From: Chara braunii | Taxonomy: Eukaryota; Plantae; Charophyceae | Assembly (NCBI GenBank): GCA_003427395.1 | Contig: BFEA01000009.1 | Coordinates: 5,442,467 to 5,506,466 of the forward strand | Length of the DNA: 64,000 bases | Direction of reading: 5' to 3' | Part shown: piece by piece, positions 1 through 64,000 of the stretch | Layout: every line of letters begins with the position of its first letter | Numbering within the stretch: the first letter of the stretch is position 1 | The notes under the pieces: generated by a model | What the model was told of the DNA's origin: nothing | Databases searched by the model: none | What the model saw: only the letters and a program-made list of their open reading frames with translations | Position numbers and translations under genes: made by a program

Positions 1-2862
1 AGGGCCTTGATACCAACCTTGATGGGCACGATGGCGATGAAGTCGTCATGACTAAGGCAAGCACTCCATTGGCCACGCCCGTGATTGACAAAAAACAGGC
101 CGCTCTTCCCATCGAGTATCAACAAAAATCACAACTAACAACTTCGAAGTGTGTATGACGGTGGCCTGGCGAACGCCATGATCACTAGGCTGGCTGCCAC
201 CATGAACACTACCCAGTCGGATGCAGTCAGGACCGCTGCCAGCTATACAGGGTGAATCACGATTCGTTCTTACAGCCCATGAGAATGAATCTCCCCCTAA
301 AACACGGGAAGATACCTTTAGAAAAAACTTTACTCTTGGGCGCAGCTCCCACTGCTCACACCGTCCAAACTATGCACCTAGTGCGGAATCCACCATGGCC
401 ATGCACTTTATAATGTTCCAAAACCCCCAGTTAGCATTTTACCCCGCTCGATTCCGTGGAGGAATGTGCGAGATATTAGTTTTTCAGTTCCACTGGTCCT
501 CTTCTCATCCTCCTCGACTTCTCCACGCACCAACTTCTCTCCCTTACTCCTATTCTACCAACCCACACGCCAGACTAACCCCACCACTCACTCCATCTGA
601 CCCAAAAACTACTACTTCACACCTCTCCCCACATAATCTCACTAAGAATCGAGCATGCTATAACTTGTCGCGCCCGCCATACTCTATTTTCACCATTTTC
701 TTTGCTGAATGTATCTGGTACAAATCAGCTTCACCTTCATTCCCTTTCTTTCCTGCCCTTGCTACCCTCGTGCTTCCTGTTTTTCTCTACCCCCCTCAGC
801 CTTTGAATGTCGCTGGTCATCAGGTAAGTATCCACTTCCCGCAAGACTACACACACGGAGATGAAGATGAACACACCAAGCACTACGACGGCCACGACTT
901 GGTCGGCGACGCTCCTCATGGCCACGATGATATCGACCAGGTGAACTTGGAGATCACGATTAGTCAATCTGCTCGTGACAGAGTAGCCTGCTCCGCTGCT
1001 CACAAAATTTTCAGTATGAGAATGAATCTTTGACTAGAACAGGGGAAGATACATCCTCATACTTCGACTCTTCCTATAATGCTCCCGCAGTCTCTCCTGC
1101 TCGTACTGGCTTACCTGTTGCCCAATCCAACAATCTGATGTGGCCAATAGATCCGTAGCGCCTCAAAACCCCCACTTCAAGTCTTCACTCGCTCGTTTCT
1201 GTTGAGAAACGGGCGAGATCTGCCTTTTCCCAAGCGACCATATCCAACGCCCCGTCACCTCCGCGCATTATTTTTCTTCTCTTCGTCCCCTTCTACTAGT
1301 CCATCCTTCAAACTAAAAACCCCACCTGACTCGCCTTGCCTCAAAACCTCAGGTTAGCACCTTCCCCTGCCAAATTTCATTAAGAAATAGGCATGCTGTA
1401 ACCTTTCACTCTGCCATATCTCCTAGCTCCGACGTTGTTTCTGAACTTTTCTCCGTCCTCCTTCGAATACACCTGGCGCGAAACTGCATCCAAGTTCATT
1501 CCCCCCTTTTTTTTTGTACCTGCTGCTTCCCTTCTCGTGGTGCTGCGCTCTCCTGCACTGTCCCCCTCCCTTCTAACCCTTTCCCTCTCTCCTCCTTACT
1601 ACCATTCCCCCAGTAGTCCACGCTGCCTTCCCTTCTCCGATGACACTCACAATCGGCAAGCAAAAAGAGACGATCCTCTTTATTTATACGGGTCAGCCTT
1701 GTGCAGGGGCAGGCTGTATTGTTCCAATTCTAACGGATGTCTCGAAGGACAGTAGCACGGTAGCGGTATCTCAGCAGTTCGTGGATTTATCCACCGAACT
1801 AGGCTTGCTGGTTTCACGGTCGGTCTTGAGATCGGTACCGGACCACGCCCCTCAATGGGACTTACAAAGTAAAAATAAAAAGAATAACAAATAAAAAAAT
1901 AAAAAATAAATTAAAAATCTAGGAAGAGTTATGAGACAGTGGACTAGGGGAGGAGGGCCGTTGGCGCTTGGTCCTCGGTCCCCCCTCCCGGGCTCGTGGT
2001 CGGAACCCCCCGCAAAAAGCCAAGGGGGATAGTCCCACGGGACCCTCAACCCTTCGGCTCACTCCAATGCACTCCTCCGTTGCTCTGCTGCTCGCTGCTG
2101 GCCTCGAATCCCGGGATCCGCCTGGTGAAAATCCAATAATGTAACCTGTAGGGCTAAGCCCAAGCTTGGACAGGCTAGGCGCTTCCCTATATGTGAACGG
2201 TTCGGCCCGCCAGCCTGGGCCTATAGCAGCAGCCTTAAGGCTGCTGCTGCTAACTTCCCCCCTCAAGCCCACAGTTCTATAGGCGCATCTCAGTGGGCTC
2301 ACATGCAGGCTTCCACTCGGCCTGCCATGCAGATGGCCCCGTAGTATTATTGCCACCAAGTTGGGGCTTACCCCACGCTGCTTCTTTCTTGGAAAGCCGC
2401 TTTTCCGCCATCTCTACGCCGGGAAGCCCTGGCCTCTACTATGATCCGTGCCACCCTTACTCAGGTCTTGGCGGCGCCGCCTGCTACTGGCGGTGCACGG
2501 TCATCCTAGTGCCTGCGAAATTCCTCTCAGTGCGACCTCGAAACGCCAGTCCCCAGTAAGTTAGACAACATCCTCCTCCAGTCACTGCTTTACCTGGTCA
2601 AGGCAACGCTGCCCGTAACTTTGCCCGTGCGTGCGAGGTAGCGACCGCCTCAGAGACTTTAGTTTACTCTCACTTGTTCTACTGGCGTCGCATGTCTACC
2701 TCGACCCGGGCTCGGTCAGGCTAGCGCGTGCCCACAAAGTGCACGCTCACACACCCTCTAATCAACACAAATGGGACGCGCCCCTTGATATCATCAGAAG
2801 CGGTCTTCCTGTAAGCTGCAAAAATGCGCCCAAATACCCTTGTAAGGGTGTTTGGGCCGACA
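1..2862 (-). repeat. 3' LTR of element A (partial)
   Basis: Colinear with 19996-22409. Similarity ends at ...GGGCCGACA (2862), which reads TGTCGG on the minus strand. Confidence 0.93.
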
Positions 2863-4783
2863 ATTTTCCAGACCTTATTAAATGACGTCCCCGTCGCGTT
2901 GGGCAATAAAAGCTATAAACACAACCACATCTTGCTGACAAGGAAACAACCAATCCGGTTCCCCGGCTCGACTTCGTTCTAGGTTGTCTTATCAATTTGG
3001 CCCTGTTACGGCGTTCCACTGCCAGGATTTCAACCTGGGTTTCCCACTTCCTGGCCTCGGAGTTAGGGGATACTTTGTTCCATACTATAGCATAGTACCC
3101 ACTCCCCGGTAGTAGGTTGATAGTCCTCTCCCTTCGTCGTAGACATTCGCCGGTTCACCGTTGGGCGCCATATTTAGTCATCGTCCCACGAACGGGGTCA
3201 TAACTTAGGATGCGGGCCCTAATCGAGACCTCTCAAAACACGGGGCGCCTCTAGTCCCCCAAATGGTAATACTTACCATCTCAAATATCACAATAAACAA
3301 CCATCCCCGAGTCTTACACAGATGGCTTCAGGTCTCCATCTTGGCCCACCATGGAACGGTTGATCACGCCGAATCCACGGCCCACCGCGTCGTTATGTAG
3401 CGATGGTGCCCTTGTTGGTTACGCAATGATAAGCAACTCTTCCTATCTTGGTACCCCGAAGAGTCCCGACTCTTGACCTAATCGACCCCAATGACTTTCC
3501 CTCTAGCTAAGCCTCTCTGAGTGGCCGACCCTTCAAGACTTAACCTTTGGTAAGCCATGGTCCCGCTGCCAGGTTGTGCCGGTCAGCGGCCCTCGTCGGG
3601 AGTTAGGTTCTACAGTTCCAGCGATGCTAAGTATAGCCCCTTAGCTTGGTCTCACAATACGTCCCTTAGACTGACTTCATTATGGTCTAGCACTTTCTTC
3701 AAAATCTTTCGAGAAACCAAAGGATCACATACCAACTGCCCACGGGATTATGTGGAGGGATAGTGCCTTTCTCAACCATTCCATCAAAATCCTCAGTAAT
3801 TCCACAGGGTCGTGCCTTCCTCACTTTGATCAAAAGCAGATAAGGTCACACGTCTTTTAGGGATACAATATTCTTCAAAGTTTCATCATAATTGCCAGAG
3901 ATTTTCATCCGTTATTCTCACAAAATACTTGGTCTTTCCTCGTCAGAGTTTTACATACGCACAACATTTATCATCACTATAGCAACTCTTCTGAGTGCTC
4001 TCACAAATTTCATCCGTTTAAGAAAGTCCAATCGGCCATTGGACTTCCCTCTCTCTTTTCCAAGTCACACACAAATAAAACACAACTTTAGTTGTGATCT
4101 TTACATATCATCATTCCATCTGGATAAAACATATCATACCATCTCTCTCAAAAAGTTTGCGAGCACTTCCTCCCATCATACTTTGGGCTCCACTTGTCCT
4201 TGGGACAGGGATGCGCAAGTACAGTGAAAGAAAGCGCAGATCAATTCACTTCACAACATTCATCTCATCACGCCATTATTCATATGGGCACGTCAACAAA
4301 CTGAGAGTGAGTGTGACATAACACACACAACACAAAGACAAGGTTTGAGATTCGCATATATACACAGGATATGGGGCCCTGCAATGAGCAAAGGCTCCTG
4401 TCCATATCACAAAAATCAAGGTATTGTACAAAGAGCTTAGGTACCCAACAAAGATTTAAGGTATCCAAGTGTCGAAGTATCAGGACTCGACAATCACTCC
4501 CCACTCACGAGCGTTATTCTACAAGGGTATTAATACTCTACATCACATTAGTGAAAAAGAGAAAAAATAGTCAAAATCGCACTCAGTGTTATCTTATGTA
4601 TAGAAAAGGTCTCCAAATCTATAATGCGAAAGTAACATCTCATTACTGGCTCAACTAGCTGATGTACATGGGTCTGATCCAATCCTCCATGTATCCCTCT
4701 ATATACAAGTAACCATCAGTCAGAGAGTCAGGGACGTCTCGCGTATATTAGACTTGGACCTTTCCGGACCTTATTAGAAAACC

Positions 4784-7531
4784 CTACTCCTGATCACTCA
4801 TGACCTCCTGCAACTGCCTATACAACTGCGCCCTCACTCCATCACAAGTCTTAGGAACTAGAATTCCACTTCTATCTCTCAACACCCTAGATGACTCCAT
4901 GGTAACCAAACCATTCGCCTCATCCTTGAGGTTCTTGGGGCAATCATCAGATCGATGTTTGCCCTTCTTACAATAGAAGTATTTGCCAACCTTCTTCTGA
5001 AACATCTTGTCACCTTTCTGCGAAGGTACTGCTGACGGGGCTGCATGTCGCTCTGTCACCTGCTCGCATCACCTGCTCGCCGATACGTCCCTCTGGCCCT
5101 GACCCAGTTGCCCAGGATCCCAATGCATCCCGCAGATCTGCAGTAACAGGCATCTCCTGAGGTACAGCCACCTCCTTACATTCCTTCAAACCCCTCCTTC
5201 ACTCAACCTCCAACATGGTCCGACCCACGCTCGCCTGACCCTCCTGCTGTCCCATGACCTCTCCTTGAGTAGTAGGTAGAACTACCTCCACTCCCATTGC
5301 CTCAACTGATGGTCTCTCTTCTGGCATTGCTGGTCTCTGCCCGAGTGTTAGACCAGCTGGCAACCTCCACTCGAACTCTTCGACCTCTGCGCCCTTCTCT
5401 GCTAGCACCCCTTGCGGCTCCAACATCTCTTTGTCTATTAAAGGAATCTCTTCACCTTCTTGCTGGTATGCCCTCTCTTCCTCCTTCTGACACTTGAAGG
5501 TGTCCTCCGTAGGTCGTTCCCTGATTCCGAATCTTTGGACCTCTGTCCAATCCACCACTGTAGTTGGAGCCTGTCGCGTACACTTGGCCTCAAGGTCTTG
5601 TATCCTCTTCTCCCACTCAGCCTCCTTTGTCTGAAAGGAAGGTTGTTGTGCTTGCAAGTAGGCCCTCAGGACGTCATTGACCTTGTTAAGGGTCTGGTTG
5701 ACCTGCCTGATGGCCTCGTTTTCTGCCCAAACTTTCTCCATGTCTGCTCTTACTGCCTCCATCTCTTTGTTTTGCCTTTCCAAACCTTTCTTCAGGTCTT
5801 CGATCTCTCTTTCCCATTCCACCCTCTGGTCATATGCTTTTTGAGCCACCTTGATCAATCTCTCTCCAACCTTCTGATTTGAAGCTCTGGCTGCTGCGAA
5901 GTCTTCCTTCATCATGCCCCTCAGATTGAGTAAGTCTGTGGAGACCAACTTGACTCCCATCTCCTGGTGATGCCTTCCAGATCTCCCTGCAGCATCCATC
6001 AGCTTGTCAAAGCTGACCCAGACCCCTGAAAATAGGGGAAGGTCCTCCTCCTGAGTGCAAGCGCCCTGTCCACTCTTGCCATCCACCTGCTCAGGCTCTT
6101 TCCCCTGCCGCATCCTCTCGTGCAGCTCAGCAAGGTTCTTTATCCTGAGCTGGACCTTGATTTCCTGATCCCTTGCCGACCTCTCTTTCCTGTCCAATTC
6201 CTTCTCTTGGGCAGACTGCTCTTCCCTCTGATCCTGCCCATGTGGCTCATGAGGCATGCCTGGCTCTATGCATGGCATAGGACAATCCACTTCCATCTGA
6301 GCAGGCTGTGGAGGCACCTCTGGACCACCTGACCCTCGTGCTCTCTCGTGTCTATGGGATCTGTGCTCCTTCTTCCTGTCCTCCCTCAACGGAAAAAATT
6401 TCTAGAATTAAATAATCATTCTGTAGTAAAATTACAATCTAAATTTTAAATTTTCATTCCGTCTTTAAAAATATCATTCGAATTTTTAAAATTTTTCATC
6501 TTACTTGCAAACTTTCATTCCAAGATTCGGGTACCCCTCTTATTTGGACTACATGCTAGAGATGGAATGAAAGTGTGGATGAGTTCATGAAATATTTTAA
6601 TTGGACTTTCATTCTAAGTAAGGATTTTCAGTCATAAATAGGTTAATCCAATCGAAATTGGAAGATATTTGTTGTAGTAGAATGAAAATTTACTTAAAAC
6701 ATTTCATAAACTTGTCCAGCCTTTCATTCCATCTTGAACAAGTAGATGTTATTGGAAGGGAAAACTCATATTTAGACGGGAATTTATCAAATAAAACTGG
6801 AAATTTTAGAATTGGACGAACATTAGAATGATAATTTATAAATAGGAAGATTTTTTTCTTTTTGGAATTTTTTTCAACTTTTATTTCTCGTGGGAATTTT
6901 TCTGTTGCTCTACGTCCCTGATGACGTGCCTCGTTCAAAGGTTCTCCTCTCCTCTGCCTCTGGATCCCTTCTTCTCTTTTCCAAACTTCCTCTCTCACCT
7001 ACCAGACGTACTGGAGTATAGTAGTTTCACAATAACTTCTTGCAATGTCCCCAACTCATAGCAGGCGCCACAATGGATTTGACGAGCGACCTGATGTGTC
7101 GCTTCACGTACAGGAGGAAGCTTCCTATCCTCTACTCTCCTGAGATGTCGAGCTCATCCGCATACCGGTCGTAGGCCCATAAAAATTCCCCCAGATTAGT
7201 GGAGTCAAATCGAATGGGCTGTCCATCTCTTCCCACTGGCAACGGATGCAAACCCTCCATCTTTCTCTCAAAATCCTGCCAGGTTAGTGACTCCCTGACA
7301 AGGCCGGCAATGGGGTCTCCACTCGCCTGTGCCTCGTACCTCTCTCAACATCCTAGTACCATCCCATCCGAACTCCCGTGCATGCCGTTCGAACTCAATC
7401 TGGAACAGCTCAATGTTCCCTCCCTGGAAAACGGGAGGCCTGTCTTCTCTCCTGATGCCCATCTGCGCCCTCTGTCTGGTCGCCCCCAGAGGGGTTTCCA
7501 CTGGCCCTGCCCCTCCCCTTCCTCTTGGCAT
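4784..7531 (-). pseudogene. Extra ORF downstream of pol in A: two Gag-N-like modules, coiled coil, C-terminal CCHC-type knuckle
   Basis: Fragments PVFQGGNIELFQIEFERHAREFGWD and IRFDSTNLGEFLWAYDRYADEL, a 396-aa E/K/Q/R-rich ORF (5199-6389), and YFYCKKGKHRSDDC. Homologous to 30732-32804. Confidence 0.8.
6387..6907. mobile_element. Non-autonomous TIR DNA transposon (MITE-like), 521 bp, 2-bp TSD CT
   Basis: AT-rich island with ends CAACGGAAAAAATT and AATTTTTCTGTTG, CT on both flanks and internal TTTCATTCC repeats. Removing it plus one CT restores the host reading frame. Confidence 0.85.
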
Positions 7532-7793
7532 AGCTGCCTCAAGCGGTGTCAAGCCTGCACAACAAGGAGGAGACAACCTGGAGCACACAGAGGGTAAGCA
7601 GGTTGGACAACCACAACAGGAGATAGACATAGCCTTCCCACAACTATCCCAACTATCTTCCTACCCACATATGCAGACATACACACATGATTCTAACCAA
7701 AAACTCACAACCTGTCACGCTATTCTACTAAGACACTATCCCACACACTCTACTTATGCCAATACTTCTACATAAAGTACTCAGAGAGTGACT

Positions 7794-9344
7794 CTAACTG
7801 GTACGATCCATGCTCACCTCGTCACGAGCCACAAATTTCTTCAGCCTCGAACCTGATACCCAGTCCTTCCATGTCGTCCCATTCAATTCCTCAATTTGGT
7901 AGGCTCCATGCTCACGACACCTGGTGACCCTGTACGGCCCCAACCACCTCTTGTCCAGCTTCCGTGACCACTGCTTCTCCAGGGATGAATCATACAACAG
8001 CACCACGTCTCCCACCTTGAGGAGTTCTTTCCTTACCCGTGCCATCTTATCCCACCTGAACTTGTCCTTGCTACGGTTGACCGCCACTCTACTTGCTGCT
8101 CCCTCAATTTTGTCCTTTATGGCGCCAATCTGACGTGCTCTCAAATCCAACAGTTCCTCAAAGGTCTGATCAGTCTCAAGGTCTTGCCGCCTCCAGGACT
8201 TTAGGAAGCTCTCAATAGGAAATGTTGCGTGCCTACCATACCATAGCGTGACCGACGCATAGCCGGTGCTTCTCCTAACAGTGATATTGTCCACGAAGAA
8301 AGCGACTCTCAGGAAGTTCGGCCACTGATTGGGTCTACCATCAGTCCACTTGGCGAGAAGATTTGTGATGGTGCTATGACCTCTTTCCACCGGTGCATTA
8401 GCCTGAGGGTGCGCTGCGGTAGTGTACTCGGCGATCACCTCATACCTCTTCAAAAGAGCCTTCACTTCAGCACAAGTGAACTCAGACTCTCTGTCTATCA
8501 CGAACCTGGAGACAAAGGGATAACGCAGGTAGTACTCTTCGATGCATCGGGCCAGTGTCTCACGAGTCTTCGTGCGAATGGCCTGGCCATCCACAAACCC
8601 AGAGAGGTTGTCCCGCGCATCAAAGATGAAGTTGTAGCTCCCTATCCCCAGCGGCATCGCCAACAGGTCCAAGTGCACGACCGCTCCCACCTCACGAACA
8701 TATCTTGGGTGAAGCAGCTCTCTAGCCCTAAGAGAGGACCGCTCCTAGCATGGCATGCAAGACTTACAATAATCATCGATCATCTCCCCCCTGTCATCCA
8801 AATAGTATAACTCGTGTATCTTGAGGTAAGTCGTGTTCGTGCTTCTGTGGCCACCTGCCGTACCATCATGTAGTGCTACCATAACGTAAATCTGACGAGC
8901 GACGCCGCAGACTACTGTCCTGGGAGTCTTCCCTTTGCTTTTCATGAATAGATGGTTGTCCCTTACCAGAAAGCTCGGCCTCATCTTTAGAACCCTTGCG
9001 CAAGCATCTCTTTCCCTCATCTCACACGACAACAGCATTCCGAGTTCAAGGTATACCATCTCATACTCCTCTGCTCGAAACGCTTCCTTGATCTCTCCCT
9101 CGTCAAAATCGTCGTCTTCCCTCTCGTGAATCACATTGTCACCTTCTTCCTGCTCTACCACCTCTTCCTGATCTAGCACCGTATTCCTGACCACCTCTTC
9201 CTGAAGCAGCGCATTTGCTAGCAAATACACCCCACCTATCGTCTTCTCGTGCTGGCCCACCTGCAGCACCCCATCCTCAATCGTGAGCAAGTCCTCATGC
9301 AGTTGGTACTTGCCTGCCAGGGCCGGATCCATCATCCAGTCCAC
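7794..9344 (-). pseudogene. Integrase of A (HHCC finger, DDE core, GPY/F motif)
   Basis: LHDGTAGGH...CKSCMPC; VHLDL...IDRESEF...VERGH; RWLGPYRV. Split by stops and a frameshift. Confidence 0.93.
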
Positions 9345-9347
9345 GCC

Positions 9348-11114
9348 TCACATTCCCCACGAGTCTTCTTCCACATAGGGCTTAAGAACTAAGTCTGACC
9401 GTCCTGCATGTCCCGGAGGCGCAAGCCACACAGGACGCCCTTGAGTAATGTAGCTACCTACGGCCAACGACCAGGAGTTGATGTGGAGTCGCACATCCTC
9501 CTCACTGTCCAAGAACTCGTCGACTGGTGGAGTATCCTCGGTCATTCCTTGACTGTTTTTATCCCAGTCGACTCGACTCAACCCATCGGCTCTATTTTTG
9601 TTCCCAAGAATTCGCTCCAGCTCGAAATCAAACATCCAGATGTACGTCAGCCATCTGGCGATAGTTGGATTTGAAGGAGCGAAGTTCTTGAGAGACCCGG
9701 CTAGAGCGGTTGGGTCCACCCTCAATACAAACCTGTTGTCAAAGAGGTAGTTCTTGAAAATCCTCAAACAGTGGAGAACTGCCAAGGTCTCGCGCTTGAA
9801 CTGAGAGTAGTTCCTCTCCAATGTGTTGAGCGTCCGACTCTCAAACCTCAATGGTCGTTCTTCTCCGTTGGGATCTCGTTGAATCAACACTCCTCCCAGC
9901 GCAGTTGGCCCTGCATCTGTCTCTACGACGAAAGGTCCGGTCATTACTGCCGCATGATCCGGTACTCCCAATACTAGACCTCCTTCCTCGAACTCCTTTT
10001 TCAGACCTTCTATCACCGACTCTTGCTTATCTCCCCATTCCCAGTCTTGACCTTGACGCACAAGCTTTCGCAGTTGCTCAGTCTTCGCCGCAAACCCTTT
10101 TATGAAAATCCTTCCAAATCCACACGTTCCCAGAAAACTCCTCACCTCTGTGATAGTCTGGAACGGTGTTGGCCATTCGAGAATCTTGTTAGCCTTCTTA
10201 GTATCTGGTCGACCACTCCTCTCGTCGCACACAAATCCTAATATTGTAGCACCGCTCATGAAGTGCCTTGACTTCGACCCACTGGCAGTGAGGTTATGCT
10301 CCTTTAGTAGGTCCAGGACCTTGCACAAGTCTTGTACATGGTCCCAGACGAAGCGCCTGATTCCTGGCATCACCTCCCGCTCATCCTTCTCCTTAGGCCC
10401 CTTCACGGCCAGGTCATCAATGTAGGGCTGCGTGATGTGAGGACTTATGGGCTGCATGATCCTCACCATGTGCCTCTGAACCATGGCGACCGCATTCATC
10501 CATCCTTGAGGTGAGACGTTCATGTGAATCAACCCCCGAGGTGTATGCATAGCCGTCATTGGTCTGTCTGATGGGTACACAGGGAATTGATCATAACCTG
10601 AATATAAGTCAATGAGTGATATAATGACTCTCCCAGCGCATGCCTCTGAAACCACATCAGCGTTAGGGAGACCACATGCGTCCCTCACCGTTACAGCGTT
10701 CAAGCGCTGCAAATCCTGTACCCACCTCAAAGTCCCATTGGGTTTGACAATGCAAAACCAGGGGGATGCATACGGTCCACTCGAGTAGTCTGCCACATGA
10801 GTGCGGATCTTCCCATCGAGGTAGTTAACTACCTTCTCTTCATCGACTGGATTAGGATATCGCGCACCTCGTGAATTCCATGGTTCGTGAGGTACAGTGT
10901 GTATCCTAATCATTGGGATTATATCCACGTCCAATCGTCCTCTCTCATCGTTACTGAAGGCATATGCAGCATGCCTTCCTCTTATGGTTTCCACCACAAG
11001 CTTCTCTTCCTGCGCCATAAGGAAGCCAAACTCCCCTATGATCGTCGTTTTTTCTGTCTCAGGATTGATACGGCATGGCCTATTCTCCGCGTTCTCTCGC
11101 ATCTGCCGTATCAA
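9348..11114 (-). pseudogene. Reverse transcriptase and RNase H of A
   Basis: LIDLYSGYDQF, PQGWMN, YIDDL; VETDAG, RFESRTL, NRADGLSR. Confidence 0.95.
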
Positions 11115-11185
11115 CTCTCATTCTCGCTCATAGTATACTTCTTGCTCTTCGGTGACGAGTACGGGAACAGGGCGGCACTTCTGAT

Positions 11186-12022
11186 CTACCCTTTTGTACC
11201 GCATGTGTGCACCTTGCTTGAGCCCACCTCTAAAAAAGGCCGAGTTGCGCTTTGGGGTTGTGCTCCACTTGCTCCACCTGTCTTTCCAGACGTTTGATAT
11301 ACCAGCTCCATTTCTCCGGAGCCCATCTTCTCTACCACTTTCTCTCTCAAGGTTTCAACAGCCTTTGGATCAACCATCCCATAGGTCGATACTATATCCA
11401 TAGCATCACCTATGTTTGCCAAGCTCAATGCTAGTGCCTCCGGCTCTCTTCTCTCCTCATACTTGCTGGCTTCAATCCTTAATCTTTCCTCTTCTGACTC
11501 CGCTATAGTGAAAGAACCAGGGTTGGGCTGGTTCCTTATGCTTCTAGGCCCTGTGTTCTTGCAAGTTATGACCTCATAGTTCCTGCATACCGGATCGCAC
11601 AGAACGAGGAACATAGTTTCGTCATGCTTGTTGAGTATGACGGCCTCCGTCCGACTTAGGAACGACCTACCCAATAGAATAGGATGGTCAAGATCAGGCA
11701 TTACGAAGAAACAACTTCTCACTTTCACTTTCCCAATCTCTAAAGTTACCGATGATGAGGTCCCTATGAACACTGATCGACTGTTTGCCCCCATCAGGAC
11801 CCCATTGTCTGAGCGGTCAATCTCCATCCCTAGGCGCAAAGCATGCTCCTCTTTTATAAGGTTCATCTCTGCGTCACTGTCCACCATTGCCGTACATGTC
11901 TTCCCTTTCACTACTACATCTAGGCACCCACATGCAACGAACTTACAATCCATCTTAGTTCCGGTCTCAGCCCATTCAGCTTCCTTAGGGATTATAGTCC
12001 CTAATTGCACGCCGGCCACCAT
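11186..12022 (-). pseudogene. Aspartic protease region of A
   Basis: AMVDSDAEMNLI (degenerate D-S/T-G-A) and ILLGRSFL. Homologous to MVDTGAKMN in B. Confidence 0.88.
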
Positions 12023-12900
12023 CTTCCTGGATAAACGTGCTCTGAGCCTTGCCCCCCTTGAGCCAAATTCTTCGCTTTTCCCTGGGCCTTTGTCAACTTC
12101 AAAGGCTCAGGCTCCTCTTCCTCCTTTTCTTCCTCTGCTTGCACTACCGCTTTCTTCGCTTTGCCCACGGTCTGTGGTGCTGCCATAGTCTTTCTTGCTG
12201 CCTTTGCCTCTTTCTCTGCATCAAGTTGGGCAACAACCTCCTCTATCAGTTTCTTAAAGTCTCGCCCGTCACTCGTCGTGGCGTCCAAGGCCTTCCTTTT
12301 CTTCCTAGCCTGTCGCATTTGGAAGATATCCACTTGATCCAGTTCCCCATCTATCACGCCCTCTTTTATGGCAGCCCAAGTCAACTTCTTCCCCGGCACA
12401 GCCTTCTTGGTTAGCGCGGAGGCCTCCCAATTCTTGAAGTGCCCCAGGAAGGTTGCACACTATTCCTCTTTGGCTAATCCTGGGACCTTCCTTGCCATCT
12501 TCTCGAATGCCGTAGTGAAAGCCCCCACAGTGGAAAACTCATCGCGCCGTAACATTTCTAGGTCTGTTTTTGTTAGCAGACCATCCCCTAGCTTAAAACG
12601 CCTATGCATTTCCCCCTTGAACTTGGCCCAATCTCCCCCTGCTCCAGCAACCACCTTCATTACCTCGGGCCGGGTTTCTCACCAGACGTATCTGGGTAGG
12701 ATTTGGAACTTGTTTGCATCCGACACCTCGCCTGTAACCTGTTCCAACAACTCTAGCCATTTGGACACCCTTTCCTCTTCAAACCAGAAGATGTCAACCT
12801 TCGGTACCTGTAGTCGTGCTAGCTCTCTCTTCTCAATGGCCTTCACAAAGTCTTCTGGCATAGCTGCCGGGCCCCGCTCAATTCCATCTGCGTCCGACAT
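12001..12900 (-). pseudogene. gag of A (fragmented; knuckle region deleted)
   Basis: MSDADG...ERVSKWLELLEQV...YVW aligns with B gag (ERVSHRLELLEQV...YVWW). Starts about 320 bp after the PBS. Confidence 0.85.
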
Positions 12901-13216
12901 CTTTACCTCCCTTGGCCAACTAACCAATTAGAAAGGGAGGGTAGCCCACCAGACAGCTTGTCAAGTTCTAGGGGACTTGTCCTAAATCCTATCTAGCCGT
13001 TCCACCTCTATGTTTAGTCAGTCATTCTACTCTTAGTTACTCAAAGACTTAAATACAACCTTCAATCGCACTTCTGAACACTTAGTCTTGTTATTATATC
13101 CTACACAATCCTCTTATATAAAACACTCCAAACCGTAAGCTTTTGTCGTTTTGCCTAGATCATCAGCCTGCACTTAACCTGGGTTCGTTCTCTTAAGGAC
13201 CCCGGTAGGCAGCCGA

Positions 13217-13236
13217 GATCCCCGGCAACGACGCCA
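13217..13236 (-). promoter_or_regulatory. Primer binding site complementary to the 3' end of tRNA-Asp
   Basis: Minus strand TGGCGTCGTTGCCGGGGATC, 2 nt after the LTR end. One mismatch to the plant tRNA-Asp (Athila-type) PBS TGGCGCCGTTGCCGGGGA. Confidence 0.9.
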
Positions 13237-13238
13237 CC

Positions 13239-16200
13239 TGTCGAGCGCATCGGTCCCGCACGGGGACCCTCCTGGCCGCGTCACGCAGGATTATGCAGGA
13301 CTTGTCGCAGAGAGCGTTTGCCGCTCCGGCCGAGTGCGCCAGCCGTACCTCTCGCGGCCCCCTACGACAGGACAAGATCACGCGAGGCATCGCTTACCTC
13401 CACCTGGGAGTTGTCACCATCCCTTAGGTGGGCGTATCTCTGCCGAGCTACTGAACCACATGTGAAAGCTTTTCGTATGCAATTGCAGAGGTGGCCCAGC
13501 CGAGGGTGTTTCCCGTTCGCTGTAGCATAGGGGGTTACGCATGGTCGAACGCCCAAAATTCGAGCCCGTACGCGAATTGACGTTCTGGGGGGCTGAGGTC
13601 CCAAACACGACTCGGCGCCGGTCGACTAGGACGCATCGCACACACTACACATACACCACAACACGCACATCTACCCACATATAACTTACGGAGATACACA
13701 AAACAACACACGACGCCACAACACCACAATACTCCTAGTCCCCTCAGTATCCGATCCATAACTTTATGCTGCGAAACTCAGATAGGCATTGCGCGCTGGA
13801 TTTCCGTATAAGTATTGAGCGAGCGCATGACCTCCTCATATCAACCAGCCATGCGGGCATACGCAAGCACTCGCGCTGATGGGGTACTATGTGGTACTCA
13901 TAACCTCGCGGCCCTTGGTAATCTCGAGGGTCGCGTTCGACACTCGAGTGTCGGCTGACAGACGCTTTGAGGGGTAATCTCTCGACGTCAGACAACCGCC
14001 ATGTGCGGTTGAAGACCACACTCTCTTCTGCACCCTGTGTAGAGGGGTTGAGTAGACAACTTTAAGTTGCCGTGACGCTAAAATATCAAGGGGTTTGACT
14101 TTGACGGCTGCCACAGACTACAACGTCCAACCATGAAAATTCGAAAGAGGAACTTATCCCAACTCGTACGGTTTGGTGGCCTCCTAAAATAAAGGGGGTA
14201 GGCGGACGCAAACAAAGCGCGCGCGGAGGAGACCCAAAAATCAGACCCATAGGCTACCCGATGTCCGGGATAATGAAGACCCGTACACGGACTCCCATAG
14301 GTCGACTGAGATTGGTAGTTCGCTCATGCGTCGCTTCGCGATACTGAAAAACCCGAATCTATTAGTCATAACGCGCATTGGTTCTCGCCGCCCGACCCAT
14401 AACTTTAGTGCGAGAATCGGTAAGTGTTGCGCGTGCGGATTTAGTATAAGATCGCGCGGAAGCAGGACCTACACATACCAATTTATCATGCAGATCTACG
14501 CGAGTGTCCGCGATTGACGGCGCATTATGTGGTGCCCATACCCAAATGGCCTCTTCTGAGCCCTGGGGTTGTCTCCGATGCTCTAGCGTTGGCTGAAGTG
14601 CGCGCTAAGGGGGGTAAGCCTTTAGCGGGCGCAAAATCGGCCTGAGGGCCTTACCATCTTCTGCACCCTAAGGTGTCCCGAAGGGCGCGAGGTGAGATGG
14701 TCCCTAGGGCAGGAAGGAATTCAGAGCGGTGGTAAGTTGTCTGGCGCACCACCAGCGACACGCCAACCCTTCCGCCTGGAACTTTATCGTTCCACCAAAA
14801 TAAACCCCAACAAGGATGAAAAATGAATACTATTGACATTATCAAAAGAAACGCCGTCAGGGCTAGGCCTAGGCCCTGGGCCGTCCTGGATGAGGACCTT
14901 GAATTCCAGGCTTGGAAATAACATCCTACCATCTGGTCGGCATTGAATAAGAAAAACGTGGGCGTGCGGTCCCATAGCCCTGTGAGGGTTACCCGAGCGT
15001 ACACATACGTAGATTATCACATTATCTGAACAGGAAAGGAACAATCTCACTCAAACGAGAGGGTGTGGGGTAGTTCACTCTCACGACAGTTATGTGGTTT
15101 TGCCCATCTGAATCCTTAGCAATATCACTCAACATGAATCGATCGAGACTCTTCCACACATACCTGCAATCACATCACAAAATCAAGCAAAGATCCACGC
15201 ACTACACGGAGTCAACTCCAACCACTCTCTATACTCNAAAGATCCACGCACTACACGGAGTCAACTCCAACCACTCTCTATACTCATACCCTTTGTTTTA
15301 GCCATGCAAGCCCCAACCTCCNGCCAACCAACCATAATTAAATACTCAGTACTTTTGTTTAATGACCATTCAATAAAAGTCCGGGTGAAATCATAACAAA
15401 ACAATAAAAATCACCAGGGCTAAATCCTGTTTCGGTTGAGTATTGAGAGTGAATTAGGGTTGAGTCGTAAACTGACGGATCAACAACCGACCTGTCATCA
15501 GTGATAACAGCAGGGTAATCCTTTTGTAGGAATAGCCTGATCAGATCAAGCCTTCAAGCGAAACACGAAAACCTGCATCACAGTACAGGCCAAAGGAGAG
15601 TACTACTTATGTTTCTGCCAGAGGAGAATACTCCCCAAGTCATAGCCCAGTTCCTCTACTAACCTTAGGGCCAGCTCGCCTTGCTAGTTCTAGGTCACTG
15701 AGTATCTCCTCTAATCAGGATAGGCCTGCCAAGTAGTCCTTAACTGAAATATATTCTAACTCCCCAAATTCTACGAAATTTCGGCAACGCTTCGCGCAGG
15801 AAAAGTGCCTTCTCATAATTTTTATGAGCTCAAAATGACTAACTCTTTTCATATTTGTAGAAATTTCGACAGCGCTTTCCGTAGGAACAGGGGATTGTCA
15901 AGATTTATACAGAGCTGAAAAGATAGAAAGGACAAAACGACTATACTTGGGAGTAACTTCTGACACCTGCTCGACGATCGAGGATCAATGGCAGTCCGCA
16001 CAACTTCTAGATGAGGTTGTGAGCTAGCCTTGATCCCAACTCTTAGAAGGGCCAGCCCTATCTTCATCCCAAGTTCTCCCTCCCATCATCCATTTGATCT
16101 ACCTATGGCTCCGACACTTGGCGAGCGTCTAAGCAACCAACCTATCGAAAAAACGCCCCAACATGAGAGCCCACAGGCATACATAAACATACATCGCTCA

Positions 16201-19200
16201 CAGTCCCACATCATTTTGCCCAAGTAGTTCGTTAGATCATTCAGTTCTTTCCCTTAGTAAACCCCCTCACTTATGGCATAGGATTAGACAAGGCCCTAAC
16301 TTAAGGGTATGCCCAACCTCCCNTTCGTTAGATCATTCAGTTCTTTCCCTTAGTAAACCCCCTCACTTATGGCATAGGATTAGACAAGGCCCTAACTTAA
16401 GGGTATGCCCAACCTCCCTATGTAAACAAGTAAAGCACGCACAACTTGACTGCCCTAACTTAAGGGTATGCCCAACACTAGATAAACTCTAGTCATAAAA
16501 CATATGACCAGACCGCCCTAACTTAAGGGTACGCCTGACTTCTGCTTGAACTGACGACATGAAGCATAAACTAGACTGCCCTAACTTAAGGGTATGCGTA
16601 GTTAGCTCATAGACAAATTTACGTAGGGCATAGGATTTGGCTGCCCCAACTTAGGGGTGTGCCTAACCTGCCTAAAACAAGTACGAACGACGAATGGTTA
16701 GACCGCCCTAACTTAAGGGTACGTCCAACCTACATATCATCAACGACAAGAGCATATCACTAGGCGGCCCTAACTTAAGGGTACGCCTAGCTAGCTTAAA
16801 CAGTTTAGGTACATAAGACAGAGTCTGCCTGAACAAGGTACAAACGACGTATGACTAAGCCGCCCTAACTTAAGGGTATGCTTAGCCTCCGTAACGACAA
16901 TATAAGAGAATGACCATTGATACATTTGCACAAACTTTATATTTTTCTCTCTTATTAGGCAGAGGATCAGACCTACCCAACTTAGGGAGACATTCAACCC
17001 TGCCTTGTGTTTAGAAGGGAAAATAAAACAAATTTATAACATTCAACCCTGCCTTGTGTTTAGAAGGGAAAATAAAACAAATTTATACTAACTCTCTGCT
17101 CCTTTGCATTATCACGAGCATAGAACTGAACCGCCCTAACTTAAGGGTACGCTCAGCTTGCCCTGGTTACCTTCATTATATTCTTCATTTGCCTTTCTCT
17201 TTACTTTCTTTTACCTGACTTATTGACTGGCTTTCCCAACTTAGGGTGCCCGGCCTGCCAGAATATAAGTTCATATAATATATATCAAATCTCTATATTT
17301 TGGTTGTTTTTTTTATTTATGGCTTATGACTGAGCTGCCCTAACTTAAGGGTATGCTCAGCCTCATGCCTGTGTCCCCCTCAGAAGAAAACATACACAGA
17401 CCTGGGTCTATGCAACTTAGAATAATCCCAGTCTTGTTTTCAGCAACCCACAAAAGAAACATCAGGATTCTGAGCCTTCCAATCTTAGGGCGCCCATCCT
17501 CCTCTTTAGAAACCCTAGAAAAAAACAGCGACTGGTCTGTCCAACTTAGGATAGACCCAACCCTCAAGATCATACCGTCAGCCCAGCAAACATAAATAAA
17601 CACAACACTGAGCCGACATTAACTTAGAGGAGTCCATCCTTGGGTTGGCCCAGTCAAACACATGCAAACACCTTCATCCTACTTTCCCCCAGCTCATTTT
17701 GCCCGAGTTCACTCAAATTTTATCTGAGCTCTCATATGTACATGTTCATTTAACCTTTCACAATACATGTCCTGACATACCTAGCAAAACAGAAGTAATA
17801 TCCTTACATAGTTGTATTTAGATACCTAGGGGATAACAGTTAGGGGAAGGGATCACACGCGTCAAACGAGATTATACATGACGTTTCCTACCTCCAGAAC
17901 TCCGCCTGGGCTCCGGCAGAGCTCCCGCAATCGGTGGGGCAACCTCCCACAGAGGCCTTGGCGCGGTCCTACGGGTTTCAATCCTGCATGTCGCCTTCCT
18001 CCCGTAACCTTAGACTAGACTTAGAATGAGAAGGATAGAAGTAGAAGATTCAGGCTCTCGAGATCCAAGGGAGGGACAACTCAACTCACAGTGAGAGGGC
18101 CTCGGAATTTGAACTTTCTTGAGGGCCCCGCAACGGCGGTCAAAAGAACGCAGCAGAAGACGACCAGAACCATGACCGGAACCCTATGCACCAGTCCCCT
18201 GGCAGACCTCCAAATCACAGCAATGGACCCTCCTTTTCTGAGCTGGATCCTTCCTTCAAAATCACCACTCTCCCCTCTGACCGTACTGCCATCACGCAGT
18301 CTGAAAATACTACGTTCGAATAGAGCACACCCCCGTGCTCTATCCTGACTCGGGGCGCACGCTAGAATTACACAGCCCTGGGCCAAACAGCAGTGTGCAT
18401 AGCAGATGAGCGCAGCAGCAACCCAGTGCAGCAATGCTCAGTCATCAGTTCCAGAAAACCCAGCACCCGTGCGCAGAGAGAGGCCGCTGTGGCAACCCAA
18501 CTAACCACGCTAAAACAAGGAATGCAGATCGTAGCCCCCCCCCAAAAAAAAATACCGGCGGTGTCCAGTTGTAGCAGAAATTTCGGCGTCTCGAAAACTC
18601 CGTTCTTAACGCTGCGTTATGCAGATCATAGTAACGCCGCAATATACACAGCAAGTGCAAGAGCAGAGTACAGTAGTCACACTCAAGTAGTCGCACCCAG
18701 CTGCAGGCTCAACAACTTAATATGGCACTGCATTGCGTAGCAGCAGTCCTGTCAATGTTGACTCTGGCGCCAAATCCTGTGTTCCCTCCTTGTACGGTGC
18801 CATGTGCCTGACCAACGATCTTTCAGTCACCCTCCTACTATGTATAGTATTGAGGCACTGCCGTTGTCCGTGGCAGCACGCCACCCCAACAATAGGTAAT
18901 AGCAAGGGTACAGTAGCTCGGGTCGGCAGTAGGGAACAAACCAGCGAGCAACTGCAACTTCGCTTTGTAGTGAGAGTGCAACCATGCTTGGCAGCTAACA
19001 CAGTCAGGCCACCTTACCATTGCTCCCTCTTCATTTGTACAACAGTCTCTTTGAGAACCAACAGATTGCTACCATTTAGTAATACAACGTCTTTCTGTTC
19101 AGAAGAGCGGAAAGATACAGCCTACCGTTAGTAGCGGGAATAACCGGTAGGTGTTTTAGCTGTAGCAGTCCGCAGCAGCTGCAGTGGCCTATAGTAGTGA

Positions 19201-22200
19201 CCTGAACAGCAGCGACCACAACCACTCCTTGAAATAGAGAAGCGGTACTTTACTTAAGAGAGCAGCAGCCGGATCCTAGCGAAAAAGTGACACAGCCCCT
19301 GACAACAGCCTTTTCAGGTGTTGTCTCACGCAGTCAGATAACCCAATTAGTAGTAATCCCTCGAACAACCCCCCCTTACGAGAGTCTCCAAGCCAAAGTA
19401 GCTGCCATATTTCTTGAGACAGTGATGACAGCTCATTCGAACGTCAGTGAGGGATTTATTTTCAGAGCACCGGCAGCCAGCCGTGATACCCAGGCTGTGC
19501 TTCAAAGGTACAAGCCGCACTTGGCTGTAGTCGCGGTGGCACTCAGATACATGGTAAAGGCACTATTGTCCTCTTCGCATAGTCGGCATAGTCTCCCCTT
19601 TACCAGCCCCTCTCTCTTATTCGCTGTCATTAACACATGAATGTTCCTGGCTGCTAATACGGCCAGGTTCGATCGGACACTCAGGTCTCCTGTTGAAGAT
19701 TTTGGTCCAAATAAAACTACACTGATGATTACAACTGTCTGGAAAAACGAACCCTGCCCCCCCCAAAAAAAGGGAAGAAAAAAAGGAAGAGAAAAAAAAC
19801 AAAAACGAACCCCCACTTAATGATGGCGTCAGTCAGAGTAATCTTGCTCAGCATGGCTTTCTCAAAATAGGTGATGCCAAGGCAGCACAAGCTCAAGTAG
19901 CACGGCTACCTCCCGTTCGATTTGAGGATGAACTCTCCACTGAAAGAGAGATCAGGCACTTTCTTCCACCGGAGGCAAACACGGCAAAGAGCAATAGGGC
20001 CTTGATACCAACCTTGATGGGCACGATGGCGATGAAGTCGTCATGACTAAGGCAAGCACTCCATTGGCCACGCCCGTGATTGACAAAAAATAGGCCGCTC
20101 TTCCCATCGAGTATCAACAAAAATCACAACTAACAACTTCGAAGTGTGTACGGTGGTGGCCTGGCGAATGCCATGATCACTAGGCTGGCTGCCACCATGA
20201 GCATTACCCAGTCAGATGCAGTCAGGACCGCTGCCAGCTATACAGGCTAAATCACGATTCGTTCTTACAACCCATGAGAATGAATCTCCCCCTAAAACAC
20301 GGGAAGATACCTTCAAAAACAACTTTAGTCATGGGCGCAGCTCCCGCTGCTCACACTTCCCAAACTATGCACCTAGTGCGGAATCCACCACAGCCATTCA
20401 CTTTATAATGTTCCAAAACCTCCAGTTAGCATTTTACCCCGTTCGATTCCGTGGAGGAATGTGCGAGATATTAGTTTTTCAGTTTCACTGGTCCTCTTCT
20501 CATCCTCCTCGACTTCTCCACGCACCAACTTCTCTCCGTTACTCCTATTCTACCAACCCATACGCCAGACTAAGCCCACCACTCACTCCGTCTGACCCAA
20601 AAACTACTACTTTACACCTCTCCCGACATAATCTCACCAAGAATCGAGCATGCTGTAACTTGTCACGCCCGCCATAGTCTTTTTTCACCATTTCCTTTGC
20701 TGAATGTATCTGGCACAAATCAGCTCCATCTTCATTCCCTTTCTTTCCTGCCCTTGCTACCCTCGTGCTTCCTGTCTTTCTCTTCCCCCCTCAGCCTTTG
20801 AATGCCCCTGGCCATCAGGTAAGTATCCACTCCCCGCAAGACTACACACACGGAGATGAAGATGTCATCCTTCAAACTAAAAACCCCACCTGACTCGCCT
20901 TGCCTCAAAACCTCAAGTTAGCACCTTCCCCTGCCAAATTTCATTAAGAAATAGGCACGCTGTAACCTTTCACTCTTCCATATCTCCTAGCTCCGACGTT
21001 GTTTCTGAACTTTTCTCCCTCCTCCTTCGAATGCACCTGGCGCGAAACTGCGTCCAGGTTCATTCCCCCCTTTTTTTGTATCTGCTGCTTCCCTTCTCGT
21101 GGTGTTGCGCTCTCTTGCACTATCCCCCTCCCTTCTAATCCTTTCTCCCTCTCCTCCCTACTGCCATTCCCCCAGTAGTCCACGCTGCCTTCCCTTCTCC
21201 GACGGCACTCACAATTAGCAAGCAAAAAGAGACGATCCTCTTTATTTATACGGGCCAGCCTTGTGCAGGGGCAGGCTGTATTGTTCCAATTCTAACGGAT
21301 GTCTCGAAGGACTGTAGCACGGTAGCGGTATCTCAGCAGTTCGTGGATGTATCCACCGAACTAGGCTTGCTGGTTTCACGGCCGATGTTGAGACCGGTAC
21401 CGGACCACGCCTCTCAATGGACTTTCAAAGTAAAAAATAAAAAAATAAAAAATAAAAAATAAATTAAAAATCTAGGAAGAGTTATGAGACAGTGGACTAG
21501 GGGAGGAAGGTCGTTGGTGCTTGGTCCTCGGTCCCCCCTCCCGAGCCCGTGGTCACAACCCCCCGCAAAAAGCCAAGGGAGATAGTCCCACGGGACCCTC
21601 AACCCCTCGGCTCACTCCAGTGCGCTCCTCCGCTGCTCCACTGCTCGCGGCTGGCCTCGATCACAGGATCCACATGGTGAAAGTCCAATACTGTACCCTA
21701 TAGGGCTAAGCCCAAGCTTGGACAGGCTAGGCGCTTCCCTATATGTGAACGGTTCGGCCCGCCAGCCTAGGCCTATAGCATCACCCTTAAGGCTGTTGCT
21801 GCTAACTTCCCCGCTCAAGCCCACAGTTTTGTAGGCGTGTCTCAACGTTCTCACACGCAGGCTTCCACTCGGCCTGCCATGCACGCGGCCTCGTAGTATT
21901 ATTGCCAACAAGCTGGGGCTTACCCCACGCTGCTTCTTTCTTGGAAAGCCGCTTTTCTGCCATCTCTACGCCGGGAAGCCCCAACCTCTACTATGATCCG
22001 CGCCACCCTTACTAAGCTCTTGGCGGCGCTGCCTGCTACCGGCGGTGCATGGTCATCCTGGTGCCTGCGAAATTCCTCCCAGTGCGACCTCGAAACGCGA
22101 GTCCCCAGTAGACAACATCCTCCTCCAGTCACCACCTTACCTGGTCAACGCAACGCTGCCCGTAACTTTGCCCGTGTGTGCGAGGTAGCGACCGCCTCAG

Positions 22201-22409
22201 AGACTCTAGTTTACTCTTACTTGTTCTACTGGCATCACGTGTCTCCCTCGACCCGGGCTCGGTCAGGCTAGCTCATGCCCACAAAGTGCACGCTGACACA
22301 CCCTCTAATCAACACAAATGGGACGCGCCCCTTGATATCATCAGAAGCGGTCTTCCTGTAATCTGCAAAAATGCGCCCAAATACCCTTGTAAGGGTGTTC
22401 GGGCCGACA
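13239..22409 (-). repeat. 5' LTR of element A, 9171 bp
   Basis: Termini TGTCG...CGACA, abutting the PBS. The right part repeats 1-2862. Conserved blocks are colinear with solo LTR 45087-52975. Confidence 0.9.
16275..17630. repeat. Array of about 13 hairpins, core GCCCT-AACTTA-AGGGT
   Basis: Loops at 16298, 16457, 16520, 16583, 16648, 16710, 16772, 16867, 16979, 17138, 17238, 17342 and 17543. The copy at 16394 is an N-flanked duplicate. Confidence 0.92.
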
Positions 22410-22929
22410 ACATATGCCCGAACTTACCTTATGGAGGAAAAATTTGGGTATTGTGAAAAACTAAAGGAGGAAGTACGCACGGGAATCTGCGTGGATGGTA
22501 TTCCCGCCATGTTATGCTTGGTCTATAACTTCTGGTCTGGGGATTGGTAACGGTAAGTGAAATTGAAGAAGAAGAGAGAGAGTTTGTATTCCAAGAATGA
22601 TAGGAAATAATGTTGAGATGATAGGAAAGCATGAGGGACAAAGAGGGGAAGATGAGGAAGCTGAAGGAATACATTTACCTGCCTAAGTTGTCAGGGGTGG
22701 AAGGAGTAATTAATGAGTAACTGAGAGGAAATAAGGGTATGACATAAAGAGATAGGAAACCTTATGCTAAAAACGTTCATGTCTCGAGTAGGATTAAGAA
22801 AGAGAATAGAAAATTATTAACTATAATGGAAAGGATATGTTGCTACCAAATAGGACTTATGCATAAGTATTGTGTTTTTTTTTTTGTCTCTTCCTTTTGC
22901 ACCACTCTGGCCACCGGAGATCGCCCAAA

Positions 22930-23706
22930 ATGTCGTACGCCAATCAGGGATTTGGGGTTGAGCTACCTGTTCATACTCGACAAGGGTTGAAAATGTCATT
23001 ACCTCGAGGCCTAAGTGAACGGGAAGAAGAAATCACCGCATGGTGGGGCACCTCGATCCGGCCTGAAGCGTTTATATGGGCAGAAATTGGGCACACCCCA
23101 GATAGAGAAAGTATAATAGTACGAGCAACCTTGTATCTTTCGTCGCATCTATGGAGGATGCATGGGGTAGACCTGGCAATAGGACATAGTCAACCCCTAT
23201 CACGATACATCTTAATTGCCGGGAAAGTCCTTGAGGACAAAATCAGAAGGACAAGATGGGGGGAATTCCGACCAGTCATACCAATGATAGAAGCGAAGTG
23301 GACATCAGATTTTGTGTATCTCACCGACTATATAGTAGTCACTCTTCCGGACTTCATCATTCATGAAGTTTTCAAAGGACACGTGAACGTGGAACAAACA
23401 ACTTTGGCAACCCTAGCGGCTCCTCGGAGAGGATGTGAATTTTCCAAGCCTTAGACCCTTTATTGCCTATATTTGGAGATGGGACCAGAGTTGGTTAATA
23501 CGGACTTCGAGAAAATCCTATCCACGGTAAATGCTTATCTCCGTGTCCATTTCATGGAGCTAAGGCAAACGTATTGGGAAAGACTAAAGGCGGAGCTAAG
23601 AATCAAGGCATGCGTTGACGGTATACCTATAATGTTTGGGATGGTGTATAACTCATGGACGGGAGATTGGATGTCCGCCGAAGAGATTGGAAGGGTAGAG
23701 TGGTAA
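22930..23706 (+). pseudogene. Unknown ORF (about 258 codons) upstream of gag in B, one internal stop
   Basis: ORFs 22870-23454 and 23473-23706 are in the same frame, separated by a single TAG. ATG at 22930. Composition looks globular. Confidence 0.6.
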
Positions 23707-23982
23707 AGAAATCCGGGAAGATGTCTGGAGCCAATCTCATTTTGATCTTAAAATGACAGAGAGGTCGGCTCGGATATTTAAAACATAGTAGGGGTACTAA
23801 TTAAAGGCACATAAACTAGAAAGGTTAGTGGGTGCCAGTTGGTGAGAAAAAGAAGGTAGGAAGTTATGGAAAACAAGTTAGAATTGTAGGTTCAAAGAGT
23901 TTGGAATAACATCTTAGGGAAAGGAAAAAACTAAAAAGGAAAAAATAAGACGACCGATAGTAACCTGAAAATCCGTCATTGA

Positions 23983-26400
23983 ATGGGAGACGCTAATGGG
24001 AGAGGAGGACAAGGGTCCATAACCGCAGTTGAAATCGTGCAGTTACTAGATAATAGGAATGTCGAGAAGTCTCAGCTGCCCAGGATAGAAAGTTTCCCCT
24101 TCAAAGGAGAACGGGTGTCGCACCGGCTTGAGTTGTTGGAGCAAGTATTCAATCGACCAATACCGACGGAAAATTTCATCCAACTGTTTGAATACGTGTG
24201 GTGGGAATTTTCCCCGGAGATTGAAAAGATTGTGGTTGATGCCCAAGGAGAATGAAACAGTTTCAAGAAGGAGATGTAGAGAAAGTACAAGCTGGGAGAT
24301 GGGTCACCTACGATCGACTAGCTTCACAACATCAACATGAATGATTTCACTACAATAGGAGTTCTTGCAACAACCTTCGAGTAAATGGCGGAACGAGTTC
24401 CAGGACTTTCTGAGGAGATGCAGTGTGTTATCTTTCTGGGAAAATTTTCGGACTATGAGATCATGGAATTGACCTAGGGAGGTGCACCAGGACGAAAAAC
24501 GTTATGGGAGACAATAAAAAGAAACTTGGCATCTGGGGACTTGGACCAGGTGTTCCATCACCAAGTAAAGATGGAAAGGAAGAGAAGAAAGGAGATAGGT
24601 GTCATACAATGGGCAGACTCTGCCCTAGGAGGAGTACTGAGCAGTATGGTAACACAACTGAAAGAGTTGAAGGATAAGGTGGAATCAAGAAAAGTGATGG
24701 TTGTAGGACAAGCAACGAACAAAAAAAGATATGAAGGGAAAAATGAAGAGGACAAAGAAGGAAAGAAACCTGAGCAGATGGTACAGTCCAAGAAAGTCCA
24801 AAAGCAGAACCAAAATCAGGCATCAAGGAAGCAAGGAGCAGGAAAAGGGCAAAACTCGCAGCAAGTTGTGACACCAAATGTCCCAGGAGCACTCACCCCA
24901 ACATCTCAATTTAAGCCTTGGCCGGTGGTAGCTCCTATGGAGGCTTGGCCTAGCTACTACCCCGGGAATCAATGGTCGGGTTTCGGTCAAATTGGGATGT
25001 ATCAAAATTTGCCCCAAGTTCAGGAAGCTGGGGCAGGACCATCAGAAGGTCGAGGAGCAGATGGGGGTCCGTTGCAGCACGCTCTGCCGCCACAAGGTAA
25101 TCAAGGTCAAAATCGGTTTCAGGAGCAGGGGCATGGGCAGAGACATGGTAAGGGTAGAAATGGAGGACGAGGAAATGGTCAAGGAGGAAGAGGATTCGGA
25201 GGAAGAGGAAATGGCTGACAAGGAGGGAGTTAGGGAAATCAAGGAGGTGCTCAGTCCGAGAACTACAATCAGGTGATTTTTAATCAGATCAGACAAGGAT
25301 ACAACCAAGGTTATGGTCAAGGGTATGGTCAGGGTTATAACCAGAACTATGGTAGAGTATTTGAAAGAAATGATGAACAATGGAGCAGTCAAGGGGCCGG
25401 GAGAGGGTGGATAGATTACAACGAGTGCATATGTATGCATTGTACGATAAAAGGGCATACTGTGAAGATATGTCATGTTAAAAAGATGGACGAACAAGAC
25501 GGATTGATCACGTCAAGCATCAATGGGGATGCGTTCGATAAACGAGGGAACCGGATTGACCCGAACATCCACGAGGGCACAAGGAACGAAGCAATCAGGA
25601 TTGTGGGGCTCGGACCCAGCACCCCAACTATGTTTCGTATATGGCAAGAGAAAGAAGACCTATTTGTTTGGTTAGAGGAAATTGATAAGCCGAGTGACCA
25701 ACTAAGGAAGGGAGGAAAGATGAGTGAGGAAGAAAAAGATACCCCACTAATTGAGATTGAGCAGAAGAAGACGATGTAAGTAAATAGTCAGCGAAAGAAA
25801 GCTTAGGAAGGATGAAGGACATGATAGATAAGATGAGTAGATTAAATACAAGAATGACTAGTATTTGCGAGGAAGTAAAGGATCTAGAAATGAGAATGCC
25901 GCATGTATTCACCATGAGTCAGGGGAAGGAGGACGATGAGCTGAGAGCCCCTAACCCCAGAGCGCTGAGAGCCACTCTGGCTGCCGGGTGAGAAGCAGCC
26001 TACAAAGCTCTTAGAAACTTTGTCCCTCATACTGCACGAAAACCTAAGGGAAGTAATGCGCCCAAGGAACCAACCCAGACTCTTGTGTTGCCTCAAGGGG
26101 GAGCTTCCATTGATATAGAAGAAGAGGAGGAGGATAAAGATGAATTGCTGAGGGAAGAAGAGGATAAATGCACTGAACAGAGGGCTAAGAAATGAAAACA
26201 TGATTTAAGGAAGGAAAGCAAAAGACTGGGCAAAAGTCAAAGAAGGAGCCATTGAAGAAGGGCTAAACCTGGAAAATTTGGTAAACAAGCTTCTTGATGG
26301 ACATAATGAGTTGTTGAATTTGAAGGAGATTTTGACAACCGCACCGAAGCTCAAAGAGTTAGTAAAAGCAAAGTTGGCACGGAAGAGAGTAGCGACAGTA
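23983..26400 (+). pseudogene. gag of B with G/Q/R-rich region and CCHC knuckle
   Basis: MGDANG... N-terminus homologous to A; RGG/GQG repeats; CMHCTIKGHTVKIC at 25432-25473. The gag/pol boundary is approximate. Confidence 0.88.
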
Positions 26401-29400
26401 AGATTGGGTGATCTAATTCCCAACGAGGTGAACTGGACAATAACTGGAAGCAAGATGGACATAAAATTTTGTAGGAACAGGGTCCATTGATGTCAATATC
26501 AGAGGGAAAGGATGCCCTGGGATGGTGGATACTGGAGCAAAAATGAACATTATGAATTCAGAAACAACTGAGAGACTAGGATTGAAAATCGATAGGAGAG
26601 ATTATAAATACCTCGATGGGGCTAGCGGAAAATCAGGGTACATAGGTATTGCATCTAATGTAATCGTGAAAGTAGGAAGTGTTAGACTTCGCTCTTGTGT
26701 CTACATCATGTTTAGTCTGAATCTTCCCATATTATTAGGATGATCCTTTTTATCACGATCAGAGACCCTCATCATGAATAAGCATGACGAGACCATATTC
26801 GTGATTCTATATGATCTTTGCAAGTGGGAACTTCGAGGTCATTACCTTTAAAAATACAGGTCCCCATAGCTTGAAGAACCGCCTCAATGCTGGGTCATAT
26901 ACCTTTGAGGAGTCTGAGGATAGGAGGAAAGAACTAGAATGGGGATCTGATGAGGAAGATGAGGAAAAGGAAGGTGAAGGGTTAACATTGAGTTTGGCCA
27001 ACATTGACCAAGCAATGTACATGGTATCCGCTTATGCGATGGCGGAGCCTGAGGCAATTCGGGCCTTGGTTGACAAGCTGTATGATTACCTTGAAGGGGG
27101 GAGGATGAATTTGGTATACAGACCCCCCCTTCACGAGGAGAAAATGCAGGGACCATATGATGTTTTTAGGGGTGGGCTCAAGCAAGGGGGAAAAAGGAGG
27201 TACAAGACAGTAAACAAAAAGAGTCACCCACTTCCGGTCTTAGTAACACATGAAGGAGTGTACTATGAGCAAGAGAGAAATTTGATAACGCAAATGAGAG
27301 AGAAATAGGGAACAGAGCCCTGCCGTATTAGCGAAGAGACCGAGAAAGACTTGATCATTGGCGAGCCTGATTTTTTGATCAAGCAGGAGAGGGCATTAGT
27401 GATCGACCTAATGAAAGAAAAACATTGTGCATATGCTTTTAACGATGAGCAGAGAGGGAGGTTGGATGTTGATAAGGTAGGGATGATCCGAATGCACACG
27501 GTTCCGCACCAACCTTGGAAAATTAAAGGGGTCAGGTACCCAAATCCCAATGATCAGAGAAGGGTTGTGGAATACCTTGATGGAAAGATTGACTCTCACG
27601 TGGCATGTTTTTCTAGCGGGCCTTATGCCTCACCATGGTTCTGCTTCATTAAGCCGAATGAGATACTCAGGTGGGTGCCAGATTTACAAAGGTTGAATGC
27701 TGTGACGGTTAGGGATGCTTGAGGGCTCCCCAAAGCTGATAAACTCTCTGAAGCATGTGCAGAAAGATATATTATCTCACCCATAGACCTGTACTCTGGA
27801 TACAACCAGTTTCTAGTTTATCCGGCCGATAGAACGATAACTGCAATATACACTCCAAGGGGACTTATCCTCATGAACATGGCACCCCAAGGATGGACGA
27901 ATGCGGTAGCCATGGTACAACGAAGTATGGTTAGGGTTATGCAACCGATTAGTCCGCAGATTACGGAACCTTATATCGACGATCTTGCAGTAAAAGGCCC
28001 AATAGTGAAAAATGAGCAAGAGGTTGCACCTGGCATAAGGAAGTTTGTCTGGGATCATGTCAATGATCTCAGAAAAGTGTTTGATCTGTTACAAGAGTAT
28101 AACCTCACGGCGAGCGGACCAAGTCCAGGCACTACATGAGAGAGACCACCATTTTGGAGTTTGTATGCAATGAGCAAGGTCGTCATCCAGACACCAGGAA
28201 GATGAATAAAATCCTTGAGTGACCTACGTCGTTCAGAAACATTAGCGAAGCGAGATGTTTCCTTGGAACATGTGGATTCTGGAGGATATTCATTGAGAGG
28301 TTTGCTGCTAAGACTGAGCACGTAAGGAAGTTGGTAAGAAAGAATCAGGAGTGGGAACGGGGAGAGAAGCAGGAACAAGTGGTGAAAAATTTAAAGAAAG
28401 AATTTGAGGAAGAAGGTCTCGTGCTGGGGATCCTAGACTATGAAGCCGTTATAGAGCGACCGTTTATCACAAAAACTGATGCCGGACCCACTGTCTTGGG
28501 AGGAGTTCTGATACAGGCAGATCTTGAAAGGAAAGAAAGGCCTTTGCGTTTTGAGAGCCGAACGCTCAATACTAACGAGCAGAACTATTCGCAATTCAAA
28601 AAGGAGGCTCTGACCGTACAACACTGCCTACGTATCTTTAGACACTACCCCAACAGAAGAAAAATTGTCATGAGGATAGATCCGACCGCTCTTATGTATT
28701 CCCTCAAGAATGTTTCACCCACGGATCCTACAATCGCCAGATAACTCACATACATCTGGATATTCGATTTTCAGATGGAACATATCCCAGGAAACAAGAA
28801 CAAGGCTGATGGGTTAAACAATATAGAATGAGAAAAACCTGTAAATGCCAAGGAGGAAACGCCACCAGTAGATACATTCTTGGACGAAGACAATATGCAA
28901 CTTCATGTAAACTCATGAAAACTTAGTATCAACGACAAGGAAGCGAGAAGAGGAAAGCGCATGTGGTTTGCACCATCAACTTTTGTGAAAATCGAAGGGT
29001 TGGTGTTGAAACCTTTCGTCGAAGAAGACCCATAGGGAGAAAGGAATGGAGAGTGGATGGCGGAACTGAATTTGGTAGAAAGCTACAGATTGACAGACGA
29101 TCCGGTAAGAATTGAGGCAGGAATAAGACAAGTGGATCAGCACCTACTGACGATGGGAAGAGTACATTGTCTTGTCAACTCGCTCCTACAAGTATGAAGA
29201 AGAGATAGTAAAGGCAGACGAGATAGTGTTGGGAGATGAACCTGAGTTTGATGAGGAGATGGAAGGAGAGAAGTTTGAGCAGGGTGAAATATCGAAAGAT
29301 TTCCGGGAAAACAAATATGACGGATTTCATTTAGAAATGAGACTTCTTCTCTCCAGCGATAAGCGAGAAAGGGATGTTAGTGAAAAGACGCTTCGCATGA

Positions 29401-30550
29401 GATATCACTATATAGTAAGGGGAGACTATCTCTTCATCAGGGATAAAAGGGGACGTCTTAGGAGGGTCATTTGTGGCAGAAATTGGCAAATTGACATTAT
29501 AGCAGCCCTCCATGATGGACTCGTAGGTGGTCACAAAAGTTTTGCCACTACCATCAAAAATGTGATCGAATTATACTTTTGGGAAGGTATATACGGGATA
29601 ATTCGAAAATACTGCGAGTCGTGCATCCATTGCCAAGTCAGATCTCCGATCAGATACAAAGAACATCTACATCCAAGGTATATCAAAGATGTGGGGGCAG
29701 TGATCCACTTGGATCTTCTGGCAATGCCATTGGGGATTGGAGGGTATAATTATATCTTTGCTGCAAGAGATAACCTTACGGGTTTTGTTGATGAAAAAGT
29801 CATCCGAACCAAGACTGGAGCAGTCTTGGCTGATTGCATCAAAGAATATTACCTTCGATACCCCTTCGTGATAGAGTTTACGATGGATAGAGGGTCAGAG
29901 TTCACATGTGGAGAAGTGAAGGAATTGTTGGATGACCTTGGAGTAATCGTGAAATATACAACCAGGGCACATCCTGAGGCCAACGCACTAGTGGAGAGAG
30001 GTCACAGTACCATCACGAATTTATTGGCCAAATGGACAACTGGAAAACCGAATCTCTGGCCAAAGTTCCTGCGAACCATTTTTTTTGTTGAGAACGTCAC
30101 AGTAAGAAGGACTACAGGTTATGCCCCCGCGACGTTGTGGTATGGAAGACATGCTACTTTTACGATAGAAAGTTTCCTGAAAACATGGCGGAGACAGAAT
30201 CTTAATATAACCTGTCACTCGAAGAACTGCTTGACATCAGAGCAAGGCAAGTCAGTGTTACAGAAGAAAGGATTCAAGAGGCAGTCGAGAAGGTGGCTTA
30301 CAGTCGTGGGAAGGACAAAGAGAAATGAGACCGGCTTCCTCGCGTGAGAAGTGAACCATTGGCGATTGGGGACAAAGTGCTATTATACGATTCATCCCTG
30401 GAGAAACAATGGTCAAGGAAATTGGTCAAAAGATGGTTGGGACCCTACAGAGTCAGACGTCAGGAAAATCATGGAGTCTGCAAGCTAGAAGAAATGGACA
30501 GAACACCAAGACGAGATTGGGTTTCTGGGTCCAGGCTGAAGAAATTTTGA
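26401..30550 (+). pseudogene. pol of B (PR-RT-RH-IN), many stops and frameshifts
   Basis: VDTGA; PQGWTN...YIDDL; KTDAG...RFESRTL; LHDGLVGGH...CESCIHC; HLDL...MDRGSEF...VERGH; RWLGPYRV. Confidence 0.93.
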
Positions 30551-30731
30551 ATGAGACAGTGGGTGAGTTAAAACTTGAAACTAAGATAAAACAACTTGAT
30601 CCCCTTAAAACACCTTGTGCTAGCATCATGGCGAATCTGACATTGTTACCCAGTTGCTAACACCGTTTTGCGCCTGCCAACCTCTTTTTCTTTTTCTGTG
30701 TGCAGGCACAATCCTGAAAAAAAAAGCGGCA

Positions 30732-32804
30732 ATGACACAGAAGGGAGGCATGACAGAAACTTCATGCCAGTTTCTGCCAAAGGTTGCAGCAGGTGATAAT
30801 GGATTCCGATGGGATGCCTGTGTACAAAAAGGGGGAGAATTTGAGGATATTCCTGAGAGAGTTTGATGAGTATGCATTCAGGAGGGAATGGGATACTCAA
30901 CTCATGTTACTTAAAGTGACCGGGTTGGGAGAATGTCGAAAAAAAATGGATGAAATTGTCTCGGATTGTCTTGGGTGGATGACCTTCAAGGCCGAAATGT
31001 GGGCTAAATATGGGGATTTCACAAGGGATGAGATCGAAGATAACATTCTCTTCAATGGTACAAATTTGGAAGACTCTGAGGATAGTATCGACCTTTGTGC
31101 AGAGAAAAGGGGACGGGAAGAATGAAATAAGTTGGAACAGTGAGAAAGGTCAAGAAGGATCAGATACCTGGGGATGATACCTTGTTAAGTTGAGGAAGGT
31201 TCATCCCCTGGATGTACAGCGGCAGAAGAAGAGGCAACTGCTTCAGGAACAGGGACTTTGGATAGGCAAGAGAGGAGAAAGGATGAGCAGAAGAGTCCAA
31301 AGGAAGAATGAAGGAGGCGACACATCTCCCCAACAAGGGGATGATAAGGCAAAGATTCAAGATGGCAGTGGCTCAATGAAGGAGGCTAAAACGCACAGAA
31401 AGGGGAAGTGCGTAGAAAAAGAGATGAAAGGTAATGACACGTCTCGAAAGGAGAAGAAGGGAAGTGAGAAGGTGAAGGAAGGGAAAGGAAAGAAAAAGGA
31501 TGAGGAGAGAGTTGAAGAGGCATAACCATCAGAAAGTACTGAAGCAACTACCTCAGAAAAACCTCCTAAGGAACAGGGATCAAGGAGGTTGACTGAGGAA
31601 GAGAGGCAGAAAAGGGAAGAAAACAACAAAGAATGGAGAAACCAAGTCGTTGTCCTGTTAAGAGAGAAGGGGTTGCTTTTGGACGCGCCCTTGAGCCTGA
31701 AGCTGGAAAAGGTACTGCTCTCTAAGATTGTGGTCAATTCCAAATTGGCCTTTGATGTAAACAAATTAATCCGGCTGCATGAGATGCTCAGAGAGGATTG
31801 TGAATGAATCCTTGAAGGAGAAGCAGAAGTGGCCGATAAGTTGAAAAAGGTGGAAGAAGGAAGAAGGGAGGAAGGAAGAAAAAAGGGAATTGGAAATCCC
31901 CATTCAGGAGCTCCAAGACAGGATAAAGGAGAAGACGGAATTACTCACGCAGGGGGTGGAAAGCCATGTCCCTGAAATTATGAAAGAAATTCAGAGATTA
32001 AGAGCGAGGGAAGACAAAAGGGGCATGCAGTGGATAAGGATGGAAAGGGAAGTGGAAAGTTTGAAGGATGAGGTAAGGAAGACAGGAGTTGAGCAAGGGA
32101 AGTTGAAATTGAAGGTTGAGACACTAAGTACTGCTCGTAAAACAAGAGCAAGGAGGTGGAGACAAAGAAAATGGAGAGGGGGAGGTTGAAAAAAAAGGTT
32201 GGTAAGCTGGAGGTAAAAATCAGCGAGCAGGGTAAGACAATTGAGTCTGAAAAGAATGAGTGGCAACAAGAAAGTAAGAAATGGGAAAAGAGATGGAAAG
32301 AGGTGGAAGAAGCGCTGGAGAAATCCAAAATGGATATTCAGGCAAAAGTCGAAACAGGAGACATTAAGGGGGTTGAGGACGAAGAGAAAAATCCGAGACA
32401 GGAAAGAGAAATGGTAAAACTTGATGATAAACAAGACAAGGAGGTAGTGGTTGAAATTTTCACCCCGCCCGGTGAAAATGCTGAAAGATCCCCGCTAGCT
32501 GATAACGGGACGAAACATTATAGAAAAATATCTTCTTGAACTGTTAATCGGGACGACATCTCAGGATCTGCCATTATCTGCAAAGAGGACAAAGGAGGAG
32601 GAAAGAAAATTATGTTGGTATTGTATGAAGGGGGTTCACATAGGAGATGAGTGTTCTGGATTTAAAATAGATTGGGCCAAGGGATTGGTTGACCTCGATG
32701 AAAACCACAGACTCATCGATAAAAGGGGAAACATGATTAAGAGAACCAAGGAGGGGTTCAGGGTCCAATTGTGTGAGCAATTGGGACTCACCTTAGAAGA
32801 TTAA
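30732..32804 (+). pseudogene. Extra Gag-like ORF downstream of pol in B
   Basis: PVYKKGENLRIFLREFDEYAFRREWD, LFNGTNLED, coiled-coil fragments, CWYCMKGVHIGDEC at 32613-32654 and TAA at 32802-32804. Confidence 0.8.
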
Positions 32805-35800
32805 AGTGAAACAATTTTTGAAAACTCTCTCAAGCATCTGAGACATCATTCTTATGTTTTTCTTCTCTCTGGAAAAGACATTGTATATTAGTGATTGAGG
32901 GTAGAATAAAAGAGTGTGGTGAGTGTGTTATTTACTCTTCTTAGAAATAATTACTGATAGGGTGTTTTTGGTCAGTCACAGAGTGTGTGCTCCATTTATC
33001 CACGCTCGTTAGTTTTCAAGAATTTTATTTTGTTCCTTATATTTTTCTGGCTCAACATTTGTACTCTAGTGATAGAGGATAGATGAGACATATGACTCAT
33101 TTTTGTCATGCGATTCCATGTTTTATTAAGGGTTACTTTGGTCTTATATTTTGTATTCAGTTAAGTTTCTTTGTTCTTAACTTATTTATGAGGTTTACCA
33201 ATGGTGAACATAAGCATTTTCACTTTCACAATTGAGATAGTCCGGTGTTTGGTTTTGATTGAGGAGATGTGGATCTTGGATATGCGTACAGTCTGTGCTA
33301 TCAAGTCTTGAATCAGGATGCTAAGAAAAACGCCTAAGAATTCAAGAACGATAGGATGAAATTGTGACCTGTACAGTCTGAAAAGTGCTTTGCATTTATG
33401 GTTAGTCTTTTCCATGTTTTATCTTATATGGTTATTTATGAAAGGGACATGAAAAAATCAAAAACTTTGATGCGTTTGAGAAACCCTGCGAATCAGGAAA
33501 ATTTATGCTATGTTTGAAATCTATGTTTTTTCTGCCTTCTGACAAGACAAGGAGTCAAACGATTTTTATACCTTTTTATGGATATTTTGGTTGGCTTTTC
33601 TATTGGAAAAAGATCCCCGAGACATGTGTCTGTCCAGCCTGTGATCGAGGTCTAGGAGGCACGACCCCTAAGTGGCTCTAGCGATGCCCATCGATTTGTA
33701 AAAAATATGACAATCATGTTAAATCATTCTTATTGATGAAATTGTTTTTCTTTCGTATATATATATTCAATGGGGTTGTTTACCCATTAAAAGATAAACT
33801 GACAAGGGGAGAGAATTTTTTTTTGGTCAAACTGATTTTCATATGTATATTTTTTTAAAATGATCATCCCTCATCCACTTTAGGAGGTCAGTCTGAGGGA
33901 CTTGAAATTACCAAGCCTATGGTGAAAAATTGACATCGTTGGGACGTAACTCCCAGCGTGGGCTGCTGACCAAGTATAACAAGGCAGCGGGCCTTCCAAG
34001 TACGGCCTGGAACTAAAACTTGAGGGGGGGGACTCCCTAATGATAGTATCGGTTCAGGTAGATATCAGAGGGATCAAGAGTCAGGTCTTAGATATTTTGA
34101 TAGGAAAATTTTCTCATGTATTGCGTAACCAATACGGGTACCACCATTAAGAATAACAGAATGGTGGGCCGTAGATTCGGCCTGATCAACCGACTATGGT
34201 GGGTTAAGATCAAAGTCGCCTGTCCCCTCGCATTAGATTTCGGGTGAGACGGTGAAACTTGACTTAGGTTAAAGACCCGCGTCCAAAGAGTAGGGTTCAA
34301 TTATGATTCCTAACTCCTCGGACACCCAACGAGATCCTGACTAATAAAGTCTAAAGTTGGGGGGGGGGGGGACTGTCATTATCTTCCTTGGTGACCTCTG
34401 TAACTGTAGTACAGATCCAGTATCCCCACTTTGAGTCATATGGAATAATCTTTCTTCGGTATTACAATTTTTCGGATATGTGGGAGACCCATGTTAAAAT
34501 CCTGGTAGTATGGATGCACGAAGGGAGACAGTGACGGTCGTCAAACCGTAACTTCATTCAGGAAATCGGATTTTGACAACTTGTCGCGGCAGAAGGTCTT
34601 TGTTTGCATTTAGATTTCCCAACGACGGGGACGTCACTTGGGGTCCGGGAAGACTGTCGAAGCAAACACCCTTACAAGGGTATTTGCTCATGATTTTGCA
34701 TTTGACATAGTACCAACGCCGGTTATCATACCAGGGATGACCATGAGTGAAGAGTAAGAACTTTCGGCAGGACACCGTGAAGCAACAGCCAATAGAAAAC
34801 GGACCACCACCACACCAAGGGGCGACAACCGGTGTCGGACCTCTAAAAATGTCAACTGTTGTCTTCTTTTACGGGGCCTCGAGTGTCGGGCACATCTACC
34901 TCTACTTGGTGTGGTATCAGCCTACCTACTACTTGAGCGTTTCCGCAATTCTTAATTGTCGTGGGTTTCATTTCCCCGCGACTAGAGTGTTTTCCCCGCT
35001 GCAGCCCTCAATGTCGTAGTCACAGAGTAAGTACCGGCCCTTTGGGCCTTCCGATCAACCAGGTGTCTTTGCAGGTCACACACACACTTAAGGCGACAAA
35101 GCACTCAGACAAGCGTGCACACCGGCAGGAGTGCACTCGCGTAGACTCAGAAACAAGCTCGGGCCACTGGCCGAACCAAGCCCCCACTCTACATATATCT
35201 GGGCTGCTCTATTTCTATCAGAAGTATTAGCTATCTCAATAGGTTTGGGTATTGACCGTCAAACAACAGATTCGGGGATCAAGTCTGCCCGTCCCCTGAA
35301 CTAATTCCTTTTTACAAGGAGCTCGTCAACGTTTTCACCCGGGCTCATTCGGCTGGGACTTGAACTCGCGACCTTCGTATTAGGAATTAGTTACAGTCAG
35401 TAGGTTAGTTGAGATATGAGCCCCTGCTATAACGGGGGTTCGCCACTTGGCAAGCTAGGGTAGTAAGATGTTAGATTCTGTTACAGTTTTTTTTTTTTTT
35501 TTTTTGGAATTCCAGTTTTTTCTCTTTCATTTCTCGTAAAGTTTTTTTCGTTTCTTTTTCTTCATTTATTTATTTATTTATTTATTATTTTCTCTTGTAC
35601 GATTCTACTTGAACTCACCTCAATGAATTTGCCTCTATTCTCGGACAAATTCGTTCCCGAGAAAAATGTTCGATACCCCACCACGGTGACAATACTTCGG
35701 GCGAGCCTAGTCAAGATCGTACCTAGCTCCGTGGCAGCGCAGAGTTCGTGAGTTGGAGCGTGGCGTGCGCAAGAACCGTGCGTGCGAAGACAACCGTAAG

Positions 35801-38800
35801 CAGGGGCAAACACAGGAATGAGGAGGGGGGCAACCTCGAGGGCGGATGATGTATTGCGCAAATGTTGAGTGAGAGGATGCACGGTGAGAGGAAGAGGGCA
35901 CAAGAGAGGTGGCGCTCGCAATCGAAAAGGAAGAGGGCACGGACACTAGAGAGAGGAATACAGGCAAATGAGCGAGCATCCGTGTAAGTAACGACAAAGC
36001 ACCAACCTACTGGCAAACATGCATGATCGCTCGCACAGCAAGTACGGATGAGAAAGCGAGAGGGAGGCGAGCAAGGGCTACCAAGCATGCGAACGCGGAC
36101 TCGGGCTCAAGCCTGAAGTGCAAGCGCAAACAAAGGTCAGCGCTCGATCGAGAGTAGATAGAAAGGCACAAACGAGGGGAGGAAAGCAGGAAAAGAAGTG
36201 AGAAAGATCACGCGATCGTGACGATGAATGTGTAGGAAAAAGATCGATAGGGGAAGAAGGAGGAGGCGAGGTTCAAAAGAGGAAGAAAGGAAATCTTACC
36301 TGCTCAAGCGACCTCCTTCCAATCGATGATGGCGATGTTCCAGGCATGAGATTTGTTCTCGAAACTACTCGAAGATTATTTTCAATATGGTCGTAATCAC
36401 CTTGTTTTGAAGAAAGTCTAAGGTAAGTTCCCTTGTATTATCTTTATTCTTTTATCTCGTTTCTTTTCTTATTATTCTTATAATTTTTCCCGTATACTTA
36501 GAATGAGACCAAAAATATAGACTACACACGTGACACGTATGAACGCGAGAGCGAAAGCTCAATCACTACCTTGAAATCAGGCACAAACGGCGATATAAAA
36601 GGAAGTTGGATCACGTGTGAGAGTATGAACAAACATGACAAAACCAGCGCAATCACAATCAAGCCGGGCACTGCTGTGTAGAGGAAAAAATGGGAGTGAA
36701 AGTGATGAGAATAGTAGGAAAAGGGAAGTAAAAACAAGGTGAGAATGTGAAGGGAGAGAGACAATCATGGAAGATGAGAGGACTGAAGAATGGAAGAACA
36801 CAGAGGGAAGAAAAGGAAAAATGAAGAATGATGGAAACAAAAAGAGAGAAAATAGGCAATCGGGCATGGAGGTTCTAGGAAAGGCGGCATGGAATAGTAC
36901 CGCAGGTGGCCTCGACGCTATTTAGGCCGCTTAGTATCTGCGGAGGTAGACTTGGAAAATGTATGATACTCCCGCGGCCTTCCCCGTAAGTTGGTCATGG
37001 CCATCCGCCTGACTTGCTCGAGAGTACACGTGGCGTTGTCATGTACCTCATGGCCTGATCTTGGTATCGTACTCAAGAATAACGGATTGTGTTGTGCTGC
37101 AATTTCACTACGTCTTGGCTGGAGATTACGAAGGCTCTCGTCCTCCGTCTCATGGGTTCACCTGGGTCGAGTTATGTTGGTACGGCCAGCGACAATAGGC
37201 CCGTGTCGATCTAGAGGGGGAGGAGGATGTTCCGTTTGCCTCCAGATACACCGGTGGCGGCTTTCAGTCGGTCTGAGCGTGTTTGATGCATGGTGTAGTC
37301 GTTTTTGTCTCCGGCCTTGTGCTTGTGGCAGAGATAAGGCAGTGCAGGTCTCGTTTTTCATGAGTCATTGAAACTTTGATGAAACAGTTTGTCACAATCC
37401 TTGTTTGTTGTCCTCTTTTCCTTCTTTGCCTACGTTTTAACATATTGCCCTCTCTAATGTTATATATATATATATATATGTATATAATATATCTGCATCT
37501 ATAGTGTTTCCTACCGTATTCTGTTTCATTTTACTGAATTTCAGGGATGAGAGAAGGAAGGAAGAAGATGGGAGTCAGGAAGGAAGAGGAGATTAAGGAG
37601 AAATCACAAACATAAAACAACTTTCCTCCGAACTCAATGCACCCTCGTTTCAACTGAACTCGATCAATGTTGTAGTCAGGGTGCTTTTATAAAAGGCAAC
37701 GTGAGTGAAAGCGAAAAAGGAAGCGACTTACCTGGCAGGGGTGCCTGCGTCATTCCACAATCAAAGAAAGATAGAGAGAGATCACCTCGACGAGAAGGTG
37801 AGCTAGGTAGGTGACGTAGAGGAGTAACGTCGTTCCCCAAATACAATGCATCCTTATTTTGCCTGTATCTATAGCTTGTGTGCATTCAACTAGGCACGAT
37901 TGAAAGGAACGAACGGGGCAGTGAGTACGGGAACTGAGCATGGCTAACATTTGGGATCAAGCGTGCAAACGTAAGAACAAGAATGTCGTGGAGTTAGAAA
38001 TTCGACGCGCGTAAAGTAAAGAGATTGTCGGCACTATTGTGAGCAAGATGACGTATGGGATTCGGAAGGCGTGATAACTACAGACAAGGGACATCATGAG
38101 CAGGAATCGGGTGACGAGCGGGACAGGGAGACAGATGAGGATGAGTAAAGATGTAGAAGGAGGGAAGATGAAAGGAGATGGGATTGAAAAGATAAAGGAG
38201 GAAATGAACACTGGAGGGGGAATGATCGTTTTCCCTGAACACAACATTCCATTATCAAGATTGTACCCCATTGGAAATATAGCTTGTATACGTTAATGAT
38301 CAATTATTATTATTATTGTTGTTATTATTATTATTAATTACTATTATTATTATTTTTATTTATTATTTATTATTTCGTTATCCTTATGCCACCAGATTCA
38401 GCTCACCTTGTTGTAGCATACATGTGAACAGATACCATTGATTCAACGACTTGCGAATAACAGGATCAACTACGTTACTTGCAATGACGCTGAACGCCCA
38501 CACATAAACTCAGATATACGAACTTGGCCAGGAACTCAGTTTGAAGCCAGCTTGATACGTCGGTGGATATGACACCCGACGCCAGTCTGAAATTCCCACC
38601 CGATCTACTGTATTCACTAGCAAGACTTCGTTGTTACACACACACACACGAAGAAGAAGAAGGAGAGAGGAAGAGAGAAAGACACAAAGGTAGATAGAAG
38701 GAGAGAGGGAAAAACGAGAACCGACAAAACGACAGATAAACAAAACCAGACATACGAACATACAAACTCTCACTTACACATACACAGCACGACAAACACG

Positions 38801-39974
38801 AGCGGAAAAAGACGGGCAAACAGACAGACAAACAAGACAACAACGGATGAACACAAACAGTCACACAATCACACAAACAGACAGTCGAGCAGACAAATAG
38901 ACAAGACAAAGAGAGAGAAAGAGAGAGAGCGGGAGAGGCTTGTGAAGATGCACGCGCGGAAGTAGAAGAAGGAGAAGAAGAGGAAAAAGAAGAGGGAACC
39001 GGGGTGTACACGGTCGCACATGGTACTTGACGAATGAACAAAGTGCGACTGGGACTTGGTACTGCTAGCTTGACACAGTTGGACAACCCACTGGCGCATT
39101 TGCCTCTAGTCTAACGTCAGCGACACCCGAAAGGTCATTTATGGACCTTCCGGAGGTTTGTAGACCTTGCGTTGCGAAACTGAAGTAGTTGCGACCTTGA
39201 CTCTTCTGGACTGCAGCGGTTACGACTCCTACACAACTATGACCCCTACTCAGCTGACCTACAAACTGAACCCCGACAGATACATGGACCTACGACAGAC
39301 ATCAATCGACTACCAAAATACAGGTTGAAGGTTCAAATACACAGGGGTCTACTCGAGACAGAACATGGATGAGGGTGAGGCCTAGAGATCGAGCCTGGGA
39401 ACTGCATCTGCTATCGTAAAAGTGAAAACCATTTTAATTATACCACTATCAGAGAAAGAGAGGAGAGAGGAGAGACAACTACAAAACAGATTCAAACAGG
39501 CAAGTAGACTGGTAAACACCAACAGACAAACGCACGCACAGAGACAGAATGATGGACACAGACAGACTGACTGACAAATACCGCAAACAAACATAGTCAG
39601 TCAGTTAGACAAACAAAGAATAATCAGTCACGGACAGACACAAACAAACAGACAAAAACCGACACGGGCAGTCAGCCAGACAGGACAGACAGAACAGACA
39701 GTTATATGGACTCCGTCTGTGTGAATGTGTGCATATAAGAAAATGAGATAGACAAACAATCAGACGCAGTTAGGCAGACGGACCGACATACATAGTCGAA
39801 CGGGACAAACAAACACAAAACAAACGAACATACAAAGACAAGCACAAACTTGAGACGAGGTGCTAGACAATCAGACAACCGCTCCGACAGACACAATTAA
39901 ACAGATGCTCCGACAGACACAGTTGTACAAATCGGATGCAATCAGACAAACAGGGCACCAGGTAGGGAGGAGTG

Positions 39975-40209
39975 ACTTTAATATTGTGCTGGTGTAGCCT
40001 ACGGGCTTGAACAATAGCTCATTATTGCATTGTATTATTCAATATGAATGTTTTATCGGTCCATTTGTACTCTCTGCTTAGACACGACTACTTGGGCATC
40101 TGTGTGGTTTTGTGAATTGGTTTTCTGTATATTGTTCACTCTCATATTCCTTGCATATTATATTACAATTATTATTATTATTACTATCGTTATTATTATT
40201 ATTATTATC
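39975..40209 (+). repeat. Repeat of about 230 bp ending in an (ATT)n tail; possible non-LTR retroposon 3' end, copy 1
   Basis: Aligns by eye with 41292-41522 (CCTACGGGCTTG...TTGGTTTTCTG...CATATTCCTTGCAT then (ATT)n). Confidence 0.6.
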
Positions 40210-41291
40210 AACCCGAACCCGAACGATACTCGTCATCCAATGTAGTACAAGTAGACTCAGATCTGCACAATGTCTCCGATAGTGGTGAAAGCGATGCCTG
40301 GTACGACATCTCGTTACCAGTAGAAGGATGGCTACGGCCGCTGTCAGCCACTACAGCTATGGCGGCTATGACCACGGTCATCACTATCAACTTCACGCTA
40401 CTTTTTTCCCTGGGAATCCGCAGACCACCTCGCACACGTCGTTGTGGCGGCACTTCCGCATGGCTCACCCAACAATGAATGAATGGCAGGGCGCTGCCTC
40501 TTGATTTATACTTCTGGTCTGCTGCCTTTTCACCGGGCCCCTGGTACACGCAGACTCGCATAATACTTGCTGATTGGACTAAGTGAAACAGGGACTAAGT
40601 ATCTCTGACTTAGCATTGGGGGACCTTACCACCTGCCCATTTTTCTCTGGCCAGCCGTAAGCAACGTTTGAAGGGTCACTTCCAGATCTTTCTGAAGTCG
40701 TGGACTGGGCCCTTCGACACTGCTGCATCGACAACCTCGATCTTTTCGGGGTTGTAACAGCTACGACCCGCTACAGGCTTAACTCCTACGCTAAACAGAC
40801 AAACGAAACAGACTGACAAACAGGCAGACAAATGGAGACAAACAAATAAACTCACAGACAAAGTAACACAGTCACAGTGACACGCACAGATAACAAGCAT
40901 ACACAAATGTTGCGACACACGCAGTCACAACAAACATATGCAGATAACAGTCACACACAGACAACAGACATACAGGGATAAAGTGGCACACACATACACA
41001 AGTGATACAGAAACACAAATGATGTTGAAACGCGAGGACAGAGACGCAGGGGTACAAATACACAACGATATACAAAGATACGTACCCACGGGGAGCGAAA
41101 GACAGAGAAAGGTAGAAAGAGGGAAAGAGGGATGAGATACTTACCTAGTACATGAAGAGAGGCCAATTATGGAGGTTGACATCGTGAACTTCGGTTTTCG
41201 AGTGTCGAAGTGAGCCTGTTGCATGAACGTAGCTGCAGGTAGGATAGTCTACTAAGGTAGGATAGGCGTTGGACGTCAGACAGGAAGAACG

Positions 41292-41470
41292 ACTTTTACT
41301 ATGTTGGTGTGACCTACGGGCTTGGACATTGACTCTTTACTTCATTGTATTGCTCTGTTTGGATGGATACTCGATGCATTTGCACTCTATACTCATGCAC
41401 GATTAACTTAGACATCCGTTGATTTCGCGACTTGGTTTTCTGAATATCTTTCACAATCATATTCCTTGCA

Positions 41471-41511
<41 letters not shown>

Positions 41512-41522
41512 TATTATTATTG
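41292..41522 (+). repeat. Repeat of about 230 bp ending in an (ATT)n tail, copy 2
   Basis: Diverged copy of 39975-40209. Confidence 0.6.
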
Positions 41523-44500
41523 ATTGTTGACTTACTCTTTGCAACATCGTGAGATAAGCAGGGGTCAGGAAGAAGGAGATGTGGGGCACTGGAGAGGAGA
41601 AGGACATCGTCACCGTGTGACGGTACCTACCTCCTCAATCCTTCACCATTTTCCCCTTATCTAAACCCTCATTTTCCTTCTCCTCTGTGTCTGTCCAAGA
41701 TTGGGATCATTATTGTTAAACATCATCTTGTTGGTTCTTGATTGATTGACATCAAAGGAAGTGGGGAAGATCAGGTTTGGAGAGAGGTGGAGTATTGGAG
41801 AGGAGAGTGACACTGTCATCGTGTGACATCACCTACCTCCTCCATCCTTCTCCATTTCTCCCATAATCTAATCCCCTCATTTCCTTGTTTTCCACAACTA
41901 TCTGAAATGGTATGAACTCTCTGAATTGAAAATCCACTCTGTCGAAGTTCAGGAAGAACTCTGGAGGCAGGGAACCATGAAGTACGTGTTACCTATTCCT
42001 TTCCCAATACCCTTATAGGCTACAACCACCTATTGGACTGTGTGTATGACTATATGACCTATTGTTTGTGTTTTCTTCAGGACTAAAAGTGTATCAAACA
42101 GAAAAGGTTATATGATTGAAGTAAGAACCTTGCCTGAGTTAAGGAAGTCACCTATGAGAAACGAAAAGGATCCTAGTTTGCTTGGATTTAGGAAACAAAG
42201 TCGTGTGATGAAGGCTCCCGTAGAGTCGTCACACTGCTTATTTTCTGTGTTCGCTCTTATACTGTTCTACTTATTCCTGAAAAAACAACCAGGTGAGTAT
42301 CCTTTAAAGTATGGACATGGGATAATATTAAAGACCGGTTAAAATCAATAAAAATATTGAAAGAAAAAAAAATATACCGAGAAAGCTCGTAAAGTTGATG
42401 AATAATTTGGACAAAAAAATCTCAATCATAAAAGAAAACGGAACAATAAGTTTGAGTCCTCTCCCTGCAGACGGTTTCGAAGGAAGGCAAACGATGCTTA
42501 AGAATAAACAAGGTACGTATGAGTGTGCTACGTGGGGCGGTGATAATACTTAAGCACTTATGTGAAGAAAATTAAGTCCTATTGGGAGGGTTGGGTCAGA
42601 CTACGTATTTCTATTGAATATTGGAGAAGTAAACGATCCGATAATGAAGGGATAAAGCTGACAATAAACGTAGCGTTTTTTCCAAGACTCCCGTGCTATC
42701 CCGAATGACCTCCTCTCACCTAACCCCGTTCCAAAAAGTCATGTTCTCTACCCCCTTTACTCCTATGTCATCAAAGTCGCCCAAGCAAAAGAGGAGAAGA
42801 AAGGTGATGTCATTAATGGTTTGCCCGACCTCGATCGCTAGGAATGACTCTTCCTGGAACCACGACCTTCGAGGTTGGTTGGGGATACATGCGGCATGCC
42901 GCATAGACCCATTTATGGGGGTGGTGCAATGTTGTTGCGGTGGAGCAAATGCCTACTTCTGAGATCTGGGTCTCGTGCTCAGGCAAGGAGAATGGGTACT
43001 ACAGACAACTTCCTAGCGATCGGGGCTCAGAAAGGTCAACGAAACCATTTTACCTTCTTGAAATCTTTTGTGGACGGATGGCTGACTTAGGATACCTAAG
43101 GCTGGCCACAAGTAGGGGCCGCCTTGATTAAGGTGGATTGGCGCCAAAAGAAGTTCTGATCCCAGTGACAAATTTATCGAAACAGGAGAGTGAGCCCTAC
43201 CAGAGAATGACAAAGGGCAAACGTGGACAGACGAGGTATGTATGACTCTATCGCATGGGGCCCTAAAAAGACTAAGGGGCCTATAGCATCACAAATCGAA
43301 CATAAGAACCGAATGAGGCATAGAAACAAAATAAGAGGCGTCTTAATTAACCTCGATAGGAGTCCAAAGAGGTGGCTATAGATCTATACATCTATATTTG
43401 CACGAGCAAAGAAATTTCGATATGAATTTTTAACATTAATTAAGTTCGATAGCGTGCTAAAAAACAAAAAAAAACGAACTGACTCCTTATTTTCTTTGAT
43501 CTTCTGTGCTTCGCATTTCGACTGTGTTGCACTGCGTCTTCTTTGTTTTTCCTGATTTTTTCTTTTTCTACTTGACACTATATTACTCTTCTTCATATAT
43601 AATTATACCTATATATGGATGTTTTGACATGTTTTCTTTTCGTTGCAGTTGTCTATATGCATCTTATTCCTCCTATCCGCCGTGACGTGCCCATGTACAA
43701 ATACATATGTACGTGCCCATTAATTAATATGGCAGAGGACCAAGATCCACGTGATGGTTCAACCAACAGTAATCTATCCAATGTCTCAACCTTCTCTTGA
43801 CCTGTGGATAAGTCCTTGCATGTTCCGTGGAAGCGTCGCAAACATCATCGACCCTTTGAAAGGGTTGTTAATGATCCTTTGGTGTCCTCGCCGATAGTAT
43901 CAGAGTGTACTCAGTGTCCTGCCATTGTTCTAGGTCGAGTCGGTTTGTCTTCGTTCGAGGGTCCTTCTTCCTTATCGAACCATGGATTGAGACTGCGTAT
44001 AGGTTTGAATGTTACTCTCTGTCGCTTTACGAGTGCAACAGAGATGCCATCACAACACGAACACTGCAAACGCGGACGACCACCTTCCCAAAGTCATCGA
44101 ACCCAGAGGTTCTTACTACAGGCGGTAGGTGTTGTAGGTGAGTCGACTGCTCGCAGGAGAGAGAAACAACCGGTGGTAAGTCAAGATTATGGTGTTGATT
44201 GTTCTACTGAGGAACAATGTAGTGATAAGTCTCTATCTTTTCAACAATCGATTTCATCGATGAATGATTTCACAAGTCCGGTGTTTTTCAAAAGAACGCG
44301 TCAAAAAAATATTAATATTGATACGAATCACATTAGTTGTCCTAGAAATCTCTCTATGACCTTGCAAAGTGAACGTTCGCTTGAAATTCGTATGGATGTT
44401 GCAATAAATGCAGATTTCGTTTCGATGGTCAAAAAATCGGTTTTACTCGAGGATTTTCCCTTGCACTCGCCACATGTGCACAATTGTTCATCGTCGACAT

Positions 44501-46859
44501 TGACTGTCGATGTCCGACCAAAATGTGTGGAGAGCGATCTTTCTTCCACTTTGACAAATGTTCATGCACATTCATCTTTTGCTGCCATGATCCAACCGAA
44601 TGTGCCGAACACATTAATTAGAAAGTTTATTGGATCTCATAATCGACGGAGAAGATTATTATTGAGGAAACCGATTCGTTCAAGGCGCAATAGACAGTAC
44701 CGTATATTGTTGATTCGACGACTGCGTGCGAATAAAGTCGTGCGTCATTTGAAACTTGGATCGTTGTAGTCGATGCCTCACCGTGTGTCATCGGGTTGTG
44801 ACGCAAGTGCAATAGTTGTTGAAAGTACTATAGAGGCTGGTGAAGTAACGAAACAAGTCAATAGAATGAATGTGATTAAATCGTGTTCTACGTCTCGTAT
44901 AATTTCAAAACGAAGGAAAAACCAGAAAAGACGACCAAACTTTCATGTTAAACGTATGCGTGCATTCAGAGTTGCACTTAAGAATCATAGGAGGAAAGAA
45001 GATATGCCTGATCATAAAGATTTTGTACGATGTGTGAGGCGAGGTTTGTTCGCTGTGAATATCCTTCGAGAGATTCGAGCGAGCGCTATCGAGCGCATCG
45101 GTCCGGCACCGCACAAGGGCAGCGCGAGACCCTACTGGCCGCATCGCGCAGGAGTTGGTTCTTAATCCTCGTCGCGAATCTACATGGAGCTTCCGCAAGT
45201 CGCTCCTGCAGAGTGCGCCAGCCATACCTCTCGCAAGCCCCTACAAAAGGGTAGGGCCTACGTGAGGCATAACTCACCTCCACCTTACGGGAGCTGTCAC
45301 CTCCCTTCGGTGGGCGTATCCCCGCCGAGCTACCAGTCCACAGTACGAAAGCTGATCAGTTAAAATCGCAGAGGTGGACCAGCCGATGGCGTTTCTCGTT
45401 CGCTGTAGCATAGGGGGTACGCGCGGTAATACGCCTAATATCGGACCCGCACGCGAACCGTCAACTGGGGATGGCTTAATTTTCAAGCGCGGCCCGTCGT
45501 CACGGTCGGTCGACTAGGGCGCATCCCACACACCACGCGCACACCACTTTACGAACACAAAAATAAAACACACACACACACACACACACAACGAACAACG
45601 TGACAACGCTCCTAGTCCCTTCAGTAGCAATCCCATAACTTTCCGATGCGGAAATCGGATAGGCGTCGCGCGCGGGACATGGTATAAAACCGCTCAGACG
45701 CAGGGCTAGTTCATACTGATTCGCAATGCAAGCGTACGCAAGCAGTCGCAATGATGGAGTACTATGTAGTGTCCATAATCAAGAGGTCCCTCGTGGATCC
45801 GAGTACCGCTTATGACACCCAAGTGTCAGACTCGAAGTGTCGTGAGGGTCTAGTCCCTCACGACATTGCACGACTGAAGGAATAGTCGTGCAGTCGCTGC
45901 GAGACCTCCGGCCTTTGGTCTGAGCGTCTCGGTAGGCAAGGCAAATAGGCTCTGCACGGGGGCAGATTCCTTCCCTGCAGAGTTTAGGGCTTGGAATGTC
46001 CTGGACAAGGACCTTGAATCCTGGCCGAGGACCAACATCCGACTATAAAAATCTCTAAAAAGCAAAGGATAAAAAAAGGATCACCCTTTTCTCTCAAACC
46101 CATAATCTGTTTAACCCTTACGCACGGTCAAGTAGGCCGCACGAAACACTCGAGACATATATATACACATATATATAGAGGGTTATTAATATAGGACGAT
46201 CACTTCTAACAGTCATAGTGGGACTCCTCTGAGCCATATATATATGTATGTGAGCGCAGACAGTCAAATCCCAAGTCCAAATCACCAAGCATACCTGCAA
46301 TCACATCAAAGATTCAACCAGAAAGTCCAAGCACTACACGGGGTTAACTTCAACCATTCTATATACTCATACCCCTGGCTTTAGCCATACAAACCTCACT
46401 CTTGTGCAACTCCCCAAAATAAATACTCAGTACTTTTGTTAAATGGTCATTCAATAAAGTTCGGGTGAAAACATAATGAAACAATTGAAACCACAGGGCT
46501 AAAGCCTTTAGGTTGAGTAACAAGAGTGGATTGAAGTTTAATCGTAAACCGGCGAATTGACAACCGACATGTTATCAGTGGTAACAGAAGATGATCCTCA
46601 GGGGATCGAGCTGAATCTAGTCCTGAACTTGAATCAAACGATCAAAAGGACATGTAACACATGACATGTCAATGCCCCAGGGTAAACCTATAAGTCAATG
46701 GAGAACAATCTCCATATCATGATCTTACCCAAATTATTCTAGTTAACTATATTTAAGCCTACCTCTAAGCAAGTGCCCAAAGAAAGGTAGACTCGTGGCA
46801 AAATCTCCCCTATTTAGAGTGGACTACCAGAATCGTCACCGATCAAAATATAATTTATC

Positions 46860-47430
46860 TCCTTTAAACTAAGAAAATTTCGGCAACGCTTCCTGTAGGA
46901 AAAGTATCTTTGCAGAATTTATATAAGTCCAAATATGAAAGCATAAATAATTTTAAACTCTGGAAAGACAAATTTTGTCTAACTCCCTGAATTAGTAAAA
47001 ATTTGGGCAGCACTCCTTTTAGAAAGGGAGACTTCCCAGACTTATACTAGGTCAGATATGGACTCAAAAAACAACTTGAGTTCAACTTAGACAAGATTTA
47101 ACTAACTCATTAGTTTTGCAGTAATTTCGGCAGTACTCCCTTTAGAAAAATGTTTTTCCAAAATTTATACAAGGCTAAGTCCAGAATTCGATAATAACTT
47201 TGACTTCTCAAAGTCCAATTTTGTCAAACTCCCTTAATTAGCAAAAATTTGGGCAGCACTCCCTTTTGAAAATGAGACTTTCCAGATTTTTACTAGGTCA
47301 GATATAAAGAAAAGACAAGTTGAACTTTGACAAGTCAAAAATTGACTAACTTCTTGAATTTGTAGAAATTTCGGCAGCGCTTCTCGTAGAGAAAGTAGCT
47401 TGCCAAGATTCATACAAAGCCAAGTACAAA
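46860..47430. repeat. Tandem repeat, unit about 120-125 bp, 5 copies with alternating similarity
   Basis: Recurrent AATTT(C/G)GGCA(G/A)C...(T)TATAC. Two related copies at about 15760-15920 in LTR A. Confidence 0.8.
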
Positions 47431-47699
47431 AAATGATCCCAGAAAATACAAGAATTGAGCTAAGTAAAAAAAAACTATCATAGAAAATGCAGGAATTGAA
47501 ACTAACTCCTATCGCTCTAGCATATGGCGAGCAACTAAAGTAACTACCTATCAAGCTAAAACTCAGACCAAGTAGTAGCCTCACTCAGCCACATGCAGGC
47601 CAAACCACAAGGTAAGTACTCTCACCATCCCAAGTTTATCTGGACAAACAATAGTTCGTAATCTTTCAATATTTTAACTTTTTTTCCCCAGCTTACATA

Positions 47700-48590
47700 A
47701 GGTCAGGTCACCCAAACTTATGGAATGTGCCTAACTTAGCCGAAAAGTATACACAAAACAGAGGGCACAACTACTTCTCTCTTCTTTGGGCATGTGACTA
47801 GACCATTCTAGTCGCCCTGAACTGTTTTAAATATCCAAGTTATATATATCTGTCTTCCTTTTGTCTTCTAAGGCTGCATATGAGTGAACTAACTTAACTT
47901 CAGTCTGCCCCAGTTTACCAATTTTATTCTTAATTATACTCTTTTCAAGTTGTGATAGGCTATAGTCAGACCACCTAAACTTATAAAACAGTCTGATTAG
48001 CTCGTTTCTTAAATAGAATAATAGTAAAGTATAACAAAGTTATAACCTTCGGGTTCCAACATGTGCGAGGCTTTGAGTCAGACCACCTGAACTTACAGAA
48101 CAGTTTGACTCTCTGCCTAATTTGTTTTCTCTCTGATCCAATATGTGTGTGGCATTGGGTTAGATCACATGAACTTACAGAACAATCAGCCCTTTGTCAG
48201 GTTCGTTCTCTTAGAATAAAAGCAGGAAGAGGCTAAGTCACCTAAACTTATAGAACAGCTTAGACCTCCTCGTTCATAACTTAAATAAACAAAAGGAAAC
48301 CCAAAGTAAACAAGGCGACCAAGGCACCTGAACTTACAGAACGCGCTTGGTCCTTGAAAAGTCAATCACATTCAACATTCCCAAATCAGAGCAGTCAGAC
48401 CACCTAAACTTATAGAACAGCCTGATCCTCCATGCAAAAACCACAGCACTGGATCTCCTCAAACATATGGGGACTTCCCAGCCTCCAGAGCAATCAGATC
48501 CCCTAAACTTATAGAAGGGTCTGACGCTCCACTTAAGTCAAAATAAACATAGCACTGGGTCTCCCAAAACTTATGGGGACCTCCCACCCT
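47700..48590. repeat. Array of about 9-10 hairpins, core CT(A/G)-AACTTA-(T/C)AG
   Basis: Loops at 47715, 47978, 48090, 48172, 48245, 48331, 48407, 48506 and 48568; variant at 48462. Confidence 0.9.
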
Positions 48591-51500
48591 TGATGATCCA
48601 GTCAACCATCAGGCAAATCAGTCCGTCATCCTGCCTTCCCAGATGCTATTTCTTTTAACAGTCCGATTTCACACAATCAACAAAGTTGAAACTGAAATTG
48701 AGCAGGCATTTTTTTACTCAGTCTGATTCAGTGTCCTGAAAGTCAAACAAAAGTCAAAGTAAGGCTTCACACCATATACTTAATCAGCTCATAGAGGTGA
48801 TATAGATAGGGGCTATAATCTGGGTTTATAGAGGGGAAGCAATAATAACCTCTCAGTTCCCTGCCTCCAGAACTCCTCCTGAGTCTCGGCAGAGCTCCCG
48901 CAATCGGTGGGCCGACTCCCCACAGAGTCTTGTTGCGGTCCTACGGGTTGCAATCCCGCCTGCCGCCTTCCTCTCAGAAACAATAGACCAGACTTAGAGT
49001 AAGAAGGGCAGAGATAGGAAGATTCAGCTTCTCAGATCCACGAATGGTGCGCTCAGACTCGCGAGAGAGGGCCTTGTTATCTTGATGCGTCTGAGGGCCC
49101 CGCAATGGCAACCAACGTCTGTGCCAGCTTGGTCAACAAGGTCAAAAACCACCTGTAGTCAAGTCTCGGATGATCCTTCCACTCGCAGCAAAAACCACTC
49201 CCTTCTTCAACAACTCAATCACCTCGTCGAGCTTCATGGTATGAAATGCATTGGGGCATTGCTCAATGCACGGGCCGTGGGTAAAAAAAAAAAACACAGT
49301 CTTCTTTGTCTTCGTAGGGAAGCAATATCGTGGTCTAGCTAGCCGCACGGTGTAATTCGCCGGTCTACAGAGAGCTCTGCAGCTTCTGCAGCTCGCACTT
49401 CATCCCTTTGTCCCCCAAGGTGGGCAGCGTACCACCGAGCAAGCGAACCCCCAACCCCTGCAATTCGCCTGCAGCTACTTAGCAAAAAGGTAGGATGGAC
49501 GGCCCACGGGCCAACAAGTAAGACCAATAGTCCTACTCCTTAATTTTGTCTATTCAGCCAGTATGACGGGCCGTGTATTGACCAGCAAAGGCACAGCACA
49601 ACACATAACGGTTGTGCGACAATCATCCCGCAACAGACAACTTAAAACCTTGCTGTAAAACTCAGGCTGGACTCATCGTGACTATATAGTTAGTAAAAAG
49701 GAGAGAAACACAATTGGGAGCCCGCTTAGCACTATCAGGCATACCCACTACTTAGTCTCTTACCCCTGCCTGCAGTTTGGTTTCTTCCCATATACCCCGA
49801 CCGTTAGGATGAGCAACACGTTGCTCAGTCGGTAGGTCTCCAACTCCGTGGTTCACCTCGCTACTTTATTGATATGTTAGGCAACACTTCTGGCCAAAAT
49901 GGCAGATCTGAACTTCCTGTGGCCTGCTTGCTGCGACTTCACTCGTTTGGATGACCCGCATCATATCGGTAAACAGGCAATTTTCAACTTGCTGCCTATC
50001 CTTCGTTAGGTTAAGCAAATTCAAGAATGAATCTTTCGCCAGACCATGATGGTGTACGCCCCTACTCAATGCACAACTCGGGTCGCAAAGGATGGCTGGC
50101 AGCAACCTTGACTACGGACGGGTACAGCGAAACGCAAGCAGCATCTTCTAGGAAGGCCACGACCAATCTCGAACAACCACCTCTGCGGTCTTGACAACCA
50201 CCAAGAAGGAGCACTGCCGCTATAGCAAGCGCCACAGTCCGAACGTATCTGACTCTAAATATGGCCAGATTCAGTCGAGGGCCGGAACGAAAACCAGGCC
50301 ACAGGGATGAAGGTCTGAGTGGGCGAAAGTCATAGCAACGAGTGGGGTGTAAGCTACAAATCGAAAATATAGCGGAGGCGGTCGTTACCGTGGGCATTTG
50401 CTCAATAACTTGTCAGAAGCGCAAAAATGAGGAAAACTCCCGCCAAGTATCGGGAGGGTCGTTTACCAACCGGGTCGTCGGCTACTGCTTCGGCTAATGA
50501 TCTAGCTCCCGCCCCCACTCGTTCTGTAGCCCGCTTGCCTCTGTGGCGGAACGGAGCGTGAGTCCTCCGCTAGGACACGAAGCAGATATGCCCCGGCCAG
50601 GTGAGTGTACTCATTCCAACTTACTTCCGCCTCGTTACTCTCCGGGCCTGTGGAATGAGAATGAATCTTTGGCTTAAGACCCGGGTAGGTTCATCCCCTC
50701 CTATCTCCTAACCTTCCTACTCCTATCCCCAATCCAACCAATCGTATCCCTGTCGCATCAGTCAAAAACCTCGTTTCATGCCTCTACTCGTTCGATCTCG
50801 GAAGAGCACGAGCGAGTTCTTCGATTTTCGATTCCCGCCATCTCCATCCCTTCGACGTCTGTGCGCAGTCCCATACCATGGTAGCACTCCATCGGCTAGT
50901 CAGGAGATCAATTTGCCATTGCCCTCGAGTCCGCCGTATGCGAGAACCCCTACCTAAGATCTCTCCCTGTCCGAATCCGTTGAGGAACGGGCGTGATACG
51001 CACTTTTTCCTCCTCGTTTTCTCCTCCCCCGACACTCTCCGCGCATCATCTCCCCCTACTGACCTTCGCTCTAGTAACCTACCACTAGTTCTGAGCCCGG
51101 ATTTGGGATCGCCACCCTTCGAAACCCTTGTTTATGATTTTATTTCGTTCGATTATGTTAAGAATCGATCGAAATATCACCTTCTCCTTCTTTTCCCATA
51201 GCCCCTTCCTGCCATCTCTCCGTACTAACTTTTCTCTCTAGTCCTTTTTCTACTAATCTCCCCGACAATCTGACCTTAACAATGGACTCGCCTTATAAGA
51301 AAACCCCCATCTATCTCCCCCACTCACCTACATCCGTCAAGTATCGCGTGCGCTCTCCGTTTCCTGCTGCGCCCTGGCTCGCCTTTCCGCCATCTCCACT
51401 CTTTTCCTACCGAACGTACCCGGCACGTTTTCGCGTCCAGGTTCATTCATCCTGTCGGCCTCACCCTCTTCTCCCCGACCCGACATCGCCCAACGCGGTA

Positions 51501-54500
51501 GGCCGGCCCAACGACTCCTTTCAACAGAAGACTGCCAGCGGAATCGTCTCCCACACAATTCTAAGCTTTTCGTCCCACGCCCGAGTCCGACAACCCCTTC
51601 CTGCTGTAGCCCGCCCCATTTTATTCCGGCAGAGTCCTGCACTACCTCGGCCTCTTAGAGACCGGCCCCCGCTCAGACAGTTGGCCGAGGAATCAACAAC
51701 ACGGCCTGCTGCAAGCCTAGGGGTAGGCCTAGGTCCCCTGGTGTTGTTGTTGATGCCCCTCCATGATCCCCCAAGCCGCCCGCACGGTCCTACCTCTCAT
51801 CCTGTCAACTTCGACTGTTCCCGGCGCGGATTCGTGCCAGGTTCATTTCACTACTACAGTCCGCATGTCGCCTCCCACCAGCACAACGGTCAACCCACAT
51901 GCAACAGCAGTGCAGCAGGCTCCTCCCGAGTATTCCCTGGTCCGCTCAGCCTCTCGGTGGACAAGCCCTATCCCGACTTCTCATAGTAAGCCGCGGGGCC
52001 GAGGGCGCGGGTCTGCTATGTACCTGGGCGCGGGCCTAGGTGAAACGGCCCGGCGCAGATCTTTTGCGGTGATAACAAATATTTAAATGAGAACCTATAA
52101 GTCCGAGGTGGACGAGCGTCCCGCGGGCGTATTCATACCCAACAAGCCTTCACGGTCGACCGCGGCTGGCCGATGGTGAACTTGTAGCGGCCCCCGCCAT
52201 TCACGTCTCATAAGAGAATCTTGCCAGCACCCCGATCGTGTCGGAACTCATAGGTCAATCGAAGAAAGAGGCGCGTGCTCGAGGTCCTCGACCGTCGTGA
52301 CGGCCACCCGTTGCCGGTGCCACGCTCGGCTTACAAAAAGTCAAAACATAGAATAAGAAATATAACGACGGCGAACGAGGAAAAGGGACCACTAGTACCG
52401 TTCCGGCGCTTCTAACGACAAAACAAAGGGGGACGGCCCCGCCGGGCCTTCAACCCCGTGCTCCGCCCGCGCCACTCTGATCCCCGCGCCGTCGCCGCTC
52501 GACCTTGATCCCTGAATCTCCTTGATGAGAGTCCGACGCTGTAACCAAATAATACTAGGCTCAAATCTGGGTTTAGCTTTGGCAGACGCCTAAATAAACG
52601 GACATTGCGCGACACGCCAAGCTACCGAAACGCCTTCAGAAGTCACATTGTTTTCGATGCCGTCCTCCATACATACGCACAGGTCCCAAGCAAGCACATC
52701 AATCAGCGATACATAATCTTTTTAATCCCTGTTTAATCAGAGGAGAAATTCCGGTCAGCGATCGGCGACTCGTCAGTCATCAACAAAATAAGAAGATCAC
52801 GCGCGCCTCAAAAATCCGCGCGCCCACACACTCTCTATCCTAATCAACCATCCAGTCAACATAACCTACAGACAGTGCCGCGACTCGCACGGTATACTCA
52901 ACCTTAATCTAAACTTATTTTCTGCCAACTGCAAAAACCAGGGCGGATACCCTTGTAAGGGTATTCGCACCGACAGCGCCTTTGCACGATCGAGGAGTGC
53001 ATCTTCTCCTGCGAGACAATCGCGGAGTCAATCTTCTCGGGCGAGGCACTCGCGGAGTCTGTCATCGCGAGCGAGACAACCGCAAAATCCATCCGTGAGA
53101 AATCAAAATTCAATGAACAATAGGGAAGACAGTGAGCCGAATACTCGTGACGAAGAAATGAATGATTCTCATGATGTTCCTGCGCCTGATCTTAATGCAC
53201 TCTCATTGGCACCCGTGGCAACAACCTATGCGGCGGTGGAGAACACAGAGACGATACTTGGGAATGCTAGCACTGTTGAACCGTTCGGCATAGACAGTCG
53301 AGATCCGTGTAAGCATTGTGGTGCTAAATTGTGGCATCACGAAAGAAAATGGACAAAGATGTGTTGCCAAAAAGATACAAAGCGTTGTCCTTTATGGGAA
53401 TGACCTCGCGGAGACTTCCCTTAGTATGAGATTCTTTCCCTTTGGACGTGTCAAACTTCCCACGGTCGATTCCTTCGAAACAATGCGAGGACAATTAATA
53501 ACAGTTTATCCCTCGCATCCTCGCGGTTGAAGCAACCGAGCGATGATGTTCAAGGATTGCAGGACCAACTTAGAGCTCAAGGTCCAATCTTTCATTGTGT
53601 CGGTGCATTGGCTGTGGGGGAAGAGGAATGTCCTTAGTTTGCGCAACTATACTTGCACAATCCTCAACGATTGGATGACGTGATTGATCAAAGGGTATAT
53701 TTCCTTAACTTACCTGCACGTACACCCGACGCCGAACTTGATTGAGCGAAACGCATATTGAGAAAGTTTCACGAATTGCTACAACGATGTAACAATTGCA
53801 TGAAAGACTTTATGACGGTTGCTGACCTTTCGCCAGAAGCGTTGAACGGGAGGAAGTTGGTCATAAATTCGGATGTCATGCCCCATCAGGAACATGCAAA
53901 GAGTATAACCGTCCTATGGGTTTACACGAGGTGTGTGTTCTGATGGCCAATGAATTCCTTCCTCGTGAGCTGGAGATTCGTTTGCGTGCTCCTCTTCAGG
54001 ACGAGCGGCTGACGGTTGTGGTTTCGGAATGTTCTCTAGCGCACGACTACTTAAGGTTTGTTTTACTTTTCCCGGAGGGAAATGATAGTTGGTCTGTCCG
54101 ACGTGCATCGGAAGCTGGATGGCCGCCAGGACTCAGTGCCAAGGAGTACTATGCATTTCACCTTCACGAGCGCGATGGCGAAAGACCTTGCCTCCTTTAT
54201 GCAGCACGTATCTTCCACGAGTTTTGTTGCATGGCGTACGCTAAAGTTGAATCTCTCCGCTTAAAATGGGTAAGATTCCACCAAAAAGAATAACGCTCGG
54301 AGTATTATTAGGATTTACGAGACGTCTTGCAACAAAATCAACGTGGTGACGGTGTTGGGACAAAAGTGGTTTTACCGTCGATGGAAAGGCCCCGATATAT
54401 GAGTGAAAGATATCACGACAGCATGACAATTGTGAGACGATTCGAAAAACCGGATCTTTTCATTACTATGACGTGCAACACTAACTTGCCGGAGATCAAA

Positions 54501-57500
54501 CAAGCCCTATTGTCAGGTCAATGTCCTAACGACAGGCTGGATCTTCTGGCGCGAGTGTTCAAAGGTTATCTTGCACAGCTGATTGATGAGATAAAGAACA
54601 AACAGATCTTTGGTAGGATGAGTGAATTGTTGTATGTGGTGGAGTTTCAAAAAAAGGGTCTACCGCACGCACATATATTGGTTATCCTGCATCCGGATGA
54701 TAAAATTCGGGATCCAGATGCTGTTGACGATGTGGTGTCTGTCGAGATTCCTCCGGAAGGGGAATCGAAAGAAAGGGTAGCCAAGTTCATGTTGCACGAG
54801 ATTTGCGGTGCGGAGAAACACGACGCTTCGTGTACGGAGGACGGAGAATGCACAAAAGAGTTTCCGAAAGACTTCATTTCAACAACAACATTCAAAGATG
54901 AACAAACGTACCCTTCGTAAAGGAGAAGGAAACCAAGTGACGGTGGTTTTACGATTGTTCAAAATGGAGTCGTTTACGACAATCGACGTGTAGTTCCATA
55001 TAACCCGTACTTGCTAATGTGGTTTAATTGCCATTTAAATGCTGAACATTGTGCTAACATCAAGGCGTGTAAGTACGTGTACAAAGGGTGCGATCGTGCT
55101 ATGGTTTGTGAGCAAGATAATAATGCGTCCATCGAAGAGGTGAAATAGTATCATGATATGCGTGTTGTAGGTGAATGTGAAGCATGTTGGCGTCTATTTG
55201 AGTTCGACGTTGCGGAACAATGGCCCCCGGTCGAAAGATTGGCCGTGCATCTCGAAAACATGCAAAAAGTGCAATTCGAACCTGGGACTGAGCATGACGT
55301 TGTTTCACAAGGGCCCCCTAAAACGAAATTGACAACATGGATGAAACATAACTCTTTGAATGAACATGTTCCTAAAGAGGAGCTTCCTCTGTATGTAGAG
55401 ATCGTTAATACTCATGTGTGGAATAACAAACATAAGAAGTGGAACCGAAGAAAGCTTGATCTTTACGGTCGTCCCTTTGAAAATATATCTCAGTTGCATC
55501 ACGTGAGGATCACGGAAGGCGAACGATTCTATCTGCGTGTGTTGCTGAACCATGAACATTCTCGTGGGGTGTGCATTTTTGCTGAAATTCGTACGGTGGA
55601 CGAAGTCGAATACGATTCTTTCCAATCCGTGTGCCTTCGATTAAGGCTTTTACAAACAGGCGATGCAAACGATCAATGCATCGACACAGTCGCGGCGCAT
55701 TACATGGCTGAAGAAGTTCGTAAAACATTCGCTATGGTTCTCGGATTTGGTCCAGTGAACGATCTGGTCCGTTTCTTCAAACGACATTGAGATAAGATGT
55801 GTTACGATTTTCAGTATCGCGCAGACAATGAAATTGTTCCCCCGAACATTTTACAATCGTTAGTGTTATTCCATCTTGATCGTATTTTGCAAGAGTCTGG
55901 GAAAAACATCCGTTAGTTCTGCCTTTATTATCCAACACCCGATGGGCAAACAATTGCTGATAACATATCTAGATATTAGGAGAACAGAACGGTAGCCTCG
56001 ATTCTAAACGACGAGTTGTTGTATGATCCGATTTAAATGCAACGCAGATATCACTCTAATTTTCGATGTTTTCGTCCACGTCAACGATTGTTGGTGGAAA
56101 GAGTCATTCGGGTTGTGCAAGAGAAAAGACCGTTGCGTGGTTTTGTCGATGCACCGGCTGGAACAAGCATTGAAACGATCTTGGCGGGCATCAGGTCGCG
56201 TTCCGCTATTGCATTGGCTGTCTCGTCCAGTGGGATAACGACAACTCTTTTGACGGAGGTCGAACGTTTCACTCACGATCTCGCGCACCTTCAAAACCTG
56301 ATAACACGCGTTCCTTCTTGATTTCGAAACAAAGTAATCTTGCAGAGCTTATCAGCCGTGCCGACTTGATTGTTTGGGATGAGGCTCCGATGAGTAACAA
56401 GTTTCACTTGGAAACTCTTGATATTACGCTTCGGGACCTCTGTAACAGTGACGAGCCGTTTGGTGGAAAAGTTTTACTTCTTTCTGGGATCTTAGACAGG
56501 TTTTCCCGTTGTGAAACACGGATCACGAGTGAAACAAATTGATGCGTCCATGAAAATGTCTCCTTTGTGGAAACCTTTTGAGGTTGATCAACTCACCGAA
56601 AATATGCGAATCTTAAGTTTTGGCAATGATAAAATGGCACGAATGTATGACCACTTTTTGATGCGCATTGGGAATGATGATCATCCTCGTGTTGTTTCTA
56701 ATGAACCTGCTGCGGTCAGATTGCCACGCGAGATTTGTACGGATAAACCGATTGATGAGTTAATTTCATGGACGTTTGATGATGTGTCCAACCATATGGG
56801 GGATGCTGATTATTTCTTGCCTCGGTTAATTTTATGCCCTACAAATGACAATGTCGCTTGTGTTAACAACCGTGTTCTTGACGATTTTTCTGGGGAGGTG
56901 CGTGACTTTTTTAGTGTTGATTATCCTGATTCGGATGATATCGGGCTCAGTATTGAGCGCGAGTTTTTAAACTTTCTCGACGAATCTGGCCTTCCACCTC
57001 ACAAGTTGCGCTTAAAAATTGGTGCACCTGTGATACTTTTGCGAAATTTGTCACCAAAGCAAGGACTTTGCAACGATACAAGGCTGATTCTGAAGAAGAT
57101 CGTTAATGATGATTTGTTGGAAGTGACAATAATGCACACGGGTAAGGCAACACTGATCCCCAAGATTGATTTGACAAGCGATGGTGAGACCACGGGGTTC
57201 AAATGGTTTAGGAGGCAATTTTCAGTCTGTCTTGCTTTTGCTGTCACGATTAACAAGTCGCAAGGACAAACTGTATCGTGTGCACAAACCAATTTTTGCG
57301 CATGGCCAACTGTATGTTGCTTTGTCGCGTGTTGGTCATCCCAACAACATCCGTGTTGAATTGCCTGATAATATTTTTTTTACGAAGAATATTGTATATC
57401 ATGAACTTTTAGGTTGAGTCATTTTTTTTCTTTTCGTCGAGCCTTAGCATTCCAAATAATTTCGTCCACTTTTTTTTTTGCAGGCGACTCCCGAATGCCG

Positions 57501-59239
57501 CATAAGTACAACACTCGTGCTAAAAGGAAAGCAATGACAATCGGCAATACCATTTAATATGATACGAATGTTGCATCAAAAGTTGGAACCGATTATTCGG
57601 AGAGGTCGAAAAAGAGTGGAAATGATGAGAGGTCAGTGAATCTTGGAAGTGAACATGCTCGAGGCGATCATGCTCCTCTTGGTGAAGTTGAACATCGATG
57701 TTCAAGAGGGAATACCCTTGAGGATGCTGATAATATGTTTGTGGAGGAGGGTGGTGACGGTTGTCGTGCTGATGGGGATGGTTCACGCAGAGGTCTGTCG
57801 GGTGGGTCTAATAACCTTACATTTTCCGGTGACCAGAATTATGACAGTACAGGTGATTCGAAAGAAGAGTACATTAATTCTACATTCAGGAGAAAAAAGA
57901 GACGTGGTAGGAAATCTAATCTTTTGGATTCGCCCGAATTGCTTGAGCCCACATTCGCTAATAATCAGGCGGGACGATAACCTGTTGTTGTTGAAACCGG
58001 AACTCAGGTTTTGAGAGCGCTGAATGCGCTTCCTCCCGATGCGCTTGGATCTCTTCCGTTGTGTCGACAGGTCGGTGGACTTGGACGTGCTCGTGATTCA
58101 TGTTTGCAATCTCAACGCAGTAGACACGAAAAAAATGTTTGCACCACATCGCAACCACAAGATCGTTTGGGGGTTATTGTTGTGTCGCATAATGAAAATG
58201 CACGCAGTGACGCAGAATCCGCACTCCGAATCCGCGCGCTTATATTGGTAGATGGTTTGACGATGTGAAGAAGGTTGACATCCAAAATGTTTTGACTGAG
58301 ATGCTTTTTGAAATGTTCGTCAAAAGTGTCACAGTCGTAAAAGACGGACTAATATGAGAAAACTTCCTCGAGTGGAAAAGAAACAAACTCACTGATATGC
58401 GGCTGGAACGAAAATCCCCTCTTCCTTCAGACCCGTTGAATGTTTCGGATTTGGAGACTTCTTCCATGTTGAATTCACTTTTGACCGATGAGTATGTTGC
58501 TCTCTCTAATGAGGAGATTACTAGGACGACATTTGATTTGCCACATTATCTGACAGGAGGGACGATTCCCCAACCCTTTCACAGATATGCACAGATACAA
58601 CAACTTCTGAAAAAGATTCCTCCTGTGGTTGCTTCTTCCGCTCCTCATTCCGCTCCGGTCCGTAGACTCCCCCTCCAAGCAACATCTCCTCCAAATTTTC
58701 AACATCTTGCAGATTATGCTTCACCCTCCAATATGCCAACGTCGATTGTTACTAATTCTATTGTTGTTTCTGCTTCGCCGACTGCTATGGCTACCCCGTC
58801 TCCTGTCAGTTGTGTTGTGCACGCTCTTACGCCATCAAGAGACCATTTGCATGTCCATACAGCCTGATGATACAGGACCATTGGAACAACCAAGTTCTTC
58901 TAATTTTAACATCACCATTTACGACTCTCTTGAATCTGTTGGTCTAAAAAAAACATTTGCACACCTGTCCTATCTCGACAAGGTCGATTCGAAACTTTTG
59001 AGGAGTATCGTTGTAAAGTGTTGCAACAAGTTTCTGTTCGTGAGGTACTGCAAGAGGATCGTAGTGAAGGAAGTTGATCGGTCTTATAAGAGAGATAGGA
59101 AGAGAGAGATGTTGATTGGGCTGTCGTCCAGGCGTTGCCTTAATGGCAGATTTTTTTATGGTCAGCTTCGGTTTCGGTTAAGTAATTGCCCTTACAAGAG
59201 AGATAGGAAGAGAGAGGTAAATAAATGGGGGGCTGGAGA

Positions 59240-59369
59240 GAGAGAGATAGAGATAGAGAGAGAGAGATAGAGATAAAGAGAGAGAGAGAGAGAGCAACAA
59301 AAGAGCGAAGAATAAAGAAAGACCAACACTAGTATAAAAAGAGAAGAAGTCAAAATTATTTTCGTATCT

Positions 59370-59427
<58 letters not shown>

Positions 59428-59709
59428 AAGAGAAAGAGAGAGAGATAAGAAAATAATTTTGAGGGGTAACTTCAGCGCACTCACGAAAACAGTTTGTAAT
59501 TGCAATTCAGGCAATCCCGCGAATACAACACACCCCCGGGTGACCCCACCGGACCCTAAAAGTAGGTCATATACATTCAGCATTACCGGCCCTTTTGCCT
59601 CAAGTGCAATTACAAACTCAAACCCTGACTGCGCCGTAGTTTTCTCTAATTTTGACTTCTTCTCTTTGTATACTAGTGTTGGTCTTTCTTTATTCTTCGC
59701 TCTTTTATT

Positions 59710-59762
<53 letters not shown>
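59240..59762. repeat. Imperfect foldback with (GA)n/(TC)n arms
   Basis: About 59290-59358 is inverted to about 59647-59715. Inner arm GTTTGTAATTGCAATTCAGGCAA pairs with TTGCCTCAAGTGCAATTACAAAC. Confidence 0.8.
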
Positions 59763-59788
<26 letters not shown>

Positions 59789-60226
59789 GTCTCTATATTT
59801 TCCTTTCTTTCTATCTGTCTTTGTGTATCTCTGTCTCTCCTCGCCCTTTCTCCTACTTTTTTTTTTAATGATTTTTTAGCCTACCAGACAGGCGGCCCGG
59901 TTCCCGGGTGGCCAGCCGGTGGAAGGAGCAGGAAAGGTCCCAGCAAAAAAAAAAAAAAAAAAAAAAACCAAATCCAAAAACTCCAAAACAAAACTATTTT
60001 ATGCAGAAAAATAAACTGAACAACTTTTGCCCTAGGGTTACATCGAAATCCTTCATCAAATTTAAATAATTTTTTTTTTTTTAATCGTCAGTAGACTTCA
60101 TAGCCAATTTTGGTCAATTATTTATTACCCTGTGATTCAATTCTTTTTTTTTTTTTAAGTCTGTTTGAGTTTATGCAAGTGGTCTATGTCATGTTCTCTA
60201 CAACATTTTTCATTTTTGCGGGCATA

Positions 60227-60260
60227 GCCCGCACCGCCCGCGGTGCGGGCGCTTAGCTAG
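60227..60260 (+). other. Helitron 3' terminus: 11-bp GC hairpin and CTAG
   Basis: GCCCGCACCGC-CC-GCGGTGCGGGC, 6 nt, CTAG, then host T. Confidence 0.9.
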
Positions 60261-60267
60261 TATATAT

Positions 60268-60340
60268 AGTTTGTCACAGCCCCTGGTTTGTTGTCATCTT
60301 CTCCCTCTCTGCCTACGGTTTACGGGGCAGCTTTGTTTGA

Positions 60341-60387
<47 letters not shown>

Positions 60388-60710
60388 CGGTAAACCGTAG
60401 GCAGAGAGAGAAAAGGACAACCAGCGAGGGGCTGTGACAAACTGTTTCGTCGAAGTTTCACCGACTATATATATATATATTATATATCTATATATCGTCA
60501 CAAACAGAACTGCCCGGTAAACCGTAGGCAGAGAGAGAGAAGAGGACAACAAACGAGGGGCTGTGACAAACTGTTTCGTCGGAGTTTAATATATATATAT
60601 TATATATCTATATCTATATCTATATATATATATCTGTTTGTGACTATATATATATATCCTTCTCCCTCTCTACCTACGGTTTACCGGGCAGCTCTGTTTG
60701 ATGATATATA
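60268..60710. repeat. Cluster of four fragments of a roughly 100-bp repeat in both orientations, separated by (TA)n
   Basis: TTTGTCACAGCCCCT...CTGCCTACGGTTTACCGGGCAG. Further copies near 37357-37440 and 63310-63352. Confidence 0.85.
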
Positions 60711-61830
60711 TATGTATATATATGTATATATATGTATATATACCACTAGGGTCCAGGGTTGGCCCCGGCGGTGAGGGCGCGGGTAACATAAGGACCGAGC
60801 ATTTGCCAGTAACTCCCTTTTCATCTTCCCCCGGCCCCATCAAATAAAGCACTGTCCAGAGCCAACATTCTCCCACACGCTAGACGCAACCCACTCACAC
60901 TCACACCCGTGTTGGCTGAAGACCTCGAGGATCCAGCTTACTATCGCAGTTGGATGGCCCCAAGTGGAAGGCAGGAGAGGAATACAATCTCGAAGGACCG
61001 AATACAATCTTTCAGTTTCGGTTATTGAAAAACAAAAAAAAGTGGGCGTCCTTAGAGAGAGCACGGCTGGTCACATGCCATGCTGGAGATAAAATGGCAA
61101 CACCCAAAGACCCTGGCCCGACCACTCCAGTTGCTTGCTGTACGTAGCTACCAAGTGACTTGGTTTCCAACTAACCACTTACCAAACGGGGCCACCCTGA
61201 GGGTCATTTTGGGAAGCATGAACGTAGCGGTAATAGCCATCATGTTCGTGATTTCCTCGCGTGCACATAGCACCAGTGTGGTCTGACCCTGATTGTGGTA
61301 ATGAAAATCTAAAGGCTGAGAAAGACTCTGGGATGGGATGTGACAAACTCAAAACAAGTGATTCCACAAAGATCTCGTCGTAGGTAAATCAATCGTGTAA
61401 CACCTAACAATCCCCGGTCGAGGCGGTGACGGTGCAGTGCTCTACCGCCGGGCGCAATCAGGTTGTTCTTCTCCCTTGAGATGGCAGACAGCCGTCGACC
61501 TGATTATTGGGTGTTGGAACCCAACCAGAAAGGCAGAAAGGTTTGCACTTTGAAAGTAGTTATTACTGTGCATGGAGCTCTTGTACCAGAAGGCTGTAGA
61601 ATTAAATAAACAGCCGACGAGATGCAACGAGTGGAAAGCCGCCCTCTTGTCTGCATACGTCGTCGGGAGAAACGAGAAGACATAAGAGCACGAAGCAGAA
61701 AGGGACATCGCATCTCTTTCGACTCTCAGGGTGCTCTTCCCTGTCGGTCTGACTGCTTTCATCCATCCGCCCATCGCTCCACCCATCCAGCCGTCCATCC
61801 ATCAATCGACCATCACCGTAGGAGGTGGAT

Positions 61831-63096
61831 ATGGCGGCAAAGACAGTGGGTTCCATCGTGGCTCACGGCGCGGAAGCGCCTTGGCAATCATGTGTGTCGA
61901 CACGTCAGAAGTCTTCGTCTGCCGCACGATCGTCCTCTGTTGGTCGCACCTGTTTGACGTCGAACTGTCGGGCATCACCCGACAACACTCACTCCTACTC
62001 CCCCTCGTACTCGTTGTCATCGGCGTCGTCCGGGGGCGCGCGGAGGCTTTGCCTGCGGGGCAGCGGACAGGCTCAGCTGTGGGACAGAACGCGTGCATGT
62101 CGTTTGCGTTGTACCTATGTGCGACGAGCTTTGCCGGTCAGTAAACGCCTGTCAGGGGACGAGCCAGACGCTAGCCGGACGACAAGACGTGGGCGGCAAG
62201 GGTGGCAAGGGCGGCGGGTGGCGACATGCGCCAGCATCGATGGTCAGTCTACAACGGAGAACACGAGGGAAGGCAACACAGAGAGGGCGACAGTGGGCGA
62301 CACTCAGCCGCCGCCCTCCCGCGGCAATCACGGCGACCACCGAGTGCTGGTCGTTGGCGCGTCGGGCGGCGTCGGACAGCTGCTCGTTGCCGGCTTGCTA
62401 CGGCACGGGTACAAGGTTCGAGCCCTTGTGCGTAACAAGGAGAAGGGCGACAAACTGTTCGGTGCTGATCACGACGGCGAGCGTCTGCAGCTCTGCCACG
62501 CCGACGTCCGCTTTCCCGACACTCTGACGCCCTCCCTCTTCGAAGGGATCTCTTTTGTCGTCATCGCCCTGGGGACCACCGCTTACCCTTCTAAGCGGTG
62601 GGACGGCGACAACGGGCCAGAACAGACAGATTACCACGGGGTTCGAAACCTCGCCGCTGCCGTGCCTGCCGCGGTGAAGAGAGTGGTTATGGTGTCCAGC
62701 ATCGGGATCGAGCGGAAGGAGAGCTTCCCTTTCACCCTGGTTAACATATTTGGAGTGTTGTCGTACAAGAAGCTGGGAGAGGAGTGCGTGCGACAGTGCG
62801 GCGTTCCGTACACCATCATTCGAGCTGGGCGGCTGACTGACGGGCCGTACACGTCGTACGATCTGAACACTTTGTTGCAAGCCACGTCAGGTGATCGCAA
62901 AGCGGTGATCCTAGAGAAGGGAGACACTCTCGGGGGGGACGCCAGTCGAATAAGCGTCGCAGAGGCTTGCATCCAGGCTCTGCAGCTAGAGTGCGCGGCA
63001 GGGCAGGTCTACTCCTTGAACACCGGAAAGGGCGACGGGCCGGGCTCTGACTACCTACTCTGGGAGAGGCTTTTCGAACGAGCGACAGCAAAGTGA
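61831..63096 (+). CDS. NAD(P)-binding Rossmann-fold protein (atypical SDR, At4g31530-like), probably chloroplast-targeted
   Basis: Intact ORF with ATG at 61831, a Ser/Arg-rich N-terminal extension, VLVVGASGGVG, GTTAYPSKRW and GRLTDGPYTSYDLNTLL. The family match is from recall. Confidence 0.9.
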   Translation: MAAKTVGSIVAHGAEAPWQSCVSTRQKSSSAARSSSVGRTCLTSNCRASPDNTHSYSPSYSLSSASSGGARRLCLRGSGQAQLWDRTRACRLRCTYVRRALPVSKRLSGDEPDASRTTRRGRQGWQGRRVATCASIDGQSTTENTREGNTERATVGDTQPPPSRGNHGDHRVLVVGASGGVGQLLVAGLLRHGYKVRALVRNKEKGDKLFGADHDGERLQLCHADVRFPDTLTPSLFEGISFVVIALGTTAYPSKRWDGDNGPEQTDYHGVRNLAAAVPAAVKRVVMVSSIGIERKESFPFTLVNIFGVLSYKKLGEECVRQCGVPYTIIRAGRLTDGPYTSYDLNTLLQATSGDRKAVILEKGDTLGGDASRISVAEACIQALQLECAAGQVYSLNTGKGDGPGSDYLLWERLFERATAK

Positions 63097-63659
63097 TCGG
63101 TTCTTTTTCGGTTTTGATTTTTATAAAAAACGGGGAGAACGTAAGCCGAAAAACGAAAGACCTCCTAGCCCATCTCTTCTTTGTGTTGATAAGAAGACAA
63201 GAATAGAGATTCAGACTGCTTGGGCTTTACCGTTGTGCAGTGTAGTCCTTTCCCACTGAAGTTGTGGGTATTAGAGCAAGGCAGTAGTTATAGCATATCG
63301 TTACATGCATCTCTGCCTACGGTTCACCGGGCTCTTTCCTATGACGATATATATATTATATAGCATATATCATAGTACGAGGTGAAATCTTCCAGTGTCA
63401 TCTTGAGGTAGACTCAGAGTAGAAATTTTGGACCGAATACGTCTTCGAGAGCCTCGAGTACTCCTTCAGCAGCCGCATCCCGTCCCTTTCGTCCTATCTG
63501 CCGAGCAGAACCCCCCTGCTTGACCTGTAGTATAAGAGGGACTACCGAAACAGCACATGCCATCTCCTCTCCACGCCCTCCTTCCTGATCAGGCTCCCCG
63601 TCAACCAAGGTAGTGTAACATACTATTGAACAATCCCCTATTCGTTCTTCCTCTGTGCT

Positions 63660-63661
<2 letters not shown>

Positions 63662-63728
<67 letters not shown>

Positions 63729-63900
63729 CCTGTGCATCTGCCCGCCTTTCTTTCTTTGTTTCTTTCTGTCTTTCTCTCTTTTTCTCTTTTCGCTCCTTCT
63801 TTCTCTCTCTCTGCTCTTTTCTTCTCTCTTTTTCTCTCTTTCTCTCCTTTTACTCCTTCCCTCTTTTTCTTTCTCTTGTTTCCTTTTTTCTTTTTTTTCC
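63662..63900. repeat. (CT)n microsatellite and polypyrimidine tract
   Basis: Directly visible. Confidence 0.9.
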
Positions 63901-64000
63901 TGTCCTGCTACTCTGTTTCTTCGAGGCCAAGGAAGTCAGCTCCTGTCGGTGTGTAGCAGCAATCTTAGAAGGTAGGTAACACATCAAGACATTTCCTTTC

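Follow-up and report, generated by a model that had tools for sequence, protein, structure and literature searches.

A gag-derived third gene in the env position of Ty3/gypsy retrotransposons of Chara braunii, with a possible role as an RNA-binding accessory factor

The window, by which is meant the whole 64,000-nucleotide stretch of Chara braunii DNA analysed here, contains two retrotransposons, element A on the minus strand and element B on the plus strand, the latter beginning at 22411 (Table 1). Pfam searches on the minus strand of A gave the domain order gag, protease, RT, RNase H, integrase, and the same gag-pol order is found in B, collinear with A; this order places both host elements in Ty3/gypsy. 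There was no Pfam match to a chromodomain after the integrase of A. Two LTR copies are present for A, while B shows just a 3' LTR-like part, and four short blocks in this 3' region of B are collinear with positions 2817-3680 of A. PBS candidates are ambiguous, a G-rich tract is seen in B only, and the outer ends of the elements are cut or lie beyond the window.

Behind the integrase gene both elements carry a further coding region in sense, here called ORF3, which starts 263 nt from the integrase stop in A and about 185 nt from it in B. An earlier note on this DNA gave start and stop positions for ORF3 that are exact for both elements, and described a sense ORF of roughly 700 codons after integrase; the position, the sense and the length hold (about 742 codons in A with the insertion subtracted, 691 codons in B), but the frames are not open in the window. 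The A copy has frameshifts near 7318 and 5044 and stops at 7134, 7029 and 5201, and in the B copy the frame is interrupted several times, by frameshifts as well as stops. Gag and pol in the window are not intact either. Over the insertion in A ORF3, DNA read depth is 7,000-20,000 vs 200-1,200 in its surroundings. An uninterrupted ORF3 protein is visible in database copies, these further copies being database proteins with predicted splices that may be incomplete or may join neighbouring elements. The protein begins with a basic leader, module 1, module 2, a basic stretch and a low-complexity linker, and continues with a helical/coiled-coil region, an acidic linker, a CCHC knuckle, a conserved tail and the stop. 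Two diverged families share the gene, as had been claimed; their pol genes are about 66% identical in DNA, and their ORF3s show no DNA-level alignment. With high confidence, ORF3 is a real third gene derived from gag, in both identity and anatomy.

Table 1. Features of elements A and B in the 64,000-nucleotide window
Feature	Position	Strand	Remarks
Element A 3' LTR	1..2907 (about; ~1-2863)	-	92-95% identical to 19996-22410; runs past window start
Element A ORF3	4784..7531	-	ATG 7531 to TAG 4784; broken copy
A ORF3 zinc knuckle (4940-4981) and Gag-type tail	4787..4981	-	Tyr for first Cys in window copy
A ORF3 helical/coiled-coil region	5562..5951	-	C-terminal end conserved between groups A and C
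AT-rich high-copy insertion in A ORF3	6386..6905	.	520 bp, MITE-like, imperfect terminal inverted repeats
A ORF3 module 2 (capsid N-lobe-like)	7015..7227	-	two in-frame stops
A ORF3 module 1 (capsid N-lobe-like)	7243..7444	-	mapped from database copy P0006; crossed by frameshift near 7318
Pyrimidine tract and TGCAG/G, putative splice acceptor	7555..7578	-	23 nt before A ORF3 ATG; presumed use
Element A pol: protease, RT, RNase H, integrase	7794..12106	-	stops and frameshifts
Element A gag: capsid N- and C-lobe	12001..12900	-	knuckle-bearing C-terminal part missing vs database copies
Element A 5' LTR	19996..22410	-	cut at 22410
Element B gag, own knuckle (~25432-25473) and tail	23983..25776	+
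Element B pol (PR, RT, RH, INT)	26362..30550	+	50-73% aa identity to A, per domain
Pyrimidine tract and TGCAG/G, putative splice acceptor	30688..30705	+	26 nt before B ORF3 ATG; presumed use
Element B ORF3	30732..32804	+	ATG 30732 to TAA 32804; broken copy
B ORF3 module 1 and beginning of module 2	30808..31110	+
B ORF3 CX2CX4HX4C knuckle and Gag-type tail	32613..32801	+
B 3' region: G-rich tract at 34359, LTR-like start	33884..34700	+

The relatives found in first searches were all Chara braunii gene models (19 of 19 for the A module region, 5 of 5 for B), as were all ten of the more distant matches looked up. One ORF3 stretch searched against 1.84 billion representatives gave 53 matches, of which 47 belong to the same family and six (P0035, P0042, P0057, P0061, P0062 and P0068) were dropped as unrelated repeat proteins; at the sensitivity of a single sequence, no ORF3 outside Chara was found among these representatives. 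Metagenome contigs were scanned with an integrase query, and none of 68 candidates was confirmed. The best 120 of 179 integrase matches include 115 Chara models, of which 94 run on into ORF3, 16 stop at the integrase and five continue elsewhere; ORF3 is thus present in 94 of the 99 Chara models that extend past the integrase among these best matches. The closest non-Chara integrases in the same set are those of unnamed Pol proteins, 32-36% identical. Five non-Chara Pol proteins stop about 80-110 residues past the integrase and come without sequence context, and are therefore silent on ORF3 outside Chara.

Between A and B, amino acid identity is 42% for module 1 (43 codons) and 37% for the knuckle-tail region (62 codons), vs 41% for the Gag capsid and 70-73% for RT and integrase. 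For module 1, the knuckle-tail and the Gag capsid, identity by codon position is 0.37-0.42 at third positions and 0.55-0.60 at first and second positions; over all regions, RT and integrase included, third positions lie at 0.34-0.43. These figures come from short protein-guided local alignments, in which the first two positions are favoured, and do not amount to dN/dS values. On this sequence comparison ORF3 is apparently under purifying selection at about the level of Gag.

The two tandem modules had been described as resembling the N-terminus of a Gag capsid. They were compared with hhalign, using alignments of 47 rows for module 1, 55 for module 2, 15 for the Gag N-lobe and 12 for the Gag C-lobe, with 40 column shuffles each. 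Modules 1 and 2 match each other with probability 96.5 and a score of 48.7 (shuffled maximum 18.6), and module 2 matches the elements' own Gag N-lobe over 65 columns with probability 83 and a score of 30.9 (shuffled maximum 17.8). The score of module 1 against the Gag N-lobe, 20.8, is no better than chance (shuffled maximum 20.0). Neither module matches the Gag C-lobe in hhalign, with scores of 12.2 for module 2 (shuffled maximum 18.1) and 12.6 for module 1 (shuffled maximum 15.1). From these scores, module 2 is a homologue of the Gag N-lobe and module 1 a homologue of module 2; module 1 is tied to Gag solely via module 2 and the fold. Iterated profiles seeded with ORF3 alone recruited both modules and then true Gag at residues ~35-105. 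The best PDB sequence match of the ORF3 profile is the dArc2 N-lobe (E 0.0012), the Drosophila Arc N-lobes falling at E 0.0012-0.077. Pfam gave no family on the modules; Atlas rows for the modules score below 0.9 and serve as leads only, and an Atlas search with the central region of ORF3 gave no usable match. Two modules are found in 75 models and one in 24, so three or more modules as a rule was rejected.

The predicted model of both modules, from the natural copy P0013 with 25 relatives, has two strand-plus-four-helix lobes (pLDDT 87.5). All of the top 16 rows in a wide VIA structure search are retroelement capsid domains, and the best single-lobe match is to dArc1 residues 46-122 (Z 8.3, rmsd 2.0, 73 residues); a Z of about 8 is, according to the tool, within the chance range of helical bundles, and is not decisive alone but agrees with the sequence results. 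Foldseek had been suggested in the earlier note for the comparison with Gag capsids; with the module model as query, none of its matches reached E 0.001, although the top rows are Arc, copia, PNMA2 and Ty3 capsids. Capsid N- and C-lobes share one fold, and fold alone cannot tell one from the other. In the model of the true Gag of the family (pLDDT 63), residues 35-106 match N-lobes and residues 103-194 match C-lobes. A profile of the Gag C-lobe has no match at or after the modules in any of 99 models, and 34 upstream matches serve as its control. ORF3 comes from Gag, but it is not a whole second gag, since both modules are of the N-lobe type and the C-lobe profile has no match at or after them in 99 of 99 models.

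About 450 residues, including a long coiled coil, lie between the lobes and the knuckle. The coiled coil had been predicted, and a heptad pattern is indeed present, the hydrophobic share being 0.47 at each of two positions vs 0.06-0.39 elsewhere. A terminal CX2CX4HX4C knuckle had been described for both elements. Of 32 ORF3-type knuckle regions from database copies 25 have this form, as does the B copy in the window, but not the A copy; in Pfam the ORF3 knuckle matches zf-CCHC below the cut-off. DUF4100, the label of one Atlas cluster, had no match to ORF3. The tail alone, with the knuckle excluded, matches the Gag tail with probability 91 and a score of 31.4, against a maximum of 14.7 in 40 shuffles. 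No hydrophobic segment was found in 56 ORF3 stretches, none having a 19-residue window at a Kyte-Doolittle value of 1.6 (P0026, P0023 and P0074 were left out of this count because other sequence follows their ORF3); the earlier view that there is no transmembrane segment stands, and an env identity was rejected. Lacking both a C-lobe and a membrane segment, ORF3 is neither an env nor a complete second Gag.

At least four diverged ORF3 groups are recognized (A, B, C1 and C2), along with two more divergent types, P0050 and P0069. Each group defined on ORF3 is one group on the integrase tree, with 3 changes vs 11.4 in shuffled data, and pairwise identities of ORF3 and integrase are correlated (Spearman 0.88; 23 models with integrase and both modules, 240 non-independent pairs). 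The ORF3 modules have a mean identity of 28% between groups whose integrases are 60-72% identical, and so diverge faster than the integrase. A tree of Gag versus ORF3, proposed beforehand, separates the knuckle-tails of 14 ORF3 rows, drawn from all groups, from those of five Gag rows at a 100/100 branch. In a tree of the lobes (60 rows and 72 columns, few for the number of rows), the Gag N-lobes fall into one group, module 1 into another, and module 2 is not resolved. Taken together, the knuckle-tail branch and the groups on the lobe tree suggest that ORF3 arose by a single old event, before A, B, C1 and C2 split. The similarity between the tails of ORF3 and Gag in B had been taken as a sign of gag duplication. 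The match is real and the Gag origin stands, but the likeness is not special to B (31% identity of the B ORF3 knuckle-tail to B Gag, 20-23% to other Gags, and 29-38% to ORF3s of other groups) and the event would be older; a duplication specific to B was rejected, as the ORF3 knuckle-tails of all groups fall together against Gag. P0125 belongs to a Chara family of more distant relationship (integrase 47%); its Gag knuckle-tail, which sits on a long branch, has a mean score of 52 against ORF3 and of 37 against the Gags of A, B and C. Since this tail is nearer to ORF3 than to the A/B/C Gags, capture from a related family is possible, and the donor may have been either the ancestral gag of the element itself or the gag of a related family.

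The alternative of a separately nested element with LTRs of its own was looked for, and rejected: no flanking repeat was found around ORF3 from the spacer to the 3' part in A, a single 12-bp match in B is of the kind expected by chance, and ORF3 is co-inherited with the integrase. It is very improbable that ORF3 is a functionless gag remnant of a once-nested related retrotransposon, with its reads from read-through or stray fragments, for although both window copies are broken and the P0125 tail would allow a foreign donor, gag and pol in the window are broken too, ORF3 without flanking repeats lies just 185-263 nt from the integrase and follows the integrase tree, its conservation is that of Gag with third positions saturated, and the reads are in sense and skip pol. 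ORF3 is multicopy and lies inside elements, and is not a fixed host gene of the Arc/PEG10/RTL8 type; a domesticated single copy may exist at another place in the genome.

TGCAGG occurs nine times in A (10.3 kb) and twice in B (12.0 kb), and in each element one site, right before the ORF3 ATG, is pyrimidine-rich (at least 13 pyrimidines in the 18 bases ahead of it). In 48 (42 + 6) of 166 database models the entry into ORF3 is fixed, seven codons ahead of the Met, and is reached from 27 and five different upstream sequences, respectively; the shared entry point means that the gene finder sees an acceptor, and is not proof of use in the cell. Three oligo-dT RNA runs (X5, X6 and X7) and one DNA run were mapped on 2950-13300 at 85% likeness. 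In X5 (53 reads) and X7 (54 reads) all seven ORF3 bins are covered, compared with none and one of the 15 gag-pol bins. Mean sense depth over ORF3 is 1.26 and 1.05, vs 0 and 0.007 over gag-pol, and DNA depth is 708 over ORF3 vs 1480 over gag-pol. First mates of X5 and X7 lie on the plus strand, the orientation that most stranded libraries are expected to give for sense RNA. The X6 run, flat on both strands, is DNA-like and uninformative. The X5 and X7 reads represent 6-13% of two runs of one study and are mostly 85-95% alike, and so derive from related copies. At the start of ORF3, RNA depth drops over two bins from about 2 to 0, although the integrase is better conserved, a drop that in our judgement is more abrupt than the usual 3' bias. 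No splice-junction read is listed among the reads mapped to 2950-13300 (about 50 per run), so that splicing is only inferred. ORF3 RNA is likely made separately from gag-pol, and is probably spliced; a similar picture could possibly result from the 3' bias of oligo-dT priming, from an internal promoter or from derivatives that carry ORF3 alone.

In capsids of the Ty3/Arc type, N-lobes build pentamer or hexamer rings and C-lobes link the rings, and genomic RNA is bound by the zinc knuckles. A protein that combines two N-lobes with a coiled coil and a knuckle, and that lacks a C-lobe, is proposed to be suited to holding element RNA and touching Gag while leaving the shell open. With about even confidence, ORF3 is read here as an accessory factor. 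It would have an mRNA to itself, probably a spliced one, and the protein would bind the RNA of the element and dock on Gag. An old gag duplication or capture would have put a copy behind pol, and this copy would have lost its C-lobe and gained a second N-lobe before the groups A, B, C1 and C2 diverged. The acceptor before the ATG would be joined to a donor in the leader, in the manner of env. The knuckle and tail would bind element RNA and the coiled coil would oligomerise; the N-lobes of ORF3 would touch those of Gag, and without C-lobe contacts the shell would not be closed. The element could gain a net benefit in the export of its RNA, in RNA selection or in RNA delivery into particles. Such a benefit would account for the retention of a separate 2.2-kb gene by nearly all copies. 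Of the two roles suggested in the earlier note, that of an RNA-binding regulator fits better, and that of a second capsid is less likely.

Several known systems share features with Chara ORF3. Extra ORFs of plant LTR retrotransposons are like Chara ORF3 in the order gag-pol-ORF3, in the sense strand and in an acceptor-like site ahead of the ORF, and ORF3 of Bagy2 is spliced (PMC7264820). The plant ORFs, whose origin and function are described as mostly unknown, often have membrane segments (PMC7264820), whereas Chara ORF3 is hydrophilic and derived from Gag. No gag-derived extra ORF is named in the available sections of that review or of the REXdb text (PMC6317226), and searches of the mainly open-access literature found neither the Chara ORF3 element described nor any other ORF behind pol that derives from gag. 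CERV of Cer1 from C. elegans is a non-env ORF in the env position, expressed from a spliced mRNA and required for genomic RNA export (PMC10309623); unlike ORF3, it has neither a capsid lobe nor a CCHC knuckle in its env-position half, a part without homology beyond Caenorhabditis, and no homology to ORF3 is claimed. ORF3s of bdelloid rotifer LTR elements (env, GDSL, DEDDy, coiled-coil) are separate transcription units and include non-env genes in the same slot (PMC5408684), but they were taken from viruses or enzymes, and Chara ORF3 from gag. The N-lobes of Drosophila Arc1/Arc2 and of the Ty3 capsid provide the fold and the best sequence match of module 2; Arc and Ty3 capsids, however, combine an N-lobe with a C-lobe, and ORF3 has two N-lobes. 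RTL8, acting on PEG10, and Ty1 p22/p18 are incomplete Gag-derived proteins that bind Gag and alter assembly (PMC11684626, PMC4599808). ORF3 differs from them in being a separate gene of the element and in having a coiled coil and a knuckle besides its doubled N-lobe.

These last examples raise the reading of ORF3 as a Gag decoy, whose N-lobes would enter the lattice and stall assembly, providing copy-number control or immunity against sister families. N-lobes without a C-lobe are the anatomy of RTL8, which forms no particles but enters PEG10 particles and lowers their number (PMC11684626), and the Ty1 inhibitor comes from a separate transcript (PMC4599808). ORF3 RNA without gag-pol RNA is what would be expected of a standing repressor, but it fits a helper equally. 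We consider a decoy rather unlikely, though it is the main rival of the helper reading. Ty1 cannot shed p22, which overlaps gag. An inhibitory ORF3, being a gene apart, could be lost from selfish copies by deletion, and still it is kept in 94 of the 99 models extending past the integrase (among the best 120 of 179 matches); the retention of so separable a gene favours a helper. Nor is it obvious why a decoy should be 700 residues long and have its knuckle, tail and coiled coil conserved.

A second capsid is improbable. The modules would serve as N- and C-lobe of a separate or mixed RNA-carrying shell, possibly for cell-to-cell movement in place of an envelope; as N- and C-lobes share a fold, two such lobes might build a shell. 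Two capsid-fold lobes in tandem, joined by a short linker and followed by a knuckle at the C-terminus, mimic the order CA-NC, and the whole two-lobe model can be aligned to dArc1 and copia capsids (Z 8.7 and 6.1), with rmsd about 15. However, module 2 matches the N-lobe of Gag and not the C-lobe (30.9 vs 12.2, the latter within shuffles), the C-lobe profile is silent in 99 of 99 models, and the lobes are parted from the knuckle by some 450 residues that include the long coiled coil.

The accessory factor remains the favoured reading, and a traceable origin, a clear domain plan and a separate RNA make the role of ORF3 directly testable. Chara ORF3 is an extra ORF whose origin can be traced, to a capsid gene, and it accounts for many "hypothetical" Chara gene models as pol-ORF3 joins. 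For capsid biology it offers a natural tandem-N-lobe protein. It also repeats, within a mobile element, the steps by which hosts arrived at Arc, PEG10/RTL8 and Gag-derived restriction factors, namely lobe loss, lobe duplication and new expression. More tentatively, this lineage may have turned a gag copy into an env-position gene with a doubled N-lobe that is active without gag-pol, either as a Rev-like adaptor from RNA to capsid or as a shell-forming RNA carrier that replaces the envelope in a walled alga.

The truncated 5' LTR of element A stands back-to-back with element B at 22410/22411, element B has no 5' LTR, and a short LTR-start similarity (2817-2907 with 34614-34700) is common to the two elements; the junction is therefore possibly a rearrangement or an assembly join. 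The gag of element A runs into the protease region (12001-12106) lacking the knuckle-bearing C-terminal part that is present in database copies, and its loss is an internal deletion in the copy of A in this window. The leader of A also carries a high-copy inserted element, for which no TSD was found; it contains spaced copies of a 20-nt unit (16200-17400), and the region 45200-49100 of the window is 70-83% like it.

Features accompanying elements A and B in the window
Feature	Position	Strand	Description
High-copy element inserted in leader of A	13239-18137		Begins with TG at 13239
ORF of element B, 5' of gag	22867-23700	+	About 195 codons; frame runs on, broken, to about 23700
Stretch between RNase H and integrase zinc finger, A	9000-9500	-	About 200 residues
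Same stretch, B	about 28900-29250		About 200 residues
Broken ORFs	52792-57359	+	Helitron Rep/helicase-like reading
Partial ORF	about 62400-63096	+	Rossmann-type VLVVGASGGVG motif

The broken ORFs presumably resemble Helitron Rep/helicase, and the partial ORF probably belongs to a gene of the host that encodes an NAD(P)-binding oxidoreductase.

The ORF upstream of gag in element B is possibly a 5' extra ORF: a Pfam scan gave no match, one predicted Chara gene model (P0071) matches it, and no counterpart is seen in element A. Within pol, the stretch preceding the integrase zinc finger is conserved between A and B (43% identity over 81 residues), and Pfam placed no family on it in the scanned models. 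In the third gene, the predicted database protein P0030 has two successive lobes of the module 2 type (231-302 and 326-397), a pair that may represent an extra lobe duplication or two copies joined.

Follow-up and report, generated by a model that had tools for sequence, protein, structure and literature searches.

A tandem array of hairpins with a constant UAAGUU loop in the long terminal repeat of a Ty3/gypsy element of Chara braunii

Which role could a tandem array of hairpins, all bearing the same loop, play within the long terminal repeat (LTR) of a retrotransposon? The question is raised by a 64,000-nucleotide stretch of the Chara braunii genome, referred to below as the window. To our knowledge, the way genomic RNA is selected for packaging in plant-lineage LTR retrotransposons is largely unknown, and a literature search returned no paper describing a packaging signal of such kind in these elements. 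The array is carried by element A, whose parts are the following.

13239..22409, minus strand: 5′ LTR of Ty3/gypsy element A, 9,171 bp, TGTCGG...CGACA
13218..13236, minus strand: PBS-like TGGCGTCGTTGCCGGGGAT, 2 nt past the LTR end
7794..12900, minus strand: gag-PR-RT-RH-INT, interrupted by stops and frameshifts
4784..7556, minus strand: second gag-like gene (gag2) of element A, with acceptor polypyrimidine-TGTGCAG/G, exon start at 7554 and ATG at 7531
1..2862, minus strand: start of the 3′ LTR of element A, which leaves the window before the position of its array

The array had been described as embedded in an LTR, and this is what was found: on the minus strand, 13239-22409 opens with TGTCGG and closes with CGACA, the PBS-like sequence follows, and the outer 2.4 kb of this LTR recurs at 1-2862 with 92-95% identity. 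The array lies within the LTR, 3.1-4.3 kb upstream of the PBS. Domain order, TG...CA termini and a PBS after the 5′ LTR are those of a Ty3/gypsy element; a target-site duplication (GCGC) was read from the solo LTR B described below alone, the other end of element A being outside the window. We take the PBS to be of the tRNA-Asp type and presumably Athila-like. Among the best 120 matches of the RT, 114 were Chara braunii proteins and the other 6 stood at 33-36%. No zinc knuckle was found in the gag of this copy of element A. Between LTRs A and B and the LTR of a second gypsy element in the window, similarity is confined to about 55-80 bp.

The hairpins and their surroundings are arranged as follows.

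16370..17571, minus strand: hairpin array A; outer stem of 7-8 bp, 3x2 internal loop, 4-bp inner stem, loop UAAGUU
Loop starts in array A, plus-strand coordinates: 16394, 16457, 16520, 16583, 16648, 16710, 16772 (first seven); 16867, 16979, 17138, 17238, 17342, 17543 (last six)
16228..16323, no strand assigned: exact 95-bp duplicate with a single N at 16323, containing a 14th unit (16298)
17390..17648, minus strand: degenerate units, two loop hexamers without a proper stem (17414 and 17621) around unit 17543
15740..15925, minus strand: second, longer hairpin repeat, 2 copies, downstream of array A

The hexamer AACTTA, expected 0.69 times in 16275-17630, was counted there 16 times, and 14 of these sites are closed by at least 3 Watson-Crick pairs, the exceptions being 17414 and 17621 (E 0.32 each with the covariance model). 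When up to 2 mismatches were allowed, CCCTAACTTAAGGG was found 11 times in the window, always within 16294-17351; the chance mean is 0.29, and none of 100 shuffles attained 11 occurrences. Unit 16298 sits in a 95-bp duplication that is 100% identical, with a single N at the junction (16323), and that is probably an assembly artefact. It was therefore set aside and 13 units were kept, in line with the approximately 13 units with an invariant AACTTA loop reported by the initial annotation. The outer stems quoted there were recovered as well (CTAGGC/GCCTAG at 16772, CTAAGC/GCTTAG at 16867, CTGAGC/GCTCAG at 17342, AACTA/TAGTT at 16583 and GGTCTGTCC/GGATAGACC at 17543), as was the inner-stem switch to CCCC/GGGG (16648). 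Other details had to be amended. The CCCT/AGGG inner stem is exact in only 9 of 13 units; the 62-65 bp spacing is correct and applies to seven loops (six intervals, 16394-16772) rather than six; and the "bulge" is in fact a 3x2 internal loop above a 4-bp stem on the element-sense strand.

A related LTR in the window carries a second array.

45087..52975, minus strand: solo LTR B, related to LTR A, 7,889 bp, GCGC at both flanks (4-bp target duplication)
47691..48597, minus strand: hairpin array B, 9 units, loop UAAGUU as in A, different stems

LTRs A and B are about 67-78% alike in alignable blocks, and the loop is identical between them. Array B has stems of the UCUA/UAGG, UCUG/CAGG and UCCA/UGGG types, so that a second LTR family presents UAAGUU on stems of another sequence, as selection on the loop, which the initial annotation had put forward, would have it. 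Three further loop hexamers of array B have weak stems. Hexamer 17621 aligns with the first unit of array B. LTR B also holds the longer hairpin repeat, in about 5 copies at a period of about 123 bp.

Covariation was analysed on an alignment of 22 units from both arrays, out of 28 hexamers; the duplicate 16298 and five hexamers with weak stems (17414, 17621, 47733, 47891 and 48278) were left out. Pairing was found in 84.7% of 262 cells, against 71.9 +/- 1.5 in shuffles (0/500), and the covariation score was 0.579 against 0.340 (0/500). When the register of the alignment was slid, 17-52% of cells were paired. The closing pair takes all four Watson-Crick forms (UA 9, AU 6, CG 3, GC 3) and is paired in 21 of 21 rows with letters; RNAalifold recovered the same fold from the units. 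In the same 22-unit alignment, neither pairs with double change (57/500) nor the number of pair types (329/500) exceeded shuffles. Tree-aware neutral simulations gave 64-71% of cells paired for family A, where 89.6% were observed (0/300), and 0.60-0.63 for array B, where 0.778 was observed (0 and 2 of 300). The units had initially been chosen by their loop. A loop-blind scan of the whole window on the minus strand returned TAAGTT in 12 of 12 hits inside the arrays, with 9 hits elsewhere, and its mirrored plus-strand version gave 4 hits in the arrays. All 23 covariance-model hits with E below 1e-5 fell within the two LTR arrays, 22 being training units and one the duplicate unit.

These results bear on a rival explanation, neutral tandem amplification of one ancestral hairpin, in which palindrome repair by template switching would mimic covariation. 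DNA-contig joints and inserted units do suggest gain and loss of units among genomic copies, the loop served for the first choice of units, and tandem arrays of unknown function are described as common in gypsy elements (PMC11963269). The neutral simulations do not maintain the pairing, nor does the loop-blind scan find any other loop in the arrays; the asymmetric internal loop and the G.U pairs are kept rather than repaired, and linkers are 36% identical (ungapped) where arms are 60%, a non-uniform similarity along the unit that is not that of a simple satellite or minisatellite. The 63-bp repeats of array A are not reported by Tandem Repeats Finder. We consider the neutral explanation quite improbable, and conclude that selection on hairpin structure and loop, rather than simple satellite amplification, is supported, as had been proposed initially.

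Which strand folds is a less clear-cut matter. On the minus strand, 19 of 21 rows have C-G or U.G as their fourth inner pair, and the U.G pairs would be mismatches if the plus strand folded; the 4-bp stem common to both families exists on the minus (sense) strand only. Both strands fold into the same hairpins. The minus-strand fold is the more stable one in only 16 of 22 units, and whole-region folding gave z scores of -1.88 for the minus strand vs -3.77 for the plus strand. G.U outnumbers A.C by 22 to 3 in A and by 16 to 8 in B; as proof of strand this asymmetry was discarded, being matched by 63-168 of 300 simulations (not significant). The sense loop UAAGUU of the initial annotation thus draws on the shared 4-bp stem and on sense reads in two of three RNA runs (below); against it stand the folding z, which favours the other strand, and a G.U excess that simulation did not find significant. 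UAAGUU on the sense strand as the folded form is moderately supported.

Reads from three RNA runs (X5, X6 and X7) were mapped to a stretch reaching 19700, short of the outer LTR; assuming the common type of stranded library, a first mate on the plus strand means RNA on the minus strand. Over 16364-17485, first-mate depths (plus/minus) were 0.45/0 and 0.75/0 in X5, and 0.78/0.17 and 0.88/0 in X7; over 17486-18046 they rose to 8.4/0 and 14.7/0.09. In X6 both strands were alike over the array (10.2/14.3, 12.5/13.8). Stranded coverage, proposed earlier as a check, hence favours the sense strand in X5 and X7 and neither strand in X6. In X5 and X7 the array is covered at less than 1x, and the reads at least 95% alike to this copy number just 11 of 196 and 27 of 280, respectively, so the reads over the array come from other copies. 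Sense depth went up to 1.97 over gag2 and stayed at 0-0.04 over pol; it was 0-0.18 over 2900-4582, so read-through from the interior does not appear to be the source of the LTR signal. As a rough guide, DNA contigs cover the array hundreds of times more deeply than do the contigs identical to this copy, and the UAAGUU hairpin motif is therefore probably abundant in a major repeat family.

The highest sense-strand depth in the mapped stretch falls in a bin overlapping a conserved block.

17876..18137, minus strand: conserved block upstream of array A, 78% identical to LTR B over 259 columns

This block ends at a donor-like GT, AT/GT in this copy and AG/GT in LTR B and in the loose ends of reads, and we infer that it is a first exon. 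Donor-like and acceptor motifs flank array A. A two-sequence fold of the block showed double change in 4 of 59 pairs. No donor-to-gag2 splice junction was found among the 15 joints listed, a further 263 lying outside that list.

The position of the array relative to this block matters for a second alternative, in which the array would regulate at the level of DNA, as an enhancer or as a target for anti-silencing, through a protein that would bind AACTTA/TAAGTT in double-stranded or extruded DNA. Its location in an LTR, the regular 62-65 bp spacing and the persistence of the hexamer at a few stemless sites (a good stem is lacking at 2 of the 16 sites in A and at 3 of the 12 in B) would fit, and palindrome arrays are known in LTR cis-regions, the described case being the maize Sirevirus LTRs (PMC4728375). 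These too have multiple inverted-repeat motifs, hairpin-capable and shared among families; they belong to Copia elements and lie upstream of the TATA box, their arms are more conserved than their centre, and the description given there mentions no compensatory stems. Array A is the reverse: it is in a gypsy element, appears downstream of the transcribed block and outside the variable upstream part, and has a fixed centre with arms that vary compensatorily, a pairing for which a duplex-DNA site has no need. The Telobox-like CCCTAA is moreover lost in units that are still paired. We regard a DNA-level role as improbable, and the anti-silencing function suggested in the initial annotation found no support.

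If the array acts in RNA, a partner may be encoded by the element itself. Element A gag2 has a putatively gag-like N-terminus, a long charged middle and a degenerate CCHC knuckle at 4981, its first Cys being replaced; the gene is broken, and a high-copy insert interrupts it at about 6400-6880. In either gag2 gene of the window, a pyrimidine tract followed by TGTGCAG/GC precedes the ATG by 23-26 nt. A CCHC-type knuckle closes each of the two genes; that of the second element, at 32613, reads C-x2-C-x4-H-x4-C. Atlas features of gag2 scored 0.90-0.92 to retrotransposon gag/DUF7041 clusters, with only 111-121 shared features; a Pfam search of gag2 gave no gag hit, and its predicted structure (pLDDT 51, low confidence) had no Foldseek match. 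An extra 3′ ORF with a splice acceptor recalls ATHILA-type elements, whose env-like 3′ ORF is described as expressed from a spliced subgenomic RNA (PMC7197481); unlike theirs, the 3′ ORF here is gag-like with a CCHC knuckle.

Our preferred reading, held tentatively and with a little less than even confidence, is that the array is a multivalent docking site in the sense RNA, marking the unspliced genome for Gag or Gag2. Transcription would start in the LTR upstream of 18137, and the donor of block 18137-17876 would be spliced to the acceptor ahead of gag2. The gag2 message would thereby lose the array, together with the PBS and gag-pol, and the array would stay in the unspliced RNA. A CCHC knuckle could then read the exposed UAAGUU loop, many copies at once, and docking of Gag or Gag2 would lead to packaging of unspliced genomic RNA and possibly to its nuclear export. 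Array copy number may shift by unit-level recombination or template switching. Binding of Gag or Gag2 for packaging or export, as suggested initially, is a plausible candidate role judging from the position of the array. Should R reach beyond the array, a 3′ copy of the array could be present in spliced RNA. Against the docking model, the loop hexamer persists at the stemless sites mentioned above, and a leader of about 4.9 kb from the putative start to the PBS would be unusual.

That same distance would suit hairpins serving reverse transcription, where loop-loop contacts between RNA and minus-strand DNA would aid strand transfer across a long R/U5, and so would the likeness of the hairpins on both strands. 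RNA-cDNA complementarity is automatic, though, and needs no single loop across units and families, and UAAGUU is not self-complementary, which makes kissing of RNA dimers unlikely. We hold this possibility to be very improbable.

A host RNA-binding protein or snRNP could also be the partner of the same RNA hairpins, in which case the array would keep the long leader from being spliced or prematurely polyadenylated, or recruit host export, in the way of a retroviral CTE or NRS. The array is just downstream of a donor-like site, and a loop constant across two families about 67-78% alike fits a slowly evolving host partner. UAAGU corresponds to positions +2 to +6 of the 5′ splice-site consensus; the G required for GUAAGU is present in only 3 of 22 units, where it is stem-paired, and the UUAGGG and YAG motifs do not survive where the closing pair is a different one. 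We judge a host partner unlikely, while giving it real weight. Telomere-box, branch-point, 3′ splice-site and kissing-loop readings were rejected, their motifs being lost in units that stay paired.

Repeated packaging stem-loops with the same loop include the paired GACG loops of MLV, the SL5 hexaloops of coronaviruses and the multi-loop signals of alphaviruses. Docking by Gag or Gag2 would resemble the signals of retroviruses and RNA viruses (for HIV-1 Psi and packaging signals in general, see the overview in PMC11499389) in that fixed-loop stem-loops downstream of a donor-like site would mark the unspliced RNA, and in that the partner would, by analogy, be a capsid or nucleocapsid protein. 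It differs by the approximately 13 tandem units, by the loop, and by the position of array A in the LTR upstream of the PBS, not between PBS and gag as in retroviruses. The large non-chromovirus gypsy elements of the Tat/Ogre/Retand groups likewise contain non-coding arrays, arranged head-to-tail and variable in copy number; as described (PMC11963269, PMC6317226), these are family-specific in sequence, mostly between pol and the 3′ LTR, and without mention of structure, whereas arrays A and B are in the LTR and keep structure and loop across families. The 4-bp target matches the NCGN stated for Phygy (PMC6317226), Phygy elements being short, unlike element A. LTRs here measure 7.9-9.2 kb, compared with "up to about 5 kb" in the elements surveyed in that source.

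Rfam (4227 families) gave no match at E up to 1 over 14500-19500, and viral contigs gave no match to a 17-nt core of the motif. The literature search found no description of the motif; the Chara genome paper, outside its scope, may cover the repeat family. The two-unit pattern had a single match among metagenome contigs, rejected as unrelated: palindromes of the CCCCTAAGTTAGGGG type are duplicated there in tandem over a short length of bacterial-looking intergenic DNA, and only model positions 17-37 match (16 bits).

The array is a compact, testable candidate for a packaging signal, with a 50-nt unit, one fixed loop, two candidate partners in one element, and natural compensatory variants covering all four closing pairs. 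On a broader and decidedly speculative view, which we think unlikely, a charophyte Ty3/gypsy element would be under control resembling that of complex retroviruses: a second, spliced Gag-like protein would bind a 13-fold UAAGUU array in an LTR-encoded leader of ~5 kb, selecting unspliced RNA for export and packaging, and the array would be one of a widespread, undescribed class of multivalent same-loop arrays found in retrotransposons. If Gag or Gag2 docking is true, it would provide a function for part of a very long LTR and for the tandem arrays of gypsy elements, whose role is called unknown in the account cited above (PMC11963269).

Array A, a series of hairpins with the plus-strand loop AACTTA (UAAGUU on the element-sense, minus strand), sits inside LTR A, the 5′ LTR of the minus-strand Ty3/gypsy element A, in agreement with the LTR-embedded position proposed by the initial annotation. 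The relevant features are:

22409 to 13239, minus strand: LTR A, 5′ LTR of the Ty3/gypsy element, 9,171 bp, TGTCGG...CGACA
13236-13218, minus strand: PBS-like sequence, following LTR A
7531-4784 (feature 4784-7556), minus strand: gag2 of element A, gag-like, after integrase
2862, running out of the window, minus strand: start of the 3′ LTR of element A, matching the outer part of LTR A at 92-95% identity
45087-52975, minus strand: solo LTR B, 7,889 bp, GCGC on both flanks

Downstream of the PBS, element A has gag, protease, RT, RNase H and integrase frames, all broken. As RT matches were mostly Chara braunii proteins (114 of the best 120, identity up to 88%), this alga, or a species close to it, is the likely host. 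LTR B is related to LTR A, with an identity of 67-78% over the main alignable blocks. At the position homologous to array A it carries 12 AACTTA sites, against 0.54 expected, with well-formed stems at nine of them (array B).

A survey of plant elements describes LTRs of “up to about 5 kb” and, for Phygy elements, an NCGN target preference (PMC6317226); LTRs of 9.2 and 7.9 kb are well above that upper range. The inferred transcription start would precede the PBS by about 4.9 kb. All LTR starts (22384-22409, 52950-52975, 34655-34680, 2837-2862) share TGTCG...CCCTTACAAGGG, where CCCTTACAAGGG is a short palindrome some 14 nt in from the end. A second repeat family follows the array in both LTRs (15740-15925, 2 copies, in A; 46846-47431, about 5 copies at a period of about 123 bp, in B), and four copies fold as long hairpins capped by a small loop. 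The PBS-proximal block 12998-14119 has a DNA contig depth about 50 to more than 100 times that of pol and has RNA on both strands, which suggests a great number of solo LTRs or of non-autonomous relatives. Element A appears to be inserted into the leader of the second gypsy element of the window, where a 195-codon open frame upstream of gag (22867-23454), without a Pfam match, is possibly a 5′ extra ORF. Solo LTR B lies within or beside a broken Helitron (53826-57359, Rep and PIF1 helicase domains), and an open frame with an NAD(P)H-binding domain (PF13460, 61822-63096) is probably an exon of a host gene.

With up to two mismatches, CCCTAACTTAAGGG was found 11 times in the window, always within 16294-17351; the mean in shuffles was 0.29, and none of 100 reached 11. 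Interval 16275-17630 contains 16 copies of the hexamer AACTTA, where 0.69 would be expected. A check of every plus-strand AACTTA in the window (43 sites) showed at least 3 Watson-Crick closing pairs in 14 of these 16. One, unit 16298, falls within an exact 95-bp duplication with a single N at the joint; since an N-joined duplication of similar kind (49 bp) is found at 15237, it was treated as an assembly artefact. Single Ns occur at 15237, 15322 and 16323, two of the three where exact tandem duplications meet, as scaffolding overlaps typically leave. Array A thus has 13 units once the duplicate is set aside, so that the estimate of about 13 stands and the fourteenth stemmed site is likely artefactual. 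The annotated spacing of 62-65 bp was recovered, over seven consecutive loops rather than six; later intervals are 72-159 bp. All the stem pairs quoted were found in the sequence.

For covariation, 22 of the 28 hexamer sites (13 in A, 9 in B) were aligned on the element-sense strand, leaving out the duplicate 16298 and five sites with weak stems (17414, 17621, 47733, 47891, 48278). In the common fold, which RNAalifold also recovers, an outer stem of 7-8 bp leads through a 3x2 internal loop to a 4-bp stem that carries the loop UAAGUU. Of 262 cells 84.7% were paired, a level that none of 500 shuffles reached (71.9 +/− 1.5%), and slid registers gave only 17-52%. All four Watson-Crick forms occur at the pair closing the loop, which is formed in each of the 21 rows with letters. 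Two measures counting pairs or types were not above shuffles (matched by 57 and 329 of 500). Because the units share kinship, neutral evolution was simulated on unit trees, scaled to the observed stem divergence. Array A pairs at 89.6%, against 64-71% simulated (reached by none of 300 for either kappa value), and array B at 77.8%, against 60-63% (reached by 0 and 2 of 300).

As units had been chosen by their loop, stem geometry was also scanned over the whole window blind to the loop. On the minus strand, all 12 matches inside the arrays had TAAGTT; nine matches with other loops were all outside. An unfiltered covariance model gave 23 matches below E 1e-5, all in arrays A and B (22 training units and the duplicate), followed by the two stemless sites at E 0.32 each. 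Among eight neighbouring A units, ungapped identity was 36% in linkers and 60% in arms, and the 63-bp array was absent from Tandem Repeats Finder output. Array A does not look like a plain satellite, and the annotated preference for selection on structure and loop over satellite amplification is supported by the excess pairing, the single loop and the divergent linkers; neutral amplification is improbable. The hairpin array is real and selected.

Evidence on which strand folds is mixed. Read on the minus strand, 19 of 21 rows have C-G or U.G as their fourth inner pair, so that both families form a 4-bp stem on that strand only. The loop-blind scan found 12 units there and 4 on the mirrored plus strand, and the minus strand was more stable in 16 of 22 units. 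Array A mismatches comprise 22 G.U and 3 A.C (a ratio near 1.5 to 1 is expected from composition), an excess matched by 63-168 of 300 simulations with ancestral G.U allowed. Folding of the 481-nt core counts against the minus strand (z of −1.88, and −3.77 for the plus strand). An array working at the RNA level is the best-supported reading, and we consider selection at that level probable; a DNA-level site is unlikely.

Three of 24 listed poly(A) raw-read runs (X5, X6 and X7; 6-13% of each) and the DNA contig set X1 were mapped on 2900-19700 at 85% likeness. X5 and X7 were strongly one-sided, their first mates falling on the plus strand; in libraries of the usual stranded type this corresponds to minus-strand (sense) RNA. 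Their sense depth reached 1.97 over gag2, was 0.45-0.88 over array A (below 1x in both; 0-0.17 on the other strand), and was deepest in bin 17486-18046 (8.4 and 14.7); depth was 0-0.04 over pol and 0-0.18 over 2900-4582, sense RNA thus covering gag2 while pol was nearly silent. X6 was both-stranded nearly everywhere, without strand bias over array A. Reads at least 95% alike were scarce (11 of 196, 27 of 280), so the reads stem from other copies. X1 contigs showed joints and extra units within array A, one with the variant loop AAATTA, suggesting that copies gain and lose units, although joints can be mimicked by the likeness of units.

Read matches often ended at 17883-17887, the loose ends continuing a few bases on as CAG|GTAA or AAG|GTTTAT (sense; some consensuses with only 48-55% agreement). 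LTR B reads GAG|GTTATT there and element A CAT|GTATAA, and A-B similarity falls at this site. In both gag2 genes of the window a conserved splice acceptor, made up of a pyrimidine tract and TGTGCAG|GC, precedes the ATG by 23-26 nt. No donor-to-gag2 junction was found among the 15 joints listed, with 263 further joints beyond the list. Array A comes after an expressed block that ends at a donor-like site and before the PBS, a position which suggests its purpose: splicing to gag2 would remove it from the gag2 message while genomic RNA would retain it. A host factor controlling splicing, polyadenylation or export is a less favoured reader of the array, and an aid to strand transfer is the least probable role.

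Gag2-like ORFs follow integrase in both gypsy elements (4784-7556 and about 30705-32804). Their N-terminal pieces are 40% identical over 55 aa and homologous to five Chara proteins. Language-model features liken gag2 to retrotransposon gag clusters (0.90-0.92), as a lead only; no Pfam gag domain was found in it, and its low-confidence structure model gave no fold match. The second element has an intact C-terminal CCHC knuckle; in element A this knuckle is degenerate. An AT-rich, internally palindromic, high-copy, MITE-like insert lies at about 6400-6880 inside gag2.

The hairpin had no match in Rfam, and literature searches, the Chara genome paper being outside their scope, found no description of the motif, which is apparently new. 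A metagenome contig (L001, 4730-5060) was rejected as a relative, as it carries several CCCCTAAGTTAGGGG-type, REP-like palindromes in intergenic, bacterial-looking DNA. The closest LTR precedent, the Sirevirus palindromes, are described with conserved arms and a variable centre (PMC4728375), whereas arrays A and B have a fixed loop on varying stems. Retand tandem arrays are described as family-specific and of unknown function (PMC11963269), the ATHILA 3′ ORF as expressed from a spliced subgenomic RNA (PMC7197481), and packaging signals as stem-loops to which capsid or nucleocapsid proteins bind (PMC11499389). A constant loop on freely covarying stems suggests that an outside partner would read the exposed, single-stranded loop, and the many copies that units may be bound at once, as multivalent docking. 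The element's own Gag or Gag2 is our tentative choice of putative partner, for packaging or export. The array would add a variant to known cis-acting RNA signals.
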